In this document: positions 1-64,000 of the stretch, piece after piece | Layout of the letters: every line of letters begins with the position of its first letter | Position numbering within the stretch: the first letter of the stretch is position 1 | From: Epithemia pelagica | Lineage: Eukaryota > Protista > Bacillariophyta | Direction: 5' to 3' | Length of the DNA stretch: 64,000 nucleotides | NCBI GenBank assembly: GCA_946965045.2 | Contig: OX337241.1 | Coordinates: forward strand, 2,790,001 to 2,854,000 | The notes under the pieces: generated by a model | Databases searched by the model: none | What the model was told of the DNA's origin: nothing | What the model saw: only the letters and a program-made list of their open reading frames with translations | Made by a program: the position numbers and the translations under genes

Positions 1-37
1 TTTTCATTCCCGTCATTTGTCACCGCCTGATGGCCGG

Positions 38-118
38 ACGTGACGTCGTCAATTTTACGTCTCGTCACGTGACGTGCGTCAATCGTGACGTCGTCACAGT
101 AGCATCCTTGGCAGTACG
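38..118. promoter_or_regulatory. Cluster of TGACGT/ACGT (CRE/bZIP-type) motifs upstream of the first gene
   Basis: ggacgtgacgtcgtc, cgtcacgtgacgtg and gtgacgtcgtcac occur within about 80 bp, about 170-250 bp upstream of ATG 287. Confidence 0.5.
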
Positions 119-286
119 AGTTTCGTTCCAGACAATCGACAGTGTGATTTCAATTCCAATATACAAGAAGTGCTCATTGGTAGAGAGGTCGTGATCGTTC
201 CTCCTTCTCCTTCTCCTCCTCGTTCTCCCTCTCGTCCTCATCCTTTTCTGTGGCACCGTACCAACCAAGCCCCACCAACAGGAACA

Positions 287-1930
287 ATGATCAAGCCAAA
301 CCACCCTTCCAATGCTTCCGTATCGTCCTTGTCGTCGTCGTCGTCGTCTTTTACAATCCCCCCTTGTCGACGGTGGTTCTTGTGCTTGTTCGCACCCCTC
401 TTGGTGTGCATGGAACTGATTCAATGGAAGCTTTTCCTTGCCATGAATGATAGTATCTTGTCGTCGTCGTCGTCGGTGTCGTCCAGGCAGGTCCAATCCT
501 CGTCGTCGTCGTTGTCGTCGTCTGTTCCCCCAACAACAACAACCACCACAACAAAACCAGACATTGTGGTGGACATGTTGAGCATTGGCAGTATTCATCA
601 AGCCGACTTGCAACAAGCCCAATACGAAACCTTTGGAAGCCAGGCCCGACAGTTTTATGCCGCCACCGGAGCGGACGATGTCGAACACGCCTGTCACACC
701 AACCTGACCTGGACGCAGGTCGAACGCATTGTCCAACAGTGCCGTTCGGCCCGACGAAAAGCGTATCCCTTGCATTCCATCTTCAAACGCTTTTATGCCC
801 GTCGACAGTGGTTGCAGAAAAAAGCCAATCCTACCGCCTGGATGTGTGCCCAAAAACGACCCTTACAAGCCTTGCGCAACATGGTACTTCAATACTATTC
901 CTTGTCTTCTTCTCATGATGATGAGTCTACCGATTCGAACCAGCCACGGTCGACGCACGGTCTGGAGGTGAATGCATCCTTGTTACCCGACTATTTGATT
1001 GTGGGAGACGATGATACCTGGATGAATTGGCCAGCCGTTCAAGCCACCTTGCCGCAACTCTATCCCTCCCATGAACCACGAGCTGTGGCGGCCTGTTTGG
1101 TTCGATGGGGACCCCATTCCGATCATTTTACCTTCCCCTTTGGAGGCTATGGCATTGTCCTGACACGGCCCGTCTTGTGGAATTTACTCCGGCCCCTGAA
1201 TTGTTCAAAGTTCCATGCATCATCATCATCATCACCCAGGGAATCCAAACCACCCTTTTCCCACCCAGATGACTTTGAAGCCTTGGTGTGTTGGAGATTG
1301 CAGCAAAATGGAATTGGCGAACAAGCCTTTTATCGTCCCGGATCCAGTTTGTTGGACATTTTATACGACTATTCCGTGGTGGCACCCTACTTGTCACAAA
1401 AACGTCAACATTCCTTTTGTTTGCACAGCGATTGGGTTTGGGGATACTTGTTCAATTATCATCACATGGCCTGGCATTCCAATCATCATCATCATTCAGA
1501 ACAAAAACAAGATGGCGACATGCACAGCCACAACCACCACCACAACACGAATACAAAGACTCCCGCACTGCCCGACAGTTACAATCGTACCGTCCTGTCT
1601 TTGGTCCTGCACGACCGCCTGGAGGGCTACAATCAGTCCCAATATTTGACCCTGCCTGGTTCCCAAAGTGACGGGACCCTACAATGGTTGAGGGAATGTC
1701 GTCATTCCCCCGATTTTGGGTCTCTGTTCCCCCCACCCACAGTCACACCCCAGCAAACGGCGTCGTGGCAACAATTTTGGCAACAGCAACCGACCAACCA
1801 CACCACGAAGAGCAACCGCAGTCCGGGAGATGTCTATTGCACTCCAGAGGCTCATTTTTGTCATCGCGTCTCTCCCTCGTATATGCGATATTTGCATCAC
1901 TTGCAGCAGCAGCAGCTGCCGCCGCAATGA
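287..1930 (+). CDS. Probable type II membrane glycosyltransferase, GT31/Fringe-like
   Basis: Long ORF (track 170..1930; first good ATG 287). N-terminal hydrophobic anchor (WFLCLFAPLLVCMELI), S/T-rich stem, DxD-type motif YLIVGDDDTW, downstream PFGGYGIVLTR and late HSDW motif resembling the Fringe/galactosyl-T pattern. Confidence 0.6.
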   Translation: MIKPNHPSNASVSSLSSSSSSFTIPPCRRWFLCLFAPLLVCMELIQWKLFLAMNDSILSSSSSVSSRQVQSSSSSLSSSVPPTTTTTTTKPDIVVDMLSIGSIHQADLQQAQYETFGSQARQFYAATGADDVEHACHTNLTWTQVERIVQQCRSARRKAYPLHSIFKRFYARRQWLQKKANPTAWMCAQKRPLQALRNMVLQYYSLSSSHDDESTDSNQPRSTHGLEVNASLLPDYLIVGDDDTWMNWPAVQATLPQLYPSHEPRAVAACLVRWGPHSDHFTFPFGGYGIVLTRPVLWNLLRPLNCSKFHASSSSSPRESKPPFSHPDDFEALVCWRLQQNGIGEQAFYRPGSSLLDILYDYSVVAPYLSQKRQHSFCLHSDWVWGYLFNYHHMAWHSNHHHHSEQKQDGDMHSHNHHHNTNTKTPALPDSYNRTVLSLVLHDRLEGYNQSQYLTLPGSQSDGTLQWLRECRHSPDFGSLFPPPTVTPQQTASWQQFWQQQPTNHTTKSNRSPGDVYCTPEAHFCHRVSPSYMRYLHHLQQQQLPPQ

Positions 1931-2759
1931 GTTGCCCGAAGAACACGTACTACCGAAAGAAAACAATGACTGGGTGTGTGTGCCTTTTTGCGGGGGTGCG
2001 AGAGGACGACTCGAGTACTATATAGACACGTACAGGCGAAGACACACCAGCAAGTGTGCACAACGAAGGACAAACACCTTTTCCCTCTCTACGGTGGTAC
2101 CAACCATCTCGTTCCGTCGTTGTACTACCGTTTCCTCACCATGATGGTAGCCGGTGTCGAAAAGGGCATCTCCTACAACACAAACATGATGGCTGGCCTA
2201 TACGCATCATCATCATCTTTCTACAAAAGCAAGTACGAAATCATGACTTGTGGCAGACATGGCCCTTTGTGAGAAAGAGTCGTATCGATTTGCAAGGAGG
2301 AAGGATGAGACTCTACAGGCACTTGATTGTCATTTGTATATTGAACAGCAAGACACATTGCTTTTTGCGGGAGACACGAATAAAAATAGCTCGAGGTGAT
2401 TGGTTATTCGTTTATCCAACAGTAAGGCATATTACCTTTTTGTTGGAGACACAAATAGACATAGCACGAGGTGGTTGTTGATGAGACCAAGAAACACACT
2501 GAGTCTATGGTTCCTTGCATCTAAAAGTTCTTGCTATGAGACGTATATGTAACAAACGCAACAAGACTACGACAGGTTATTTCTTCAAATGGAAATCAAT
2601 ATCCTCTTTGACGGCTCTTGTCTACAGTTACTCTTTTGTCGTTGCAATAGCTGGATCCAGCAAGTTCCAGATTGTTGTGGGAAATGCGAGAGGGAACCAT
2701 GGTCCATGTGTGTGTGCGCTATTATATTAATGGAGTAGGAGTAGGTCGTACGCGGTTTA

Positions 2760-3703
2760 TTACTTCTTTTGCTTGGCCTTGACATCGGCCACAGCATCGG
2801 CTTCATACTTGGTCTTGAAGGCTTGATAATCCCCGGGACTTCCAGCCTTTTCGTAGGCCAATTTGGCGGCCGCATCGTAGGGAATGGACAAATCCACCGT
2901 CGGTTCGGGTGCCGGTGCGGGAGCCGCCGCAACGGGCGCTGGAGCAGGAGGAGCGGCTGCGGGTGCTTCCTCTCCACCTCCACCACCGGCCAATGCCGCC
3001 ACGGCCGCCAAGACGACTACGGCACCCGCTGCAATGGGAACCAAGGGCAAATCGCCTCCCACATCCGGAAGGGAAGCCGTCACATCAGCCGCGGCCGGTG
3101 CCGCGGTTTGAACCACGGCTTCGGCCGTTGCAGCGACATTTGGTGGGGGAGCCACGTCGACCACGACGGGAGGAGGAGGCGGTGGTGGATTATTCAGCTT
3201 GTCCAACAAACTATCGGCGCCATCAAAGGCATACAGCGAAGAAGAAGAAGAGGAACGCTTTGGACAATCAACCCCATGCAAAAACCATTCCAGTCAAATC
3301 CGACCGACCACCATGAGACCAAGCCACCACAATGGAACCAACACAGAAATTTGAAGGAAAAGATGAGACCGATTTGTTCCAAACAACCAAAGAATACAAA
3401 CACAGATATATGGAGGTTGATAGGGCTGCTGAGCGGTAAGACGTAGAGAGTGAATTGTTGCTTGCGTCCAATGCGGTTACTGTTGGACACAATGCCAAGG
3501 CTTCCATCTTGACGTCCCAGCGTACAGCAGCCGCAGCATTGGAAGAAATCCACACACCGGTGCAACACGAGCAAGCAAGCACGCAATGCGTGTCAACACA
3601 GCCAAAAGGTATAGAGACGTACCACTCCCGTTGCTGTTTGTGGCTTGAGAGACACAAAGGCCTCGGTCACAGTCGCAGTCCACAACAGAATGGCAAGTTT
3701 CAT
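2760..3703 (-). CDS. Plastid-targeted diatom orphan protein with TM helix and C-terminal DLSIPYDAAAKLAY motif; 2 exons (3703-3623, 3257-2760)
   Basis: Exon 1 encodes MKLAILLWTATVTEA|FVSLKPQTATGV (signal peptide, F at +1), followed by gtacgt donor at 3622 and aag acceptor at 3258. Splicing in phase 0 gives RSSSSSSLYAFDG..., in frame with ORF 2760..3281. Pro/Ala-rich spacer and TM segment LVPIAAGAVVVLAAVAALAG. Confidence 0.75.
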
Positions 3704-4114
3704 GGTATAATACAAGGAGCTCTATTCTTCTTCCTTTTTGTTCGGTTGGTATCTTTCTTCTCTTGGTGACACCACCAGGTAGATCTTTTTCGGTTTGGCA
3801 GGCGCGATCTTGATCGCGCTTTTGAATCGCGTCTAAGTCGGGTGGACTCGCCTTTACAGTCGCATTTGCTGAGCGCGCTGGGTGAAGGCCTCACCATGAT
3901 GTGCCAAAGGAAGGCTCTTTAAATGTATGGATGCCACTACTGGGATTGAACATGATGTTATACTTAACGAAACTCCAAGCACAAGATCTTTTCGGGGAGC
4001 GCGAAACACGTTCTTTGGCCATCATGTCCGTCCCAGCTGGTCGACTCGATATTCCGCCGTACTATGTGCAGTGCCAGTGCTCATGTGCCTCTCTCCTGTG
4101 AAAATTTTTTGCCC

Positions 4115-4172
4115 AGGGACACGAAGTGTCCCTTCAGGGACACGAAGTGTCCCTTCAGGGACACATGTCCCT
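4115..4172. repeat. Tandem 21-bp units of a palindromic hairpin (AGGGACAC-GAA-GTGTCCCT-TC) x2 plus a shorter third palindrome
   Basis: agggacacgaagtgtcccttc at 4115-4135 and 4136-4156; agggaca-ca-tgtccct starts at 4157. Confidence 0.95.
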
Positions 4173-4359
4173 GCGCAGGGGAGGAGGAGATGGACGCCCG
4201 CCCTCTTCTGGCCTAACTAATTTCTGCCTGTCGAGATCTCGCGCCCAAGTGGAGCCGAAACCGCCACATTTCCACAAATCTCCTCGTCGGTTCAAATCTC
4301 TCCACCTGAACAATCAAACCGTTTAGAGTTTTGAGTGTGTGCTGCTGCTGTCATCCAAC

Positions 4360-6732
4360 ATGGAGTCCATACCCTCTGAGGTGCTGCTGGATGACCCAGT
4401 CTTCAATGCTGTTCCTCTTGAAGTGCTTGAAAAAGAAATGAGTGGTCGCATTCCCCCATTCCGGCAGAAGTCAACTTCACGGTCCTCTGAGAAAGCACGA
4501 TGTGCCTCCCGGTTTGATGATTTTGCCCAGATTCATGAATGCCCCAAATTATTTTCCTTCACCTTGTCTGAAGTCTCTGAAATGGATGAAGATGGCAACT
4601 ATTGTCTTCTCCACATTTTCCGCTCATACGCCACCTACGTACTGGAGCTACGGCAAGTGGTTGATGGGAAATCAGTGCCATATTCCCCTGCTTCCTATTT
4701 GAAGTTTTTTGCAACACCAAAGACAATTCTTGCTGAGAGATTCCAAAATGAAGATTGGCTGCAGAAGGATCACCCGAAGAGCAGGTGGTGGACAGAGCTG
4801 TACTCGGATTTCAAGTTCCGATCACGTGCGGAGTGCATCAAGTATGGGGGCAAGTTGGAAGAAACAACTGAAGGGATTCACTATAATGCCCTCCACTCTA
4901 TTATGGATGGCATTATGAGGGGAATACATCAATCAACTAAAAAAGCAAATTCGGATGACATGGAGATACGCGCGGCTATGACAATTCTACGACAAGCAGC
5001 CGGACGATCAAGTGAGGTGGCCCTTGTTTCCTTCCGTGGAATGTCATGGCAGGAAAGACTGTTTATTGACTGGGGAGAGATCAAGAATGCAAAATCCACA
5101 CTACTGGATTTCTATCCAGATGCCCGTGGATTCATGTTGGATCCCTACCATGCGATTGGGTGTATGGTCGTGACCAAACCAGGATGTCATGCAACGCGAC
5201 CTACAGAACAAGGAGAGAGGAGTTTTCTATTCCCCAAGCTCTCTCTCTATGTGGATGGAGGTGCAGCAGGGAAAATAACCAAGACCATTCATGACGTTTG
5301 TGAAAGTGCCCGAATCCCAGGTTTACATGGGAAGCTTACGGGCCACGGCATTCGAGCTGGAGCAGCTGACGACATGCTTCTAACCGTACACTCCTTGGAC
5401 ATTGTTGGTATAGTCCTTGGAACTATTTTCCGTGGTGGTTGGGATTTTGTTTCGGAATGTACCATGCTCCGGTACCTATTTGAGAAAAAGTACATTGCGA
5501 TGTCCGGCAAGATTCTTGCCGGGTACGAGCATTCGGAGCAAGCTGTGTCTCTGCCAACTCTTGCTGCCATAGAGACAACCTCATCAAACCTTATCCGGAT
5601 TGGCAATCTGGCCCTAAACATCTTTTCATCTCCAGAATGGACCAGCTTGGCATTTCAGCCTCTCCGTGACACCATCCTTGCCAGTCTGTTCATGTATCAC
5701 GAGCAGGTGGTGGAGACGTACGGAAAAGACCATGTTGCGGCAGCTTTCTTTATTGCGCAATGCAATGATGTTGGTATTGAAGACCACAGTATTGAACAAT
5801 GGGGAAGACAGATTCACAATAAAATGCAAACAATCAACAGTCTGGCATACGATGCCATTATGGAGTCAAAAGCCAAGCAGTGTGATGGATTCGAAAAGGT
5901 TCTAGTCGAACAACAGAAAGCAACACATAAAGAGCTAGCCTTACTACGTGATGAGAATTGTCTCCTCCAGAAGGACCTGGCTGAAATGAAAACAATGATG
6001 TTACAGTTGGTACTGACACAGCAACAGCAAATCACTCCGGTCACAAGCATTCAGGAGGAGGCCCAACAAGAAAACAACAACGACACTGACAAAGAGCCAC
6101 AAGTGTCATCGAACAATCCCACCATGGATCCCACCCCAGAGCCACCAAGAGCTCCCTCCAGTGAGATGCCAAATTCATTCATGGAACTTATGAGACAACC
6201 AAGGTCCCGGTCACTTGGCCTGAGAATGAGTGATGGACAACTGCAGGAAATGACCATTGCAGCACTCCTGACAAAGGTCCGTCTCCATTGCATCAATATG
6301 ATGCATTCTCACCCTTTTGGCCCTGACATTTCCAGGAAGGTCAAAGCTAAAGCCAAAAAGGTGGTCGAGGAGGCTATCTCCCGTGGAAAACACTCGGGTG
6401 TGCCTAGTCTTGTTGCAGCTGCCACGGAGCTATCATCAAAACAGTTCATTGACAAACAGGGCCCGGGGTATGCTTGTCAACTGAAAAAAATACAAAATAT
6501 GGCCTCTGAGATTACCACTAGCCTAATTTCAGCCTTGCTTGATGAGTATCAAGCTTGTCCCTTTTTGGACTTCCAGGCCCAACAGGGTGGCTCCTCCCCG
6601 GACAAACAAATGGAAAGAAAAAAAACACTCATGAAAAAGTTCAGGGCCAGACTGACCAAAGGACAAGTTGGTGCATCATGTAACATTCTTGAAGAAAGGT
6701 CTGCCAAATGGTATAAGCATACCATTCATTAG
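4360..6732 (+). mobile_element. Crypton-like tyrosine recombinase transposon ORF (intact, intronless)
   Basis: YR catalytic signature in order: R (QAAGRSSEV), H-x-x-R (LTGHGIRAGAADDM), W (GGWDF), Y (MLRYL). N-terminal helical core-binding-like region; C-terminal coiled coil. No RT and no long repeats nearby. ATG at 4360 within track ORF 4339..6732. Confidence 0.8.
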
Positions 6733-6992
6733 CTTTGCCCTGTCATGATTTGTCCCCGTCTTGGCCTCGTGTTGTTACTATGGTAATAAAAACTACATTT
6801 TTTTATTTTTTGCAGAAGGATAGTTTCTGCCTCTAGTTTCCCTCTAGCTAAAAGGATGTGAAATCCAATTTGTGAGCAAGAGTTCGTCGAATGACAGACG
6901 AAACACTCCTCAGAGAGAAGGTCAGGACTCAAAAAAAAATTCGCTCGATGGGGAGTTCGACGTCACAAAATGTCACCTTCTACATATGCCCC

Positions 6993-7027
6993 GTCCCTGA
7001 GAAGTTGGACGAATTGTCCCTGAGAAA
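6993..7027. repeat. Two direct 11-bp repeats GTCCCTGAGAA downstream of the YR ORF
   Basis: gtccctgagaa at 6993-7003 and 7017-7027; shares the GTCCCT core with the upstream hairpin array. Confidence 0.8.
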
Positions 7028-7193
7028 CTGGTCTAGCCTGAACCTCATATTTTTTGAGAGTACGACAGCGCAAGAAGTCAAACACCAGTGGTAAGAACTC
7101 ACACCCGAGTTACAGAGGATTGGAACGAGCGACATGGGAACATCTCTTGATGCCTAACACTAGTTCATACGTTTCCACCAGGAAGTAGAAAGG

Positions 7194-8759
7194 ATGAAGT
7201 ACGGACTTGCGGTTTTCTCTTGCACGTTGGCCCTCCTCTTGGGTGACAACGGTTTTATTCGGGCCGATTCGGATCTCCCGGAAGAAAATCTTCAGGAATG
7301 CATTGATCCTTCCGACTTTGATCCAGAGCGAGATTACTTTCCTCACAAGGTTACGGTAGAAGTGGCAGAACACTTTAGTGTTGAATATTTCAAGCACTTC
7401 AAGATTGTCCGTAATGTGGAGGACGATCAAACCTACGTGTTGGTCCAATGCGGTGCACCGCATCCGGATCCCCCCATTGCTGGCGCCGCCTTTGTCTTGG
7501 ATGTACCCTTGACTTCCGTGGCCTTGCAGTATTCCACCATGGAAGCCTTTTTTGAAGTCTTGGGGAACCGACGTACCGTACAGGCCATTTTGGGAACTTC
7601 GTATTCCACTTCTTTGTGCATGAAGGATTTGATTGCCTCGGGCAACATTGTGGAATTGAACGACATGTTGGCTTCGCTTGATGCTGGCTACGTCAACCAA
7701 AAGGGTCTGTTGGCCAATTCGCCCAACCTCGAAGCACCCTTTTCCAGTGACACCTTGGTTGGCTTTGTGGGCCGTACGCCCTGGAACCAAAAGACCTATC
7801 CTTTCCCCTTTGTCCGGACGTCGGATACGCTGGAACCCAGTCTACAAGGGCTGTTTGAAACGACCAAGTTCTACGCCACGTTTCTCAACAAGGAAGCCCG
7901 TGCGAACGAGGTGTGGGATCAAGTTCAAACCCGTTTGGACTGTGTCCAGACCAATGCGGAAACAGTGGCTGTGGAACGCAAGTTAAACTTTGGAGAAGAA
8001 TCCAAGACGATTTTGTGGGCAACCTATTCCCGGTTTTGCGGTGGTGTATGGGATGTGGCCCGGAGTGGTCCCTTTTATTACAATGACTTTGCGGAAGTGT
8101 GTTCCACGACCTTGCTGACGGCCGAAAACGGTGGAACGGTGGACGTGCCAACCTGCAGCTCGGAACGCAAGTTCATGACCACGGCCGAATTTGTGGAATT
8201 TGGCAAAAATGCCGACGTGTGGATCTATCCCGGAGCTTCCTCCGTCCCTCTCAACGATGCGGAAATTTTTACGGATGAAATCAAGGCCTCCTTCAAGTCG
8301 TTTTTAAATCAAGAAATTTATGATTCCAATGGCAGTGAAGGATGGTTTGATCAAGCCTATATTCAACCTGGTACGTATTGGACCACAACGAGCGGAGTAG
8401 TATTCCAATCTAGTACCCATTTGGAATGTTGTGGTACTCACGTCTCGCGACTCTTGAATTGTTTTGTACCCCTTTTTTTGACAGATGTCTTGATTGAAGA
8501 TTTTTGTGACTTGGCTGGTACCTTGAAATTGTCCAATGGACAACAAGAGTATCAACGCAAATGGTTTCGCAATGTCTTTACCTTGGATGCCGAAACACCC
8601 AATCCCACCTGTCCAGAATTGGGAGGGATTGATGCGCCTCGAGATACCACCGGAAGTGATTGCAATGTGCACTCGGCTGCTGTTACTACAAGGGATGTCA
8701 CCACGGTGATGGGAGGAATCGTGGCAGTCTTGTCGGCGTGGATCATCAACAGTGTGTAG
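7194..8759 (+). CDS. CBA1: CBA1-like (cobalamin acquisition / periplasmic-binding-protein fold) surface protein; one intron 8371-8484
   Basis: Signal peptide MKYGLAVFSCTLALLLG. Motifs DYFPHKV..AEHFSVEYFKHFKIVRN and YVLVQCGAPHP. An in-frame 114-nt intron (gtacgt...ttttgacag) removed gives QPDVLIEDFC. Hydrophobic C-terminal tail suggests a GPI/TM anchor. Confidence 0.7.
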   Translation: MKYGLAVFSCTLALLLGDNGFIRADSDLPEENLQECIDPSDFDPERDYFPHKVTVEVAEHFSVEYFKHFKIVRNVEDDQTYVLVQCGAPHPDPPIAGAAFVLDVPLTSVALQYSTMEAFFEVLGNRRTVQAILGTSYSTSLCMKDLIASGNIVELNDMLASLDAGYVNQKGLLANSPNLEAPFSSDTLVGFVGRTPWNQKTYPFPFVRTSDTLEPSLQGLFETTKFYATFLNKEARANEVWDQVQTRLDCVQTNAETVAVERKLNFGEESKTILWATYSRFCGGVWDVARSGPFYYNDFAEVCSTTLLTAENGGTVDVPTCSSERKFMTTAEFVEFGKNADVWIYPGASSVPLNDAEIFTDEIKASFKSFLNQEIYDSNGSEGWFDQAYIQPGTYWTTTSGVVFQSSTHLECCGTHVSRLLNCFVPLFLTDVLIEDFCDLAGTLKLSNGQQEYQRKWFRNVFTLDAETPNPTCPELGGIDAPRDTTGSDCNVHSAAVTTRDVTTVMGGIVAVLSAWIINSV

Positions 8760-8916
8760 TCCGAAAACCAAAGAGAACCACACACAACCACGGAGATAAC
8801 AATAGCAGGCACACAAGGAAGAAGAGGGTTTCCTCTCTCTAGTAGTAGAGATTATGCATTAGACTAGTGCGTTCTAATTCTTGAGCGCGCCGTTTTGCGA
8901 ACCATTCTTTTTCGTG

Positions 8917-9951
8917 TTACAATCGTTTGAGAGATTTCTTCTTGTGCAATTTGGTGGCACCATTCCCCGTCCCCGACGACTTGCTCAAGTTACTACTCGT
9001 CTTTTTCTTGTAATGATTGTCACTGTTGCGCAAGGGTGGATTGTTCAAGGTCGTCGTGGAAGATGATGTCGTGTTGGTGTTGGTGCTATTGGTATCAGTG
9101 TTGTTGTTGTTGTACGACAATTTGGAGGCGGAATGGGACGATTTGGGACTGCAATCGGTATTTTGATCGCCACCATCCACGACAATCGCCAAAGGATCAG
9201 TTCCATCCGTCGTCGTGGAAGCATGGGTGGTGGTATTGGTATGATTCTTGATCGAGGTGGACAAGGGTTCTTCGCTTGTTCCCTCCGAGGAGGAGGAGTC
9301 TACAGAAGTTGTTGCCGCCGAATGGCCCAAGACATTGTAGGTTCGTCCATGAACTTGTGCCATGAGTTTGGCTCGTTTGGCATATTCATGATAACTTTCC
9401 ATGAATAATTTGCCCGCTTCGTCATTGAGACTGGATTCGGGAAAGGGCACAATCAAGAGACATCGAATGACGGCCAAGACATGGGCCAAGGTCGTTTCGG
9501 CCGTCCAATCCTTTTTGAGGGTATTGACACAAATGGCTCCGGTTTGCGGATCGACATTGGGATGATAGAGTTTGGTGACAAAGTACCCTCGGGGTGGTGC
9601 GGCCGGAAAGTCACTGGTAAAGGCCAATTTCAAGACAAAAAAGCGTCCTTCGTACGGTGTTTCCGTCGGTCCTTGCATTTCACACAAAATTTGTTCCAAA
9701 TTGGTCGTTGTGGCCGTGGCGGCCGCTGCAGCAGCTGCGGCCGACGTGGACAAGGAGGAGGACGACGACGATTGCGACTCACTTGTAGTAGTAGTTTCCC
9801 CATCGACAATCAACCGGACCCCTTCGGGTGGACTCTTGTGCAAATTGCGCAATTCGCGAGCTACACGAGCCAAGGTTCGAGGAGGCAAGTTTTCCGAAGA
9901 ACTGCTCGTGGTCGAACTGTATTGACGATAGAGGGATCGTGCCGAACTCAT
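8917..9951 (-). CDS. UBE2S: Ubiquitin-conjugating enzyme E2 S
   Basis: UBC core GPTETPYEG..FPAAPPRGYFVTKLYHPNVDPQTGAICVNTLKKDW, LIVPFPESSLNDEAGKLFMESY and the basic C-terminal tail KKKSLKRL typical of UBE2S. Confidence 0.92.
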   Translation of the reverse strand: MSSARSLYRQYSSTTSSSSENLPPRTLARVARELRNLHKSPPEGVRLIVDGETTTTSESQSSSSSSLSTSAAAAAAAATATTTNLEQILCEMQGPTETPYEGRFFVLKLAFTSDFPAAPPRGYFVTKLYHPNVDPQTGAICVNTLKKDWTAETTLAHVLAVIRCLLIVPFPESSLNDEAGKLFMESYHEYAKRAKLMAQVHGRTYNVLGHSAATTSVDSSSSEGTSEEPLSTSIKNHTNTTTHASTTTDGTDPLAIVVDGGDQNTDCSPKSSHSASKLSYNNNNTDTNSTNTNTTSSSTTTLNNPPLRNSDNHYKKKTSSNLSKSSGTGNGATKLHKKKSLKRL

Positions 9952-11615
9952 ATTGTGCCGCAGAAACAGGAGAAGAATGAACCGTCAATCGAACCAAGTC
10001 GTAGAATATAGCAAGAGTTGTTCTTGTTGTCGTTCGTAACGGTGAAGACTGTCTTTTTGCTTCCACGAAACGAGCAATCCACAGGAAGCGGTTGTCAGTT
10101 GGCTCTGAGGATAGTCAATGGACAAATGGTGTCCAATCCACTCTCGTTGTTGTCAATTCTTCCTTTTGTGGTTTCTGTGTTGCACCTTGCTTGTTGGGGG
10201 ACGTTTGGGAAGAGAAACAATCACACCACAAACGACGATCACGTGAACCACTTTGTACCACCCAAAGAGGCTTGCGCGTTCCAATCCACAAGAGAGAGAT
10301 GTACTGCACAACAAATATAGACAAGGCAGTGTTCTTGTGTATGGTTTGATGAGGCTTGTTGGTTGTTTGCGATTCAGGAAGATGTCGCTCTCTCTTTTTT
10401 TCTTCCTCTCCGTCTTGCGTGTGTGTTGTGTGGCTGGTTTCTACAGAGTGTAGAGAAAGGATGTTCAGTAGATAGCGGAGTGAAAGGGGGACCGACCAAA
10501 TTTACTGTGGGGAGGATAATATTTAGTGTGGAGAGAGGTACACTCACAATGTCTATTCCTAAACTTTCGAGCGTTCAAGACTGATAAAATGAATAATATA
10601 TATAAAAAAATATTCAGTACCGGACGCTGGGATTATGTCCAATGTCTCTCTCACTATTGGGTCGGCGTTCTCGATGGACCGCCCGACGCGCATCTGTCGA
10701 GGCTTCGCCAAAGGACCCCAGAGCCGATTCAACGCACGATCCAGGCAAGATGCGGACCGGCGTTCTTGTGCACCTCTCCAGTCCTGTCTCCTGCCTCACA
10801 TTTTTTCTGTTTGGTTGATTCTATCGAGAATCGAGACCACCACGGGTGTAGAGCGATGCCATGTTGGCCCTCCACCAATACACACCTGACGACCAGCAGT
10901 GTCTGGCATGGCGTATTTCTATTGAGCTAGAGGACTCTGTGTGTTGCTGAGTACGAATGGAGGGACCAGTTTCTTGTGCCTATGGACCGTGTTTGGCACG
11001 ACTGAATCATGGCGCAACTCCTCGTTTGGACTGTGAGTCGTTCTTTGGCGGTACCCTCCAACCCAAACAGAATCTTTGACACGATGCACTGCTTACTATC
11101 ATGCTATACAGTCCAACGGTTTTGTCCCGACCAAGGAGCAGCACATGTCGAATGAGGACATGGATCCAAATGATGCAAAATATACTGGTAGAGAGAATGA
11201 GGAGGAAGCCAAGCACTCTGCAGCCATTGGACCGACCCACACACAATAAAAGGCAAAATTGTTACCCAGGAAAAAACTGGTGAAAGTACCACGGAGGAAA
11301 ACTCCCTCAAGTGACACAAGCTCCGAGAGGTCACAATTCACAATCACACATTCTAGTACAGCAGCAACAACAACACCAAAACGCATAGTTGCCGAGAAAC
11401 ACAATTCTGTGTGGCAGATACGAAAATGACAATCCAACAGACAATCCTGGACACGTGACACTCTCGGTCGCTCGATCTGTGAAAGTTTTATGAACTATGC
11501 TCTAGGTACTAGTTACCGGTTTTCTACAAGTATTGGTACAAAAAAGAAATGAGGATTCCTCGAAATCTTTGAAGGGGTCAACCCACTAGCAAGCAAGCAA
11601 ACAAGACTGTGTCGG

Positions 11616-12573
11616 TCATGCCACACGAGACAAGGCGGAGAAGGAGGCACCACACGACGTCCTAGTCTCCCCCTGTCTGGAACTTGCATCCACCAGACTG
11701 TGAATGGCTTCGTCCAGGACGGCAGTCATAATGTCATGATCGGTCACAATGTGGTCCGTATTCGAAACTGAAGAAGAAGCATCTAGAACGAAGGACTCTG
11801 GCGTCGGCCGTTCCAACGACTCATTGGAAGTATACGGGATCAAGTTACTGAATGAAGAAGGTGTCTTGGCGTTTTTATGGTTGAGGAGCGTTTGAGACAA
11901 GGGCTGCGCCATACTGACCGCATCAGTTGACTTCTGGACGCTGCTCCTACGTCGACGAGGTTTACCGGAATCCGCCGTGCCATTTCGCTTGGCCAAGAGC
12001 TCGCGAAGTTGCGAACCCACCTTTTCGCGTGCCACGGCATCCGAGACTTGAAACCATTCCTTGGTAAATGGATCCTGCACATGATGAACACAAACAGCAT
12101 TCCAATGTGATTAGGACAAGACTTAGAGAAATATTCGAATGGAAATGCCGTACCTGCTTGACAAAGGCTCCTTGACCGTCCCGCACGGCATCGACAATGT
12201 GCATGACTAGAAAGGATTTTTCCGTTTTGGTGGTGGCTTCATAGGCCTCCAGGTTCAAATCACACAAAATGCGGAATCGACGATTGCCCACTGTGACCGT
12301 AAACAAGACGAAACCAAATACAGTAAAGTATGCATGTGCGTGAGAGAACCACTTGTCACCAATTTTCCTAACGACTGTTGGGTGTGTGTGTAAATGGTTC
12401 CTACCATGATTGAACGACGTTTTGCCCCGTCCACAAATCACCGTCCACGGATTGGGTTCAAAGTCAGCCGGTAACAGTCGGGCTTCTGGAACGGGTAAAA
12501 AGGATCGAATTTCTTCTCCCACAAAGCGACTCAAGTCGTGGTTTCGATTGGTCAAGGATCCGCGGTCGACCAT
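11616..12573 (-). CDS. DUF6824-type diatom protein, copy B; exons 12573-12405, 12290-12154, 12074-11616
   Basis: Spliced product reads WTVICGRGKTSFNHVGNRRFRILC..YEATTKTEKSFLV..IVDAV..GAFVKQDPFTKEWFQVSDAVAREKVGSQLRE; canonical GT-AG at both introns. Confidence 0.85.
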
Positions 12574-12821
12574 GATGTTGTTTTGTCCTTCTTGACAGTT
12601 GTTTGCTTGTAATGGCAAATACACAGTCTAACGACTTTTGGGTTCATCCCGGGGGACAACAAACCAACTCCATGCCGTTTTTTATACGTGGTGACAGTAT
12701 CGTGGTGCTTTGGCACAATCATCGTGATCTAGGTGATTGTGACCGGGTTCTTTGGTGCGGAAGAGAGACGGTTCTCGCCTTGCGAGTCGGTGATAAGCCC
12801 CAGAACATGAAATGACATGGC

Positions 12822-13844
12822 TTAAGTATTTAAGAGCGACCGATTGGATAGCCATGCGCGCCTGCCGATCAGATCTTGTGAGATTGATGGTTCGCCCTGT
12901 CCTGTTGTGACTGTCAAACTGGTTGTTGTTGTGCTAGCATGCGACCAAACTGCCAATGGTTTGGAATCCTGAACATGTTCCGTATCCAGATAGTGCAAGG
13001 GCGAAGCCACTGCTTGGCTCGTAGCACGTTGTGGTCGTATATCGCCGCTCGTGTCGTCGTCCAGCAGTTTCCTAGAGGATGACGAAACGGAGGAGGATCG
13101 TTTGCGAGAAGAAGTTTGTTTGGAGAGACTGGTAGTTCCGACATATTGTTGTTGTTGTTGTTGTTGTTGGTTTTTGAGTCGAATATCGCGAAATTGTTGT
13201 CCCAACTTTTCCCGTGCCACTACATCGCTCACTTGGAACCATTCCGTCGTATAGGGATCCTACCAAAAAACAACAACAACACCAACAACAAATATCATGA
13301 GTTGGAACGACGCCTCACTCTAGACGACAACAACAAATCCGACAAGAGACATACCTGTTTGACAAAGGCCCCCTGTCCTTCTTGGACGGCATGCAAAATT
13401 TCCGTCACAATCAGCGACTTTTCCGTCTTGGTACTGGCCCGTTCATAGCGTTCCTGATGCGCTTCACAGAGAATCCGAAAACGGGCTGCTGACTGTGCGT
13501 CGTCATTGTTCGATACCGCGCACGACGAGACAAAAAAAGACACGAGAAAAATACAGTGCAAGGGATGAGGAGAACATGACAAATCATAATTCCAGATGCT
13601 GAGAAATACGGTACCATACACCATGTAGGAGTGAACGCGACACACAGCCGTACTACTAGTACCCACCATGATTGTAAAAGGCCTTGCCCCGTCCACAAAT
13701 GACGGTCCATTCATTGGGTTCAAAGTCGGGAGGTAACAAGCGGGCGCGATCGACGGAGACATGGGCCAATAGGGATTCGTGCACATGAGAAGGAAGATGA
13801 CCACCTTGCGCCGTTTGGCTGGTCAAGGAGCCTCGATCCACCAT
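12822..13844 (-). CDS. DUF6824-type diatom protein, copy A (tandem paralog); 3 exons, exon-2 acceptor uncertain
   Basis: MVDRGSLT start shared with copy B; WTVICGRGKAFYNH / RFRILCEAHQERYERASTKTEKSLIV..GAFVKQ (donor 13354) / DPYTTEWFQVSDVVAREKLGQQFRD (exon 3 from 13259). Confidence 0.8.
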
Positions 13845-14129
13845 GGTAGTGCACTTTTTCCTTGTGATTGTGGTTTCAGTTCAATTCGTTGTTGTTGCGG
13901 TTGTCTAGAGTGTGTGTGTGTGTGGTGCAAGGGCGTGTGGGATGCACACACAATATAGAGTGAGTAATGGTTGGACGAGAGCGATTCATCCTTGCTCTTT
14001 TTCCAAAATGTGGCGAACTCTGGTTCGCTTGCCGCGGAAAACGATGCCGATCGGGGGTTCGTTCGGCGCTGGATGTGGTTGGGTGCTTTCATCCGAACTC
14101 CGAACCGGTTGGGCATAAAAAAAGAGAAG

Positions 14130-14240
14130 CAGTGACACGTGACTCAAAGGAGTCCCGTTTTAGCGGTCGCGCGACTGTCAGTCGCCCGACAGTCATACTG
14201 ACATGACGTCACAAAATGTCTTCAGTGACGTCACCTTCAT
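14130..14240. promoter_or_regulatory. Cluster of palindromic TGACGTCA/CACGTG motifs upstream of DUF6824 copy A
   Basis: gacacgtgac, tgacgtca (14205-14212) and gtgacgtcac (14226-14235) lie in an intergenic position. Confidence 0.5.
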
Positions 14241-14622
14241 CTCAAACCGCCAGAGGCGATTCGAAATTCGAACCCACGTCCGTCTCCGTGGCACGGGAGT
14301 GCTGGTGTCTCTGCAATGTCAACAGTTGCCCTTCTCGTTGGCAATGGTTGACGTCATCGTTGGTGAGTGAGACTTGCGCACCTCGATGGCGCACTTTCTC
14401 TATTCGATTTGGGGGGACGACACACATTGTTGCATGTCGCAGTTCCGTTCCAACGTCTCTCCGCAAGCAAAGAATGAGAAATGAGAAGGAGAACGGCCAC
14501 GGTGCGCAGAAAATTCGCAAATTAGCATTCGCCCTTCACCACCACCAACCACCACCACATCGCATCGCAGTGTTCGTTGAATCGGAGTTTTGCCATTTCT
14601 CCTCTCATAATCCCTCGGTATA

Positions 14623-15750
14623 GGTGACCACCTATTAATCGTCTGCCAGTCGTCCACCGAATTCTTCTCTGGCCTGGTTTTTTTCTTTTTTCATGTCAAA
14701 ATTTTCTGGCAAAATCAGAAGGAACTCGCCGGCACAACCTGGTCACATTTCAAATCAGTTTGAGAATGGCCCAGCGTGCATGACCGTTGGTCTTGATTCT
14801 TGATTCTTGATGCACAGCCTTCATTCGCCACTCGCCACACTCTCCAAACACAAACAAACCTCACCCCTCACCCATGCCAATGGCAATGACATGGTTTGTC
14901 TGCTTTCATGCGACTCAGGTATGTAAGATGGAAGAGAGGACAGAACTGCTATTCTGATAAGGACAAGTTTCCCACTCGCCCTTCCCTGCCACTTTTCTTT
15001 GCTCCATCTGAGGAATCATTGCGACTGGAATCATTGCGACTCTTCTCCGTAGTCTTAATGCTTGATTCAGTAAAAGCCCTTTTATTTGATACTCTCTTGT
15101 CTCTACATCAAATTCCTATTCTTATTCAATCATAGGGTCAATTTCAATAGGGCTGGCGATTACTTGCTTTTATTGTGTTCGTCTTCGTTCTATTCCTTCC
15201 AGGACATGTCCTTGGCGGGGAAGATAAACTAAGCGAAAGAAAAGAGTCCATCTTATCAAGCAGTTCATCGAAGGAGATTTTAGGGACAAAGAGAAGCATA
15301 TCAAAAGGGTTGACAATAAGAATCTCATGGTTTGCCATGTAAAACTTTGATTGGAAGTCGTCAATTCGAATGAAGGCCCAATGGCCCCTATGAAAAGAAA
15401 ATAGTGAAATATCCTACCAATCCTACAGAAGATAAGAGGCAAAGGAACAACTAACAATGAAAGGTAAGACGCGCTCCTTCGACAACGATTCGTCCGGAGT
15501 TCATGCCCCTTGGTCATCATGGTCCGTGTTTTCATCGACCCTCCAAATTTTGCTCTCACGGTTTTTATGAGACGCTGTCGCTCGCGAGCGTCTGGAATTT
15601 GAATCGTGTTGATCAGAGGACGCCCGCCAACCTTCAACTGTCACTTTCACGCCGGCCATTCTACATGACGTTTTTGCTTTTGGGAGATTTTGTGGGGGAG
15701 AAGGACAGATCTTTCGTGAGCGACTGGCAGACGATTAATAGGTGGCCACC
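14623..15750. mobile_element. Putative non-autonomous DNA transposon/MITE (1128 bp) with 30-bp terminal inverted repeats
   Basis: ggtgaccacctattaatcgtctgccagtcg (14623-14652) is the reverse complement of 15721-15750 with one mismatch. No long ORF inside; no clear TSD. Confidence 0.7.
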
Positions 15751-15912
15751 GTGTTTGGTACGTGTTGTCCTCAACACGCACCCCAACAGTAGCCTTCTCG
15801 TTGCAGCAACGACCACCATTGTCTTGGCACTCTCCGACTTGCTGCTTGTTGGTCCCAAAAATCCCAGGAAGGACACACACAACTCCCTTTGGTACCATTC
15901 ATCATCATTATC

Positions 15913-17058
15913 ATGTTGGAGTCTACTACTGCCACAACTACATTGGTTTCATCGTTGGACGACGCCTTGGTCTTGGCGGCTGCCACCAGTGACTATTACC
16001 ACCCCCAGGAAAAGAAGCACCAGCAACAACCAGATTTGCCACTCATGGACCAGGAAGAAACACCACTGCTACTAGCAGCCCCACAAGGACTGGATCCCAT
16101 GGCCTTGGCACAAGCCCTCGTACTGGTCTTGGAACAACAAGGTCGTAGTTTCATGGAAGCACCGCAAGAAGAAGAAACAAAACAAGAAGAAGAAGAACCA
16201 ATCGCCGACAGTGTTGTTGTGGCCGATGAGCTTTGCACCTCTGGTGCGTTGGAACCACCACGTCGTCAACCCTTGTCCAGTTGTTTGGTACAGTCCGACT
16301 TGGTTCGTCCGAGTCGTCGACAATCACTCCAACGTCGGGTCCACCTCAACGAATCGGCCAATGAATATCATGCCGGACAAGCCTACTGGACCAAGGAGGA
16401 ATTGGCCGACGTCTGTTGGTATCAAGCAGACGATTATCAGGCCTTTCGACGGCATCGACAAGCCACGGTCCAAGCCCTGCGACGAGTCGATCTGCAACAT
16501 CAGGCCACAACCACCAATCGATGGAATGAAGAGACTCAAAACCAGGACGGGCCATCCGCACAACGGTCGTCCGTGTCCTATCCCCAAGCCTTGGAAGCCG
16601 TCTACGATGAGTATTGTACCAATAGCAATCCTGCCATGACGGGGTGGAATCAACCAGCACACGGCGAACAACAACAAGACGATTATTTGACAATGGCCAC
16701 CAGTGTCTCGGCCACATGCCTCCAATCCATGCATACATGGATTGCCGAAACGGCCTGGGATCGATTGGGCTTGGAAAAATCACTCGTGAGCAGTTTGAAT
16801 CAAGATCGACGCGAACGACGATTGGAATTGGTCGAAACGGTCTTGGACTTGCAAGAAGATGGCTGCGGCATGAATGACGCTGACCATGATGATGCCGCCG
16901 TGTTTTTGGCCCACGCCTGTCAAGTCATTTCCCGACCCTCGCGATTGTTTGCCGTTCAATTGGCCGTGGCACAACATGCGGCCATGGACGAGCAGGACGC
17001 GCCAACCACCACGGCCATGGGCCGCGTCCCAATGGTCTACCGCCATGCCGTGTTGTAG
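15913..17058 (+). CDS. Diatom orphan family protein, member 1 (V.F / WY..DY..F / GLE / IS.PSRLFA)
   Basis: Long ORF (track 15889..17058; ATG 15913) with RRVHLNE, CWYQADDYQAFRR, RLGLEK and CQVISRPSRLFAVQLA; same motif order as three other ORFs in this window. Confidence 0.75.
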   Translation: MLESTTATTTLVSSLDDALVLAAATSDYYHPQEKKHQQQPDLPLMDQEETPLLLAAPQGLDPMALAQALVLVLEQQGRSFMEAPQEEETKQEEEEPIADSVVVADELCTSGALEPPRRQPLSSCLVQSDLVRPSRRQSLQRRVHLNESANEYHAGQAYWTKEELADVCWYQADDYQAFRRHRQATVQALRRVDLQHQATTTNRWNEETQNQDGPSAQRSSVSYPQALEAVYDEYCTNSNPAMTGWNQPAHGEQQQDDYLTMATSVSATCLQSMHTWIAETAWDRLGLEKSLVSSLNQDRRERRLELVETVLDLQEDGCGMNDADHDDAAVFLAHACQVISRPSRLFAVQLAVAQHAAMDEQDAPTTTAMGRVPMVYRHAVL

Positions 17059-17209
17059 TCGAGTCCGGGGAAACCAATGGAGGATATTCGGGTCGCCAAT
17101 CGCTTCACCGTTTGGCTTTTGCTACATGCTGCTATCAAAGAGGACGTTTTTCTCACTGCTAATCATACTATACGAAACTGCTGCTACAAGAACAACCCAT
17201 TGGCGTGTT

Positions 17210-17612
17210 GGTTTCTAGGTAGATGTAGGCAGTTCTTGGAGGAAAAAGTCTTGTGTGTGTCATGCGCAAAACAAAGTGTCTGGACCACCAGTATTCCAAA
17301 CACATTGTCAACCTGTATTCCAGACCAGGAAAGGATGGATTGTCGATGTACGAAATGCCAGAGGTGGATTGGCGCAGATCCAAGAAGGAAAAGGGCCCAG
17401 GTAGGTTTGGGTTTCTAGGTAGATGTAGGCAGTTCTTGGAGGAAAAAGTCTTGTGTGTGTCATGCGCAAAACAAAGTGTCTGGACCACCAGTATTCCAAA
17501 CACATTGTCAACCTGTATTCCAGACCAGGAAAGGATGGATTGTCGATGAACGAAATGCCAGAGGTGGATTGGCGCAGATCCAAGAAGGAAAAGGGCCCAG
17601 GTAGGTTTGGGT
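17210..17612. repeat. Tandem duplication with a 200-bp period, two copies
   Basis: 17211 gtttctaggt... recurs at 17411; the only difference seen is 17349 (t) versus 17549 (a). Confidence 0.95.
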
Positions 17613-18329
17613 GAAGTGTAAGGCGCTCTCTTCTAGCTAGAACCAAGACCAAGCCTTACCTACTACTTTGGTCTGGAGACAATGCCGTGGTTTCCACTGG
17701 ACGAATACGGACCATCGTAGACAATAAATCTGTCGACGACAGGTCACCACCCAGTCATGACCAACCATGCCTCTCCCTTGGTTTGTTGGCATGCTCTGGT
17801 CTTGTGTTCCAATCCCGTCTGTCCACTCGACGAATACAGACCAGAGCGAACACTCATCGTACCACAAACGTGTTTTTTTAAGTGCATTCCCGTAGTCACC
17901 CCCACGGCGCGAGGGCCCCAAATCGCCAATTTCTCGACTCTGATACAAACTGCATTTCACCTCCACAGAGCCACCACGGAGGCAAACTAGTGAGGACGAT
18001 TACATCCATCATGGCTACCCGCACCTCCAACCCCGACCAAAAGGCTCTCACCAATACTACACACGATGACTCTACGAAGGCGCCGGCTCTCCAAAGCCTC
18101 TACTCATTGGACCAAGACACTCTCAATTCAAGCCTTCAACAAAGTAAAAACAACAAACCAGATGACCCTGTCGTAATACGTCAAGCATCCTTTTTTGCCA
18201 CAACCGAAACCCTCCAGCCACTCCTCTTTCAACTACCAATAAGGCCTATGGGCTTCCTTCACTCGAACGTCAATCAACTCAGTATTCAGAGGATGGCATA
18301 GAAAGACGGCCCGGGCATGGCAAGTCGAT

Positions 18330-19075
18330 GCCTGCAGTACGTATTGCTTGTCGCAGAGAGACGTCCTACTCTGCCAAGTCCTCTCGGACCATGTCTTTTG
18401 TCCTATTGTTTGCCTCGTCACAGTGCTTTTTTCTACGATATATTCTTTGTCTTTGTCAGTCCTCTTATATTCAAGAAGAGCGTAATGCTGGATGTTGGTA
18501 CCAGTGGAGGTCCTCCTCCCAATCCAGACTGGTGTGAAAAGTACCACAAAGATCCCCTCTATTGCCGCCAACGGGGGAATCCCCTACCAATGCTGTTCAC
18601 CATACCGCACATTGCCGACTATCGTGGCGGGTCCAACCTTTTGTGTATCGGCGACATTGTCGTGCCCGGATTACTGATCAGTTTTGCTGCATGCTTTGAT
18701 TCAGCCAAGAGCTTTTTGGGTGTCATGGGTGGTGGCAATGGATCGTTGGGACGGTCCTATCCCTGTCCCGAACAAAAATATTGCGGAAGTACTTGCTGGA
18801 ACGGTGGCTACTTTTTGCCTCGTGTCATTTGCCTATGCTGTTGGACTGTCCATGGCAAATGCTGCTGTGTACTGGATGGATATGGGCCAACCGGCACTTT
18901 TGTACTTGGTCCCCTGCTGTTTGGGAATAGTCCTCTTGATTGGTTGGCAACGTCGGGAGCTCACAGATCTATGGGAAGGTTCACGAGTCATTCGAACGGC
19001 CGACGTCATTTGCTACGGTGCAGAATCATCTGCTCCGACGACCAGTACGGCGCATACCCGCATTCCACAAGATGA
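18330..19075 (+). pseudogene. Signal peptide peptidase-like (SPPL, GxGD aspartyl protease) C-terminal fragment
   Basis: FFYDIFFVFVSP (YD motif), NPLPMLF, LLCIGDIVVPG (GLGD degenerated to CIGD) and QPALLYLVP (PAL motif). +1 frameshift at the TTT at 18828-18830; N-terminal part missing. Confidence 0.8.
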
Positions 19076-19237
19076 AACTGATGACAGCGATGGAGAAGCC
19101 AAGTGGCCCGTGACCCAAGTCCAGGCCCTCCTGTCGGCACTGGTCCATGCCATTTTGCATACACCCCTGATTGAGTCATTGAAAGCACTCTTGCACACCT
19201 TGTATCACTTGCCCGAATACACGGCCCAAACGGCCAT

Positions 19238-19935
19238 TTATTGGATGCCCCTCATGACGGTCCGTACTTGACAAGCTCCAAAAATGACACATATTCCAGT
19301 TGCCGTGAGGAAAAAGGCAACGCCAATGGCAACGTAAAACAGGTAGTCTTCTTGTTCCTTGAGACACGAAGACTCGCTGTCGTTTGTAGCAGTACCCTTT
19401 TTCTCAAGTAATGTGGGTACATCCTCCACAGTGACTTGGACTTGCTCCACTACTCGAAGAAGCACTGGATCGTGATCATGGTACCAAGGCAACAGACGGT
19501 CAATGAGATCTTCAAAGGCAAAACGGAGAGTCGTTTGAATAATGGTTTCAATGCGTTGGACTTCCTTTTGTGAAACCTCATGCTGGTGATTGGTCACGTC
19601 CGTAACAAACCTTAAATACCCTTGAATGGAGGCCAAATCAAAGAGGTTGGAATGTTATGGAAATTTGGATCAGTATTGCTTTCGGTTCCTTGAAAGGCTC
19701 GATCAAAACGATCAAATGTGATTTGCACCGAATCAAATCGTTCCTCATTTTCCTTGCGAAAAAGGGAGTCAATTTCTTGAAAGGACAGCTCTAGGTAGGA
19801 ACTCGTTGCCAATTGTAGTTTTCGTTCGAGTTCCTTCACGTCCAAATCATCGTCCAATACCGACAGATTGACAAAGAATTGAGGAAGCGGGTACACTCCC
19901 TTCGAACGGCGTGAATTGCCTCGCCTGAAGAAGCA
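19238..19935 (-). pseudogene. Frameshifted remnant of a single-pass membrane protein gene (diatom-type small ectodomain plus TM)
   Basis: Two overlapping frames (19612..20004 and 19238..19636) read as protein-like and join near 19640; ends with TM segment YLFYVAIGVAFFLTATGICVIFG. The 5' end abuts the Harbinger remnant. Confidence 0.35.
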
Positions 19936-20019
19936 GAGAAAGGAACAAGCGGTCAAGGAGAAAACAAACAAAAAACAACATTGGTGAAAAAGAAACAAGA
20001 CCAACCGAACAACAATACC

Positions 20020-21050
20020 TCATCCAAGCCACCGAAACCTCCAACCATTCATCCCCCATTCAGAGAGCTGCCTCACTGAAGTGGTAGCTCGGAACAACTC
20101 ACTCTTCTGTCGAATGCGACCCTCTTGATCCGTGTTGCTTTGATACGACTTCAAAAGGGCCTGTCGCCGTTCCGAGCCGAATGCAGAATCAACGACAACT
20201 CGCGCGCCTCCTCGATTACGTTCACGGGCATGAATGGAATCTATCTTGTTGTAGGTATCCGAATAGATAGCGAGCGTCGAGTCATGCCAGGATCCAGGCG
20301 CGTTAATATACGACGCCCGGATCCGCCCATCAGGAGAGAACAAGAAGAGGTTTGAAATAAAGTGGTCACACTTCCACCCGTTGTAGAACAGGTTTTGGTG
20401 CTTCGCATTGGCCTCTATAGGAACCTTTAAACCATCCATGGCCCCCCAAACATTTCGTAGCACTGGATACTTGCGTCGTATGGCTTTCTTGAATCGTCTG
20501 ACTTCCTTCTTCGTAGGGAGCTTTACTTCGGCATCTGGATGCCAATGTAGGACCTTGACCAGAATTCTTTGACCAAACCGCAGCCAAACAGACAAGGGGT
20601 TAGCAGTTAGGCCAAAGACCAGTTGGAGCAACATTGTGGATCCACGCGTACGTGTCCAAGCCAATACTAGTGCAAGGCATATTTTCGCATCAATCAACCT
20701 TCGACCTCTCCTCTTCCCTTTCGGACTCAATCAACGCATGGAGGTGCGATTCTTGGCCGATTGAGGGTATGGCGTCCAATTATCAAAATAAGGCGCAAAC
20801 AGATGAAGCAGCTTTTGGAAAGAAGCGTGGTCGAATCCACACAAGGCTATGAGGGACGCATCTTCTCCACTGTTGTAAAGTTTCATAAAAGCGGAGTGCT
20901 TAGGATGGTGGAGAGACCCTCTACCGATTCCACCAGGACGCAAACGACGACGAAGACGCTCTAATTCTTATTGACGGTCATCCTCTTGCTGCCCTCTACG
21001 ATGGAGCAATAAAACCACAAGTCTTCCTCTTCGTCGTTCATGGTTATTAC
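20020..21050 (-). mobile_element. Decayed PIF/Harbinger (DDE_Tnp_4-type) transposase
   Basis: AMDGLK, PGSWHDS, VVDSAF and LSEWGM give the D-D-D-E pattern; N-terminal SLIALCGFDHASF helix motif. In-frame TAA at 20970-20968, frameshift near 20735-20780, and homology lost after EWGM. Confidence 0.85.
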
Positions 21051-21715
21051 AAACTACACTCTAACGAAGCTACGAAAGGAGATGAACGAAACGACGACGC
21101 CCTGTCTTACGCATGGAGAGAGCTACGTGCAACGTCCGCGGTGGAGGTGGAAACAACTTGGCTTCCTGGGGGAACGGGGGTCCAAAAGGCGTCATCATGG
21201 ATCATGGAGGATAGTCCCGCGACAAAACCACACCCGAAGTTGGTAACTCTAGACCCTGCCGAAATAATGGCCATACTCATGACTCATCGATCATCCATGA
21301 CACATGACACGAGATAAAAATTCACATGGGCCACGCTTCTCCACGCGCTATGCTGACTACTGACTACCCAGTGACGAAAAATCTGACAACATGGGCAATA
21401 GTTTTGAATATCTCTCCTTTTGTAATTAAAGAGAAGAAATAATACTCCAAGGCCATGGTAGTACTTGGTACTCGTAGTAGGTAGTCGATAGTCTAGAGGT
21501 AGTCAGAGGCCAAATCCGACCAATGCCGCTAACAGGGTTCCGTTTTCAATAACATTATAAACGAGGGGGCGTGAAGAAAGGTCAGATGCCGACTCCAAAC
21601 AGCTACTATGTTGAATCATGATGAGACGGAGAAACTGAAACAGGCTTATTGTGGAAGTTCGAAGTTATAGGGGAATGGCGTCCTCCGACCTCCGACCAGG
21701 TGTGGAGTCACGATC

Positions 21716-22275
21716 AGGGTTGTGAAGTACTCACACTAGCACTGGGTACTTGAATTTAGTACTTAAAGTACGACTCCTGAACTTAGAGGTACTTGACGAA
21801 GGTACTTTAAGTACCTCATGAGAAACAACGTACTTGACTGAGGTACTTTATTCTTAAGTGACAAAACTTAAGTTGGATTCGGTACTTTACTTTGTATAAG
21901 TACCATAAGTCAAAAAATAGCATGTCCTTACTTCTTCAAAGTAAAGTACGTAGAGAAAATAGCAGTACTTAACTTCGATGGATGAAATTCAAGCGTAAAG
22001 TACCTTGAAAGTAAGGTATTTAAGCTTTATTTTCATCAAATATGGGTCCAAAAGTACGTACTTGTTACTTGAACTTGGTAATTTGAGGTCAAGATTTCAA
22101 TTTTGTACTGGTACTTGACAGAAGGTACTTAAAGTAAGATCACTCAACATAGGTACTTTGCATGGGTACTTACAAGGAAGCGATAGGATGAGCGGTACTT
22201 GTGGTAGGGTACTTAAGGTGGTACAGGAAAATCTAGGTACTTTTGCGTGAGGACTTGGGAAAAGGAAAGTACATA
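21716..22275. repeat. AT-rich degenerate array of GTAC/(G)GTACTT motifs
   Basis: 26 GTAC counted in about 550 bp; GC about 32% over 21841-22140 (hand count). Near-direct repeat ggtacttgac(a)gaaggtactt(t)aa(a)gta at about 21788 and 22110. Confidence 0.85.
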
Positions 22276-22705
22276 TAGAGATATCACGAGTTGAATACTC
22301 TATATCGTGCGTTGAGTGCGGCGTGCGCTGTAATTTTGGTCTCACTGGTTATGTGTTGGGAATTCAGTTTTATTGTAGTGTTCACCGTCTTAAACATATT
22401 TTCAAATTTCGGTTCAATTAAGTTTAAGAGTCCGCTCTCGATAAGTTTGTGTATTGCAGTAGAGTCCCAATATGCGAGATAAATCTGAAGGGATTTGTTA
22501 TGGTTGGTCTCTCCAAGCCCATCCAGACATCCAGACCGAATCTCTTCCACAATTTGGACGCGCATGGACGCGCATGGCGCATCTACACCTTCTGCCTTTT
22601 TTCAAGGAAGCGATAAGTGTGAGAGTGTGCACCTCTATTTTGTGATTGTTCCAGTAAGTTCCAACTTCCAACTCCTCTCATTTCCTCCCATTTGTATGGT
22701 CCAGC

Positions 22706-23719
22706 ATGGTGCTCCTCTTCTTCTCCCCCCTTGCTACGGACAATGTTGTTGAGATCATGCCGGTGAAAACGTCAACGAGCCCAGTTTCCACTTGCTCTTC
22801 CTGCAGCTCTTCCTCTTCTGTTTCCTCCTCGTGCTCCGATTGTTGGAACGAGCCTCGATTGTCGAGCCACAAGCCAAAGGCTCATCGTGGAAACCGACCT
22901 TCCCGTTGGAGGTCGGTTCGCTTTGATCCGCTTCCTTCTATTCTTACTGATGAAGACAGCATCTCCACAAGACGTCAAGATTCCTCTCTGGCACAGGAAG
23001 TACCCACAAACGTTTTGTGGTATCTCCAAGAAGACTATGCGAGATTCAAGAGCGAGCTTGTTGATGATGCCAAGGAGATTTTGAGGCGATCCAAACGTCT
23101 TCGTTCTCGCACAACATCTTGTGCCAGAGACGAAATCGAAGAGCAACACCTGGCAAAAGCGCAGGCATCAGTAGCATGGAGATCACGCTTTTGTTCCATA
23201 AGAAATGTGTTGGATGATATCTTGTTGACAACAACAGGATCTTCTGGCTCCGAATACAGTGACCAGGATGATAATGATGAAAGTCCAGACAAGGTGCACA
23301 TGAATCATGGCGGTCCGAGCCATAAGGAGCATGACTGGCAGCAAAAAAGTTCCCTCCCGCCTTGTTGGTCCTATACTTTGACAGATTGTCTAGACGAACT
23401 CATTGGACTCGAACGGATTGTTTTCAAGAACCTGCGTCAAGACAAGCGTTGCCGTCGGGACCGTCTCTATACAGCACTCGCTTCGATTCAGGGCTCTCCA
23501 ACATCCTTGCCCTACTGTGGTGGCACAGACGACGATCAAAAGGTGCGGGCCGTTCAATTGCTTTCAGAATGCGACGGCGAATTCAAAGCCAGTTTGATTC
23601 AGAGCGTCTCGGAACGCATGAGTCGCCCATCTCGAGTCATGGCGCAATATTTGGCCGAGCTGGTGGCCGACGAATCGGCGTCCATCTACGAGCAAGGAAA
23701 TGCTCGAAAAAAGCAATAG
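22706..23719 (+). CDS. Diatom orphan family protein, member 2
   Basis: RSVRFDP, LWYLQEDYARFKSELVDDAK, LIGLER and SERMSRPSRVMAQYLA. Confidence 0.75.
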   Translation: MVLLFFSPLATDNVVEIMPVKTSTSPVSTCSSCSSSSSVSSSCSDCWNEPRLSSHKPKAHRGNRPSRWRSVRFDPLPSILTDEDSISTRRQDSSLAQEVPTNVLWYLQEDYARFKSELVDDAKEILRRSKRLRSRTTSCARDEIEEQHLAKAQASVAWRSRFCSIRNVLDDILLTTTGSSGSEYSDQDDNDESPDKVHMNHGGPSHKEHDWQQKSSLPPCWSYTLTDCLDELIGLERIVFKNLRQDKRCRRDRLYTALASIQGSPTSLPYCGGTDDDQKVRAVQLLSECDGEFKASLIQSVSERMSRPSRVMAQYLAELVADESASIYEQGNARKKQ

Positions 23720-24158
23720 CCACACTCTTTGTCGTATGATTCCAATGTAGATATTCTTCCTGTACTATAATGTTCAAAGAACGGTTGTTGTTGTCGAAGA
23801 AGAATTTTGAGTAGGAGTATTAGCCAAATAATGCCATCATAACATAGCTGGGGTAGTCCCACGATGTGTGGTTTCGGTCGCGTTAATACGGCACACTACC
23901 CGGACACGTCAACAAACAGGTAGAAAATATTTTATGGCACTATCTAGGGACCTTATCGCCGATGGTTGTAATCAGCATTGTCACCGTTGATGGAATGATA
24001 TGGAGTGCAACTTTCCCTTGTCGTGCATGTTGTTGTGCAAGAGATTTCAAATGTAGCAAGTACAGAAACGTGGTCGTGTTTCACTTTTTTGTAGACATTT
24101 AGAGCATACCGAGCAACTCGGTTGTTTTTTTCCTGTTGTTGTGATTGTTTGACTTTTA

Positions 24159-25632
24159 CTACAACAGAAAGAGCATGAGGGAGAGGGCCATGATTCCCAT
24201 GCCTCCAATAAAGCAATACGTAACGACGGAATCGTCCGGATCGTATCGGTGAGCGGTGGGTAGTAGTTCTCGAACACTAATAATCACCATCATACCGGCC
24301 ACCATTCCAAACAAGAGGGCATAAAGTTGATTGGAAAAGGATTGAGCGAGCACGATCCATCCAAACAGGCCGGCAATGGGTTCGGCAATCCCGGACAAAC
24401 AGGCCCAGCCAAAGGCTTTCCATTTGTTGCCCGTGGCGTAATAAATGGGCATGGCCACACACAGGCCTTCGGGAATGTTGTGAATCGCAATCGCAATGGC
24501 CAAGACGGCACCCACCTTGGGATCGTCCAGGGCTGCCACAAAGGTGGCCAACCCTTCGGGAAAATTGTGCAGTCCAATAGCCAGAGCAGTGTTGAGCGAC
24601 ATGACCATTAATTTCCGATTGTTCTTGGAAACTGTTCCACCTTCCTCATCTTGGTCATCCTCATCATCATCCTCTAGTTCGTCTTGTAGGTCTTTGTTGT
24701 TGTCGTCGTCCTCATTGATTCTGGTAGTAGTAGCACTACTATTCTTGACTGCTGCAGCCGTACCCGATTCGGCCGCAATTTCTTCCTTGTGTTCCTCTGG
24801 TTCCTCATTGTCGCCAATGTTGTGTTCCTGGTTCTCGGGTCGATTGGTCTGTCGTTGTGGTTGTGGTTGTTGGACAGAAGGAGGAGGGTGGGGTCGATCG
24901 GGATGTGCCTTCATGGATTCGGCCATGTGTTGCAATGTATCCAGGGTTTCGGCGGGATGATCGTCATGACAAATACAACCCGGTGGAATCGTCTCCGTGG
25001 TTACAGTAGCAGCAGGATGATCCTCCTCGTTGTCGTCGCCTTGCGGTTCATCGTGCAAGGAATCGACATCGACTTTGGAATTGGTTGTATTGGCTCGTGT
25101 CGTGCTTCGTCCCACAACATCTTCCGTCTGATGGTGATGATGATGATGATGACCGCCCAACAAGGTTGTTACCAAGTAATTGAGCGCCTGCTCCACAAGG
25201 ACAACAACACAATCATGATTCATGAGAAGAACCACCACAAAAGGAGGCTCGAAACACAACAAGGTACAGCTCCATCCAATCCTCCAACCGCTCTCTTTCT
25301 CTAACCCACAAATACACAATCACGAGAAACCACAAGGCACGTACCACCATGGCCACGACACCGGCAAAGAAGCAGAGCGTCATGTACAATTTGGCTTGAT
25401 CTTCACTAAAGTTGGCATCTTGGAAGGATTCGAGCGATTTGAGCAAAATTTCGGCAAAGGACACATAGACCATGACGCCGGCGGAAAGGCCCAAGGCACC
25501 CGCCAAGGTTTTCCGACTGGCAAATTTCACCAGCGATGGAAAAAAGACCACCGAGGCTCCCACACTAGTGGCGGCACCGGCACCAATCACCAAGGCCATG
25601 GCCACGCCGACATTGTCGTCTTGAGAAACCAT
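24159..25632 (-). CDS. ZIP-family (ZupT-like) zinc/iron transporter; exons 25632-25345 and 25187-24159
   Basis: LGLSAGVMVYVSFAEI in exon 1; gtacgt donor 25344 and cag acceptor 25188; TM4/TM5 signatures IGLHNFPEGLATF and AIHNIPEGLCVAMP; His- and acid-rich cytoplasmic loop. Confidence 0.93.
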
Positions 25633-26782
25633 TATAGAGAAAGATCAATCCTGATGATGGTGCTATGTAGTATCCACTTTCGTTTGGTTGTTCTTCTCTT
25701 GAAGATGGAGCAGCAGACCTGAGCCAAAAGAGTTCAACGCAGGGACAAGAGATGATCGCCTCCCAAAAAATGCTCATGAATGTCGATCTTTGGCTCGGAA
25801 AGATCCCCTCCCCCACCGACATCAACACCGTTCGTGTCGATGCGTCATGTTGCGTCGGCATTCGCGGTATGTCGTCCCCACAACAGTATCTTTCGTACCC
25901 CCACGTTCCTCAAAGCGCGACCATTTTCGGTCGCACTCTATCCATGCTATGCCGTGGCCGGTGGTTGATCCATCTCTTTTTTTTAGCAGAAGGAGTCTAT
26001 TGCCATTATGGATGGACGAATCTCTGTCGCCAATGATTCTTTGGGAAGCAACGGAAGAAAGAATAGGTCATACGAATGGGGGAGATACCTTGCATCGTTT
26101 CTTCCGTTTCTAGCTAGCTACGTAGCTCACTTGCTTGCTGCTCTTCCTCCAGTGTGATCACCAGGGTTTTCCAGACACACGAACACTGTTCCCACCACGG
26201 ACAAGAAGGGGAAGGATATTGGGTTTCCATTGTGAATGGACAAGGGGATGGGTCTGCTTTTACCGTTGGATTGACCAGAATCCACCCTGGGTTCTCGTAT
26301 TATTTGCCCCATCTTTATTCTGGTTGGTCAACGCTTGTTCCAGGAAAGGATGGTTCTCTGCAATTGTGGAATGGATTCCAGGAATCAAGCCTATAATACG
26401 GTTATCCTCCAACCAAAGAGGTCTCTACGTCCAGAACTGGAACTGGGAGATCTACCTCTACTACCACTACGAGTAGATGGTGACGGGTGACGCTGAGACT
26501 TGTAGAGTTTCGGGATTTCGGGGTGGGACTGTTCCAGTCATGGTCATTGAGACCCAATCAACTTGCTGCCCATAACAGTCATATACCCAACCACTATTTT
26601 TGGGCAATGAGAATCTAGCCCAACCAAAACTGACACGAAGCAAAGGACCACCAGTCCCCGCACGCCGTCAATCATTTTTTTGGGTTCCTCTCTCTTTGTT
26701 GTCGTTGTCAACCACGCTCCTTTCCATAGATCCTTGTGTCCTCCGTTTCGATACAGAGTATCACCCATCATTCATCATCATC

Positions 26783-28331
26783 ATGTATCAACGACCACAG
26801 ACGAACCGCAACAACAAACAATTGAATTCGGTCGATGCCAATTCGGCCTATTTTACGCATATTGAACCACCACCGCATGGCGGCACCACCAATATGGGCG
26901 GCTATCAGTACAACAACCAATATGGCTATGGCGGGGGACGATACAATGGTGCAGGTAGCGTCCAATCCTCAACCTCTCCGTCGCCCACCTCATCCTTTAC
27001 CAAACCCACCGCGTACGGACATGCCGCAGCACCTCCACCACCCCCCGCAGCGCAAACGCAGTATTCGGCCGATTTGACCAAGCCATCTCGTCATCGTCCC
27101 GGACGGGCCAATCCTAACACTGGCGGCGGTTGCTTGTCGTTTCTGGGTGCGACCGTCTTGTTGGTTGTCTGGACGGCCGTCCTGGCCGGTGGTGGTTACG
27201 TGTGGTACACGCAGCAGGCCGTGCCCGACTTGCAACGAGAAACCAAACATTGGCAACGCAAATTTGAAACCATGGAAGAATTGAATCAAGAATTGGAATT
27301 GGCCCAATCCAAGCATCAGCAACAACAACCGCAACAATTGCAACAAATTCAAGAATTGGAACGACAATTGCGCGTGTCGACGCAGCAAGAAGGTGGCGCC
27401 CGGCATCAAGTGCAACAATTGCAACAACGATTGCAACAAGCACAACAAGAGAGTCGCGACTTGGAACGGTCCATGCAAGCGGTCCAAAAAGAAGGGGCCG
27501 AACAAGTCACGAAATTGCACAAGGCCATTCAAACGCAATCCAAACAGTTGGTCTTGCAAAAGTACGTGTTTTTCGTGCGACATTGTATTCGCTATTGTTG
27601 TCCTTGTCCTTGTCGGTCCTCGGTTCTAGCATTTCTTGCTTCACATTTGTTCATTCGTTGTGTGAACTTGTTGTTCTCACACACGCTTGTTCTTTTTTGA
27701 TACTACACACTACAGATTCGGCAAGGGTCCGTACCGGGTCGAATTTGAAGTCCAATTCCCCCAAGACGACCATCCCCTCTACTTTTTGATTGAATTGGCC
27801 CCCCTCGATGTCATGCCCCATACCGTGCACTTGTTTTTGGAACAAGTCACGTCGCAATTGTTTGACAATGGCGGTTTTAGTTTTCATCACAATGGGGGAC
27901 ACATTTTGTTTGGATCGCCCTTTCCCAATCTCTTGACCAATTCCCGGCAAGACTTGGAGAATCGCAAAACCATGGAACATTCCCAAGAATACCTGACGAG
28001 ACGCTTTCATCAACAAGGTCATGCGCAATTGCTCTTTCCAGAATATTCGCCCGACTACACGCACAAGCAATATACCGTAGCCTTTGCCGGTCGACCGGGC
28101 GGACCCGACCTGTACATTAATACCGTCGACAATGTCCAATTGCATGGACCGGGTGGATACGCGCAAGATGGATTGGGCGATGCCTGCTTTGGCAAGGTTG
28201 TCACGGGCGTTGATGTCATTCAACGGATGCACGCCAGTAGCAAGGGCAAGTTGAATCGGGATAGTTGGTTGGAAATGGAACATGGACCCATTGCCGTCAA
28301 GTCGGCCAAGTTGCTTTCGCAAAAGAAGTAG
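26783..28331 (+). CDS. TM + coiled-coil + cyclophilin-like (PPIase-fold) protein; intron 27562-27715
   Basis: TM LGATVLLVVWTAVLAGGGYVWY, Q-rich coiled coil; spliced junction VLQKFGKGPYRVEF; APLDVMPHTVHLFL, YTVAFAGRPGGPDLYINTVDN and CFGKVVTG match a divergent cyclophilin fold. Confidence 0.8.
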
Positions 28332-28967
28332 ATAGGAGTCTTTTGGTTGACAGAAAGAAGCAACACGAATACAAGAAATCCAACCATGGCCAGTTATTTA
28401 TAGCGTCGTGGAGAGAGATATCCCTGGAGCGCAAAATGGACACGAATTATACAAGTAGTAGTAGTACATACAGGTATCTAAGAGGACCAGAGTACAACAT
28501 CGACACTGTAGACACGAACGAATCGTAGACTGGAAGGAAATCTGAAATGGACAAGAATGCTCTCTACTAGCTCGACGACACTCAAAGTTAAGGGACATCT
28601 CTACAAGTGAGGTCTCGTGTAGAGAAGTCAGGGAGGAGAGAAGAGTCCAAGAAGGTACGCAAGCTATTTATTAGAATGCAAATGTTCGGGAAAGGACTAC
28701 ATACGAGTATGTTGGTTGACTTCTCATCCAACCAACGGGGCCAAACCAGCAGAGGAGGACCACAGTTCCTATCGACGAGTTCCTGGTGCACGCGCGCCAC
28801 TCGTCGACCTCGTAAGTGTGACATGGACCTTGGAAGAATCCTGTCAAACACCCTGTCGAACACCCTCCCGTCCTTGGACATTTAAGAGAGAGACCATGGC
28901 AGGCATCGCCGCGTCGCAGGAATAAGTACCTCTATTCGTCGTCGTAGTTGTTTTGCCAACCAGTTCG

Positions 28968-30849
28968 TCACGAGACGGCTGGATGGATCGTAGTAGTGTC
29001 GTTGTCATCGCCGTTGTCGTTCTGTTGCTGCGGTGGTATCTGTTGTTGTGCCAAGGTCCACAAGGATTGCAATCGTTCGTGTTCGGCTTGGAGCATGGCA
29101 TGTTCGTGTTTCAACTGCTGCGACTCGGTCGTCAAGGCGAGGAATTCTTGTCGTTTTCGTTCTCGTTTGCGACGGGATTGAATGACATTGGTGGCCCGTT
29201 TCTTGGACAAGCGTCGTTCTTCTTCTTCCTCTTCTTGAGCACTGGATTGTTGTTGTTGTTGCTGCTGGATTGTTGCATGGCTGCCGGTGCAACTCTTAGA
29301 AGTACCCGTTTCGTCGTCGTCCGACTTCGTGCGTTTCGGACTCTTGGTACTATTCCTGTCGTTGGTTCGTTGTTGTTGTTGTTGTTGTTTCTTTTTGGTT
29401 TGTTGTTTCCGTTTGTTCTTGGCCGCTTGCAGCAAGGTCCATTTGTACTCCTGTCGTTCTTGCAAAGCCCGTTTGCGACACCAATTGAGACATTCGCAAA
29501 AGTTCCACGTCCCTCCAAAGGTCTGAGGAATGCCAGATCGGGTCAAGTGCAATTCCGATTCCAACACGTGCAACAATTCCCCCTCGCTCCGTTCAAAATG
29601 AACGTGCATGTCCGTGCCAAAATTCAATCCCCCCACTTGCACGAGATTTTGCACATAGGAGGAAATCAAATCTTGCACCTTGTATTGTTTGACCAGGGCG
29701 GCCGAAGAAGAAGAAGACGAGGATGTGGATGTAGTGGTGGTGGTTGTCCGGGGCGACGACCACGAAGATACGGTCGATGGTGCTGGTTTGGGTGGAAAGT
29801 TGAGCAAATGCCATTGGGCCTTGACGGGCATGGCATGCAGGACCAATTCAAAGGCTTTGCGGACAAAGGGATAATCGACTTGTTGAACGCGGGGTGTCAC
29901 GAGCAAGATAACGACCAAAATGCCCTCAACTTGAGCCCGTTCGTCTTGGGCCAAGAGTCGCATGAGATAAAAGACGGTCCGCAACCGATTGTCCGCCCCC
30001 AGCGACGGGACAAATTGCCGGCGATCGCAATAGGCCACGGCTTGACCCGTGGTCGTGGGTGGCAACAAGGCGGGGAAACCCGCTTGCAGAGATAAGATAT
30101 CATCCTTGCTCAAGGCGCCATCGCCCGTGAGCGTCAATGGCAAAAAGGCGCGATCGGGTCCAAACAGAGCCACTCGTTCAAGCACAATCGTTGCGCGGCT
30201 TGCCAAATATTGTAATCGCACCGACGCAAAAAGGGCAAGGGATCCGTCTCGGATTCCAATAGGTAAGGAGCCTTTTCGCAAGCCTCCAAATAGGCTTGCT
30301 TTTGTTCCAAGGGCAATAATTAAATGGCCTATAACATAATATAATAATAAGAAGAAGAATGGAGGAATGGCACCAAGCGAGTGAGAATGGCATGTTTCCA
30401 ATCCAAAACAAAGAGTCCCCACCAAACCACAACCATAACAACAACAACAAGAAGAAGGAAGCAGCAACACTTACATCCTCCATGTGTTTTCGAGCTCGGA
30501 CACGAAGTTCGGTCAATTGGGCACGATGATTGTCGGACAAGAGGGAAGAAGAGGTAGAAGACGTTTGTTCCGGTGGTGACTCCTGGAGCATGGGCGGTGT
30601 TTGAGATGGTAGTGGTTGGTGTTGCAGCGGCTCGAATGCCGCTGCTCCTTGTGGTGGTGGTGGTTGTGGAGGAACACCACCTCCGGCGGCAGTCGCCACC
30701 GCCACAGGATCAGTGCTTGTCGCTCGTAGTGTCTGTGGTTGATTCCACGACGACAAGCGTTCGGGTGGACAGGGAGCCATTCTTGGAACCATGGGTGGTT
30801 GTCCCGAGTGGCTGCTGTTGGACAATGACGACATGGCCAAGGGGTTCAT
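28968..30849 (-). pseudogene. CRAL-TRIO-like domain + C-terminal bZIP protein, disrupted
   Basis: Intron 30474-30329 joins ...MED|AI*LLPLEQKQAYLEA (TAA 30322-30320). A frameshift near 30178 separates AAQRLCL from ERVALFGPDRAFLPL. Intact bZIP KKRATNVIQSRRKRERKRQEFLALTTESQQLKHEHAMLQAEHERLQ. Confidence 0.75.
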
Positions 30850-31334
30850 GGGGAAAATCCGGATTCCTGCCTGGTTGTCGTTGTCGTGGTTGTAATTCTG
30901 TTGTTTCGTTTGTGGGGTTGCGTCGTTGTGTCTCGCGTTGTTTGTGGTTTGTGTTGTTGTGTTGTGTTTACACCGATTCGGATTCGGATTGGTATCGCAA
31001 GGTGCTGGTTGTGACGTTTCTTGTGTCCTCTTGTTGTGGGCGGATCGTCTTTCTTGGGCGTCGCCTCTTGGGTTACTGTTCGGCTTGGGAATTGAGACAA
31101 CTCAGAAATAATCCCACACCACACCAGTGTATAGACAATGATTGGGTATTCCTTCTCTTCGCTCGATCCTCCAAAGTAAGTGGTCTCAGCCAAGTAGTAA
31201 CCTTATTCGTGGTACCCCTCGTCTTCTGGCTTGCCGTGGAGAGTGTGGATCGTTATCGATGGAGGATGGGGATGGGGTCGTCCTCCTGTGCAGTTTTGGA
31301 GGAACGTCCTACACAAGAATCGACGGGAAGGCGA

Positions 31335-31360
31335 TATGTGACGTGTCATGACGTGACTTG
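31335..31360. promoter_or_regulatory. Paired TGACGT motifs upstream of the bZIP gene
   Basis: tgtgacgtgtcatgacgtgac, about 500 bp upstream of ATG 30849. Confidence 0.4.
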
Positions 31361-32487
31361 GTTTGACGCACTGCCGAATGCGACGCTACTTTCGCGTACA
31401 AAAGGGGTAGCTGGATCTCCTCTCTTCGTTTGTTCTCCGAGAGGTGAACTGTCCTTGCGATTATTATGAGGAGTATTTGTTCCACATACACACGACATTC
31501 CGCATTCCTCCTCTCGACACAGTACCAGTAGGATAGAAATGGTTTGTCATGTGCCGGTGGAACAAGAGATCGATAGAAAACGACATCATCATCTCTACGG
31601 AAGTCTCCAACCAACCGTATCGTGTCATCTTCATCCTCCTGCTAGTATCATTCCTCCATGGACGGTTGTGGCAGCACCCAATACTGTCCAAAGAATCAAA
31701 CAGGCCCATTTCCCCGGTTCAATCTCTCATCTACTCCAAGCTAGAGGTGTACCATTACCCACTTCACACATTGGTACTGGAGGTGACTTTTCGAAAAGTC
31801 ACATGTCGACTGAATGTGACGCCTCTCGACCGTCAGTCCATTGTGGCACTGGTTCGATCATGACGCCCGACTACAGTCTTTCGACTGTAAAAGAAACAGT
31901 TGATATGTCTCGGACAAGAGTCTCTCGAGAGCTCTCTCGAGAGTTCCAACACGAAACGCTGGATTGGAAGGATCCCCGTCGAACCATCAAGAATCAAGCC
32001 CACCAGTAAGCTTAGAATTTACTTCTCAGAAAACCACGAACACTCTGTACTCTGTCTTCTTCCGAAAGACTTCCTTTTCCTTCTGGCGATCCACATAATG
32101 CTTCATTTTTGGTTTTCTAAGTACATCGAATCCATAATAAGATCGGGAGTAGTAAAATATCCAGTCCCTAGCGAAAGTGATTTTGGGGGTTAATTTTCAG
32201 TGAACCAGAAAATTAAACCCTCTTAGCCACACCCGCTAGGGCGTTTCCAAAGAGCGACCGCATGTTCCAATGAGCATGGCACATCCGAGGCGGGCGGACC
32301 GCACGAAGGTGGCTTAGACGTGCACAAAACCAGGAATCCACAATCAGGGCAAACGGATGGAAAAGGAATCCACGACAACGACACAACAACAACAACCGAG
32401 AGCACGTGGGAGGGAGAGACAGAAAGAGAAACGCAATCCAAGGGTATACACTCGCACCCTTCTTGCTGCAACACAACGCAATACGCA

Positions 32488-33825
32488 ATGCCAGTGGCAT
32501 TCAATTTTGTGGCGTCTCTCTCCTCGTCGTCGTCGTGGTTGTCGTCGTCCTTGCCAAAGAATGACACGCCGAATGGGAGGCACGACCATGACACCCACAA
32601 CGACCGAGAGGATTCTTCTTCTTCTTTTTGTCTGGAGAATGATGGTGGGCAACAAACCTGTCCCATTTGTTGCTTGCCGGTATGGGGACAGGCTTCGCCC
32701 TTTTTCGGTGTGGACCACAACCACCAGAGGAACCACCAGAAGAAGAAGAAGAAGGACAATGTTTCGGAACGTTGTCGCATGGCAGCCTATGCCCCGTGTG
32801 GTCATGTCTTGCATCTAGCCTGTGCACAGGCCTGGCAACGACATTGCGAACAACAACAACAACAATCTTCTAGACGACAACGACACCGACAAGCACAACC
32901 AACCGCCACCACCATCACCAAGTGCCCCGTGTGTCAAACGACCGTTTACGATCTCATTCCCCTCTTTCTCGAGGCTCCTCCTTTGCTAGAACAGAAGGAG
33001 AAGAACACAAACCATGAAATCAGCACCACCACAAGCAGCAGCAGCAGCAGCAGCAGCACCGAGCAACGACCACAAACGCCACCACCACAAGCTTTGTGGA
33101 CCCGCGACAACCAAGCGGTGCAATACCAACGATTCCAACCATGGCAATCAGCACCACCACAATCACAACCACAACCACAAGAGGAATTTCTTCGTGGCTC
33201 TTTGCCGCCACGACGACAAGTCCAACGACGACAAGGACCCTTTTTTCTGGGAATGGGTCTTGCCGTTCTTTTGGTGGCCACACTTGTCTGGACTGGTCTG
33301 CCACCCACAATCCTCTACCCATTGAAACAACCACCACAACAACCACAACAACCACAACCACCACAAGACCGTCCTCATGATTCCGCCTTGTCGTCCTTCT
33401 TCTTTGTGTGGCATTCGCGCCGGATGCAAGGTGACACCAAGTGGGGGAGGTCCGACCGGTCCGGTTCATCCTCCTCATTTCCCAATCCACAAAAGAACAA
33501 GAACAACAACAACAAGAAGAAGAACAACAACAAGAGGGTGATGCCCCGTTCGTCTTTGGATGCTGCTTGGAGCTTCTTTGGTTTCTCATGGGGCGCTCCA
33601 CCAGAATCCCAATCACCAGACTCCACAACAGTCGTTTCATCCACCATCGCCACACCACCACCGCTCCAATGGTGGGTTCCAATCCTGCAAGGGTGTACAC
33701 GGGTCCTTTCCAGAGGTTGGTGGGGTTTGATTCAAGGACTTCAAACCCTGAGTGTACTGGTACTGATTCAACCCCTCTACTATTTGTTGCGATTCCTGGG
33801 TGGTTCGTGCGACGACACCTCGTAA
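32488..33825 (+). CDS. RING-finger protein (probable membrane-bound E3 ligase)
   Basis: CPIC...PCGHVLHLAC...CPVC; hydrophobic segments FFLGMGLAVLLVATLVWTGL and LSVLVLIQPLYYLL. ATG 32488 lies within track ORF 32320..33825. Confidence 0.8.
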   Translation: MPVAFNFVASLSSSSSWLSSSLPKNDTPNGRHDHDTHNDREDSSSSFCLENDGGQQTCPICCLPVWGQASPFFGVDHNHQRNHQKKKKKDNVSERCRMAAYAPCGHVLHLACAQAWQRHCEQQQQQSSRRQRHRQAQPTATTITKCPVCQTTVYDLIPLFLEAPPLLEQKEKNTNHEISTTTSSSSSSSSTEQRPQTPPPQALWTRDNQAVQYQRFQPWQSAPPQSQPQPQEEFLRGSLPPRRQVQRRQGPFFLGMGLAVLLVATLVWTGLPPTILYPLKQPPQQPQQPQPPQDRPHDSALSSFFFVWHSRRMQGDTKWGRSDRSGSSSSFPNPQKNKNNNNKKKNNNKRVMPRSSLDAAWSFFGFSWGAPPESQSPDSTTVVSSTIATPPPLQWWVPILQGCTRVLSRGWWGLIQGLQTLSVLVLIQPLYYLLRFLGGSCDDTS

Positions 33826-34531
33826 GTACTCCTACTAGTAGGTATATAGAGTAGAAATCCTTCTCCCGCGGATGTCTTTGAACCATGAAAAACAAAGAGG
33901 ATTTAGAGCTCGACAATTCCCTTGTCCCAGTCTGGAACACCACCAACAACAAGAAGAAGAGCACGTTCCAAACTGTGTGAAACGAACCATTGCGGCTCAC
34001 CAAGAGTACCGGCATGGCCACAAGTGTGTGTGAAACACGGAATCATTCCTCCTAAACAGTGTAGGATAAAAAACTCTCTCTATTGCTACGACTACGAAAG
34101 AGAAAACGTGTAGGATGAAAAACTCTATTACTCATTCATACGAAATGGAAAATGTGTGGGGGTGGGCGGTGTGCTCTATCAGTGTATAGCCCAGTGACAC
34201 CACAGGGAAGCATGATGTATGGGTCTTTGTGTGTCTGTGGGATGGATAAGAAGAAGAAGAAGAAGAAGAAGGCCATGCGATGCACAACCCAAACAACAAC
34301 AACAGAAAACCAAGGTCAAAATGGCTTGCTTCGAAGGAGATGGAGTGCCGTTCCCGCACACTATAGGCGGGAAAAAGTCATTTATGCGCGCATGCCATTG
34401 GTGCGCTCCTGTGTGAAAGCAAGGGTCTCTTTTCTCTCGGTTGGTGGGAGGAGCATGGCGATGCGGCGCATGTGTGTGTAGGTGTGTACTTGTGTGTGGT
34501 GGTGGTGGTGAGACACATCGGAATTGGCTCA

Positions 34532-36933
34532 TTATTTCGTGCAGGGTCCATCCAGAGAACACTGACGACAGGCATTTTCACAAACAAAGGTTTCCCCAGC
34601 ACCTAGGACCCTGCACTCATTTCCGACAAAAACTTGGTTATCGGGACAGTTTCGAACCACGAGTGGGTTACCATTCACGCAGACGACAACCGCGGTACAA
34701 GACGGATTGGCGGGAAGGAACGAAAAAGATCCATCGGGTGGACAACAGGGCTCGGCTGCAATGGGAGGGTTGGTGGGACTCTGAGATGGATTGCTGGTCC
34801 TCGTCGGAGCCGCGGATTGGGAGGGTTGTGAGGATGGAGCCCTTGACGTGGATGGAGCAGACGATGGTTCCATGCTGGGAGCGGCCGATACGGAAGAAGA
34901 GTCACTGGGAACCATGGACGGTTCCACACTGGGAGCGGTGGAGAGACTCGGCCGGGCACTGGGAAACGAACTGGGAGTCTTGGAAGGACGATCCGACGGA
35001 GAGAACGAAGCACTGGGAAATGAACTGGGGGTCTTGGAAGGACGATCCGAAGGAGAGGACGAAGGAGTTTTGGAAGGCTCGGAACTGGGTGCTGGTGAAA
35101 GGGAGGGCGTCGAACTGGGCTCTTGCGATAAGGTAGGCGTCGAACTTGGTGCCTGTGATGGCGTTCTCGAAGGAGCTTTGGAAGGCCTTTGTGAAGGCGT
35201 TGCACTGGGCTCTTGAGACGGATTGTCCGAAGGGCTACCGGATGGAATGCTAGATGGACTAGAAGAAGGACTTGTAGATGGAATATCCGTTGTCACGCCT
35301 GCTCGCAGTGCGTCCACACACTCCAGCGTAGCTCGAGCGTCCGCCAATCCAGCTCCCAGATCATCGCCAAGATTCTCTGCTTCGTCGTACATGCACTTTT
35401 TCAAGTCTGCGTTTGTGGCGTCTGGGTTGATACTTTTGGCCAGAGCAAGTATGCCTGCAATATGAGGACACGCCATACTGGTTCCGGACATTGTTAGATA
35501 GACCTCGGGGTGGAAGCCTGTCGAAAGGACGTTCCTTCCAGGCGCTGCAATATCGATCCAATCTCCTCTGTTGGTAAAATCAGACATTCTCTTATCGAGT
35601 TCCACGGACGCGACCGCGACGACTCGTGCATCTGCTCCGGGGTAATACAGATCTCTCGACCGCCTGTTCCCGGCAGCAAAAACAACCAACACATTTTTGT
35701 CCGTAGCATATTTGATGGCACTCTTCATGATGTCTGGATAGGCTCCTGCAGACGTGTAGCCCCACGAATTGGAACTAATGTGAGCACGGTTGTCGGCTGC
35801 GTAGACCATGGCTTTATCTACCCCTCCGGCACGACTCTTTCCAAACACGACAGTCGTCATGACTTGAACACCAAGATGGTCTTTGGTCCCACCGGCGACA
35901 CCGGCCACTCCCCGGTTATTGTCTGTGGTGGCCGCAATCGTACCAGTACAGTGACTCCCATGGTTATTGCTGCCCACAAGGTCTTTGCCTGAACCGTCAG
36001 CAAAGTTGTACCCATGGCAATATTTTGCACCACAGTTTGGATTCGTCCACAGATTACCTACAATTTAGAAATAATTGACAACATGACAAGCACAAAGTCA
36101 GTTGGGAGAATCTTGCGTCATGTCCATTTCAAAAGATCGACTTGTATCTTACTTTGTGAATCTGGGTGCTCCCGGTCCCATCCAGAGTCTGAGACATGCA
36201 TCACAATGTTGTTTAGGTTTGGCCATGCTCCTTTCGTGAACATATAGTCCCAAGCCTCGTGCAGCTTGATCAAGTTAAAATGATCGTTTTGCTCGTCTAC
36301 TCGAAGGTCATTAGGAAATGCTGCCAATGGTGTCGTCCCATTTCCGGTTAGGAATCGTGCCGAGTTGCGTCGCAGTCGTTGCTGTTTGGACGACAGCACT
36401 TCCTCGCTAACAACCTCCTGTATAATCGTATACTCGGCTTCAGCTGCTTCAAGTGGCGCCCAAGGATTGTAGCTGGAATTCAATTGATTCAGTTGTTCCG
36501 TCAACCGATTACTTTCGAGGCGCCTCAACTGTTCCAGAGCTGCGATGGTAGCCTGACCGGTTTGGGAGAAAGAGCTTGATCCCTTTGTGCAGTTGAACTT
36601 GACCCATCGAGTCAAGCCATAGGCTGAGTGCGCCGCGAGATTTTCTTCGGATGCCACAAACACTTTTTCAAACGAAGTGCAAAGGGGATAGAGATTATCC
36701 AGTACTTCTTGGGCTGCTTGTTCCACAGCACGTAGCTCATCTGCAATAGAATTTATGGAAAATCCTGACACGTTTTTGAGACTCGCAAACTTGACGTTAA
36801 AGTAATCGTCAATGCCGCCTTCTGCCGAGTGTTGCTCCAACAAGCGTCGATCAGGAAAGCGTGATCCATCAGTGCCATGTTCAACAAACAAATAAAGGGC
36901 AACCACAAAAAACCAAGACAGTCTCATTGTCAT
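34532..36933 (-). CDS. Secreted subtilisin-like serine protease (S8) with P/S/T linker and C-terminal CBM14/peritrophin-like domain; intron 36152-36058
   Basis: Signal peptide MTMRLSWFFVVALYLF; catalytic VSDSG, HGSHCTG, FAAGN, SGTSMACPH; spliced HPDSQSNLWTNP; mucin-like S-x-x-P-S repeats; Cys-rich CCPP...CTAVVVCVNG...CPDNQVF...C. Confidence 0.9.
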
Positions 36934-37204
36934 GACAACACGTATGGAAACTACAAGTTGCAACGTCGTAGTTCCTATGATTAGGAAAAATATGAAACCA
37001 TGGGATTGCCCTTTCGGTTCTACAGTTGGTCCTGCGGAAGATTGTGTGTGTTCTATAATTTGTTCTTGTGACAACTACCGAATTTGTGGACCGCCACGCG
37101 TATTCGACTCAGCTTCCTTAAGCGAGTCATTTCAACTAATTGCCTCCATTCTTAGTCCACGTTTGAGTAGTCGTTTAATTTCAAACTGTAGCGCCCTTCG
37201 AGTC

Positions 37205-37455
37205 CCGCATCGTACCCAACAGGTTAAGCAGGGACCGACGGACGAACGATGAGAGACTGATGATGTCGCTCCCAACAAGATGGCAACGACACGTCAGAGT
37301 TGGTTGGGGTCATCAATGACTCTTATGAGTCATACCCCAACCTACGAGAATATGGAGAAAGGATTCCTAAAGGAGTCATAAGTTTATGAGAAGAAAACTC
37401 TTCGGTTGTATCACGGATCTGATCACCCATTGATCATCGTGGAGTTCTCTTTTTG
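37205..37455 (+). repeat. Split direct repeat A1
   Basis: Identical to 45619-45869. Confidence 0.95.
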
Positions 37456-37549
37456 TTTTCTTTTTCTCCCTGTTGACCGTGCCAACCACTCGTTCGTTCG
37501 CTTTGTTCTCTTTTCTGGGTTCTCTTCCTTTGCGTTCCTATTACCCGCA

Positions 37550-39907
37550 ATGTTCGATTGGACGGGGACTTCGGAATCCTCGCCCTCTGTGGGGTCAACA
37601 GGTGAGTCTTTTGTGTCAGTTACCGGGGGGGGTGCCCTACGTTCGGGTTCTCTCTTCGGTATCCTGCGGATGGAAGAGTCCGCTTTTGGAGATTTGTGTC
37701 GGGGCGTCATCGGGTCAGGGCAACGCATTTGTTTGCGTTCGGAGTGTAACATTGCCTCCCATTCGGTCAAAAAAGTCAGTTGGGCCCAATTGGTCGGGGA
37801 TGATTCGCACTGTATCTTCATCCAAGGTTCCAGTGGTGCAGAAGGCGAAGCCGCAACCAGTGTGTTCGGTTCCCCGGTTCTTCCGGGTTCATGTGTTCGT
37901 GATTCCGAATGGGCGGAATTAGAAACAAGTCCTCGAAGTTTGGAAAGCTGGCAAGCTACATTTGCTTCTCTTAAAGATGCCATGCAGAATTCTGGATCTG
38001 ATCAAGTCGACGAGAAGACAGTGGCCGATCTGCTGGAGACCACTAAACACGACGTGAAGTTTGTCTTTACGCCAGCCAGGAAGAAGCATCGGGGCAAGGA
38101 TATCGCTACGAGTACGCCTTCGCAGGATTATGATCAAAAACCCGCTGCCAAGAAACCGATTCCTAAGCCTATTCCTTTTTTCAAGGTGCCCGTCGAATTG
38201 GGCTCTCAGCCTGACAAGGCTATTCGTACCCTTATTCAAGGAGCTTGGCGAGACCTTGTAACCAATGTTTCAACTCTCAAGGCTACCATTGAGATCGAGC
38301 GTTCCAAGTCGCCGACTGAGAATGTGGGGGCGGATGCGTATTTGGATGAAATTGAGTTGAAGACTTCGGTTCTGCGAGAACTTTTGGGAGATCGACCAGC
38401 AGATTTTGGAACGGCTTCAGCTTTCGGATTACTGTCCCAAGTGGTGGAGTCTCTGCGCGATTTGGAGGCATCGATGAACGTGTATAAGGTTCGCGTAGAC
38501 TCGTTGTCGGTTGGTTCGATCTCTACTGCGCTGGAACAGCGAATTCAAGTCCTGGAGGATCAAGCACGGTCGTTCGAATCGCTCATGCAAAAGGCGATCA
38601 AGGAACAACTTGATATCCATTTTACTCGAGGGGATTTTCGCACTCAGTTCATCGAGCCCACGTTGAAGCTGCTTTCTCGATCGTCTCGAGTGTCAACGGA
38701 CCCGGGGGGAAAATGGGAGGATGAACTCACAGGTTTGGCCTCCAGAGTTTCGACGTTGGAATCAGCCCAAAGCAATCAACCGTCCACTGCTTCCGTCAAT
38801 TTCTTGAACCATGGAAGTTCGAACAACTCGTCGGGTCTTTTCCAATGGAATGCACAAGCTCCCTTGTCATCGACCCCAACAACAACAACAGGAAGTGTGG
38901 TGGGGGATCTGCGTCAGGAAATGCTTGCCTTGAAGGAAGAAGTGGCGCGCTTGAAAGCAGATGTAAAGGATTTGCAGGATCAGGCCGAATCGGACGCCAT
39001 TGTCATTGGCTCTATTGTCTTCTCTTCGAAGAAGTTTTGCCAAAGTTGGCTTGTCTTGCATGGGGCCGAAGGAGATCCTCACGTGTTTGTCGATCCTGTA
39101 TCAATGTTGTCAATCTCAACATCGGACGCTACCCAGGACGAAGAACGGGCCGCTAACCAGCGAGCAACAACAGCGAAGGTCAAAGACAAATCGCCGTATC
39201 ATACGGCCTACATCGCGTCCTTTAGCCTGGAACTACCGCCATTGCTGGGCAAGGGAGGAGATTCATCGCTCACAACTAATTCGCGAGCTTTAGCGGGGGT
39301 TCCACGCTTCGTTGATTTCCACCCACCGTCCGGCAGGGAAGGAATTCAACAACGAATCTTGGATTACATTAAAGACGGGAAGAAGACTTTGGAGGAATCG
39401 ATTGGCGACCTTTTCGCGTTTGGGTCGGAACCGGCAAGCGTCGCTCGAGAACTCTTACTTCTTAGTAAGACGTTCTGGGACGAGCTTTGCCATTGGATGA
39501 TTCGCTATCACCGCGAAATCAAAGAAGAAAGCGACGCTACCGAGCACGAGGTCTGGATACTTATATCGCATTGTGTACGTGCGGTATTTAAGAGTCTGCG
39601 TGACGCTCGTGCTCCCGGTCGTGCATCGTCAACCCCCGGTGGAATGCTTTGGGGAACACTTCGAGCCCATCAGGTCATGAAGGATTATCGAGGCCACGAC
39701 TTCAGCGGCCACCCAAAAATTGCACTAATCCTGCATGAACATCTCATTCGTTTTTCGACGCCTCGCTCAAAATTCGATGAGCTCCAATTGCAATTCGACG
39801 AAAAGCTGGAGAAGGTTCAGCGATCAGTGAACCAAGCGGTGGCAGCTGTGAACAAGAAGGGTAGTAACAATAAATCTACAGGCGAATCCAAGAAGCAACA
39901 AGGTTGA
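37550..39907 (+). CDS. Gag-like ORF1 of the YR retrotransposon
   Basis: First ORF after A1; N-terminal C-x9-C-x4-C-x4-H (CRGVIGSGQRICLRSECNIASH); long coiled coils; ATG 37550 within track ORF 37406..39907. Confidence 0.8.
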   Translation: MFDWTGTSESSPSVGSTGESFVSVTGGGALRSGSLFGILRMEESAFGDLCRGVIGSGQRICLRSECNIASHSVKKVSWAQLVGDDSHCIFIQGSSGAEGEAATSVFGSPVLPGSCVRDSEWAELETSPRSLESWQATFASLKDAMQNSGSDQVDEKTVADLLETTKHDVKFVFTPARKKHRGKDIATSTPSQDYDQKPAAKKPIPKPIPFFKVPVELGSQPDKAIRTLIQGAWRDLVTNVSTLKATIEIERSKSPTENVGADAYLDEIELKTSVLRELLGDRPADFGTASAFGLLSQVVESLRDLEASMNVYKVRVDSLSVGSISTALEQRIQVLEDQARSFESLMQKAIKEQLDIHFTRGDFRTQFIEPTLKLLSRSSRVSTDPGGKWEDELTGLASRVSTLESAQSNQPSTASVNFLNHGSSNNSSGLFQWNAQAPLSSTPTTTTGSVVGDLRQEMLALKEEVARLKADVKDLQDQAESDAIVIGSIVFSSKKFCQSWLVLHGAEGDPHVFVDPVSMLSISTSDATQDEERAANQRATTAKVKDKSPYHTAYIASFSLELPPLLGKGGDSSLTTNSRALAGVPRFVDFHPPSGREGIQQRILDYIKDGKKTLEESIGDLFAFGSEPASVARELLLLSKTFWDELCHWMIRYHREIKEESDATEHEVWILISHCVRAVFKSLRDARAPGRASSTPGGMLWGTLRAHQVMKDYRGHDFSGHPKIALILHEHLIRFSTPRSKFDELQLQFDEKLEKVQRSVNQAVAAVNKKGSNNKSTGESKKQQG

Positions 39908-40057
39908 TCTGGACGGGAGAACATTGGCGAGAATGATAACGGTACGAGGGATGAAAGTATATGTGAAGAAAAGACAAGAGAACCATCAACGATTAGTGAT
40001 GATAAGTTAGACTGTGATGCAATTGCTGAAACATCGACACTCTTCCCACTCGGCGTC

Positions 40058-43000
40058 TTGGAGAAAAAGAACATGGGCCTTCCCGTAGGCTATGGATCGT
40101 TGGCGATTGGGTTGGTGTGTTTCTCTGTTCCATTTTGGTTTTGGTCAACATCACTCCTGGGCTCTGTGTCGTGGATAGATGTTTGTCACCCTGTCTCTTG
40201 GCTCGCTTCAGTCCAAGGCTCGACACTACCGTTGGTGATGGAAGAGAAGGATGCAAGTCCTGACAGAAGAAAGAGAAAGTCCGATGGAAAGCTGAAGACT
40301 CCGCCTGTTTTTGCTGAACGTTGGAACGAGGCTGATGTTATCTTGTTCGATGAGTTGTGCCCGGGGCCCTCCCATGATGTATGGAAGTCCGTTAGAGTTC
40401 AGTTTGTTGTATGGTGGAAGAGCAAGTCATGGAGCGGCCCCCCAAAAGAAGAATCAAGGTGGATCGTTTCGAAACTAAGAATGGAGCATGCAACACTAGG
40501 AGGAGTGACCACAAGAGTTGACTGGATCTTTGTAGCTTCTCGCTTCATGCACTCAGATCAGAAGCAAACCATCAGCTTTTTGGATTGGTGGAAAGGATCA
40601 ATGGAAAAGGGATTGAGTTTGACAACGGTTCGTGGCATCATTAAGCCCACGGAGCATGGGAAACCTCGAGCTGTGTCCAAGGTCAAGTCAGAAGATCTGT
40701 TGTGTGACCGCAAAATGAATTGGAAACTGGATAGGGAGAAGGTTCATATCCTCCCAAGTGTATTCTCTCCAACGGGTCTGGTGCAGCGAAAGCTTGTGCC
40801 AAAGGAGTTAGCACTAGCACTGGATTTCCCCTCTCAATTGAGTGCCGGTCGGTCAGACGAGGAACTGTCAGAACTGATTGATAAGACTGGACCTCCATTC
40901 AAGACGCGAGTTCAGGTTGTGCGGCTCATCCGTGACTTCATTGAACAGCAAACCTCTGCGAAATCCAAGAAGAGAGAAAGGCCCGAAAGCTCTCGAACGG
41001 ATTCCAAAGTTGCATCGTCTGATGTTAGTGCACATGGAATGAAGGTAGACGAAGACGAGCGTGTACCTGACGACATGGAGATACTAACCGACAACGCGCT
41101 TCACGAATTGGAAAGAGAAGAAGACCGCAATTTAAAAGCAACAAAATCGGATGACGCCGCTATTCCTCATTATTTGTGGAACGATCGAATACTTGATCGT
41201 TTTGGAATGGTGAACGAAGATGACAGGGCAAGAGGAATTCACGCTCTCGATTGGATAAGACACGGAGCGTTGATATATTGGAAACGTTTAGTTTCAAGAA
41301 GTTTCTGGAGGTGGTGGCGCGATTCGCAATCGTGCCTTTCAACATCAGAAAGACAAACTTCAATCGCATCAGGACTCAGCGCTTTACGTCATTCTGCGCT
41401 AGCTTCATGGTGGGATTGGGATGCAGGGTCGTCCCCCTTTTTCTGGCGGATGCCGGACCCCGATTGGCTCGTTGATATGAGGGATGGGGTAAAACCAATG
41501 TGGATTGGACCCCCACCCAAGTATAGAATACCACAACGACCTAATCCAGATCCGGCCCATCTCGCGTTAGAAAAGAAGAAGATTGGAAAGGTCCGAAAAC
41601 GCGGTTACATTGGTCCTACCGAGGGAATTCGTTCCTTAACGAGTTTCTTTTCAGTACCCAAGGGACCGTCGGACATTAGAATGGTTTATGATGGAACCAA
41701 GAGTGGATTGAACGATTCACTCTTGGCTCCTTGGTTTGGATTGGCTACGGTGGATGCCATGTTAAGAACAGTCTGTGAAGGCACGTGGTCAGGTGACAAC
41801 GACTTTGGTGAAATGTTTCTCAATTTCTGGATTCATCCAGAAATTAGAAGCTATACGGGAGTTGATTTAACTACGCTGTTCCCAGAGGAGCTTGATGCCA
41901 AGGATGGTTCGAAGAAATGTCTTTGGGAGGCTTGGACTCGTTGTGCAATGGGGGTTACTGTGTCCCCATATCAGACCACGCAATGTACTCAACGGGTCAA
42001 GCGGATTGTTTTCGGATGTCGGTTCAACGATGATAATATTTTCCGGTGGACCGATGTTCGCCTCAATTTACCGGGAAACGATGACTATGATCCCTCAAAG
42101 CCTTGGATTTGTAAAGTCAGGGAAGACGGAAAAATAGCTGTGGATGTGCATTCGTACGTCGATGACTTACGAGGTACAGCGCCATCCGAAGAAGAGGCAT
42201 GGCAAGCATCTAGTGCAATGGCCAAAGGTTCAGCATATTTTGGCTTGCAAGACGCAGCACGCAAGCGTAGACCACCAAGTCAGAATCCAGGGGCTTGGGC
42301 TGGCGCAGTGGTAGAGACGACCTCAGAGGCCGTGTTCAAAACAGTATCCCAAGAACGATGGGACAAGACGAAAAAACATGTCGCAACTCTGGCCGACTGG
42401 GCTGGAAAGGACGATCCAATCAACCGGAAGGAGCTGGAACGAATCCGAGGTTTTCTGGTGTACGTGTCGCTCACCTTCAAAGCCCTGGTTCCGTATTTGA
42501 AGGGTATACACTTAACCCTTGAAAGTTGGCGACCCGACCGCGATTCCGAGGGTTGGAGAGTCGGAAAGAAGCAAAGACAAGAATTGGTGCAAGCATCGAG
42601 CGACGCATCAATGAGAAAAGAAGCTCCGATAGAAGTGGAGCAAGTTCCAAGATTTAAAGATGACATTCGCGCGATCAAGGAACTCACCGACTTCGAGAAA
42701 CCACCTAAGCTCTTAGCCAGGCCAAGAAAGGGATCTAAGGCTGTGATTGTGTTCGCTGATGCATCGGGAGAAGGATTTGGATCTTCACTCTGGATTTACG
42801 GGTCTGATACGGTGGACACTGAACATGGTCTGTGGACCAGACAGTATGGGTCCCGCTCATCGAATTTTCGGGAACTTTACAACCTGATCCTTCGGTTGGA
42901 AGCCTTGGTACATGGTAACCAGCTTGAACATGGGGCGGAAGTTTTTATGTTCACTGACAACGCAACGTCAGAGTCAGCCTTTTACCGAGGCACGTCGTCG

Positions 43001-43693
43001 TCATACCTTTTGTTTAGTTTGGTTCTTCGCGCCCGAAAGATGGAGATGGATGGACGAATATTTTTGAGGGTGGTCTGGGTAGCTGGAACGCGAATGATCG
43101 CTCAGGGAACAGATGGTCTGTCCCGAGGCGACTTGATGACGGGCGTCATGGCCGGGAGCTCGATGTTGTTTCACGTACCGCTAAATCGTCATTGCGAAGA
43201 AAGACAACCAGGGGTGGTTCCTTGGCTAAAGAGCAATTGTGATGATCGAATCTGGGTTGACACCACACCAACTGATTGGTTTGACGGTATCTTCAATAAA
43301 GGAAACTTCGTCTGGACTCCGCCACCTTGTATCGCTGATGTTGCAGTGGATCAACTGTGTGATTCAGTGCACATACGTCCCAGAAATAGCCACATATTCG
43401 TTTGCCCTGCCCTGATGACATACTTGTGGCGAAAGAAGCTTGGAAAAGTCGCTGACTTTGTGTTTAAGATTCCCGCTGGCTGCGGAATTTGGTCTCAGTC
43501 TCAACATGAACCTTTGATTGTTGCTTTCGTGTTACCTCATCTCTTTCGCAGGCCTTGGCAAGTTCGAAGAGCAAAAGGGTTATTGGATGACATCGAAAAC
43601 CACATGCGTGAAATGTGGTCATCCAGTGGCACCCCTGATGGGTCTTGTTTGCGCCAACTATGGGCATTCAAGGGGTACAAGCCGAGTGTGTAA
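40058..43693 (+). CDS. Pol ORF2: C5-methyltransferase-like domain + reverse transcriptase + RNase H + C-terminal PPP (MT-like) region
   Basis: RT FFSVPKG..IRMVYDGT, NDFGEMFLNF, SYVDDL; RNase H FADASG, RELYNL, FTDNAT, DGLSR; C-terminal FVWTPPP. The first in-frame ATG is at 40073. Confidence 0.92.
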   Translation: MEKKNMGLPVGYGSLAIGLVCFSVPFWFWSTSLLGSVSWIDVCHPVSWLASVQGSTLPLVMEEKDASPDRRKRKSDGKLKTPPVFAERWNEADVILFDELCPGPSHDVWKSVRVQFVVWWKSKSWSGPPKEESRWIVSKLRMEHATLGGVTTRVDWIFVASRFMHSDQKQTISFLDWWKGSMEKGLSLTTVRGIIKPTEHGKPRAVSKVKSEDLLCDRKMNWKLDREKVHILPSVFSPTGLVQRKLVPKELALALDFPSQLSAGRSDEELSELIDKTGPPFKTRVQVVRLIRDFIEQQTSAKSKKRERPESSRTDSKVASSDVSAHGMKVDEDERVPDDMEILTDNALHELEREEDRNLKATKSDDAAIPHYLWNDRILDRFGMVNEDDRARGIHALDWIRHGALIYWKRLVSRSFWRWWRDSQSCLSTSERQTSIASGLSALRHSALASWWDWDAGSSPFFWRMPDPDWLVDMRDGVKPMWIGPPPKYRIPQRPNPDPAHLALEKKKIGKVRKRGYIGPTEGIRSLTSFFSVPKGPSDIRMVYDGTKSGLNDSLLAPWFGLATVDAMLRTVCEGTWSGDNDFGEMFLNFWIHPEIRSYTGVDLTTLFPEELDAKDGSKKCLWEAWTRCAMGVTVSPYQTTQCTQRVKRIVFGCRFNDDNIFRWTDVRLNLPGNDDYDPSKPWICKVREDGKIAVDVHSYVDDLRGTAPSEEEAWQASSAMAKGSAYFGLQDAARKRRPPSQNPGAWAGAVVETTSEAVFKTVSQERWDKTKKHVATLADWAGKDDPINRKELERIRGFLVYVSLTFKALVPYLKGIHLTLESWRPDRDSEGWRVGKKQRQELVQASSDASMRKEAPIEVEQVPRFKDDIRAIKELTDFEKPPKLLARPRKGSKAVIVFADASGEGFGSSLWIYGSDTVDTEHGLWTRQYGSRSSNFRELYNLILRLEALVHGNQLEHGAEVFMFTDNATSESAFYRGTSSSYLLFSLVLRARKMEMDGRIFLRVVWVAGTRMIAQGTDGLSRGDLMTGVMAGSSMLFHVPLNRHCEERQPGVVPWLKSNCDDRIWVDTTPTDWFDGIFNKGNFVWTPPPCIADVAVDQLCDSVHIRPRNSHIFVCPALMTYLWRKKLGKVADFVFKIPAGCGIWSQSQHEPLIVAFVLPHLFRRPWQVRRAKGLLDDIENHMREMWSSSGTPDGSCLRQLWAFKGYKPSV

Positions 43694-45095
43694 GAGTGCA
43701 TGGCATGCAAATTGTTATTGCCAGAGTCAGGATGATAGATTCCCAGTATTGGAGCCGGGTGACTTGGACGACGCTTTGTTAGATGGTGAAGGACATGCCG
43801 AGATTGAAGACGACCCAGGCCGGTTTAAAGAGGCACGAGATGGAGACCATTTCTTGTGTCCTTTTCAGTGTGACTCGTGTTCGTTCTTCAATGTGCAGGG
43901 GCGATTTGAGCGAGACAACTCAGAACCCGATCGCCTGTTGATGGTCTGTATTCGACGAGCGAATTTAGACGCGTTCTGGTCGAGAGAGCGATCGACCGTG
44001 GATAAAAATCTACGTGAACTGAAGGGTCTCCAATCGCTAGGAGAGACGATCGGTCTCCATCGACCCCTCCCGAATCGCGGGCCTTTTCCAATCGGCGATA
44101 GCAATGGTCTTGGCGCTGCCTGTTTGATGCTCATGAAAACTTTGAAAGAGGGTAAGAATGCTAAGCACATTCAATATGAAACGGCCCGAAAAGTGAGATC
44201 AACCATCAGCAATTTCATGCATACGCTTCCTGGAGGAACTGGTTGGTCAACGATGGGATCCGGAGACCGCTCGTCGTTGGTATTCACTGCCAGCCCTACC
44301 AATTCATATTGGTACAAGCGCTTTCTCAGTGGATGTCATCGAAGAATGGGTGATGTATGGATCCCGGATAGAGCTGTGACGCTCGAAGAGATTCATGTTG
44401 GTTTGGACATCTTGGAAAAAGAATGGAAGGGTGTTCCAAGAGGCCAAAGAAAGTTGGAGGTCGCCCTGTCAGGAGCACTGGTTGTTATTGGGTTTTGTGC
44501 AGCCTTGCGCGGTGAAGAAATCCCACAGGTTGACGTCGGTCTCATCCGCAAATATTGGTTGGAAGGGATAACTTGCTCAAGAGTCGCTCACGTTCCTTTG
44601 GCAATGGCTGGTCGATTCAAACAGACCAATGGTGCATTTAAAATATACATCCAGCCGTTGGCGGAAACAACGAAGTCAGGCATCGGGATCAGACTATGGA
44701 TCGAGCGAGCAATCAGAGAGTTGAACGCGAGAAAGGTGGAATCTGGACCGATGTTTCGTCGAGTGACAAAAACAGGAAAGGTCAACCGAGCGATGGTAGG
44801 AGACTTGGACATATTGATGATTGCTCTCTGGAAGAGGATCCAACATCATCGTCCGGATATCATTCCTGATACTGTTAAGGTAGAGGAAGAATACAGTGCC
44901 AGACGATCCTTTCGCCGAGGAGCAACGACGGAAGCCCAAAATAAGAAGATACCGAAAGAGGTGATCGAAGCAAACAATCGATGGCGAAAGCACTTGAGAA
45001 ACAAGGGCGTGCTCCCTGGGATGAGCATGTTGGAAAGATATTCGGATGCAAAGGCGTCTGTCGAATCTTTGGTGCGCTTCTCAGAGTGCTTGTAA
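43587..45095 (+). CDS. Tyrosine recombinase ORF3 with N-terminal Cys/His zinc-finger-like region; overlaps the 3' end of pol
   Basis: ALRGEEIP (catalytic R), ARRSFRRGAT, NRWR, MLERYS (Y); ATG 43587 within track ORF 43518..45095. Confidence 0.9.
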   Translation: MTSKTTCVKCGHPVAPLMGLVCANYGHSRGTSRVCKSAWHANCYCQSQDDRFPVLEPGDLDDALLDGEGHAEIEDDPGRFKEARDGDHFLCPFQCDSCSFFNVQGRFERDNSEPDRLLMVCIRRANLDAFWSRERSTVDKNLRELKGLQSLGETIGLHRPLPNRGPFPIGDSNGLGAACLMLMKTLKEGKNAKHIQYETARKVRSTISNFMHTLPGGTGWSTMGSGDRSSLVFTASPTNSYWYKRFLSGCHRRMGDVWIPDRAVTLEEIHVGLDILEKEWKGVPRGQRKLEVALSGALVVIGFCAALRGEEIPQVDVGLIRKYWLEGITCSRVAHVPLAMAGRFKQTNGAFKIYIQPLAETTKSGIGIRLWIERAIRELNARKVESGPMFRRVTKTGKVNRAMVGDLDILMIALWKRIQHHRPDIIPDTVKVEEEYSARRSFRRGATTEAQNKKIPKEVIEANNRWRKHLRNKGVLPGMSMLERYSDAKASVESLVRFSECL

Positions 45096-45208
45096 TCGAG
45101 TCAAGAGGAATCGAACACGGGATCGGAGAAGGCAAGGATGGACACACAAGCGGCAAGAGCTGCGAAATGGAAATGAAGAATGTTGGTGTGGGATTCATTT
45201 ACCGAAAT

Positions 45209-45620
45209 GGGGAATTGTTCTCGGTTGAACTCTTGCGAGTAAAGCCTAGATCGCTTGTCGTTGCCAGCATGCCTGATCGATCTTAATGGATACTCAACAG
45301 ACGTGGACCAGGGCTTGGCAGCCTAATGGGAAGCGGCGCAGCACTGGTGAAGATATTTCGGAGTGCTGCGGCTCAGCAATGGGTCTGATACTGGGTTTGT
45401 CTGTTGGGGGACGTCACACTAGCGCGTAACGGACGGAAGTTTACGGGATCCGAGTCCCGTGAGCTTTTGGCGCGAACCACGATTCACGCCCGCCTTTTTG
45501 GGAAAGGATGGGTGGGGGGCCTTCCCCCCCAGAGTATGGTAATATATAGTATTATGTTATTGTGGAAGTGTGGTATCGTTGGGACGTCTCATCCGGAAGG
45601 AAGAGTGAGGATCAAGTACC
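45209..45620 (+). repeat. Split direct repeat B1
   Basis: 412 bp; matches 45885-46296 with one mismatch. Confidence 0.95.
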
Positions 45621-45869
45621 GCATCGTACCCAACAGGTTAAGCAGGGACCGACGGACGAACGATGAGAGACTGATGATGTCGCTCCCAACAAGATGGCAA
45701 CGACACGTCAGAGTTGGTTGGGGTCATCAATGACTCTTATGAGTCATACCCCAACCTACGAGAATATGGAGAAAGGATTCCTAAAGGAGTCATAAGTTTA
45801 TGAGAAGAAAACTCTTCGGTTGTATCACGGATCTGATCACCCATTGATCATCGTGGAGTTCTCTTTTTG
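45619..45869 (+). repeat. Split direct repeat A2
   Basis: Identical to A1; shares a 2-nt CC overlap with the end of B1. Confidence 0.95.
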
Positions 45870-45884
45870 CCCACCCACCCGCCC

Positions 45885-46296
45885 GGGGAATTGTTCTCGG
45901 TTGAACTCTTGCGAGTAAAGCCTAGATCGCTTGTCGTTGCCAGCATGCCTGATCGATCTTAATGGATACTCAACAGACGTGGACCAGGGCTTGGCAGCCT
46001 AATGGGAAGCGGCGCAGCACTGGTGAAGATATTTCGGAGTGCTGCGGCTCAGCAATGGGTCTGATACTGGGTTTGTCTGTTGGGGGACGTCACACTAGCG
46101 CGTAACGGACGGAAGTTTACGGGATCCGAGTCCCGTGAGCTTTTGGCGCGAACCACGATTCACGCCCGCCTTTTTGGGAAAGGATGGGTGGGGGGCCTTC
46201 CCCCCCAGAGTATGGTAATATATAGTATTATGTTATTGTGGAAGTGTGGTATCGGTGGGACGTCTCATCCGGAAGGAAGAGTGAGGATCAAGTACC
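45885..46296 (+). repeat. Split direct repeat B2
   Basis: Copy of B1; forms the right end of the element. Confidence 0.95.
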
Positions 46297-47343
46297 AGTT
46301 TGAAAGTCAGGTGAGGAAATTAAATAAGCCTTGACATGCAGTCCATCCTCTGCTCTTGTAATCCGGCATTTGTCTCTTGTAGAGCCCACATGACCCAGAA
46401 CTATCCCCACGACCTGCATCCTCAGCACTTAAACAGATATTTAGGGATGACGTGGTCCTGTGTCCGTGGCTCTGCCGTGGCCCGCAAGCCGAGCAACCCA
46501 GGCTCACAAGAACCACCGCACGCACACACGAATGCGCGCAACGATAAGAAACAAAGAAGACGATGGAGAGGCTATGATATATACATCGACGGACTCCCCA
46601 AGTTTCAGAGGCGAACAAGAACGCTTAGCTGCGGTACAAGAACTGACGAGACTCCATCAATCTGTTTTGAAACTAACTAGGTAGTATACGCATGAACTTG
46701 ACGACCAATAATTTCAAGTAGCGCCTCTGTATCTTGTCTACCTATATATACTGGTGAAGTCTTACCCACTACCGGTAGATCATTTTCCTTCCACTTCATG
46801 GCCTGGATGAGCTCATGAGTAGTGTATATCGCTCTCATTAGTAGCAGATACAGCTGTGGAAGTATCGTAGTAGCATCAGCATCTGCGGTGGTAGTCTGCT
46901 CCGAGATTGTAATGCAGTTATATCCCTAAGGTCTAATATGATCTGCTGCCAGATTACCATATCCGGGGCTGAGTAGTGAGTGTTACTATTGTGATCAATG
47001 CGTTATGCGTTGCCATCAAGTGTTGTGTCAGACTCGCAAGCTACAACTTGGATTGAGATCAACAGTGGATGGATGGACTGTGGTTCACAAAGTCAGACAA
47101 TGGATGTTCTTCCATTGACAAACAAATCCTGTGACCAACCTCACGTCGTACAGCAGAGAATGCGCATCGTGACTGTGCGAACCGAGCACTCCAGGAAGCT
47201 CTTTGTCGCAGCATCCCACCAATGACAGACGGTCACTTCCACGGTGGATCCCTGTTCCACTGCCCTTACCGTACGAGCATGGTCGCTTTGGTAGAATGGA
47301 GAGAAATTCGGGTCTCGTGTGTGTCGTTCCTACAATGTTCAGT

Positions 47344-50260
47344 TCAGGTTCGTCTACCAAGAACTCGAAGGTATCGCATACCCATGCCGCCCGCCTTCAT
47401 GGTCGTTGGAACTTGTGTGGGACGTTGGCTGGGTTGTTGACTGGGAGTGGTACTGGGTTGCAGCGTGGAGGGTCGTGTACTGGGACGGCTGCTGGGACTT
47501 GACAATGGTGGGGACGACCGACTGGGTCGGGCACTGGGAATACTGCTGGGTGCCGTACTGGGAACCAAACTCGGCAATTGGCTGGGATGGGAACTGGGAG
47601 CGACACTGGGGACGGGAGACGGAGCAACACTCTGACTGGGCACACTGGTTGGAATGACACTGGGACGGGTGCTGGGTGACACGGTGGGAGTGGCCGTCGG
47701 ATTGGAACTGGGTCGTGTGGAAGGCGATACGGTCGGACTGGAACTGGGTTGCCAGCTGGGATACAAACTTGGTCGAGTCGAGGTGGTCGGTGTGACACTG
47801 GGCCGCGACGTGGGAGACGTACTGGGTTGCAGCGAATCAGTGGGTCTGGCAGTGGGCAGTTGCGAGGGTGACCCGGACGGTTGGGACGTGGGTGTCTGCG
47901 ACGGCGACGCGGACGGAGGCGTACTGACCGTGGGGGCCGGCGTGAAAAATTCGGTTTGAATACATTGCAAAAAGGCGGGTGGATTGATCAATCCATGGCC
48001 CAGTCCTTGCGCCGAGGGATGAGTGAGGTTTGTGGCCGTCCGGTTCATGCAAGAGACCAAGTCGGTATTGGTTGCATTGGGATACAAGGTCTTGCCCAGT
48101 CCCAACATGGCCGAGACATGAGGACAGGCCATGCTGGTTCCCGACGCGGGCAAGTAGGGTGTGTCGGAATTCCACAAGCCCGTGGAATAAATGTCCACGC
48201 CCGGTGCGGCAATGTCGACCCAGGGTCCTGCATTGGAAAACCACGCCTTTTTCTGGTCATTGGTCACGGCGCCCACGGCAACCACATTGTGTGCGGCACT
48301 TGGAAAATACTGGTCCTTGGTATTCTTGTTGCCCGCCGCAAAGACCACAACCATGCCACGTGCATGAACGGCATAGTGGACGGCCGATTTCATGAGTGTG
48401 GGATAATTGCCTTGACTGGAATAATGCCAGGAATTGGAACTAATATGGGCCCCATTGTCGGCCGCATAGACCATGGAGGCTTCAAAATTACCCGGTCGGG
48501 ATGTGTTGCCAAAAATGACCGCCGTCATGATGGACACTCCGGGATACTCTCGAGTCCCGCCGGCCAACCCGGGGACACCGACGTCATTGTCGGTAGTGGC
48601 GGCCAAAATGCCCGTGACATGAGTCCCATGCACATTGGGACCAAGCAAATTCCCACCGGTTTGATCGCCAAAGTTGTAGCCATGACAATCCCCCTTGTAT
48701 TCGTTCTTGTCTTGATCCTTGGGCTTGTCACCCTCCTCGAGGTCACATTTTTCGTCGGGATTGACCCATTGATTGACTGTGGAAATTCATGGTAGTATAG
48801 CGAAAACGAGTACCAACAAAAAAGAGACAAAGAAAGCAAGCAAGCAAGCAAGCAACGAGACAAGCAACGAGACAAGCAAGTCAGCAAGACCCCAACGACC
48901 CATGTCCAACAAGAAAGCATGTGGTTAGAACGAGGAACCAAACACGCGCACTTCACAAACACACCAATACACACACACACACTTGGCCAGGACGTACCTC
49001 CCAAATCTTCATGGTTCCCCCAATCAGCTCCCGAATCGGCAACATGAATGACAACCTTTTGGGCATTGGGCCAGGCATTGTGAGTTTCCAGGATTTGCCA
49101 CGCCTGGTCCATTTGCAAGAGTCGTGTATTGCCGTACAATTTGGGCGAATACTTGGGGTCATTGGGATATGCATTGTTGAGGTGACGACGACGTGTCGTC
49201 GTGGTCGTTTGGTTGCGACGGTCCTCCTGGTTGTGGGGGAGCAACGTGTCCCTGGTGCTGCTGTGTGGATCGTCCTTCTCTTGTGGTTGTGGATGTTGGG
49301 ACCGTCGTGGGTGTCGTTCCTTTTGCCTTCTCCTCTTGTGGTGATGGTGGTTGGGCGGCATGGGTCCGCGGTACATGGCATCAATAATTTCCAATCGTGG
49401 TTCGACCAATTCAATGTGGACATCTCCCAGACCTCCCTGGTGGAGATGTCGTCGTTGTCGTTGTCGTCGTCTGGGTCCGCCGTCATGGTCTGGTTCTTGT
49501 TGTTGCTCTTGCTCGAGTTGTTGTTCTTCCAACCGCATGAGATACAACAAGGCGTCGTGGACGCCTTGTCCCTTTCTCGTATTCGTATTGGAGGAAAAAG
49601 AAGAAGAAGCAGAAGAAGAAGCAGTTTCGTCCTCCATAGTGTCCAACGTGCTGGTGGTGGCCATGGTGGCGGGTTCCGCACTCCTGCCCTCGTCTCCACC
49701 TCCTCCTCCTCCTCCTTGTTCTATGCCAGGACAGGTGTATTCAAACCATTGGGGAAATTGATACTGGGCATGCAAGGCGGCCACTCGGGGATTGTGATGC
49801 GGTGTGGGAATGGCCGGTCGCACCTCGGTACACCAGGGTTGTAACAACTCTTGGACGAATTGGCCAGCGACTGCCACACAACACTAACGGTTGTGGGCTC
49901 GTTCAGTGTGTGGTCGTTCTCTGTGTGGTCATGGTTCGGTTGGAGTGCGGCCACAATGGCGGCCGATGTGTTGGCAAATTTGATTTGCAAGACAGGTTCC
50001 ACATGACCCTGCTCGACTCGTTGTTGCAACCATCGACGAGAGGGAAAGACGGTTCGTTGGCGTCGTGGTGATTGTTTGGTTGTGGAGAATGGCGGTGTTG
50101 TGGTTGGGGCAGCAACCGCAATAAGAAACAATGGTGGTTGCCAGAATCCGACCAACAACAAGACGATCGACACACCCAGAACCACCCAGTGCCTTGTTGT
50201 TGTCGTCGTTGTCGTCGTCGTTGACAGGCTTCGTTTTCGTTTTCTACTGGTTGTTGTCAT
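47344..50260 (-). pseudogene. Second subtilisin-like protease gene (tandem paralog), frameshifted in the prodomain; intron 48997-48777
   Basis: VADSG, spliced EDLGVNQWVNPDEKC, HGTHVTG, FAAGN, SGTSMACPH and P/S/T repeats. The N-terminal frame (RRWLQQ..LQIKFA) and the next frame (VQELLQPWCT..WFEYTC) both match paralog 1 but are out of frame near 49880, with no plausible intron. Confidence 0.8.
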
Positions 50261-52281
50261 TGTCTCGTACCGAGTATGGCGTATTCTTCTTTGTGTGGCA
50301 CTCGACTCGACCCGACTAGCCACAGAAGGAGGATGTGAAGCGGAGTTTCGCCTTGTCACGGTGGTGTGCTTCAACATTGTACACGATGCTCTGTTCTTTG
50401 TCTTCTTGTTCTTCCTTGTTACACAACAAGTCTTGGAACCAGGAGCACCGAATAACCCGTCTTGCTCCATTCCACCGAGACAGAGATGCCCTCGTCCAAA
50501 AAATGTGGTTCGCGGTTCGTGTAAAAAAGGAGAAACAAAACTTTGCGCTCGGTTGGCGAGAGAGCATCGTTTGGGGGAGGAACGAATGTCGAAAAAACAG
50601 TACGGTCCGGCGCGTATCAGTCCCCAATCGAACCTCTGCAGTTGTTGATTGGGGGATATCTCCGTTGATTCACCGATGAATAATGGACCCCCGCCCGGCT
50701 CCCCAACTTCCATCCAACGACGGTTCCCAGTTGGAGAGAGAGAGAGAGCCGACCACGTTGGAAGGACTCCCACTCCCAGGACTGTCTCATTTTTTACTTT
50801 TTACGTCCTGTCATGCTCATCATTGCCCCTCTATGATTCCTCCTAGACACCAACACCGAACGGACAATCACCAACCACCAACGGGGCGACACACCACATC
50901 CAAACGAATAATATACAATGCACACATATTGTTGGTTTTGTGGAGTATTGAGAATTAAGATGGGCCAGAAACTCTTGTTGTTGTTGTTGTTGTATCTCTT
51001 GTTGTGTGTATCCTCTCGTGTGAGGATGATGATGACGATGATGATGAACCACCATTCCAGAACAACCACACCACAGTTCCACTACTCCTGCAACGACTGC
51101 TGTATCGAACGAGTTGCTCTGGAAACAGAAAACACCAATCAAACGAAAAGAATGGAGTGAAACTACCTACACGTTGCTAGGACTGTCTCTCTCCTCTGTG
51201 GTTGGTGCATCGAAACACAGCACCCACCAACCGAGAGAAAGGGAGGGATTCGAGACTGGAGACATGCAGCAGGGAAATATTTAGAACTCTTGTGTGGTTC
51301 GACGACGACGACGGGTCTAGACCTAGACCGGGGAGACCGTCGCTATTTAGCTTGAGGGGTAGGGAGCATAGCACGGTCGAAGAGCGACTTCATGAAACGC
51401 GACCTACACAGACGCGTTTGCGACTGCGCCGTGACAGAACCATTGTGTTGGAGAAAGCAGATGGCAATGAGAGCTGACTGTGGGGACAACTAATAACGTC
51501 AAACACAAAAGTCTCACCACCAAGATTCCCAAAGGGAGGCAAGAAGAAGAAGAAACAGACAACACGCTCTCCTCCTGCGAGGATATCGACGGCAACAACA
51601 AGGGCGACTCGACCTGAGCAACCACAGAACAACAACGCCGTGTCACTCCTCCCTCTCTCCTCCCTCCTCCATTGATTGATCGATCCCTCTATTGCTCCTG
51701 TTGTTGGTTGGCGATTCGAGAGAGAGGCTGTTGAGAGAAACCAAACATAAACCGTGTATTGTGGTCGCTGCCTCGTTCGGTTCATCTCGATCCAATCGGT
51801 GCTTGGTTCTCGTCGTCGTGTGTGTCCGAATCGATCGATCGATTCGAATTGATTGATTGATTGATTGATTGATCCATCTCGTCGGGGGTTTCCCGTCAAC
51901 CAAGAATAAGCTAAAGAGACACTACAAATCAAGACGAAGCGACCCACCAACTATAATACCAACCAGGTGTGCTTTGGTCACAACCACAACCACAACCAGG
52001 ACAACCACAACAAGAGAGGTTCTTCCAAACCACACACACACACCGACTGGTAAGGAGCAGCAGCAGCAGCAGCAGCAACCAATTTTGGGAGAAGGGAAAC
52101 CGGCACTCGTTTCAGGCAAGAACCAGAGAGATACAGCAAACTGGTGTGTCATTTGACCAGGCATTGCTTGCTTCCAAATACACCACAACAAGAAGAACAA
52201 CAACAACAACTTGTTGGGAATTCAAACAGCAACCGCCGCAGTGCACACACCCCCATTGTTGGATACAATCATTATTCTAGC

Positions 52282-54513
52282 ATGGTCAATGTGTCATTGG
52301 CCGCTTCGGGCGCTGCTTCGCAGTATTATCATCATGCGCCCTGGTTGCATCAGGCCGATTTTGCCCGTCGCACGGCACCGGGCGTCGTCGGCTTGGAATG
52401 GCATTCGACCGACATGGCCACGGCCTGTCGTCATCCGACGGGTCTCATTACCACGGCCCGCGACGATGCCTCCGTCTGGTTGTCCTGTGGCACGTATATC
52501 GCCCATGGCCGCCTCAATCGCAATGACTTTGACATTGTCATGGGCGTCACCATTCAACAGACCAACCACGAGGCCTTACAGCAAGCCAATCAATGGTATT
52601 GGACGCATGTGTGGAATCAAACGGTCCGCGACGATGCCTTGGGCCTTGATGGCATGGATCCGGTCCAATTTTCCATGGAACCCTTTCGATCCATTGGCGA
52701 TGGCGATCATGTGCGATTGCGCGTCCGCGATACGAATGGCAATGACGAATATAATGACGAAACTGACCAAGACGACGACTATGACGAATTGTGGTTTGGC
52801 ATTCAAAGTTGGGTCGATGACTTGTCGCCGAATGACTTGGGCGTGAATGAACACAACAATTTCAATCAACCGGACGATGCTCATGTCGATCGAGTGGCGG
52901 GCATTGTTCGATTTCGCGCCGATACCTTGGATTGCGTCGGCGTCATTTGGAGGGAAACGCAAACCCGCGTGCCCTGGGTGGCCTTTGATGAAGTGCGACA
53001 ATTGGCCTTTACCATTGATGCTTCCTTGGATCCACTCCATCCCACGGTCGAGGACGACAATGAGGACGAGGACGAATCCTGGGACGAACAACAAGAACTC
53101 GTGGTGGACGATCCCCATCAAAGTCCCATGGAATGGCACACCTCGTCTCCACCACGACCGGCCTTGGCCGTCTTTGATGCCATGACCATGGAATGGAAAG
53201 AATCCCATCGCATTGTCAATTTACCCACGGAATTGTACAGCACTACTATTACGACCATTCAAGATGCCCACAGCAAGGATGACGAACCAGAGGATACCGG
53301 TGGCACCAATTACGCGTACAATACCGATGAGGATGCGGCCGATCCCACTGTCGTGACCACCACGACCATTTCCAATGCGTGGGAATGGATGCACTTGTTT
53401 CGAGGCGCGGCCGTGGACAATTCCATTCGACACGTCAAGAATCGCAAACGACACAAGTCGGGCATTTTGTACATTTCCGTCAATGACGAACGATCCACCT
53501 TGCTGGCCTTGGAATTTGACGATCATTACAGTGGACCGGACACTGCGGCGGAATATCAAGACGAGCAGGCATATGATCCCACGGCCCCCGTGGCGGTGGT
53601 GGTGGATATTTGGCATACCGGATTGGGCAATCCACGGACCGGAGTGGCCTTGACGCATCATCAAATCTTGTCCTTGTCGCAACGACGACATTTTCAATCC
53701 TCCTGGTCGCAACAACAACAACCACAACCACCACCAGAAGGCGGAGAAGGAGACTCCATTCCGGGCGATTCCGAATTTTATGCCCACATTGTAGCTCTGG
53801 AATTTCCCTCGATTCTCAAGGATGAAGAAATTCAATTTGGCTGGGGTGTCTTGACGGGCTTGGTCATTGCCATTAGCCTTCATTTTTTGCTGTGGTCCTG
53901 GCGCAAATGGGCCTTTTGTTGTTGTTGTCGCATTGTCCATCGACCGTTGGATTCGGTCGTGTCGAGTCAATTGCCCCGCAACACCACCGCCATGTCGTCA
54001 TCGTCGCAACATTCGGCTGCGACCGCCGCCATGGGGTCGGGCGTCCGATACCATACGGTTGCCCTGACGGATTCGTCCGGAGTTGGAGCACCAGCACGAG
54101 CACAACAATCGGCCTCGCAGGATGCAGCACCTCCGGCACTACCACCAGCACCAGCACCCTTGTCGCCGACGCCGGCTCCATCGACCAGTACCATGGGCTT
54201 GGTCGCACGAAGTGTTTCGTCACCGGCCACCGTCCTGGCCGCAGGGAACGAGAATCCAGAATCCCCCATAATAGTACAACAACAGCAACAGCAACCACCA
54301 CAACAATCGTCGTCGTCATCGTGGTATCCCTTTTTGTCCAGCAAAAAACCACCCTCCTTTTTGGAAAACAAGCATGGTCGGCGGTATCAACGCCGTACCA
54401 TTCACGGCAACAATGAATATCGATTGGCTCCTCCTCCGGCTCAGCCACGATCGTCCTTCTTTTTTCCCTTTACATCCAGTCGATCCAAAGCCACCACCTT
54501 GGACATTGCCTAA
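52282..54513 (+). CDS. Hypothetical single-pass membrane protein with an acidic, possibly beta-propeller ectodomain
   Basis: Long ORF (track 52144..54513); repeated short hydrophobic beta-strand-like segments; TM FGWGVLTGLVIAISLHFLLWSW; low-complexity tail. The 5' end is uncertain (tag acceptor-like sequence just before ATG 52282). Confidence 0.6.
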   Translation: MVNVSLAASGAASQYYHHAPWLHQADFARRTAPGVVGLEWHSTDMATACRHPTGLITTARDDASVWLSCGTYIAHGRLNRNDFDIVMGVTIQQTNHEALQQANQWYWTHVWNQTVRDDALGLDGMDPVQFSMEPFRSIGDGDHVRLRVRDTNGNDEYNDETDQDDDYDELWFGIQSWVDDLSPNDLGVNEHNNFNQPDDAHVDRVAGIVRFRADTLDCVGVIWRETQTRVPWVAFDEVRQLAFTIDASLDPLHPTVEDDNEDEDESWDEQQELVVDDPHQSPMEWHTSSPPRPALAVFDAMTMEWKESHRIVNLPTELYSTTITTIQDAHSKDDEPEDTGGTNYAYNTDEDAADPTVVTTTTISNAWEWMHLFRGAAVDNSIRHVKNRKRHKSGILYISVNDERSTLLALEFDDHYSGPDTAAEYQDEQAYDPTAPVAVVVDIWHTGLGNPRTGVALTHHQILSLSQRRHFQSSWSQQQQPQPPPEGGEGDSIPGDSEFYAHIVALEFPSILKDEEIQFGWGVLTGLVIAISLHFLLWSWRKWAFCCCCRIVHRPLDSVVSSQLPRNTTAMSSSSQHSAATAAMGSGVRYHTVALTDSSGVGAPARAQQSASQDAAPPALPPAPAPLSPTPAPSTSTMGLVARSVSSPATVLAAGNENPESPIIVQQQQQQPPQQSSSSSWYPFLSSKKPPSFLENKHGRRYQRRTIHGNNEYRLAPPPAQPRSSFFFPFTSSRSKATTLDIA

Positions 54514-55804
54514 CTCAATCCAATCCAATCAAACCGAACACAATGATCCTCAACCATGACAAAAACGTCAAATCTCAAAATCACAACAAAATCGGGGGGA
54601 GAAGATAGAAAAACATTCTTGGACTCGTTCTCGGCACGTTTGTTCTTGCACCAGATCTACGGTACTTTTACTTTGTCATTGGAATCATGTACCTATCGTC
54701 AACAAGCCACATCAGCTGGGGGAAAAGAGGGAATTATCATAGAACCAACACAACTTTGTCGCTTTGTACATCATGCTGCTGCTTTTCCAAAAACCTACCA
54801 CTACTACTACTATTCTGTTTTAAACAAACCATAACAACCGTCTCAGTTTCTGGGCACCATGGTTCATTCATCGACAATGCTGTTTGCGGTTGCAATGTAA
54901 AACTCTTCCATAGAGCCATGATCCTTTCAATGGGTTGTCGACCTAGGTTACAACTAAAAGCGGGACCACAACTTTATATTCTTGGAGAGATCTCCTAGTT
55001 GGGGCATTGTTTGTGTATTGGAAGGTTTGGGCGGAAGGGCCTGGAAGAGGCGAGAACCATCAAGTGCGTTTTTAGAAAAAAAGAAATGTAAGGACAGATG
55101 GTTCGCGTTCTGGGCTTGGAGTCCGTTTGGTGTCATTATCTTCTTGTCGACGGTGTAACTTTTTGTGGCGTCTGCAAGTGGACAATTGCCATCGCAAATC
55201 GCAATTATTATTAGCTCATTTCCCTTTTCCTCCATTCTCACGGTGGATTCTCGTCCCGACGAATAATGGTTCTCATTTCCTTCCCGTGTTCTGACTTTCA
55301 CAGAAGTTAAGTCTGTCCGTTCTACGCTTTTCGCATGACCATGTCAAAGTCACTTATTCCCGCACAAATGAGAAGGAGTCCTACTCATCAAGAAAAACAT
55401 GGGCGTAATAGGTTACAAATGAGAACTGACCAGAACAGGGAGGACAGAAGACAGAAGCGGTCCGTTTGAGCAATGCACAAGAAGTACGTACGTGTTCAGA
55501 TTGTTCGATCCCCACAAACTTCATGGTCGCTCTCGATATGCCGACTACCCGAACAACAAGGCTCCTCCTACTATACCTCACAGCTGCCTTGAGAATGGTA
55601 ACAAAAGCATTATAGATTATTCCAGCAATCAAATTTATCACTGAAAGTTGCGCACTGGTGTTCAGTTCTTCTCGTTCAAAACCACAAAATCGATCCACGA
55701 AACCAACCATTCAAAGTATGCACTTGTAGAATTGTTTCAGCTTCATATGTAGCATGTAGTGGTACGAACAGGATAGCCAAGTCATTTCTCTTCCCTGGTT
55801 AGTC

Positions 55805-56599
55805 TCATATTGTTTGTGGTTGCGATCTTGACACTTCTCCCAAATAGCGCGCAAATAATTTGGATGGCGCACTAATGTTCTCCGAAACGCGGCGAAGAAG
55901 TGTGGCCCGAATGCTGTGCCAAACTGGATCGTGGTCCAGATCGCGATTGTAGGAACATCTTCCGAGACTTGATTGAATCTCATCCACGGCATTTAGTAGA
56001 TGTTCGCGGCGAAATTTCTTGTCACGGTAAAAGCCCCTGCTGAGCATCTTCTCGAGCCCGACGACTTCCCAACATTCGTGAAAAAGAAGAGGCATCTCCA
56101 TAACATCTTCCATCAAAGACCTGCCCGGTGACGATGGCCTTGTCTCAACTGCGTCTTCAGGGGGAGGAGGCGACGAGGAATCGCATTCGGTCTTGATGGC
56201 GTCGTAGGCTTGCCGAATCTCTGTCGTCGCTTCGTCAATGGAAAGAAAGCGAGGGCACGAATGGCCCTCATTCAAACGAGATGCTTTGTGATTCTTTCTT
56301 CGAATGAGACCCTTGGCATCTTGAATGGTTTCAGCCTTGAAACGGGCATATTCTTCAGCGGTGTACCAAATCGATTCCTTCGCAACAGCAGGAGTGCTGT
56401 CATCATGATCCCTGTTGGCGAAAAAGGAAATTGAACTATCGAATCGAACTAATTTTTATGGTATTCTTGTTGGTCCTGTCGCTTCTTCTGCCGATGCGGA
56501 GGACTCTGGTTCTTTCATTTCGTCGTGACAGTAGTCGGCGTTCAAATCAAGAACGTCGATCAACGTCGGATCAACTATCACAGACAGAGAAACATTCAT
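55805..56599 (-). pseudogene. Diatom orphan family member 3, single premature stop
   Basis: ATG 56599: MNVSLSVIVDPTLIDVL...TRIP*KLVRFDS...SIWYTAEEYARFKAETIQDAK...VVGLEK...SENISAPSKLFARYLG, all in one frame; TAA at 56458-56456. Confidence 0.8.
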
Positions 56600-57439
56600 T
56601 CTGTTGTCGTTTCACGGCTACTTGGAGGCTTTGTTCTCAACAACAAATGGCAAGACGGTTGATCCGATGACAGAGGTATCTTTTTTGTGTGTTTCTGCCT
56701 TTCGTCTTGGAACCTTCGCTGTAAAATGTCCGAGAGAGGAATAGTGGGACGGTATTTTGAATTGTATGTGTCCGTGTAAGTTGTAGTCTTGAATGGCATC
56801 TGATTTGGAATTCTCGCAATCAATGGCCCTTGTAATGTTATTTGGAAAAGTCAACTCTTCGAGGTCTTGGTGTGTGTTTTCCTTTCACCTTTGAGTTGTC
56901 GTCTTACCCTTTCTTCTCTTTGGTGAGGAGAAATGAATCATCTCTGTACGAAAGACTTACTTTACCATTGCATGCTCTTTCGGTTCTCACTGATATAAAT
57001 GGAAAACAGAAAAATGTCAGTGGTCACCCTTCTTTTTAAAGGTTCCTTGAAGTTCATCTCATCAGGTACTTTCATTAGTATCCGACAACCGACAACCGAC
57101 ATCTGTCACCGACACCACAAACGGCTGACTACGAGTACATATAGCGGACACCATGCAAGTTGTGTTAACCGTTAACCTCCAACAGTTTGGTCTAACGGAC
57201 CAATAGCTTGTTGGGCGTTTTGGCTTTCCAGTTTCCAGCCATTCGAAGAACCAGTCGATTAGTCCAACTAGAGGGAATGAATACAAACAAAGGACATCCT
57301 TGAATGATACTAATAAAAAAGGTGAAGAGGATGACTGATGAATCAAGGTTGAGTGGTACTGGTTGAATTTACAACACTGGATCGACTATGTGCAGCTATG
57401 GTGACAGGGTATGTCCGTAGTCCTCCTCTAGGTAGACTA

Positions 57440-58390
57440 CTAAATGGAAGGATATCGTCGGCCGTCGGTTTTTTGGGAAGTGAGAGAGGCAACGCCTAGA
57501 TACCGGGCAAACAGTCTGGATGGGGCACTGATATTTTCGCACGCACGACGAAGAACCATGGCTTGATTGTGACGGTTCGTCGTTTGCGACCTCTCCTTGA
57601 CCAGGTTTCGCCGGTTCTGCCTCGCAAAATTGGACTGAACTTTACAGACGACAGTTTGTAACCGTTTGCGCCGACGTTGCTTGTCGACATAAACTTCATG
57701 TCCGAGCATTCGTTCGAGACCGACAACTTGCCAACAACCATGATTCTCAACACCGAGATGCTTCAGATAATAGGAACCGGTCACATTGATTGGTTTCATC
57801 TGGGATCTTGAAGAAGGAGCGCAATCCTGTTTGATGGCACGGTAGGCTCTTCGGATCACAGCAGTCGCAGTGTCATCCCATTCACGAGCTTCCTGAGAAG
57901 AAGGCCCATCATCTGTATCTTGTTTGCTTCTGATAGGATGGTCTGGTAGGTCTTCTTCGAATGGAACCGGAGGGGACCGATGGCGTTTCACGACATCTTT
58001 GGCCTCTGCAATCAAATCTGCCTTGAAGTTTTCATAATCTTGAGAAGTATACCATCGTGACGAAACATCGGATGTCGGGTGCGATGGAATATCCATGTTG
58101 TGGGCTTGTTTTTCTCTGGATGATGGTATCTTGATAACTTTGGGGTCAAATCGAACAGTTTTCATGGTTCTGGATCGTTCCAAAATGCCAGGATTCTGCA
58201 AATCGTCGTCTAGATTTCGTGGCTTCATGGGTTCACAAGCGTCCATGAATTCCAATACCTTATCCAATACCGGGTCCATGAGCAAGGAAAGTGCGGACCA
58301 CTTAATGGGCGACTGAAGCGTTGATGAAGGAAACACCATGCAGCTTAGTTTCTTGTCTCGTGCTGTTGTTCGCACCATTGTGTCTGTCAA
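57440..58390 (-). CDS. Diatom orphan family member 4 (tandem paralog of member 3)
   Basis: LSLLMDPVLDKVL, KTVRFDP, RWYTSQDYENFKADLIAEAK, VVGLER, CENISAPSRLFARYLG. Confidence 0.8.
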   Translation of the reverse strand: MTDTMVRTTARDKKLSCMVFPSSTLQSPIKWSALSLLMDPVLDKVLEFMDACEPMKPRNLDDDLQNPGILERSRTMKTVRFDPKVIKIPSSREKQAHNMDIPSHPTSDVSSRWYTSQDYENFKADLIAEAKDVVKRHRSPPVPFEEDLPDHPIRSKQDTDDGPSSQEAREWDDTATAVIRRAYRAIKQDCAPSSRSQMKPINVTGSYYLKHLGVENHGCWQVVGLERMLGHEVYVDKQRRRKRLQTVVCKVQSNFARQNRRNLVKERSQTTNRHNQAMVLRRACENISAPSRLFARYLGVASLTSQKTDGRRYPSI

Positions 58391-58599
58391 ATGACTGAGA
58401 AAGATCGTTGTAGATGACTGGAAGGTCTCTTGTTGGATGCTTTCACATGTGAAATAATGAGACTTTTGTGTCTCGCTTCTCTCGTTTCATGGGCTGCGAG
58501 CAATGAGCGCGACCGGCAAGAAAGATTCCAGGGGGAGGTTCCGAATTACCAAAGGGCTCGATGGAAATATTTTTAGCCTTCGAGTCCGCTAGTACTAGT

Positions 58600-59760
58600 A
58601 AGGGCTGGGGATATAGGTATCAAGTTTCATCGCCGAAGTTTCTCCGCCTAAACTTCGGCACCTAAGTTTCTCCGAAGTTTCATGACGCTGCTTTGGCCTT
58701 ACCTAAGTTTCGGGTGGCCCTTTAAATATTTAGCCTATGTATTGAATCCTGTCTGTGAACGTTGGTGTCAACGTCCATATCTTCCGAGTGGTCTTTCGTG
58801 TGGATGTCCATTCTGCCGACCAAACATGATCTGCCGTCTCGAATCGACAGGAACCATGTACCATGTACCCGTCTCCATCTTCATCCAACAACCAAACAAA
58901 AATCGTGATTGCTGCTGTGGTGATCACTGACGAGCATTGATAACCATCATGGACAACCTTACGGAGGTTGAGCAGGACGTTGGTACCTCCCCGTCATTTG
59001 CCAATATATCTCCATTGACAGACGACCAACAGCAGATGTTGGAGGCCCAGACGAACCAAAACGATGTCAACGAGGTGGTTGCAGAGGATGTCGAAGAAGT
59101 GGCAGAAGTGCAAGTGCTGGTGGGAGCAAAGCGAAAGGCCAATCCTCCCAAAAATAAGGCCAATCAACTTGTCCGAGATCAATTCAAGATCGGGCCAGAC
59201 CCCAACAGACAGGGGTATCTGGCCGTTGTATGCGTGCATTGTAAACAGTTCCGATCCTGGAAAACATTCAACGCGAGTGTTGCCTACAACCACATTATCC
59301 ACAAGTGTCGTAAAGTTCCTGCAACCATCAAAGACAGTTGTGAAGACGCGACACAAGCTTCGAAGCGGGCCAAGAAGCAACTCGGGTTGATTGTTGGTGG
59401 TCCATTGAGTCAAGAGTCGTCGGCTTCTGTCAGCAACAGCAGTGGCAGTGGTGAGAATGTTGTCAGCAATGGTAGTAGTTCCCGTAAGGCTCCATCCACC
59501 ATCACCACCACCAAGAAACAGTCTTCGTCACAGCAATCATCCATGCTGCAGTTTGGCCACATTGTCAACGAAGTAACTGCAAACAAGGCAATCACAAAGT
59601 TTGTCAAAACGATGCTGGCACGTTTCGAACCACTCAACAGGGTTAGTGACCCATTCTTCCAGGACGAGATGGTGTCACGTTGGGGAAAGGCTATTCTTCG
59701 ACACCTAGTAGAACTCTCACCGAAAATCATCGGTTAGGTTCGGCACCTCATCGGTTAGTC
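58600..59760 (+). mobile_element. Truncated hAT-like DNA transposon: 5' end with subterminal repeats and zf-BED ORF (58937..59737)
   Basis: agggctggg TIR-like start; five AAGTTTC motifs at 58620-58710; BED finger VCVHC..NHIIHKC; EPLNRVSDPFF motif; no DDE domain. Confidence 0.65.
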
Positions 59761-60510
59761 GAGTCCCGTGGCTTCAAACATCACCTACCTCACCTACATC
59801 CACACTAAATACCTAGCTTCGCGCTAGCTCAACCTATATTTCGGTCGCATATACCAAAAAGTGAGAACAGATTGACGAACGTGCTATCAAGAATCAACTT
59901 TGGTCTTGATATCCCATCAACGGATGATCATCCGTTGAACATCCGAGCCTGACCTATGCCCTAAGCGTGCGCGCCCAAATTCGTCAAGATGCGCGCAAGA
60001 ACTATCCGAGCGTGGCGATCATGTATCCGACCCAACGGTCTAAGTACACAAGGCACGAATCACGATCACGCGAGACCATATCATCGTTACCACTATTTCA
60101 AGATTGCAAACAAGGACGCGCCAACAAAACTACATATACCAACTTTAGCCAAGAATCGTTGAGGCTGTATATGATATACAAGCACATATACATGTTATAT
60201 ACCTCACATACATCAACTCCAACCATTCCAGACCTATCACCGCCAAGAACCTATTTCACACGATTAACAACAAGAATGGAAATCTCACACACCAAACCTA
60301 GTAGTAAGCTCACAATCATTAACATTACCATATCATCACGTCTTCAGTGTCCTGACTATCCCTACGATAGAACCCTTGGGTTTCCTTTGTTCTCTGACCC
60401 GTGGAGAACCTTGGTATCAGTTGGTAATCGATTGTGGCTCTTCTAGAGCGTGTACTGACGGAATTCTACTAGATTAACAGTCTCACCTGTCTCATTTCCC
60501 CGAAGTTTTC

Positions 60511-61284
60511 ATGTCAAGTGACTCCAATACTCCTGTCCGTCGGATCTACAACGCTTTCCAGCAGAGTGGTGACCCAACACAGCAGATTGCCGTCCACCCT
60601 GGCAAATTCCTCATCGAGACGCCCTCTAACTCCCCGGAGAAGGCTAGCGCGCCTAATCCGTTCCAGACTCCCGATCAAGTCGTCCCTCCGCCGTCCGACC
60701 CGAATCGCCCGCCGAACACCCTTGCACGCCGACCGAGTACACCTCCTCGCCCGAACCCAACTCGCACCCGACGTACGAGCCGTCTCATCAACGCGCACCT
60801 CCGTTACTTCCGCGAGCCATCCGAGTATCAGAGCGACCCGGACCACATCCGTTCGACGCTCGAACACGAGGTCTCGTTCGAGTCCGTCCAACCCGTCGTC
60901 GACCTAGAGGATATCCAACGACTCCTAGACTTGCTATACCAATCTCCAAGCTACCGATACATAGCGACGACCCTATCGACCACCCCATCAGGCTGCCTTC
61001 GGGTACGCTTCCTTACTTTCCAGCGTCCGGTCAATTACTTCCATACCATTTGGGTCGTGAACAAGACTAACCAACCTCTTCCTACCTTGACTACCCGTCT
61101 CGACGACTACGTTGGTTTCATCCACGTTATCAAGTTGCACCAGGACTTCCGTGCCACTATCTTCCCTCTACTCTCCCAACCAGTGAACCACCTAGTTGAG
61201 GCAACGAAGAAGCTACCTCTGTTACTGAGTCTCCGATTCAACTTGATTACCACAACGAGCCCAGAAGTGACCACGTTTAAGTAA
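60511..61284 (+). CDS. Extra ORF (ORF0, 257 aa) between the putative LTR and gag
   Basis: Intact ATG-to-TAA ORF, Pro-rich N-terminal half and ordered-looking C-terminal half; no recognisable motif. Confidence 0.55.
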   Translation: MSSDSNTPVRRIYNAFQQSGDPTQQIAVHPGKFLIETPSNSPEKASAPNPFQTPDQVVPPPSDPNRPPNTLARRPSTPPRPNPTRTRRTSRLINAHLRYFREPSEYQSDPDHIRSTLEHEVSFESVQPVVDLEDIQRLLDLLYQSPSYRYIATTLSTTPSGCLRVRFLTFQRPVNYFHTIWVVNKTNQPLPTLTTRLDDYVGFIHVIKLHQDFRATIFPLLSQPVNHLVEATKKLPLLLSLRFNLITTTSPEVTTFK

Positions 61285-61329
61285 TTTTAAGTAGTTTTCA
61301 CACCAAACCAGAGACAAAACCGAGTTCCT

Positions 61330-61417
61330 CACATCCGGGTTACCTTTCGGACATCACATCATACGTGGACATACGTGGCACATCCGGGTTCTAAAAGGCA
61401 CACCACACATCCGGGTT
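61330..61417 (+). repeat. Three copies of CACATCCGGGTT in the pre-gag leader
   Basis: 61330-61341, 61379-61390 and 61406-61417, plus two catacgtgg copies between them. Confidence 0.9.
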
Positions 61418-61494
61418 ACAAAACATAACTAAAGTTTTCGACTAAGACATCACAGGACACATATCAACATATCTTATCACCAAGTCAAGCAATC

Positions 61495-64000
61495 ATGGAA
61501 CCAACTACACCGACCACACCAGAGTTCAACACCAATCAAAGTATATCTGATCAAGAAGTCTTTGATCATATTACTCAGGTGTTGTTCAACTTTTCCAAGG
61601 AAAGGGTCGATGTACTCGTGAAATGGATGCACCATCATGCTTTTGATGATATCCTTAGTATCATTGAACATATGGCAATTGACCCTGAGAAGAACATGGA
61701 TAGTATGACAAAATACAAGTCAGGAAAACAAATGCACGACCTACATGTCAATACAAGCCAGCAGATCAAGTTGCTTGCCCATTGGTTCCGACAAACGAGT
61801 ATCGACATCCAGGGTATACCTTCCAAGGCAACCTGGATGAATCTGACCAAGGCAGAATTTGATCTATGGAGGATAAACACTGACTTTCGCTCCGGAAGCC
61901 CTATCAATGACCCAGTATCACCTATGAAATCTCCATCCCATTCGACGTCACCCAAATCGTTTAGTACTACTTCTGCTGCATCACAGTCCCAACTGGACCT
62001 AACCGCATTCAAGAAGGGTACCAAGCGTGACGCTATGGCATATGAAACATTCAAGGATGAACGATACTACGACACATTCTGGAGGACTTTCAAGACCACA
62101 GCAAAAGCCCAAGGTTTATCTAATGTTCTTGACTTCCGATACAAGCCGCCGACGAATGATACATATGCAACAGAACTTTTCCAAGAGCAACAAATCTTCC
62201 TATACTTCGTCCTTGTGCGCATCATCCAGACTGATGAAGGAAGAGCTTATGTTCGCGAACATGAACATGATGAAGACGCACGAGCAGTGTTACAGAAGCT
62301 TCACACATTGCATACGAAGTCAGACTTAGCGAAACGAGAGGTCTTACGATTAACCAATTACATCTCCAACCTTCGCCTCGATGATACATGGCGTGGATCA
62401 TCACGTCAATTTTTGCTTCATTTCCAAGACAAACTACGTTTACTCGATAACCTTGTTGATCTCTCCGATCGCATACCTGATCACACCAGGATGACGTTTC
62501 TTATGTAAGCTGTCGAGAAGGTACCTGACCTTCGCAGAGTTAAAATCTTGGACAACGTCGTCAACACGAAGTCTGGAGCAAAGTCTTTATGCTATCAGTC
62601 GTACTTCTCCATTTTGATGGACGCAGCATATGACCATGATCAAGTCACGCAATCTTCTGCAACTGGTCGTCGTCGTAGTGTCAAGCAACACGAGCAACAC
62701 GAAACACAACATGATATTGAGGGATCCCTTCAGGAAGACGATGCATATCAGATAAACAATACCAATGTCCAAGATGATAACACGGCATCTCCAAAAGCCA
62801 GTCTTCCTCGTGACCTATGGTTTAAACTTCCTGAGGATGCTCGCAAGATGATTGTTGAGTATAACAAGAACGTGCAAGCTTCTACTCCAAGTCCAAGAAA
62901 AGTACAGCAACACTCCCTTGACATTGATCCTGAACCTGATCCTGACCCTGGTCAAGATGTTTTCGATGACCTGGACAACCCCACATATCCGCAGGATGAT
63001 TCCGATCCAGCCACCCATCTCATCCATCAAGCAATGACGTCAACCGACCTCAATCACCCAGCTTCTGATTTGTCTAATGTTCTATCCAATGCCGCATCTA
63101 AGACGAGTAAGAAAGTTAGTTTCAACCAGAATGAGCACAAGCAGAAGGTCCACATGACTCAATATATGTTCTCTCGAAAGTCGACTTATACTGGGAATCA
63201 ACTCATTGATCGTGGTGCCAATGGTGGTTTAGCCGGAGCTGACATGCGTATCCTTTCCAAGACAGGTCGTAACATCACGATTGTGGGAATCGACAACCAT
63301 GAACTTACTGGTCTCCCCATTGTCACTTGTGCTGCCAAGTTTGAAACTAATGATGGACCAATCGTTGGTATCTTCAACGAATATGCATACTATGGAAAAG
63401 GACAGTCTATACATGCGCCTTGTCAATTGGAACATTATGGGCTATCTGTGGATGAACGTTCTGTCAAGGTGGATGGAAAGCAACGTATCACTACCCTTGA
63501 TGGACGTGCTTTACCTCTGTGTATCAAGGATGGACTTGCCTTTATCCACTCATTAGGTATCCCTTCTGATGATGACATAGACCGATTGCCGCAAATCATC
63601 TTTACTTCGCCATCTACTTGGGACCCCTCTGTTCTTGACCATACTCATTCTGATCCACAGCATGATGCTTCTACTACATGGCATCAGGTTGCGACCGACG
63701 GCAGTATGGCACGTTATCCATATGACACGTATGGGGAGTACACTGATCGTGTTGTCTGCAATCTCAATCTTCTCCTTGACCTTCCTTATGACCACGGACC
63801 CGACAACACCACATATTTCTCTATCTATGCTGATGCTAATGGTGAAGACCCAACCCTTCAACACGCATCTGTCCATCGTCGTTATGTGGAAGAACATGAT
63901 TGGAAACAATTTCGTCCCTTCTTTGGTTGGCAATCCGAGGAAGTTATTGCCGATACTTTCAAGCATACTACACGACATGCTAATGTGATTTTTGACTGTG
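61495..64000 (+). pseudogene. Copia gag-pol polyprotein with one in-frame TAA (62506-62508)
   Basis: ...RMTFLM*AVEKVPDLRRVK... continues in frame through the protease (LIDRGANGGLAG) to the window end. Confidence 0.85.

Follow-up and report, generated by a model that had tools for sequence, protein, structure and literature searches.

What is the 9.1-kb block at positions 37205-46296 of the window, i.e. the 64,000-nucleotide stretch of an Epithemia pelagica contig analysed here, and is it still mobile? The original prediction described it as a complete and young tyrosine recombinase (YR) retrotransposon with split direct repeats. Here, we arrive at the same identity and put a probability of roughly 85% on the following reading: the block is an autonomous DIRS-order tyrosine-recombinase retrotransposon of the split-direct-repeat layout A1-int-B1A2B2, which inserted recently into a nuclear contig and occupies one of two near-identical copies of its locus.

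Split direct repeats and their recurrence

All components lie on the forward strand, in the order A1 - ORF1 - ORF2 - ORF3 - B1 - A2 - 15-nt spacer - B2. The 5' split direct repeat A1 (37205-37455, 251 nt) is identical to the internal copy A2 (45619-45869) at 251 of 251 positions. The internal B1 (45209-45620, 412 nt) agrees with the 3' terminal repeat B2 (45885-46296) at 411 of 412, the sole mismatch being 45579 versus 46255. B1 and A2 have the CC dinucleotide at 45619-45620 in common, and A2 is separated from B2 by a C-rich spacer of 15 nt (45870-45884, cccacccacccgccc) that is without counterpart 3' of A1. Both repeats combined are identical at 662 of 663 positions, exactly the single difference that had been claimed. 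The full A1-gag-pol-YR-B1-A2-B2 layout was likewise confirmed in its repeats, its order and its three intact ORFs, leaving aside the label "gag". No inverted repeats of at least 30 nt were found between positions 35000 and 48500, no second copy of the element lies within the 64-kb window, and neither Rfam families nor tRNAs were detected in it.

Could the repeat order be a product of mis-assembly? We rejected this explanation because five further loci, from two genomes, show the layout or remnants of it. In the assembly analysed here, it is complete with three ORFs at L002, L003 and L005, L004 of Epithemia clementina carries it in decayed form with repeats about 92% alike, and at L006 only A1 and A2 remain. 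The split-direct-repeat layout, predicted as a PAT-like and Ngaro hallmark, is therefore real and conserved across loci.

Three open reading frames under constraint

ORF1 (37550-39907) encodes 785 aa without interruption and ends at a single TGA (39905-39907). It carries an N-terminal C-x10-C-x4-C-x4-H motif (37697-37762), coiled-coil-like segments in its centre and a highly conserved C-terminal half. A search of the PDB with the ORF1 profile returned coiled-coil noise only, with no capsid or gag similarity detected. The name "gag" derives from the position of the frame and is unproven; we infer a structural-protein role.

ORF1 and ORF2 share one frame, and the 165-nt spacer between them (39908-40072) is open and in frame from the ORF1 TGA to the ORF2 ATG. 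The absence of a further stop extends to L002, L003 and L005, with spacers of 138, 12 and 9 nt, respectively; the metagenomic relative L008 has additional stops 3' of the TGA. An ORF1-ORF2 product probably arises by occasional read-through of this TGA. No stable RNA structure was found 3' of it, since folding in four copies was weaker than in shuffled controls (z = +1.5 to +2.2). Read-through would therefore proceed without a visible stimulator, and we claim none.

ORF2 (40073-43693) is an uninterrupted pol frame of 1206 aa, whose AF2 model reaches a pLDDT of 87.8 and a pTM of 0.84. In this model, an additional, conserved domain of about 290 aa at the N-terminus (~40091-40969) is followed by a disordered linker (~40973-41116), a helical region (~41105-41599), the reverse transcriptase (RT; ~41603-42490, with YVDD at 42155-42166) and RNase H (~42728-43135, with D, E, D and D at 42758, 42872, 42956 and 43112). 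The protein closes with an alpha/beta domain of about 185 aa (~43136-43690) that is conserved and confidently modelled. Its WTPPP-helix-strand pattern (WTPPP at 43313-43327) may resemble the motif of DIRS elements.

In a Foldseek search, in which at least 500 matches had E<=1e-3, the ORF2 model matched the RT of CaMV best (2.7e-16), followed by those of foamy virus, MMLV, HIV-1 and Ty3, with E values of 1e-16 to 1e-13 for the whole set. The viral Foldseek search returned caulimovirid, retroviral and hepadnaviral pol proteins, all matching in the RT, and nothing for the extra domains; neither search gave an integrase-like match. Profiles of the N- and C-terminal domains, each searched alone against the PDB, gave noise only. 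YVDD and the D, E, D and D of RNase H are invariant in 73 sequences. Together with the conserved catalytic residues, the modelled fold supports the predicted RT/RNase H identity, the RT being of the retroviral or caulimoviral type.

ORF3 (43587-45095) encodes 502 aa from its first ATG without interruption. Its frame opens at 43518 and lies +1 to that of ORF2; the two ORFs overlap by 107 nt. N-terminal Cys/His-rich modules (43605-43880) precede the candidate catalytic residues R308 (44508), K345 (44619), R440-x-x-R443 (44904-44915), W466 (44982) and Y485 (45039), and the recombinase set R-K-R/HxxR-W-Y is conserved. When the AF2 model (pLDDT 87.7) was compared with the PDB by Foldseek, the top 50 matches were all tyrosine recombinases, among them Cre (6.6e-5, probability 1.0), Tn1549 Int, XerH, lambda Int and IntI. 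The model thus supports a Cre-like tyrosine recombinase of two-domain fold, and the claim of a YR holds in both fold and conserved residues. Single-sequence and profile searches with ORF1-3 against PDB sequences, NCBIfam and PHROGs, as well as precomputed Pfam, gave nothing or coiled-coil noise.

Are these frames maintained? L005, a second copy of the same family in the assembly, is 96.08% identical to the window element and is itself defective, with a stop at W371 of its YR and a 1395-bp insertion in B2. Between both copies, dS is 0.14-0.17 and dN/dS lies at 0.04-0.10 across the three frames (0.098 for ORF1, 0.087 for ORF2 and 0.043 for ORF3). Such ratios at a dS of about 0.15 show that both copies diverged while functional, with strong purifying selection on all three ORFs.

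An element-free copy of the locus

Contig ctg1277l of the same assembly carries the same flanks, 98.2% and 98.6% identical, and no element. This copy fixes the outer ends 37205 and 46296 to the base. The empty site reads ...gagtc-CC-agttt..., relative to which the net insertion amounts to 9090 bp. CC is present once in the empty site, at both element ends in the filled site (as the opening of A1 and the closing of B2, where element and target overlap) and once in the B1|A2 junction. The overlap between empty and filled site is therefore 2 nt, and a target duplication of 4-6 bp is absent; in other copies the overlap is CC (L003) and CGC (L005). This pattern is as expected from recombination of a circle with its target, and is equally readable as a 2-bp target duplication.

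The crossover between element and flank maps within the B1|A2 junction core (45616-45630, GTACCGCATCGTACC), the proposed recombination (attachment) site of a circular form. The core GTACCGCA(T/C)CG(T/C)ACC is kept in four divergent families of the genome, while the surrounding sequence varies. An intact copy beside an empty site thus limits the exchange to two bases of a junction motif conserved across families. Integration thereby becomes open to direct tests, given a foldable recombinase and a defined attachment site.

We propose a cycle by analogy with the models for DIRS, Ngaro and PAT elements, from which the RNA intermediate and the circle are taken. A full-length RNA would be transcribed and translated into ORF1 and, where ribosomes occasionally pass the lone in-frame TGA, probably also into ORF1-ORF2, while ORF3 would be read from the +1 frame overlapping the end of ORF2. 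The RT/RNase H of ORF2 would convert the RNA to DNA; through the internal B1-A2, full ends could be restored and the product closed into a circle bearing a B|A junction. Exchange catalysed by ORF3 would then take place between the core of this junction, GTA-CC-GCATCG, and a genomic sequence sharing two to three bases, leaving no duplication past the shared bases.

The recombinase might also act without any RNA, by excising and reinserting a double-stranded circle as in Cryptons, with the RT as a passenger or in another role. A tyrosine recombinase alone is able to excise and integrate circles, precise excision would restore exactly the site seen on ctg1277l, and a Tara contig (L007) is circularly permuted in the order pol-YR-(B,A)-gag. 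However, an assembler yields a permuted contig from A...B-A-B repeats as well, and the strong purifying selection includes the RT/RNase H with its invariant catalytic residues. Moreover, the A-int-BAB redundancy is needed by the reverse-transcription model of Ngaro and PAT elements (PMC6681497) and has no role in simple excision, and Cryptons are without RT (PMC3212892). We consider such DNA-only mobility unlikely compared with retrotransposition.

How old is the insertion? According to the literature model, the two A repeats and the two B repeats are almost identical when an element inserts (PMC6681497). The flanks of both contigs are diverged by 1.4-1.8% and the repeats by 0.15%, a difference of about tenfold. 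The empty copy is an allelic or a paralogous site, and could be a paralogous duplicate or a product of precise excision instead of the ancestral allele. Host proteins are present in two to three near-identical copies on different contigs.

Gene conversion could in principle maintain the identity of the repeats. In that case, the element could be old, domesticated or dead, with homogenised repeats and with the second contig as a paralogous duplication that predates the insertion. The multiplicity of host proteins makes paralogy possible, and just two copies of the exact family were seen in the assembly, the window element and the broken L005. Against this stand the intactness of every ORF, the flanks that differ far more than the repeats, and the divergence of both copies while functional. 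Furthermore, even if the empty site is paralogous, the insertion postdates the duplication. A dead element is, in our view, a very improbable explanation, and a recent insertion accounts better for the locus. The predicted youth and likely activity are thus upheld by the repeats, the intact ORFs, the empty site with its more diverged flanks and the purifying selection. With a gene beginning about 270 bp downstream of it, an active 9-kb element could give rise to haplotype differences in diatoms.

Relatives and placement among YR retrotransposons

Is the element an isolated case? A profile search with the family found 2,730 clusters (50% identity) at E<=1e-30, and the 150 matches listed were all family members, with no outgroups among them. 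Contigs of 6-10 kb carrying relatives are frequent in ocean metagenomes, and one relative is present as an MMETSP transcript. Several diverged families, each with multiple nuclear copies, coexist in one genome. Named relatives come only from Epithemia clementina and Skeletonema menzelii, which bears out the predicted diatom host indirectly. The family is very large and unannotated, in diatoms as well as in ocean metagenomes. Among about 240 relatives listed, none had a Pfam domain, so that profile-based surveys of RTs and transposable elements in marine plankton and diatom genomes may under-count or mislabel the family.

The frequency of such contigs could also point to an integrated reverse-transcribing virus, similar to pararetroviruses or hepadnaviruses, in which ORF1 would be a true capsid protein. 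Indeed, the RT is structurally closest to enzymes of caulimovirids and foamy virus, hepadnaviral P proteins match too, and ORF1 is long (785 aa) and conserved. Yet a close relationship of DIRS-order RTs to those of Ty3/gypsy and caulimoviruses is known (PMC3266345, PMC6681497), and nothing resembling an envelope, movement or capsid fold was found in the element. Its own recombinase, defined split repeats and clean recombinational insertion, together with the diverged families of multiple nuclear copies in one genome, argue against a virus as well, and we give this origin only a slim chance relative to a retrotransposon.

Within retrotransposons, an RT with RNase H, a tyrosine recombinase in place of a DDE integrase and the missing 4-6-bp duplication place the element in the DIRS order. 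The A1-int-B1A2B2 arrangement with internal repeats 3' of the YR and all ORFs on one strand is that of Ngaro-like elements, and its split direct repeats are also those of PAT-like ones. We rejected an LTR retrotransposon (Ty3/gypsy, Ty1/copia) since the 5' end holds A only and the 3' end B-A-B, with a YR instead of an integrase and a 2-nt overlap, and the Crypton class since the element encodes RT/RNase H, kept under purifying selection. DIRS1-like elements likewise combine RT/RNase H with a tyrosine recombinase, and elements of the DIRS type insert by way of a short sequence that matches the circle junction exactly, without target duplication (PMC3266345). However, DIRS1 is bounded by inverted terminal repeats, contains an internal complementary region and follows the order gag-YR-pol, in contrast to the direct split repeats and the order ORF1-pol-YR found here, and a DIRS1-type element was rejected for the lack of inverted repeats and this ORF order.

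The Ngaro-like elements Ngaro-2_Ec32 of Ectocarpus and those of Cafeteria burkhardae also have their three ORFs on one strand, ordered ORF1 - RT/RNase H - YR, and likewise lack a target duplication (PMC12477816, PMC8547959). Ngaro-2_Ec32 is similarly large (8726 bp) and has a zinc finger in ORF1 (PMC12477816 supplement 3; PMC8547959). The Ngaro proteins of Cafeteria match Pfam PF00078, PF17919 and PF00589 (PMC8547959), unlike the listed relatives of the window element. The latter further differs from Ngaro in both extra conserved pol domains, N-terminal and post-RNase H, and in its YR, which has the N-terminal Cys/His modules, an R where HxxR normally has its H, and a W-to-Y spacing of 19 residues versus about 9 usually. 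In a crude motif text search, the family-signature peptides DGLSR, VYDGT, FLNF and NRWR were absent from the Ectocarpus protein library of transposable elements.

PAT-like elements (Pat1, Toc3, Kangaroo; PAT-1..4_Ec32) share the split direct repeats and an extra domain 3' of RNase H, that of PAT and DIRS1 being methyltransferase-like (PMC3266345, PMC4157794); those of Ectocarpus measure 8.2-10.5 kb with an A-int-BAB layout (PMC12477816 supplement 3).

That the element represents a distinct lineage is suggested by the lack of Pfam, PDB and NCBIfam sequence matches and by the extra conserved domains, rather than by phylogeny against DIRS1, PAT, Ngaro and VIPER, and is unproven. Tentatively, and at clearly less than even odds, one may think of a fifth YR-retrotransposon lineage at the level of a superfamily, Pfam-invisible, found in centric and pennate diatoms and abundant in ocean metagenomes, with two extra pol domains and a zinc-module recombinase, and still transposing.

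With Cre/loxP, ORF3 has in common the Cre-like two-domain fold and the exchange inside a short shared overlap. Unlike that system, the window element shares only 2-3 nt with its target, uses no long symmetric target site and carries its recombinase within a retroelement. VIPER-like elements are set apart as a clade by their RT, RNase H and YR. VIPER has split direct repeats too (PMC6681497) and a compatible layout, in a different, kinetoplastid host.

An element-free copy of the locus and the signature of integration

Did the element at window 37205-46296 insert recently, as its intact ORFs and near-identical repeats had suggested in the original prediction? Here, we found an element-free copy of the same locus on contig ctg1277l, on which the 2-kb left and 2-kb right flanks (98.2% and 98.6% identical to those of the window) are contiguous with two bases between them. 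The empty site reads ...ttcgagtc CC agtttgaaag..., the filled site ...ttcgagtc CC GCATCG...[element]...CAAGTA CC agtttgaaag..., and the internal B1-A2 junction CAAGTA CC GCATCG, with a net gain of 9090 bp at the filled site. Read from the sequence, this CC pattern is the signature of a reciprocal recombination in which a circular form with a B-A junction would have been joined to a target sharing CC; CC at both ends is formally equivalent to a 2-bp duplication. In DIRS1-type integration, the target is a short stretch that matches the circle junction, and no duplication is produced (PMC3266345). Two other copies showed an overlap of the same kind, CC in L003 and CGC in L005, and the junction core GTACCGCA(T/C)CG(T/C)ACC is conserved in all four families, with variable adjoining sequence.

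The recent insertion is borne out by this element-free copy and by the flanks, which are about 10-fold more diverged (1.4-1.8%) than the repeats (0.15%). Since 2-3 near-identical copies of host proteins are found on different contigs, the assembly looks haplotype-resolved and the insertion hemizygous. It is also possible that the empty site is paralogous or the product of a precise excision, but mobility is shown in either case. Read as a recent integration mediated by a tyrosine recombinase, the window copy and its empty site make an unusually clean case.

The insertion point is bracketed by TTTCAAACT (37182-37190) and AGTTTGAAA (46297-46305), a hairpin-like target, and the flanks of L005 carry a T9-ACCAC / GTGGC-A13 pair of this type (near 3540-3562 and 14058-14085), while the target of L003 is a direct GACCCCCCAT repeat rather than a hairpin-like pair. 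These sites may point to a target preference, for which three copies are too small a sample. Left of the element lies a divergently oriented gene (36118-36933, minus strand) for a 271-aa protein, whose start codon is about 270 bp from the element, which thus lies upstream of it (37205). Because the element-free contig carries a gene with an identical product, the insertion may alter the promoter on one haplotype. On each side of the element we also found an ORF for a subtilisin-like serine protease (34532-35977 and 47344-48648, both minus strand) with a GTSMACPH motif and a long Pro/Ser/Thr-rich tail; the two are paralogous (46% identity, E 1e-104), which explains a 50-nt repeat at 35762 and 48427.

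Repeats, reading frames and expression

On the best-supported reading, the element belongs to the split-repeat retrotransposons of the DIRS order. The predicted layout was recovered as A1, three ORFs, B1, A2, a 15-nt C-rich spacer and B2, and the repeats are identical at 662/663 positions, with 251/251 between A1 (37205-37455) and A2 (45619-45869), 251 nt each, and one mismatch in 412 nt between B1 (45209-45620) and B2 (45885-46296). The end of B1 and the start of A2 overlap by the dinucleotide CC. A search of the element region for inverted repeats found none, and by a repeat search the element is single-copy within the window.

ORF1 (37550-39907, 785 aa), ORF2 (40073-43693, 1206 aa) and ORF3 (43587-45095, 502 aa, frame open from 43518) are all uninterrupted, as anticipated. 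Comparison with PDB sequences by phmmer and family profiles gave no useful match, NCBIfam and PHROGs searches gave no match, and precomputed Pfam domains were present in 0 of the ~240 relatives listed; adjacent host genes of the same assembly do carry Pfam matches. The predicted models and the conserved catalytic residues settle ORF2 as reverse transcriptase (RT) plus RNase H and ORF3 as a tyrosine recombinase, in line with the proposed pol and YR. The ORF2 model (pLDDT 87.8, pTM 0.84) best matched the cauliflower mosaic virus RT (2.7e-16) and the foamy virus PR-RT, MMLV, HIV-1 and Ty3 RTs, and a viral structure search added caulimovirid, retroviral and hepadnaviral polymerases. Across 73 sequences the RT motifs SVPKG, DNDFGEMFLNF, MGxxxSPY, YVDD and LQDAARKRR show little or no variation, and the same holds for the RNase H residues D, E, D, D. 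ORF2 further contains an N-terminal domain of ~290 aa and, after RNase H, an alpha/beta domain of ~185 aa. For the ORF3 model (pLDDT 87.7), all 50 of the 50 best PDB structure matches are tyrosine recombinases, among them Cre (6.6e-5, probability 1.0), Tn1549 Int, XerH, lambda Int and IntI. R308, K345, R440-x-x-R443, W466 and Y485 are conserved, with arginine at the usual histidine position, the usual R-to-W spacing of 23 residues and an unusual W-to-Y spacing of 19. ORF1, termed "gag" by its position only, has a C-x10-C-x4-C-x4-H motif as well as coiled-coil-like segments, and its C-terminal half is conserved.

In the window copy, L002, L003 and L005, ORF1 and ORF2 share a frame and are separated by a single TGA and an open spacer (165, 138, 12 and 9 nt, respectively), which points to an ORF1-ORF2 fusion that would be made by stop read-through, as in some retroviruses. 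We count this read-through as inferred, since no stable RNA fold was found after the ORF1 TGA and additional stops occur there in one metagenomic relative. At every locus examined, the frame of ORF3 is +1 with respect to that of ORF2, and the two ORFs usually overlap; a CxxC conserved upstream of the gene-caller's ORF3 start suggests that translation starts within the overlap.

Relatives, known elements and distribution

A search of the same assembly (ENA ERZ21939226) revealed a second copy of the family, L005, 96.08% identical over 9 kb. Its A1 and A2 are identical to each other, and it is defective, with a stop at W371 of the recombinase and B2 interrupted by a 1395-bp element. This insert (L005:12585-13985, ctg1283l), in the AT-rich part of B2, has perfect ~30-nt terminal inverted repeats (ccctcggtatcagtgtccactgcttagctg...) and probably represents a small DNA transposon of the TIR type that lies nested within the retroelement. 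Comparing the window copy with L005 gave a dS of 0.14-0.17 and dN/dS values of 0.098 (ORF1), 0.087 (ORF2) and 0.043 (ORF3); thus all three ORFs, ORF1 included, evolved as functional genes. Two further families (56-63% pol identity) are represented by the complete copies L002 and L003, which likewise carry these three ORFs and A-int-BAB repeats. L002 lacks the first 24 nt of A1 and carries identical 170-nt direct repeats directly outside A1 and B2 (4064-4233 and 13290-13459). This arrangement departs from the clean overlap of 2-3 nt at the other copies and may have arisen by aberrant insertion or local duplication. A fourth family is represented by L006, which is degraded so that only A1/A2 can still be detected; a Ty1/copia-type polyprotein (PF07727 RVT_2, gag_pre-integrs) lies ~8 kb downstream (19754-21458).

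By layout, Ngaro is closest. The Ectocarpus Ngaro-2_Ec32 shows A-int-BAB, three ORFs, a zinc finger in ORF1, 8726 bp and no TSD (PMC12477816, supplement 3). Compared by description, our element carries additional conserved domains in pol, and its recombinase bears zinc modules. Whereas Cafeteria Ngaro proteins are matched by Pfam models for RT, RNase H and integrase (PMC8547959), the listed members of our element's family are without Pfam matches. A methyltransferase-like domain separates PAT/DIRS1 from Ngaro, and the domain after RNase H might correspond to it. Diatom genome TE tables already list "DIRS" or "LTR/Ngaro" (PMC5859163; 10.1101/2025.04.02.646770; 10.64898/2026.04.27.720831), and our literature search found no paper describing such an element. 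The finding is real, and its original interpretation is right in essence. Elements of this kind are already known, and the present lineage is a divergent variant, very abundant and as yet unannotated.

Named relatives are from diatoms only. Epithemia clementina has relatives of ORF3 (54% identity) and ORF1 (40%) and, at L004, also the A-int-BAB layout, with repeats ~92% alike, and a Skeletonema menzelii relative clusters with an MMETSP transcript. That the host is a diatom is a well-supported inference. The same gene set occurs on 6-10-kb contigs from Tara Oceans and other metagenomes, and a full profile search, clustered at 50% identity, gave 14,050 clusters at E<=1e-3, 8,631 at E<=1e-10 and 2,730 at E<=1e-30. 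The Tara scaffold L007 (9053 bp) is circularly permuted (pol, YR and one B-A region, followed by an ORF1 that is cut off by the scaffold end), as expected from assembler collapse of A...B-A-B; a circular or tandem form would look alike. In another relative, L008/L009, assembled identically from two independent metagenome samples, there is an additional ORF of 259 aa on the opposite strand (8591-9370, minus), flanked by the recombinase gene and the 3' repeats.

Follow-up and report, generated by a model that had tools for sequence, protein, structure and literature searches.

The window, that is, the whole stretch of 64,000 nucleotides of Epithemia pelagica DNA that was analysed, contains a tyrosine-recombinase (YR) retrotransposon of 9,090 bp (Table 1). 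As the earlier note had recognized, it is a split-repeat element, with the repeats arranged as A1-coding-B1-A2-B2; A1 matches positions 45612-45869 over 258 nt apart from two mismatches, which both fall in the opening 9 nt, at the junction. An empty site, in which position 37204 is joined to 46295 with two letters shared, was found in contigs from three of four DNA runs, all four belonging to one study and the best of them possibly being the window's own source. There is no target-site duplication at this joint, and joining the element's two ends gives the same sequence as the internal B1/A2 junction. The element is intact, was inserted recently, and is a polymorphic copy. Circularly permuted and tandem metagenome contigs were considered as proof of circles and rejected, because assembly of A-B-A-B repeats can generate such contigs. 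Two DUF6824 genes in the window are in keeping with a diatom, the probable host.

Frames for gag, RT/RNase H and a tyrosine recombinase are all present, labeled by characteristic motifs and without Pfam matches. ORF1 gave no significant family in the Pfam scan, and its relatives occupy the corresponding position in metagenome loci. The pol frame (39908-43693, 1261 codons) holds the motifs of what we take to be a reverse transcriptase (RT) and an RNase H, and among the 120 listed relatives the RT motif reads YVDD in 79 cases and YIDD in 16. The last ORF presumably encodes the recombinase, as its LRGEE, RSxRRG, NRW, and C-terminal Y are conserved among relatives.

An in-frame gag and pol separated by a single stop recurred in 19 of 26 de-duplicated loci, against about one expected by chance (P 4e-5 even with only the frame left to chance), while seven of the 26 lacked such a junction. 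The stop reads TGA-CTA in four loci. A conserved GVLEKK start precedes the first ATG (40073) of the domain described below, and Met is missing ahead of this domain in 5 of 22 in-frame rows. Judged from this layout, the gag-pol TGA is likely a readthrough site.

Table 1. Positions of the element and its parts in the window
Feature	Position	Strand	Basis or remark
Whole tyrosine-recombinase retrotransposon	37205..46294 (ends +/-2)	+	Empty-site joint and three open frames
Repeat A1	37205..37455	+	Near-identical to A2
gag-like ORF1	37550..39907 (probable ATG 37550; stop-to-stop 37382-39907)	+	"gag" by position only
Lone TGA stop separating in-frame gag from pol, likely read through	39905..39907	+	
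Predicted pseudo-C5-cytosine-methyltransferase domain	40052..40951	+	Model, fold searches, family alignments
True motif I equivalent	40100..40138	+	Strand beta1, then P-x-W; no FxGxG
Motif IV region	40334..40384	+	Strand, a conserved Pro and a short helix; PC absent and loop short
Motif VII-VIII equivalent	40460..40543	+	W...H..LGGVT; no QxRxR
Motif IX-X equivalent	40787..40903	+	R-x-L...E.....D-x-P and P-x-K; no GN
Unnamed but conserved stretch before the RT	41120..41617	+	
Presumed reverse transcriptase, bounds approximate	41618..42517	+	YVDD at 42155-42166; no Pfam match
Presumed RNase H, bounds approximate	42740..43177	+	D-E-D-D pattern; no Pfam match
Probable degenerate Dam-like (N6-adenine) methyltransferase fold, Pol C-terminus	43160..43690	+	Model; W-x-P-P-P at 43313-43327
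Presumed tyrosine recombinase ORF	43518..45095	+	Overlaps pol 3' end; no Pfam match
Repeat B1	45209..45620	+	412 nt, 1 mismatch vs B2
Repeat A2	45619..45869	+	Near-identical to A1
Repeat B2	45885..46296	+	Pair of B1

A predicted C5 methyltransferase fold at the start of Pol

The earlier note had proposed that a domain derived from a C5-cytosine methyltransferase is fused N-terminally to the RT. The peptides it quoted at 40067-40940 are present in the same 1261-codon frame as the RT and RNase H motifs, but the domain does not directly adjoin the RT, from which it is separated by about 55 variable and 165 conserved residues. Structure prediction and three fold searches bear out the proposed fold and with the order and spacing of its elements. 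The AlphaFold model of the domain had a pLDDT of 88 and a pTM of 0.87. When compared with known structures using Foldseek, as the note had suggested, all 41 matches listed were C5 enzymes (best E 5e-7), and in a VIA search of 48,161 chains ranks 1-19 were all C5 enzymes (Z 9-17, identity 7-13%), with the next match at Z 6.6. The best VIA match was M.HhaI (10mh; Z 16.8, rmsd 3.9, 257 residues aligned), ahead of Dnmt2 (Z 15.3) and DNMT3 (Z 11.7-12.0), an order of fold scores that gives no descent. The fold alignment covers model residues 12-304; the domain has thus retained the small lobe located between motifs VIII and IX.

Sequence searches gave a fainter signal. With HMMER, Pfam DNA_methylase (PF00145) matched none of 4, 13, or 145 sequences in three sets, the largest being one of relatives, and sequence searches of the PDB, run with the domain on its own and with two profiles, returned no methyltransferase. 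Using hhalign, the family was aligned over 141 columns with 26 diverse bacterial C5 enzymes, a reference preferred to Dcm relatives from viral and genome collections, which were too alike; the pairwise P was 3e-4 (reversed control 0.8), with a probability of 39% once the alignments were trimmed, versus 8-16% in the tool's own runs. The family profile was marginal on the bacterial C5 enzymes (best E 0.005 in the 26-sequence search). The significant profile match to DNA_methylase that had been anticipated was thus not obtained with HMMER and was replaced by a weak profile-profile match; of the two findings named in advance as fatal to the proposal, the lack of a profile match partly applies and the lack of the fold does not. 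Together, the structure-based results predict a C5-cytosine methyltransferase fold for the domain, and descent from such an enzyme with fusion in Pol is supported. No description of the domain was found in the open-access literature, a scope without Repbase and subscription journals.

The hhalign alignment with the 26 enzymes places motifs VIII, IX, and X in the register quoted before. Motif I had been set out of register: the model sets strand beta1 at residues 21-27 (LAIGLVC, 40100-40120), some 11 residues downstream of the alignment quoted before, the fold alignment has M.HaeIII residue 1 opposite model residue 21, and the G-rich stretch quoted as motif I is coil in the model and variable among relatives. 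At the true equivalent, P is found in 65/76 and W in 69/77 occupied rows, and FxGxGG occurs in none of the 81 Pol proteins. In the motif IV window PC was present in 2 of 91 rows, and GxPC matches in relatives lie outside the motif IV columns. The Cys of "DELC", previously taken as the motif IV Cys, is incidental, being shared by 1 of 13 close relatives and falling outside the six commonest residues of its column in 81 Pol. ENV, rightly reported as absent, is found in 0/91 rows of the motif VI window; 5 of 81 proteins have it elsewhere in the N-terminal region, outside the motif VI columns. From motif IV to VII the span has a median of 40 residues (34-51, 81/91 rows) versus 71.5 (68-83) in the 26 enzymes, and about 30 residues are missing around the catalytic loop.

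The scaffold motifs are better kept. Although the columns aligned with QxRxR carry T, G/A, and F/D instead, the His of motif VII-VIII is present in 81/81. In R-x-L...E.....D-x-P, the R, E, D, and P are each 81/81, and the Lys of P-x-K is 73/80; the C5 motif IX pattern R-x-L...E...P is itself kept (R and E 81/81, P 76/81). According to the column tallies of the alignment with the 26 C5 enzymes, the GN of motif X is absent and its helix is present. Of the residues that never vary in the bacterial alignment, the ones in motifs VII and IX are matched by conserved residues here, whereas the catalytic ones are not. Judged from these alignments, by which the pocket geometry was also inferred, the domain is very likely catalytically dead, all catalytic and SAM-binding motifs being gone family-wide. 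The earlier wording "catalytically altered" is too mild, given this loss and a catalytic-loop stretch some 30 residues short.

In the C5 mechanism, the Glu of ENV and the two Arg of QxRxR hold the flipped cytosine. Since these residues have no conserved counterpart here, a base-flipping module, as had been suggested, is unlikely. Self-marking, another suggested use, is unsupported: the CpG observed/expected ratio is 0.98 in the element versus 0.88 and 0.93 in its flanks, although this ratio is weak evidence because active SymbioDIRS-Dnmt3 elements, in the accessible text of PMC5890265, also lack CG depletion. The low ratio within the domain (0.63) was not accepted as a signal: values this low occur in 7 of 139 same-size windows, and relatives have 0.78 in the domain versus 0.64 in the RT.

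The model of the Pol C-terminus (pLDDT 89) probably represents a degenerate Dam-like fold. Adenine methyltransferases were its best VIA matches, namely E. coli Dam at Z 7.4 (rmsd 4.6 over 102 aligned residues) and CAPAM at Z 7.2 (rmsd 3.1 over 115); Foldseek gave no match at E <= 0.001, and Pfam Dam matched none of 69 C-terminal sequences. The region follows RNase H in 115 of the 120 listed relatives. In the Asn-Pro-Pro column Asn is found in 6/69, and [DNS]PP[YFW] in 1/69.

Retention and selection of the domain

The C5-fold domain was found in all 81 Pol relatives, among the 120 listed, that have at least 300 residues before the linker, and in all 31 metagenome loci with at least 1100 nt upstream, out of 79 loci scanned with a full-Pol alignment as the query. 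Since every checkable relative keeps it, a non-enzymatic job is likely. Its dN/dS was 0.13-0.28, compared with 0.45-0.91 for the adjacent variable linker, at dS values of 1.6-2.6 that are near saturation; of 17 pairs, seven were measurable (two of the seven values being duplicates), seven gave no value, and three were identical or nearly so. The domain is under purifying selection.

The domain tree follows that of the Pol core, which comprises the RT, the RNase H, and the C-terminus: 39 of 46 well-supported splits are common to both, four supported splits conflict, and the two distance sets were correlated (Mantel rho 0.65, against 0.13 at best in 999 permutations). Evolution of the domain has been about 2.5-fold faster than that of the core, with a median identity across the clade of 20% versus 47% for the RT.

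Interpretation and related systems

We give about an even chance to the reading that the dead C5 fold at the start of Pol is a non-catalytic module that keeps hold of the element's RNA or cDNA while it is reverse-transcribed and circles form. A C5 methyltransferase would have been captured once, long ago, and would have lost its activity before the sampled clade radiated. Pol would be made as a Gag-Pol readthrough product, and readthrough would set the domain at the Gag-Pol junction, the place of the protease in LTR elements. The retained two-lobed scaffold would bind nucleic acid without base flipping or methylation, and the C-terminal Dam-like fold may be a second dead methyltransferase, so that RT-RNase H would stand between two pseudo-methyltransferases. 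We infer nucleic-acid binding from the predicted fold, and several observations weigh against it. The net charge of the domain, positive in 71/81, is hardly above that of active bacterial C5 enzymes (median +7 versus +5); the part that was lost is the catalytic loop, which is a DNA contact in active C5 enzymes; and the invariant residues sit in scaffold motifs and indicate no ligand.

A possible but doubtful alternative is that the domain is a protein partner, either docking on a host DNMT as a decoy or recruiter or organizing the element's own Gag-Pol particle. DNMT3L, a dead C5 fold, acts as a protein partner in this manner. Diatoms silence young transposons via DNMT5a, as the accessible part of PMC9998398 reports, and the faster evolution of the domain relative to the RT is as expected in host conflict. 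Conversely, the dN/dS values show no positive selection, retention throughout a clade of great diversity speaks more for a core role in replication than for a host-specific one, and a bacterial C5 profile, which very diverged enzymes could escape, found no active C5 partner in the 79 loci and 120 Pol.

That the old fold carries a new enzyme, with the family-specific invariant His, Asp, Thr/Ser, and Lys (His150, Asp262, Thr157, and Lys288 in the model) as an active site for, e.g., a Gag-Pol protease or cDNA-end processing, appears unlikely. The domain sits at the Gag-Pol junction, and YR retrotransposons are described as lacking an aspartic protease in the available text of PMC3783388. His and Asp are 81/81 and Thr/Ser and Lys/Arg 80/81 each, whereas active C5 enzymes carry different and mostly small residues in these columns. 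However, these residues fall in motifs VIII-X, and a buried structural pair would account for them because motifs VIII-X pack together as a scaffold in C5 enzymes; nor was there a protease among the listed fold-search matches. Much the same low probability goes to the composite claim of a Pfam-invisible YR clade in which RT-RNase H is clamped by two dead folds in a readthrough Gag-Pol and the N-terminal C5 fold is a new His-Asp-Thr-Lys enzyme, possibly the missing protease or a cDNA-end processor.

It is very improbable that the domain is still a methyltransferase or base flipper with non-canonical chemistry that marks its own cDNA. The entire C5 fold is retained, and DNMTs in a related architecture keep their key residues (SymbioDIRS-Dnmt3, in the accessible text of PMC5890265), but the nucleophile Cys, ENV, RxR, SAM glycines, and GN are all missing, the loop is about 30 residues shorter, and CpG loss is not seen across the element. 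A decaying relic or functionless spacer, for which the low median identity across the clade could speak, is largely refuted and barely credible given the presence of the domain in every checkable relative, its invariant residues, and a dN/dS far under that of the linker.

According to the accessible part of PMC6681497, it is unknown what methyltransferase domains do in DIRS-order elements, and their usual reading is self-methylation (available text of PMC5890265 and bioRxiv 10.64898/2026.05.21.726589). Here a whole clade has lost the chemistry of a C5 fold yet maintains the fold under selection, probably along with a dead Dam-like fold, which suggests that such domains can be retained for a role other than catalysis. 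This clade is large, its RT-RNase H part matching 1,469 protein clusters; none of the 120 listed relatives carries a Pfam domain, and standard annotation therefore overlooks these elements and their domains.

M.HhaI, M.HaeIII, DNMT2, and DNMT1/3/5 (PF00145) share with the domain the fold, the order of elements, and the register of motifs VII-X, but have FxGxG, PC, ENV, QxRxR, GN, and a stretch from motif IV to VII that is about 30 residues longer. Dead C5 folds such as DNMT3L are alike in having the fold without the catalytic motifs. DNMT3L belongs to the host and regulates an active paralogue, whereas the domain here is part of a retroelement polyprotein with no active partner found in the loci and Pol searched.

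The SymbioDIRS-Dnmt3 elements of Symbiodinium (de Mendoza et al. 2018, PMC5890265, accessible text) resemble the present element in having A-coding-B-A-B repeats, a C5 domain in the RT ORF with a separate tyrosine recombinase ORF, congruent domain and RT trees, purifying selection, and an RT poorly seen by Pfam. Their DNMT is a recognizable Dnmt3 with conserved key residues, whereas here the catalytic motifs are lost, the loop is short, and Pfam is blind to the domain. The likeness is one of architecture, the DNMT subfamily of the domain here being not assignable.

PAT elements carry a methyltransferase. Ngaro- and PAT-like YR elements, to which the present one is assigned by architecture, share with it gag, RT/RNase H, and YR, the near-identical A1...B1-A2-B2 repeats, and the lack of a target duplication (PMC3783388, PMC6681497); the accessible text of these sources does not mention an N-terminal C5 fold, which this element has together with an in-frame single-stop junction. 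The same text describes a Dam-like methyltransferase for DIRS and not for Ngaro, and the element here has a probable degenerate one, located after RNase H in Pol as in DIRS (PMC3783388). EpiLTRs (bioRxiv 10.64898/2026.05.21.726589, available text) are LTR elements with a chromodomain, unlike this YR element with split repeats and no chromodomain match in Pfam, and transposon-borne DAMs keep Asn-Pro-Pro, whereas both domains here look dead. Nevertheless, EpiLTRs likewise combine adenine and cytosine methyltransferase domains in one retroelement, and the five-strand DAM fold described in the same source resembles our C-terminal model.

Predicted C5-methyltransferase fold at the N terminus of Pol

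Sequence searches against the PDB returned no methyltransferase among the matches of the N-terminal Pol domain. Likewise, a match to the Pfam DNA_methylase profile, whose absence the earlier note had named as counting against its reading, did not appear in 13 close relatives or in the 145 scanned of 150 distant ones; sequence-based methods barely see the domain. We modeled the domain using AlphaFold2 with a 91-row alignment, from which most short fragments and Pol proteins longer than ~760 residues were excluded, and the model was confident (pLDDT 88, pTM 0.87; all five models 86–88). A Foldseek search of the PDB with this model gave 47 matches at E ≤ 0.001, and the rows listed were all C5 enzymes. 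C5 enzymes also occupied ranks 1–19 in VIA, after which scores fell to Z 6.6; the best match was M.HhaI (Z 16.8, rmsd 3.9, 257 aligned), and Dnmt2 scored Z 15.3 (rmsd 3.9, 247 aligned). Viral C5 enzymes headed the list in a BFVD fold search. The model thus bears out the C5-type fold that had been read from the sequence, while placing motif I ~11 residues downstream of the alignment originally suggested. Profile–profile comparison of the family with bacterial C5 enzymes aligned motifs VII–X in register across 141 columns, with a pairwise P of 3e-4 and a probability of 39% (P was 0.8 for the reversed control), and untrimmed runs aligned motifs IX–X alone. The fold and profile scores do not single out a donor C5 subfamily.

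In the aligned bacterial C5 enzymes, motifs I, IV, VI, VII, VIII, IX, and X each contain invariant residues. The domain family retains counterparts of those in motifs VII and IX and is devoid of FxGxG, PC, ENV, QxRxR, and GN. The stretch between the Asp of motif IV and motif VII has a median length of 40 residues in the family versus 71.5 in the bacterial enzymes, indicating that the catalytic loop, together with parts of two helices, is shortened or gone. The motif IV Cys singled out in the earlier note was found in this copy only (one of 13 close relatives). As judged from the model and the alignments, the clade-wide pseudo-methyltransferase is real, with a predicted C5-like build, and is very likely not a functional member of the C5 enzymes.

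The last 177 residues of Pol also have a confident predicted fold (pLDDT 89), found in 115 of the 120 listed Pol relatives. Its best VIA matches, below VIA's safe level, were adenine methyltransferases (Dam, Z 7.4; CAPAM, 7.2), and no Foldseek match reached E ≤ 0.001. Its position agrees with that of the Dam-like methyltransferase of DIRS elements, although Asn-Pro-Pro is degenerate here; the Pol C terminus is probably a degenerate Dam-like fold.

Distribution, selection, and descent

The N-terminal region as a query matched 7 proteins among 3,041 candidates, and a whole-Pol profile matched 19 among 7,992. Of 1.84 billion representative proteins, 294 matched a 13-row domain profile at E ≤ 0.001; many of the 150 listed continue into the same linker and RT. 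Of 7,997 candidates scored against the RT–RNase H part, 1,469 matched. The 120 listed lacked any precomputed Pfam domain, and the pseudo-C5 domain was present in all 81 of these that have 300 or more residues ahead of the conserved linker. Among 79 metagenome loci, it was likewise present in all 31 that cover 1,100 bases or more ahead of the linker. All contigs that extended far enough had the order gag, domain, RT, YR. A bacterial C5 profile, built from 26 enzymes, matched neither the 79 loci nor the 120 listed proteins.

Many diverged subfamilies (P0004–P0021 and cluster members; 56–71% identity) were sited on megabase contigs, several of them of identical length, suggesting a varied element set within one or few related genomes. 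In one locus (L225:357-16550), the whole element is repeated head-to-tail with a period of ~8.1 kb, and in two others (L185:4864-6226 and L190:6826-8003) the repeat unit is doubled between YR and gag; these may represent tandem insertions, circles, or assembly paths.

Among 31 frames containing both domain and RT, 17 pairs exceeded 70% RT identity. Domain dN/dS was 0.13–0.28 in seven of these pairs (two being duplicates), compared with 0.45–0.91 in the adjoining variable linker and 0.02 in RT, values that are rough because dS is near saturation; saturation affected seven of the remaining pairs, and three consisted of (near-)identical sequences. The domain is maintained by selection. The domain and core trees had 39 of 46 well-supported splits in common and 4 in conflict, and their distances were correlated (rho 0.65, versus at most 0.13 in 999 permutations). 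The simplest reading is that the domain was captured once, long ago, and was dead before the sampled clade radiated.

Element ends and the gag–pol junction

Features of the element and its surroundings (window positions)
Feature	Position	Strand	Remark
DUF6824 genes	11965-12627; 13298-13822	-	two, adjacent; common 87-nt repeat
Tandem duplication	17205-17604		200 bp, near-perfect
DDE_Tnp_4 transposase fragment	20023-20730	-	E 6e-13; Harbinger-type
Subtilase genes	34535-36064; 47347-48786	-	two, flanking the insertion on either side
Repeat A1	37205-37455	+	
gag-like frame	37382-39907	+	841 codons; upstream of pol
pol frame	39908-43693	+	1261 codons; pseudo-C5 domain at its start
Tryptophan-rich region	41120-41617		~165 residues, conserved; precedes RT; no Pfam match
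Pol C-terminal fold	43160-43690		
YR frame	43518-45095	+	525 codons; downstream of pol
Cys/His-rich stretch	43587-43900		opens recombinase ORF; may bind zinc
Repeat B1	45209-45620	+	
Repeat B2	45885-46296	+	

The repeats follow the order A1, coding region, B1, A2, B2; B1 and B2 differ at 1/412 bases, and mismatches between A1 and A2 are confined to the junction. Position 37204 was joined directly to 46295 in contigs from three of four sequencing runs, all from a single study, with 9,090 bases absent and two letters common, showing that an empty site exists and fixing the element ends to within 2 bases, without target duplication. Once joined, these ends reproduce the internal B1/A2 junction, as insertion of a circle by the recombinase would predict. 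The target site and the B/A junction are identical at 7/9 bases (37198-37206 and 45612-45620), suggesting that the recombinase chooses targets by short homology. None of the element's three proteins had a significant Pfam match; we take them to include RT (YVDD), RNase H, and a tyrosine recombinase on the basis of motifs conserved in relatives. Judging by the two DUF6824 genes in the window, the host is probably a diatom.

A single TGA (39905-39907) separates in-frame gag and pol. One in-frame stop, mostly TGA, was found in 19 of 26 de-duplicated loci (L159–L235), against ~1 expected by chance (P 4e-5 with the frame alone left to chance), and was absent from the other seven. In four loci, the stop reads TGA-CTA, a known readthrough context. 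Five in-frame rows had no Met ahead of the domain, and in this copy the first ATG comes after the conserved GVLEKK. Together, these sequence features make programmed gag–pol readthrough likely; our search of the open-access literature found no report of readthrough in YR elements.

Possible role and known systems

We favor, at roughly even odds, a putative non-catalytic nucleic-acid-binding role of the modeled domain within Gag-Pol. In the DIRS-1 model, as set out in PMC7192593, single-stranded cDNA is held, its ends are restored, and a double-stranded circle is formed. YR elements would need to grip such cDNA, rebuild its ends, and make the circle, and a two-lobed DNA-binding fold that is tied to RT and retained by every member would suit a cDNA or circle step. 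A DNMT3L-like protein partner, with the C5 build kept and the catalytic motifs lost, is rather unlikely. The family has invariants of its own (His150, Arg250, Glu256, Asp262, and Pro286, each in 81/81 Pol proteins; model numbering), and GG(V)T and Lys288 come close to invariance. A new enzyme built on His/Asp/Thr/Lys is less probable still. Non-canonical methylation seems very doubtful, and a relic, in a domain under selection, is the least credible reading.

We found no description of a dead N-terminal C5 fold in Pol in the open-access literature, and the accessible portions of PMC3783388, PMC6681497, PMC3145265, and PMC9998398 do not mention such a fold. According to PMC5890265, SymbioDIRS-Dnmt3 shares the repeat layout and carries a DNMT in Pol, but its DNMT keeps the key residues. 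EpiLTRs, as described in bioRxiv 10.64898/2026.05.21.726589, combine DAM and DNMT, but in LTR elements.
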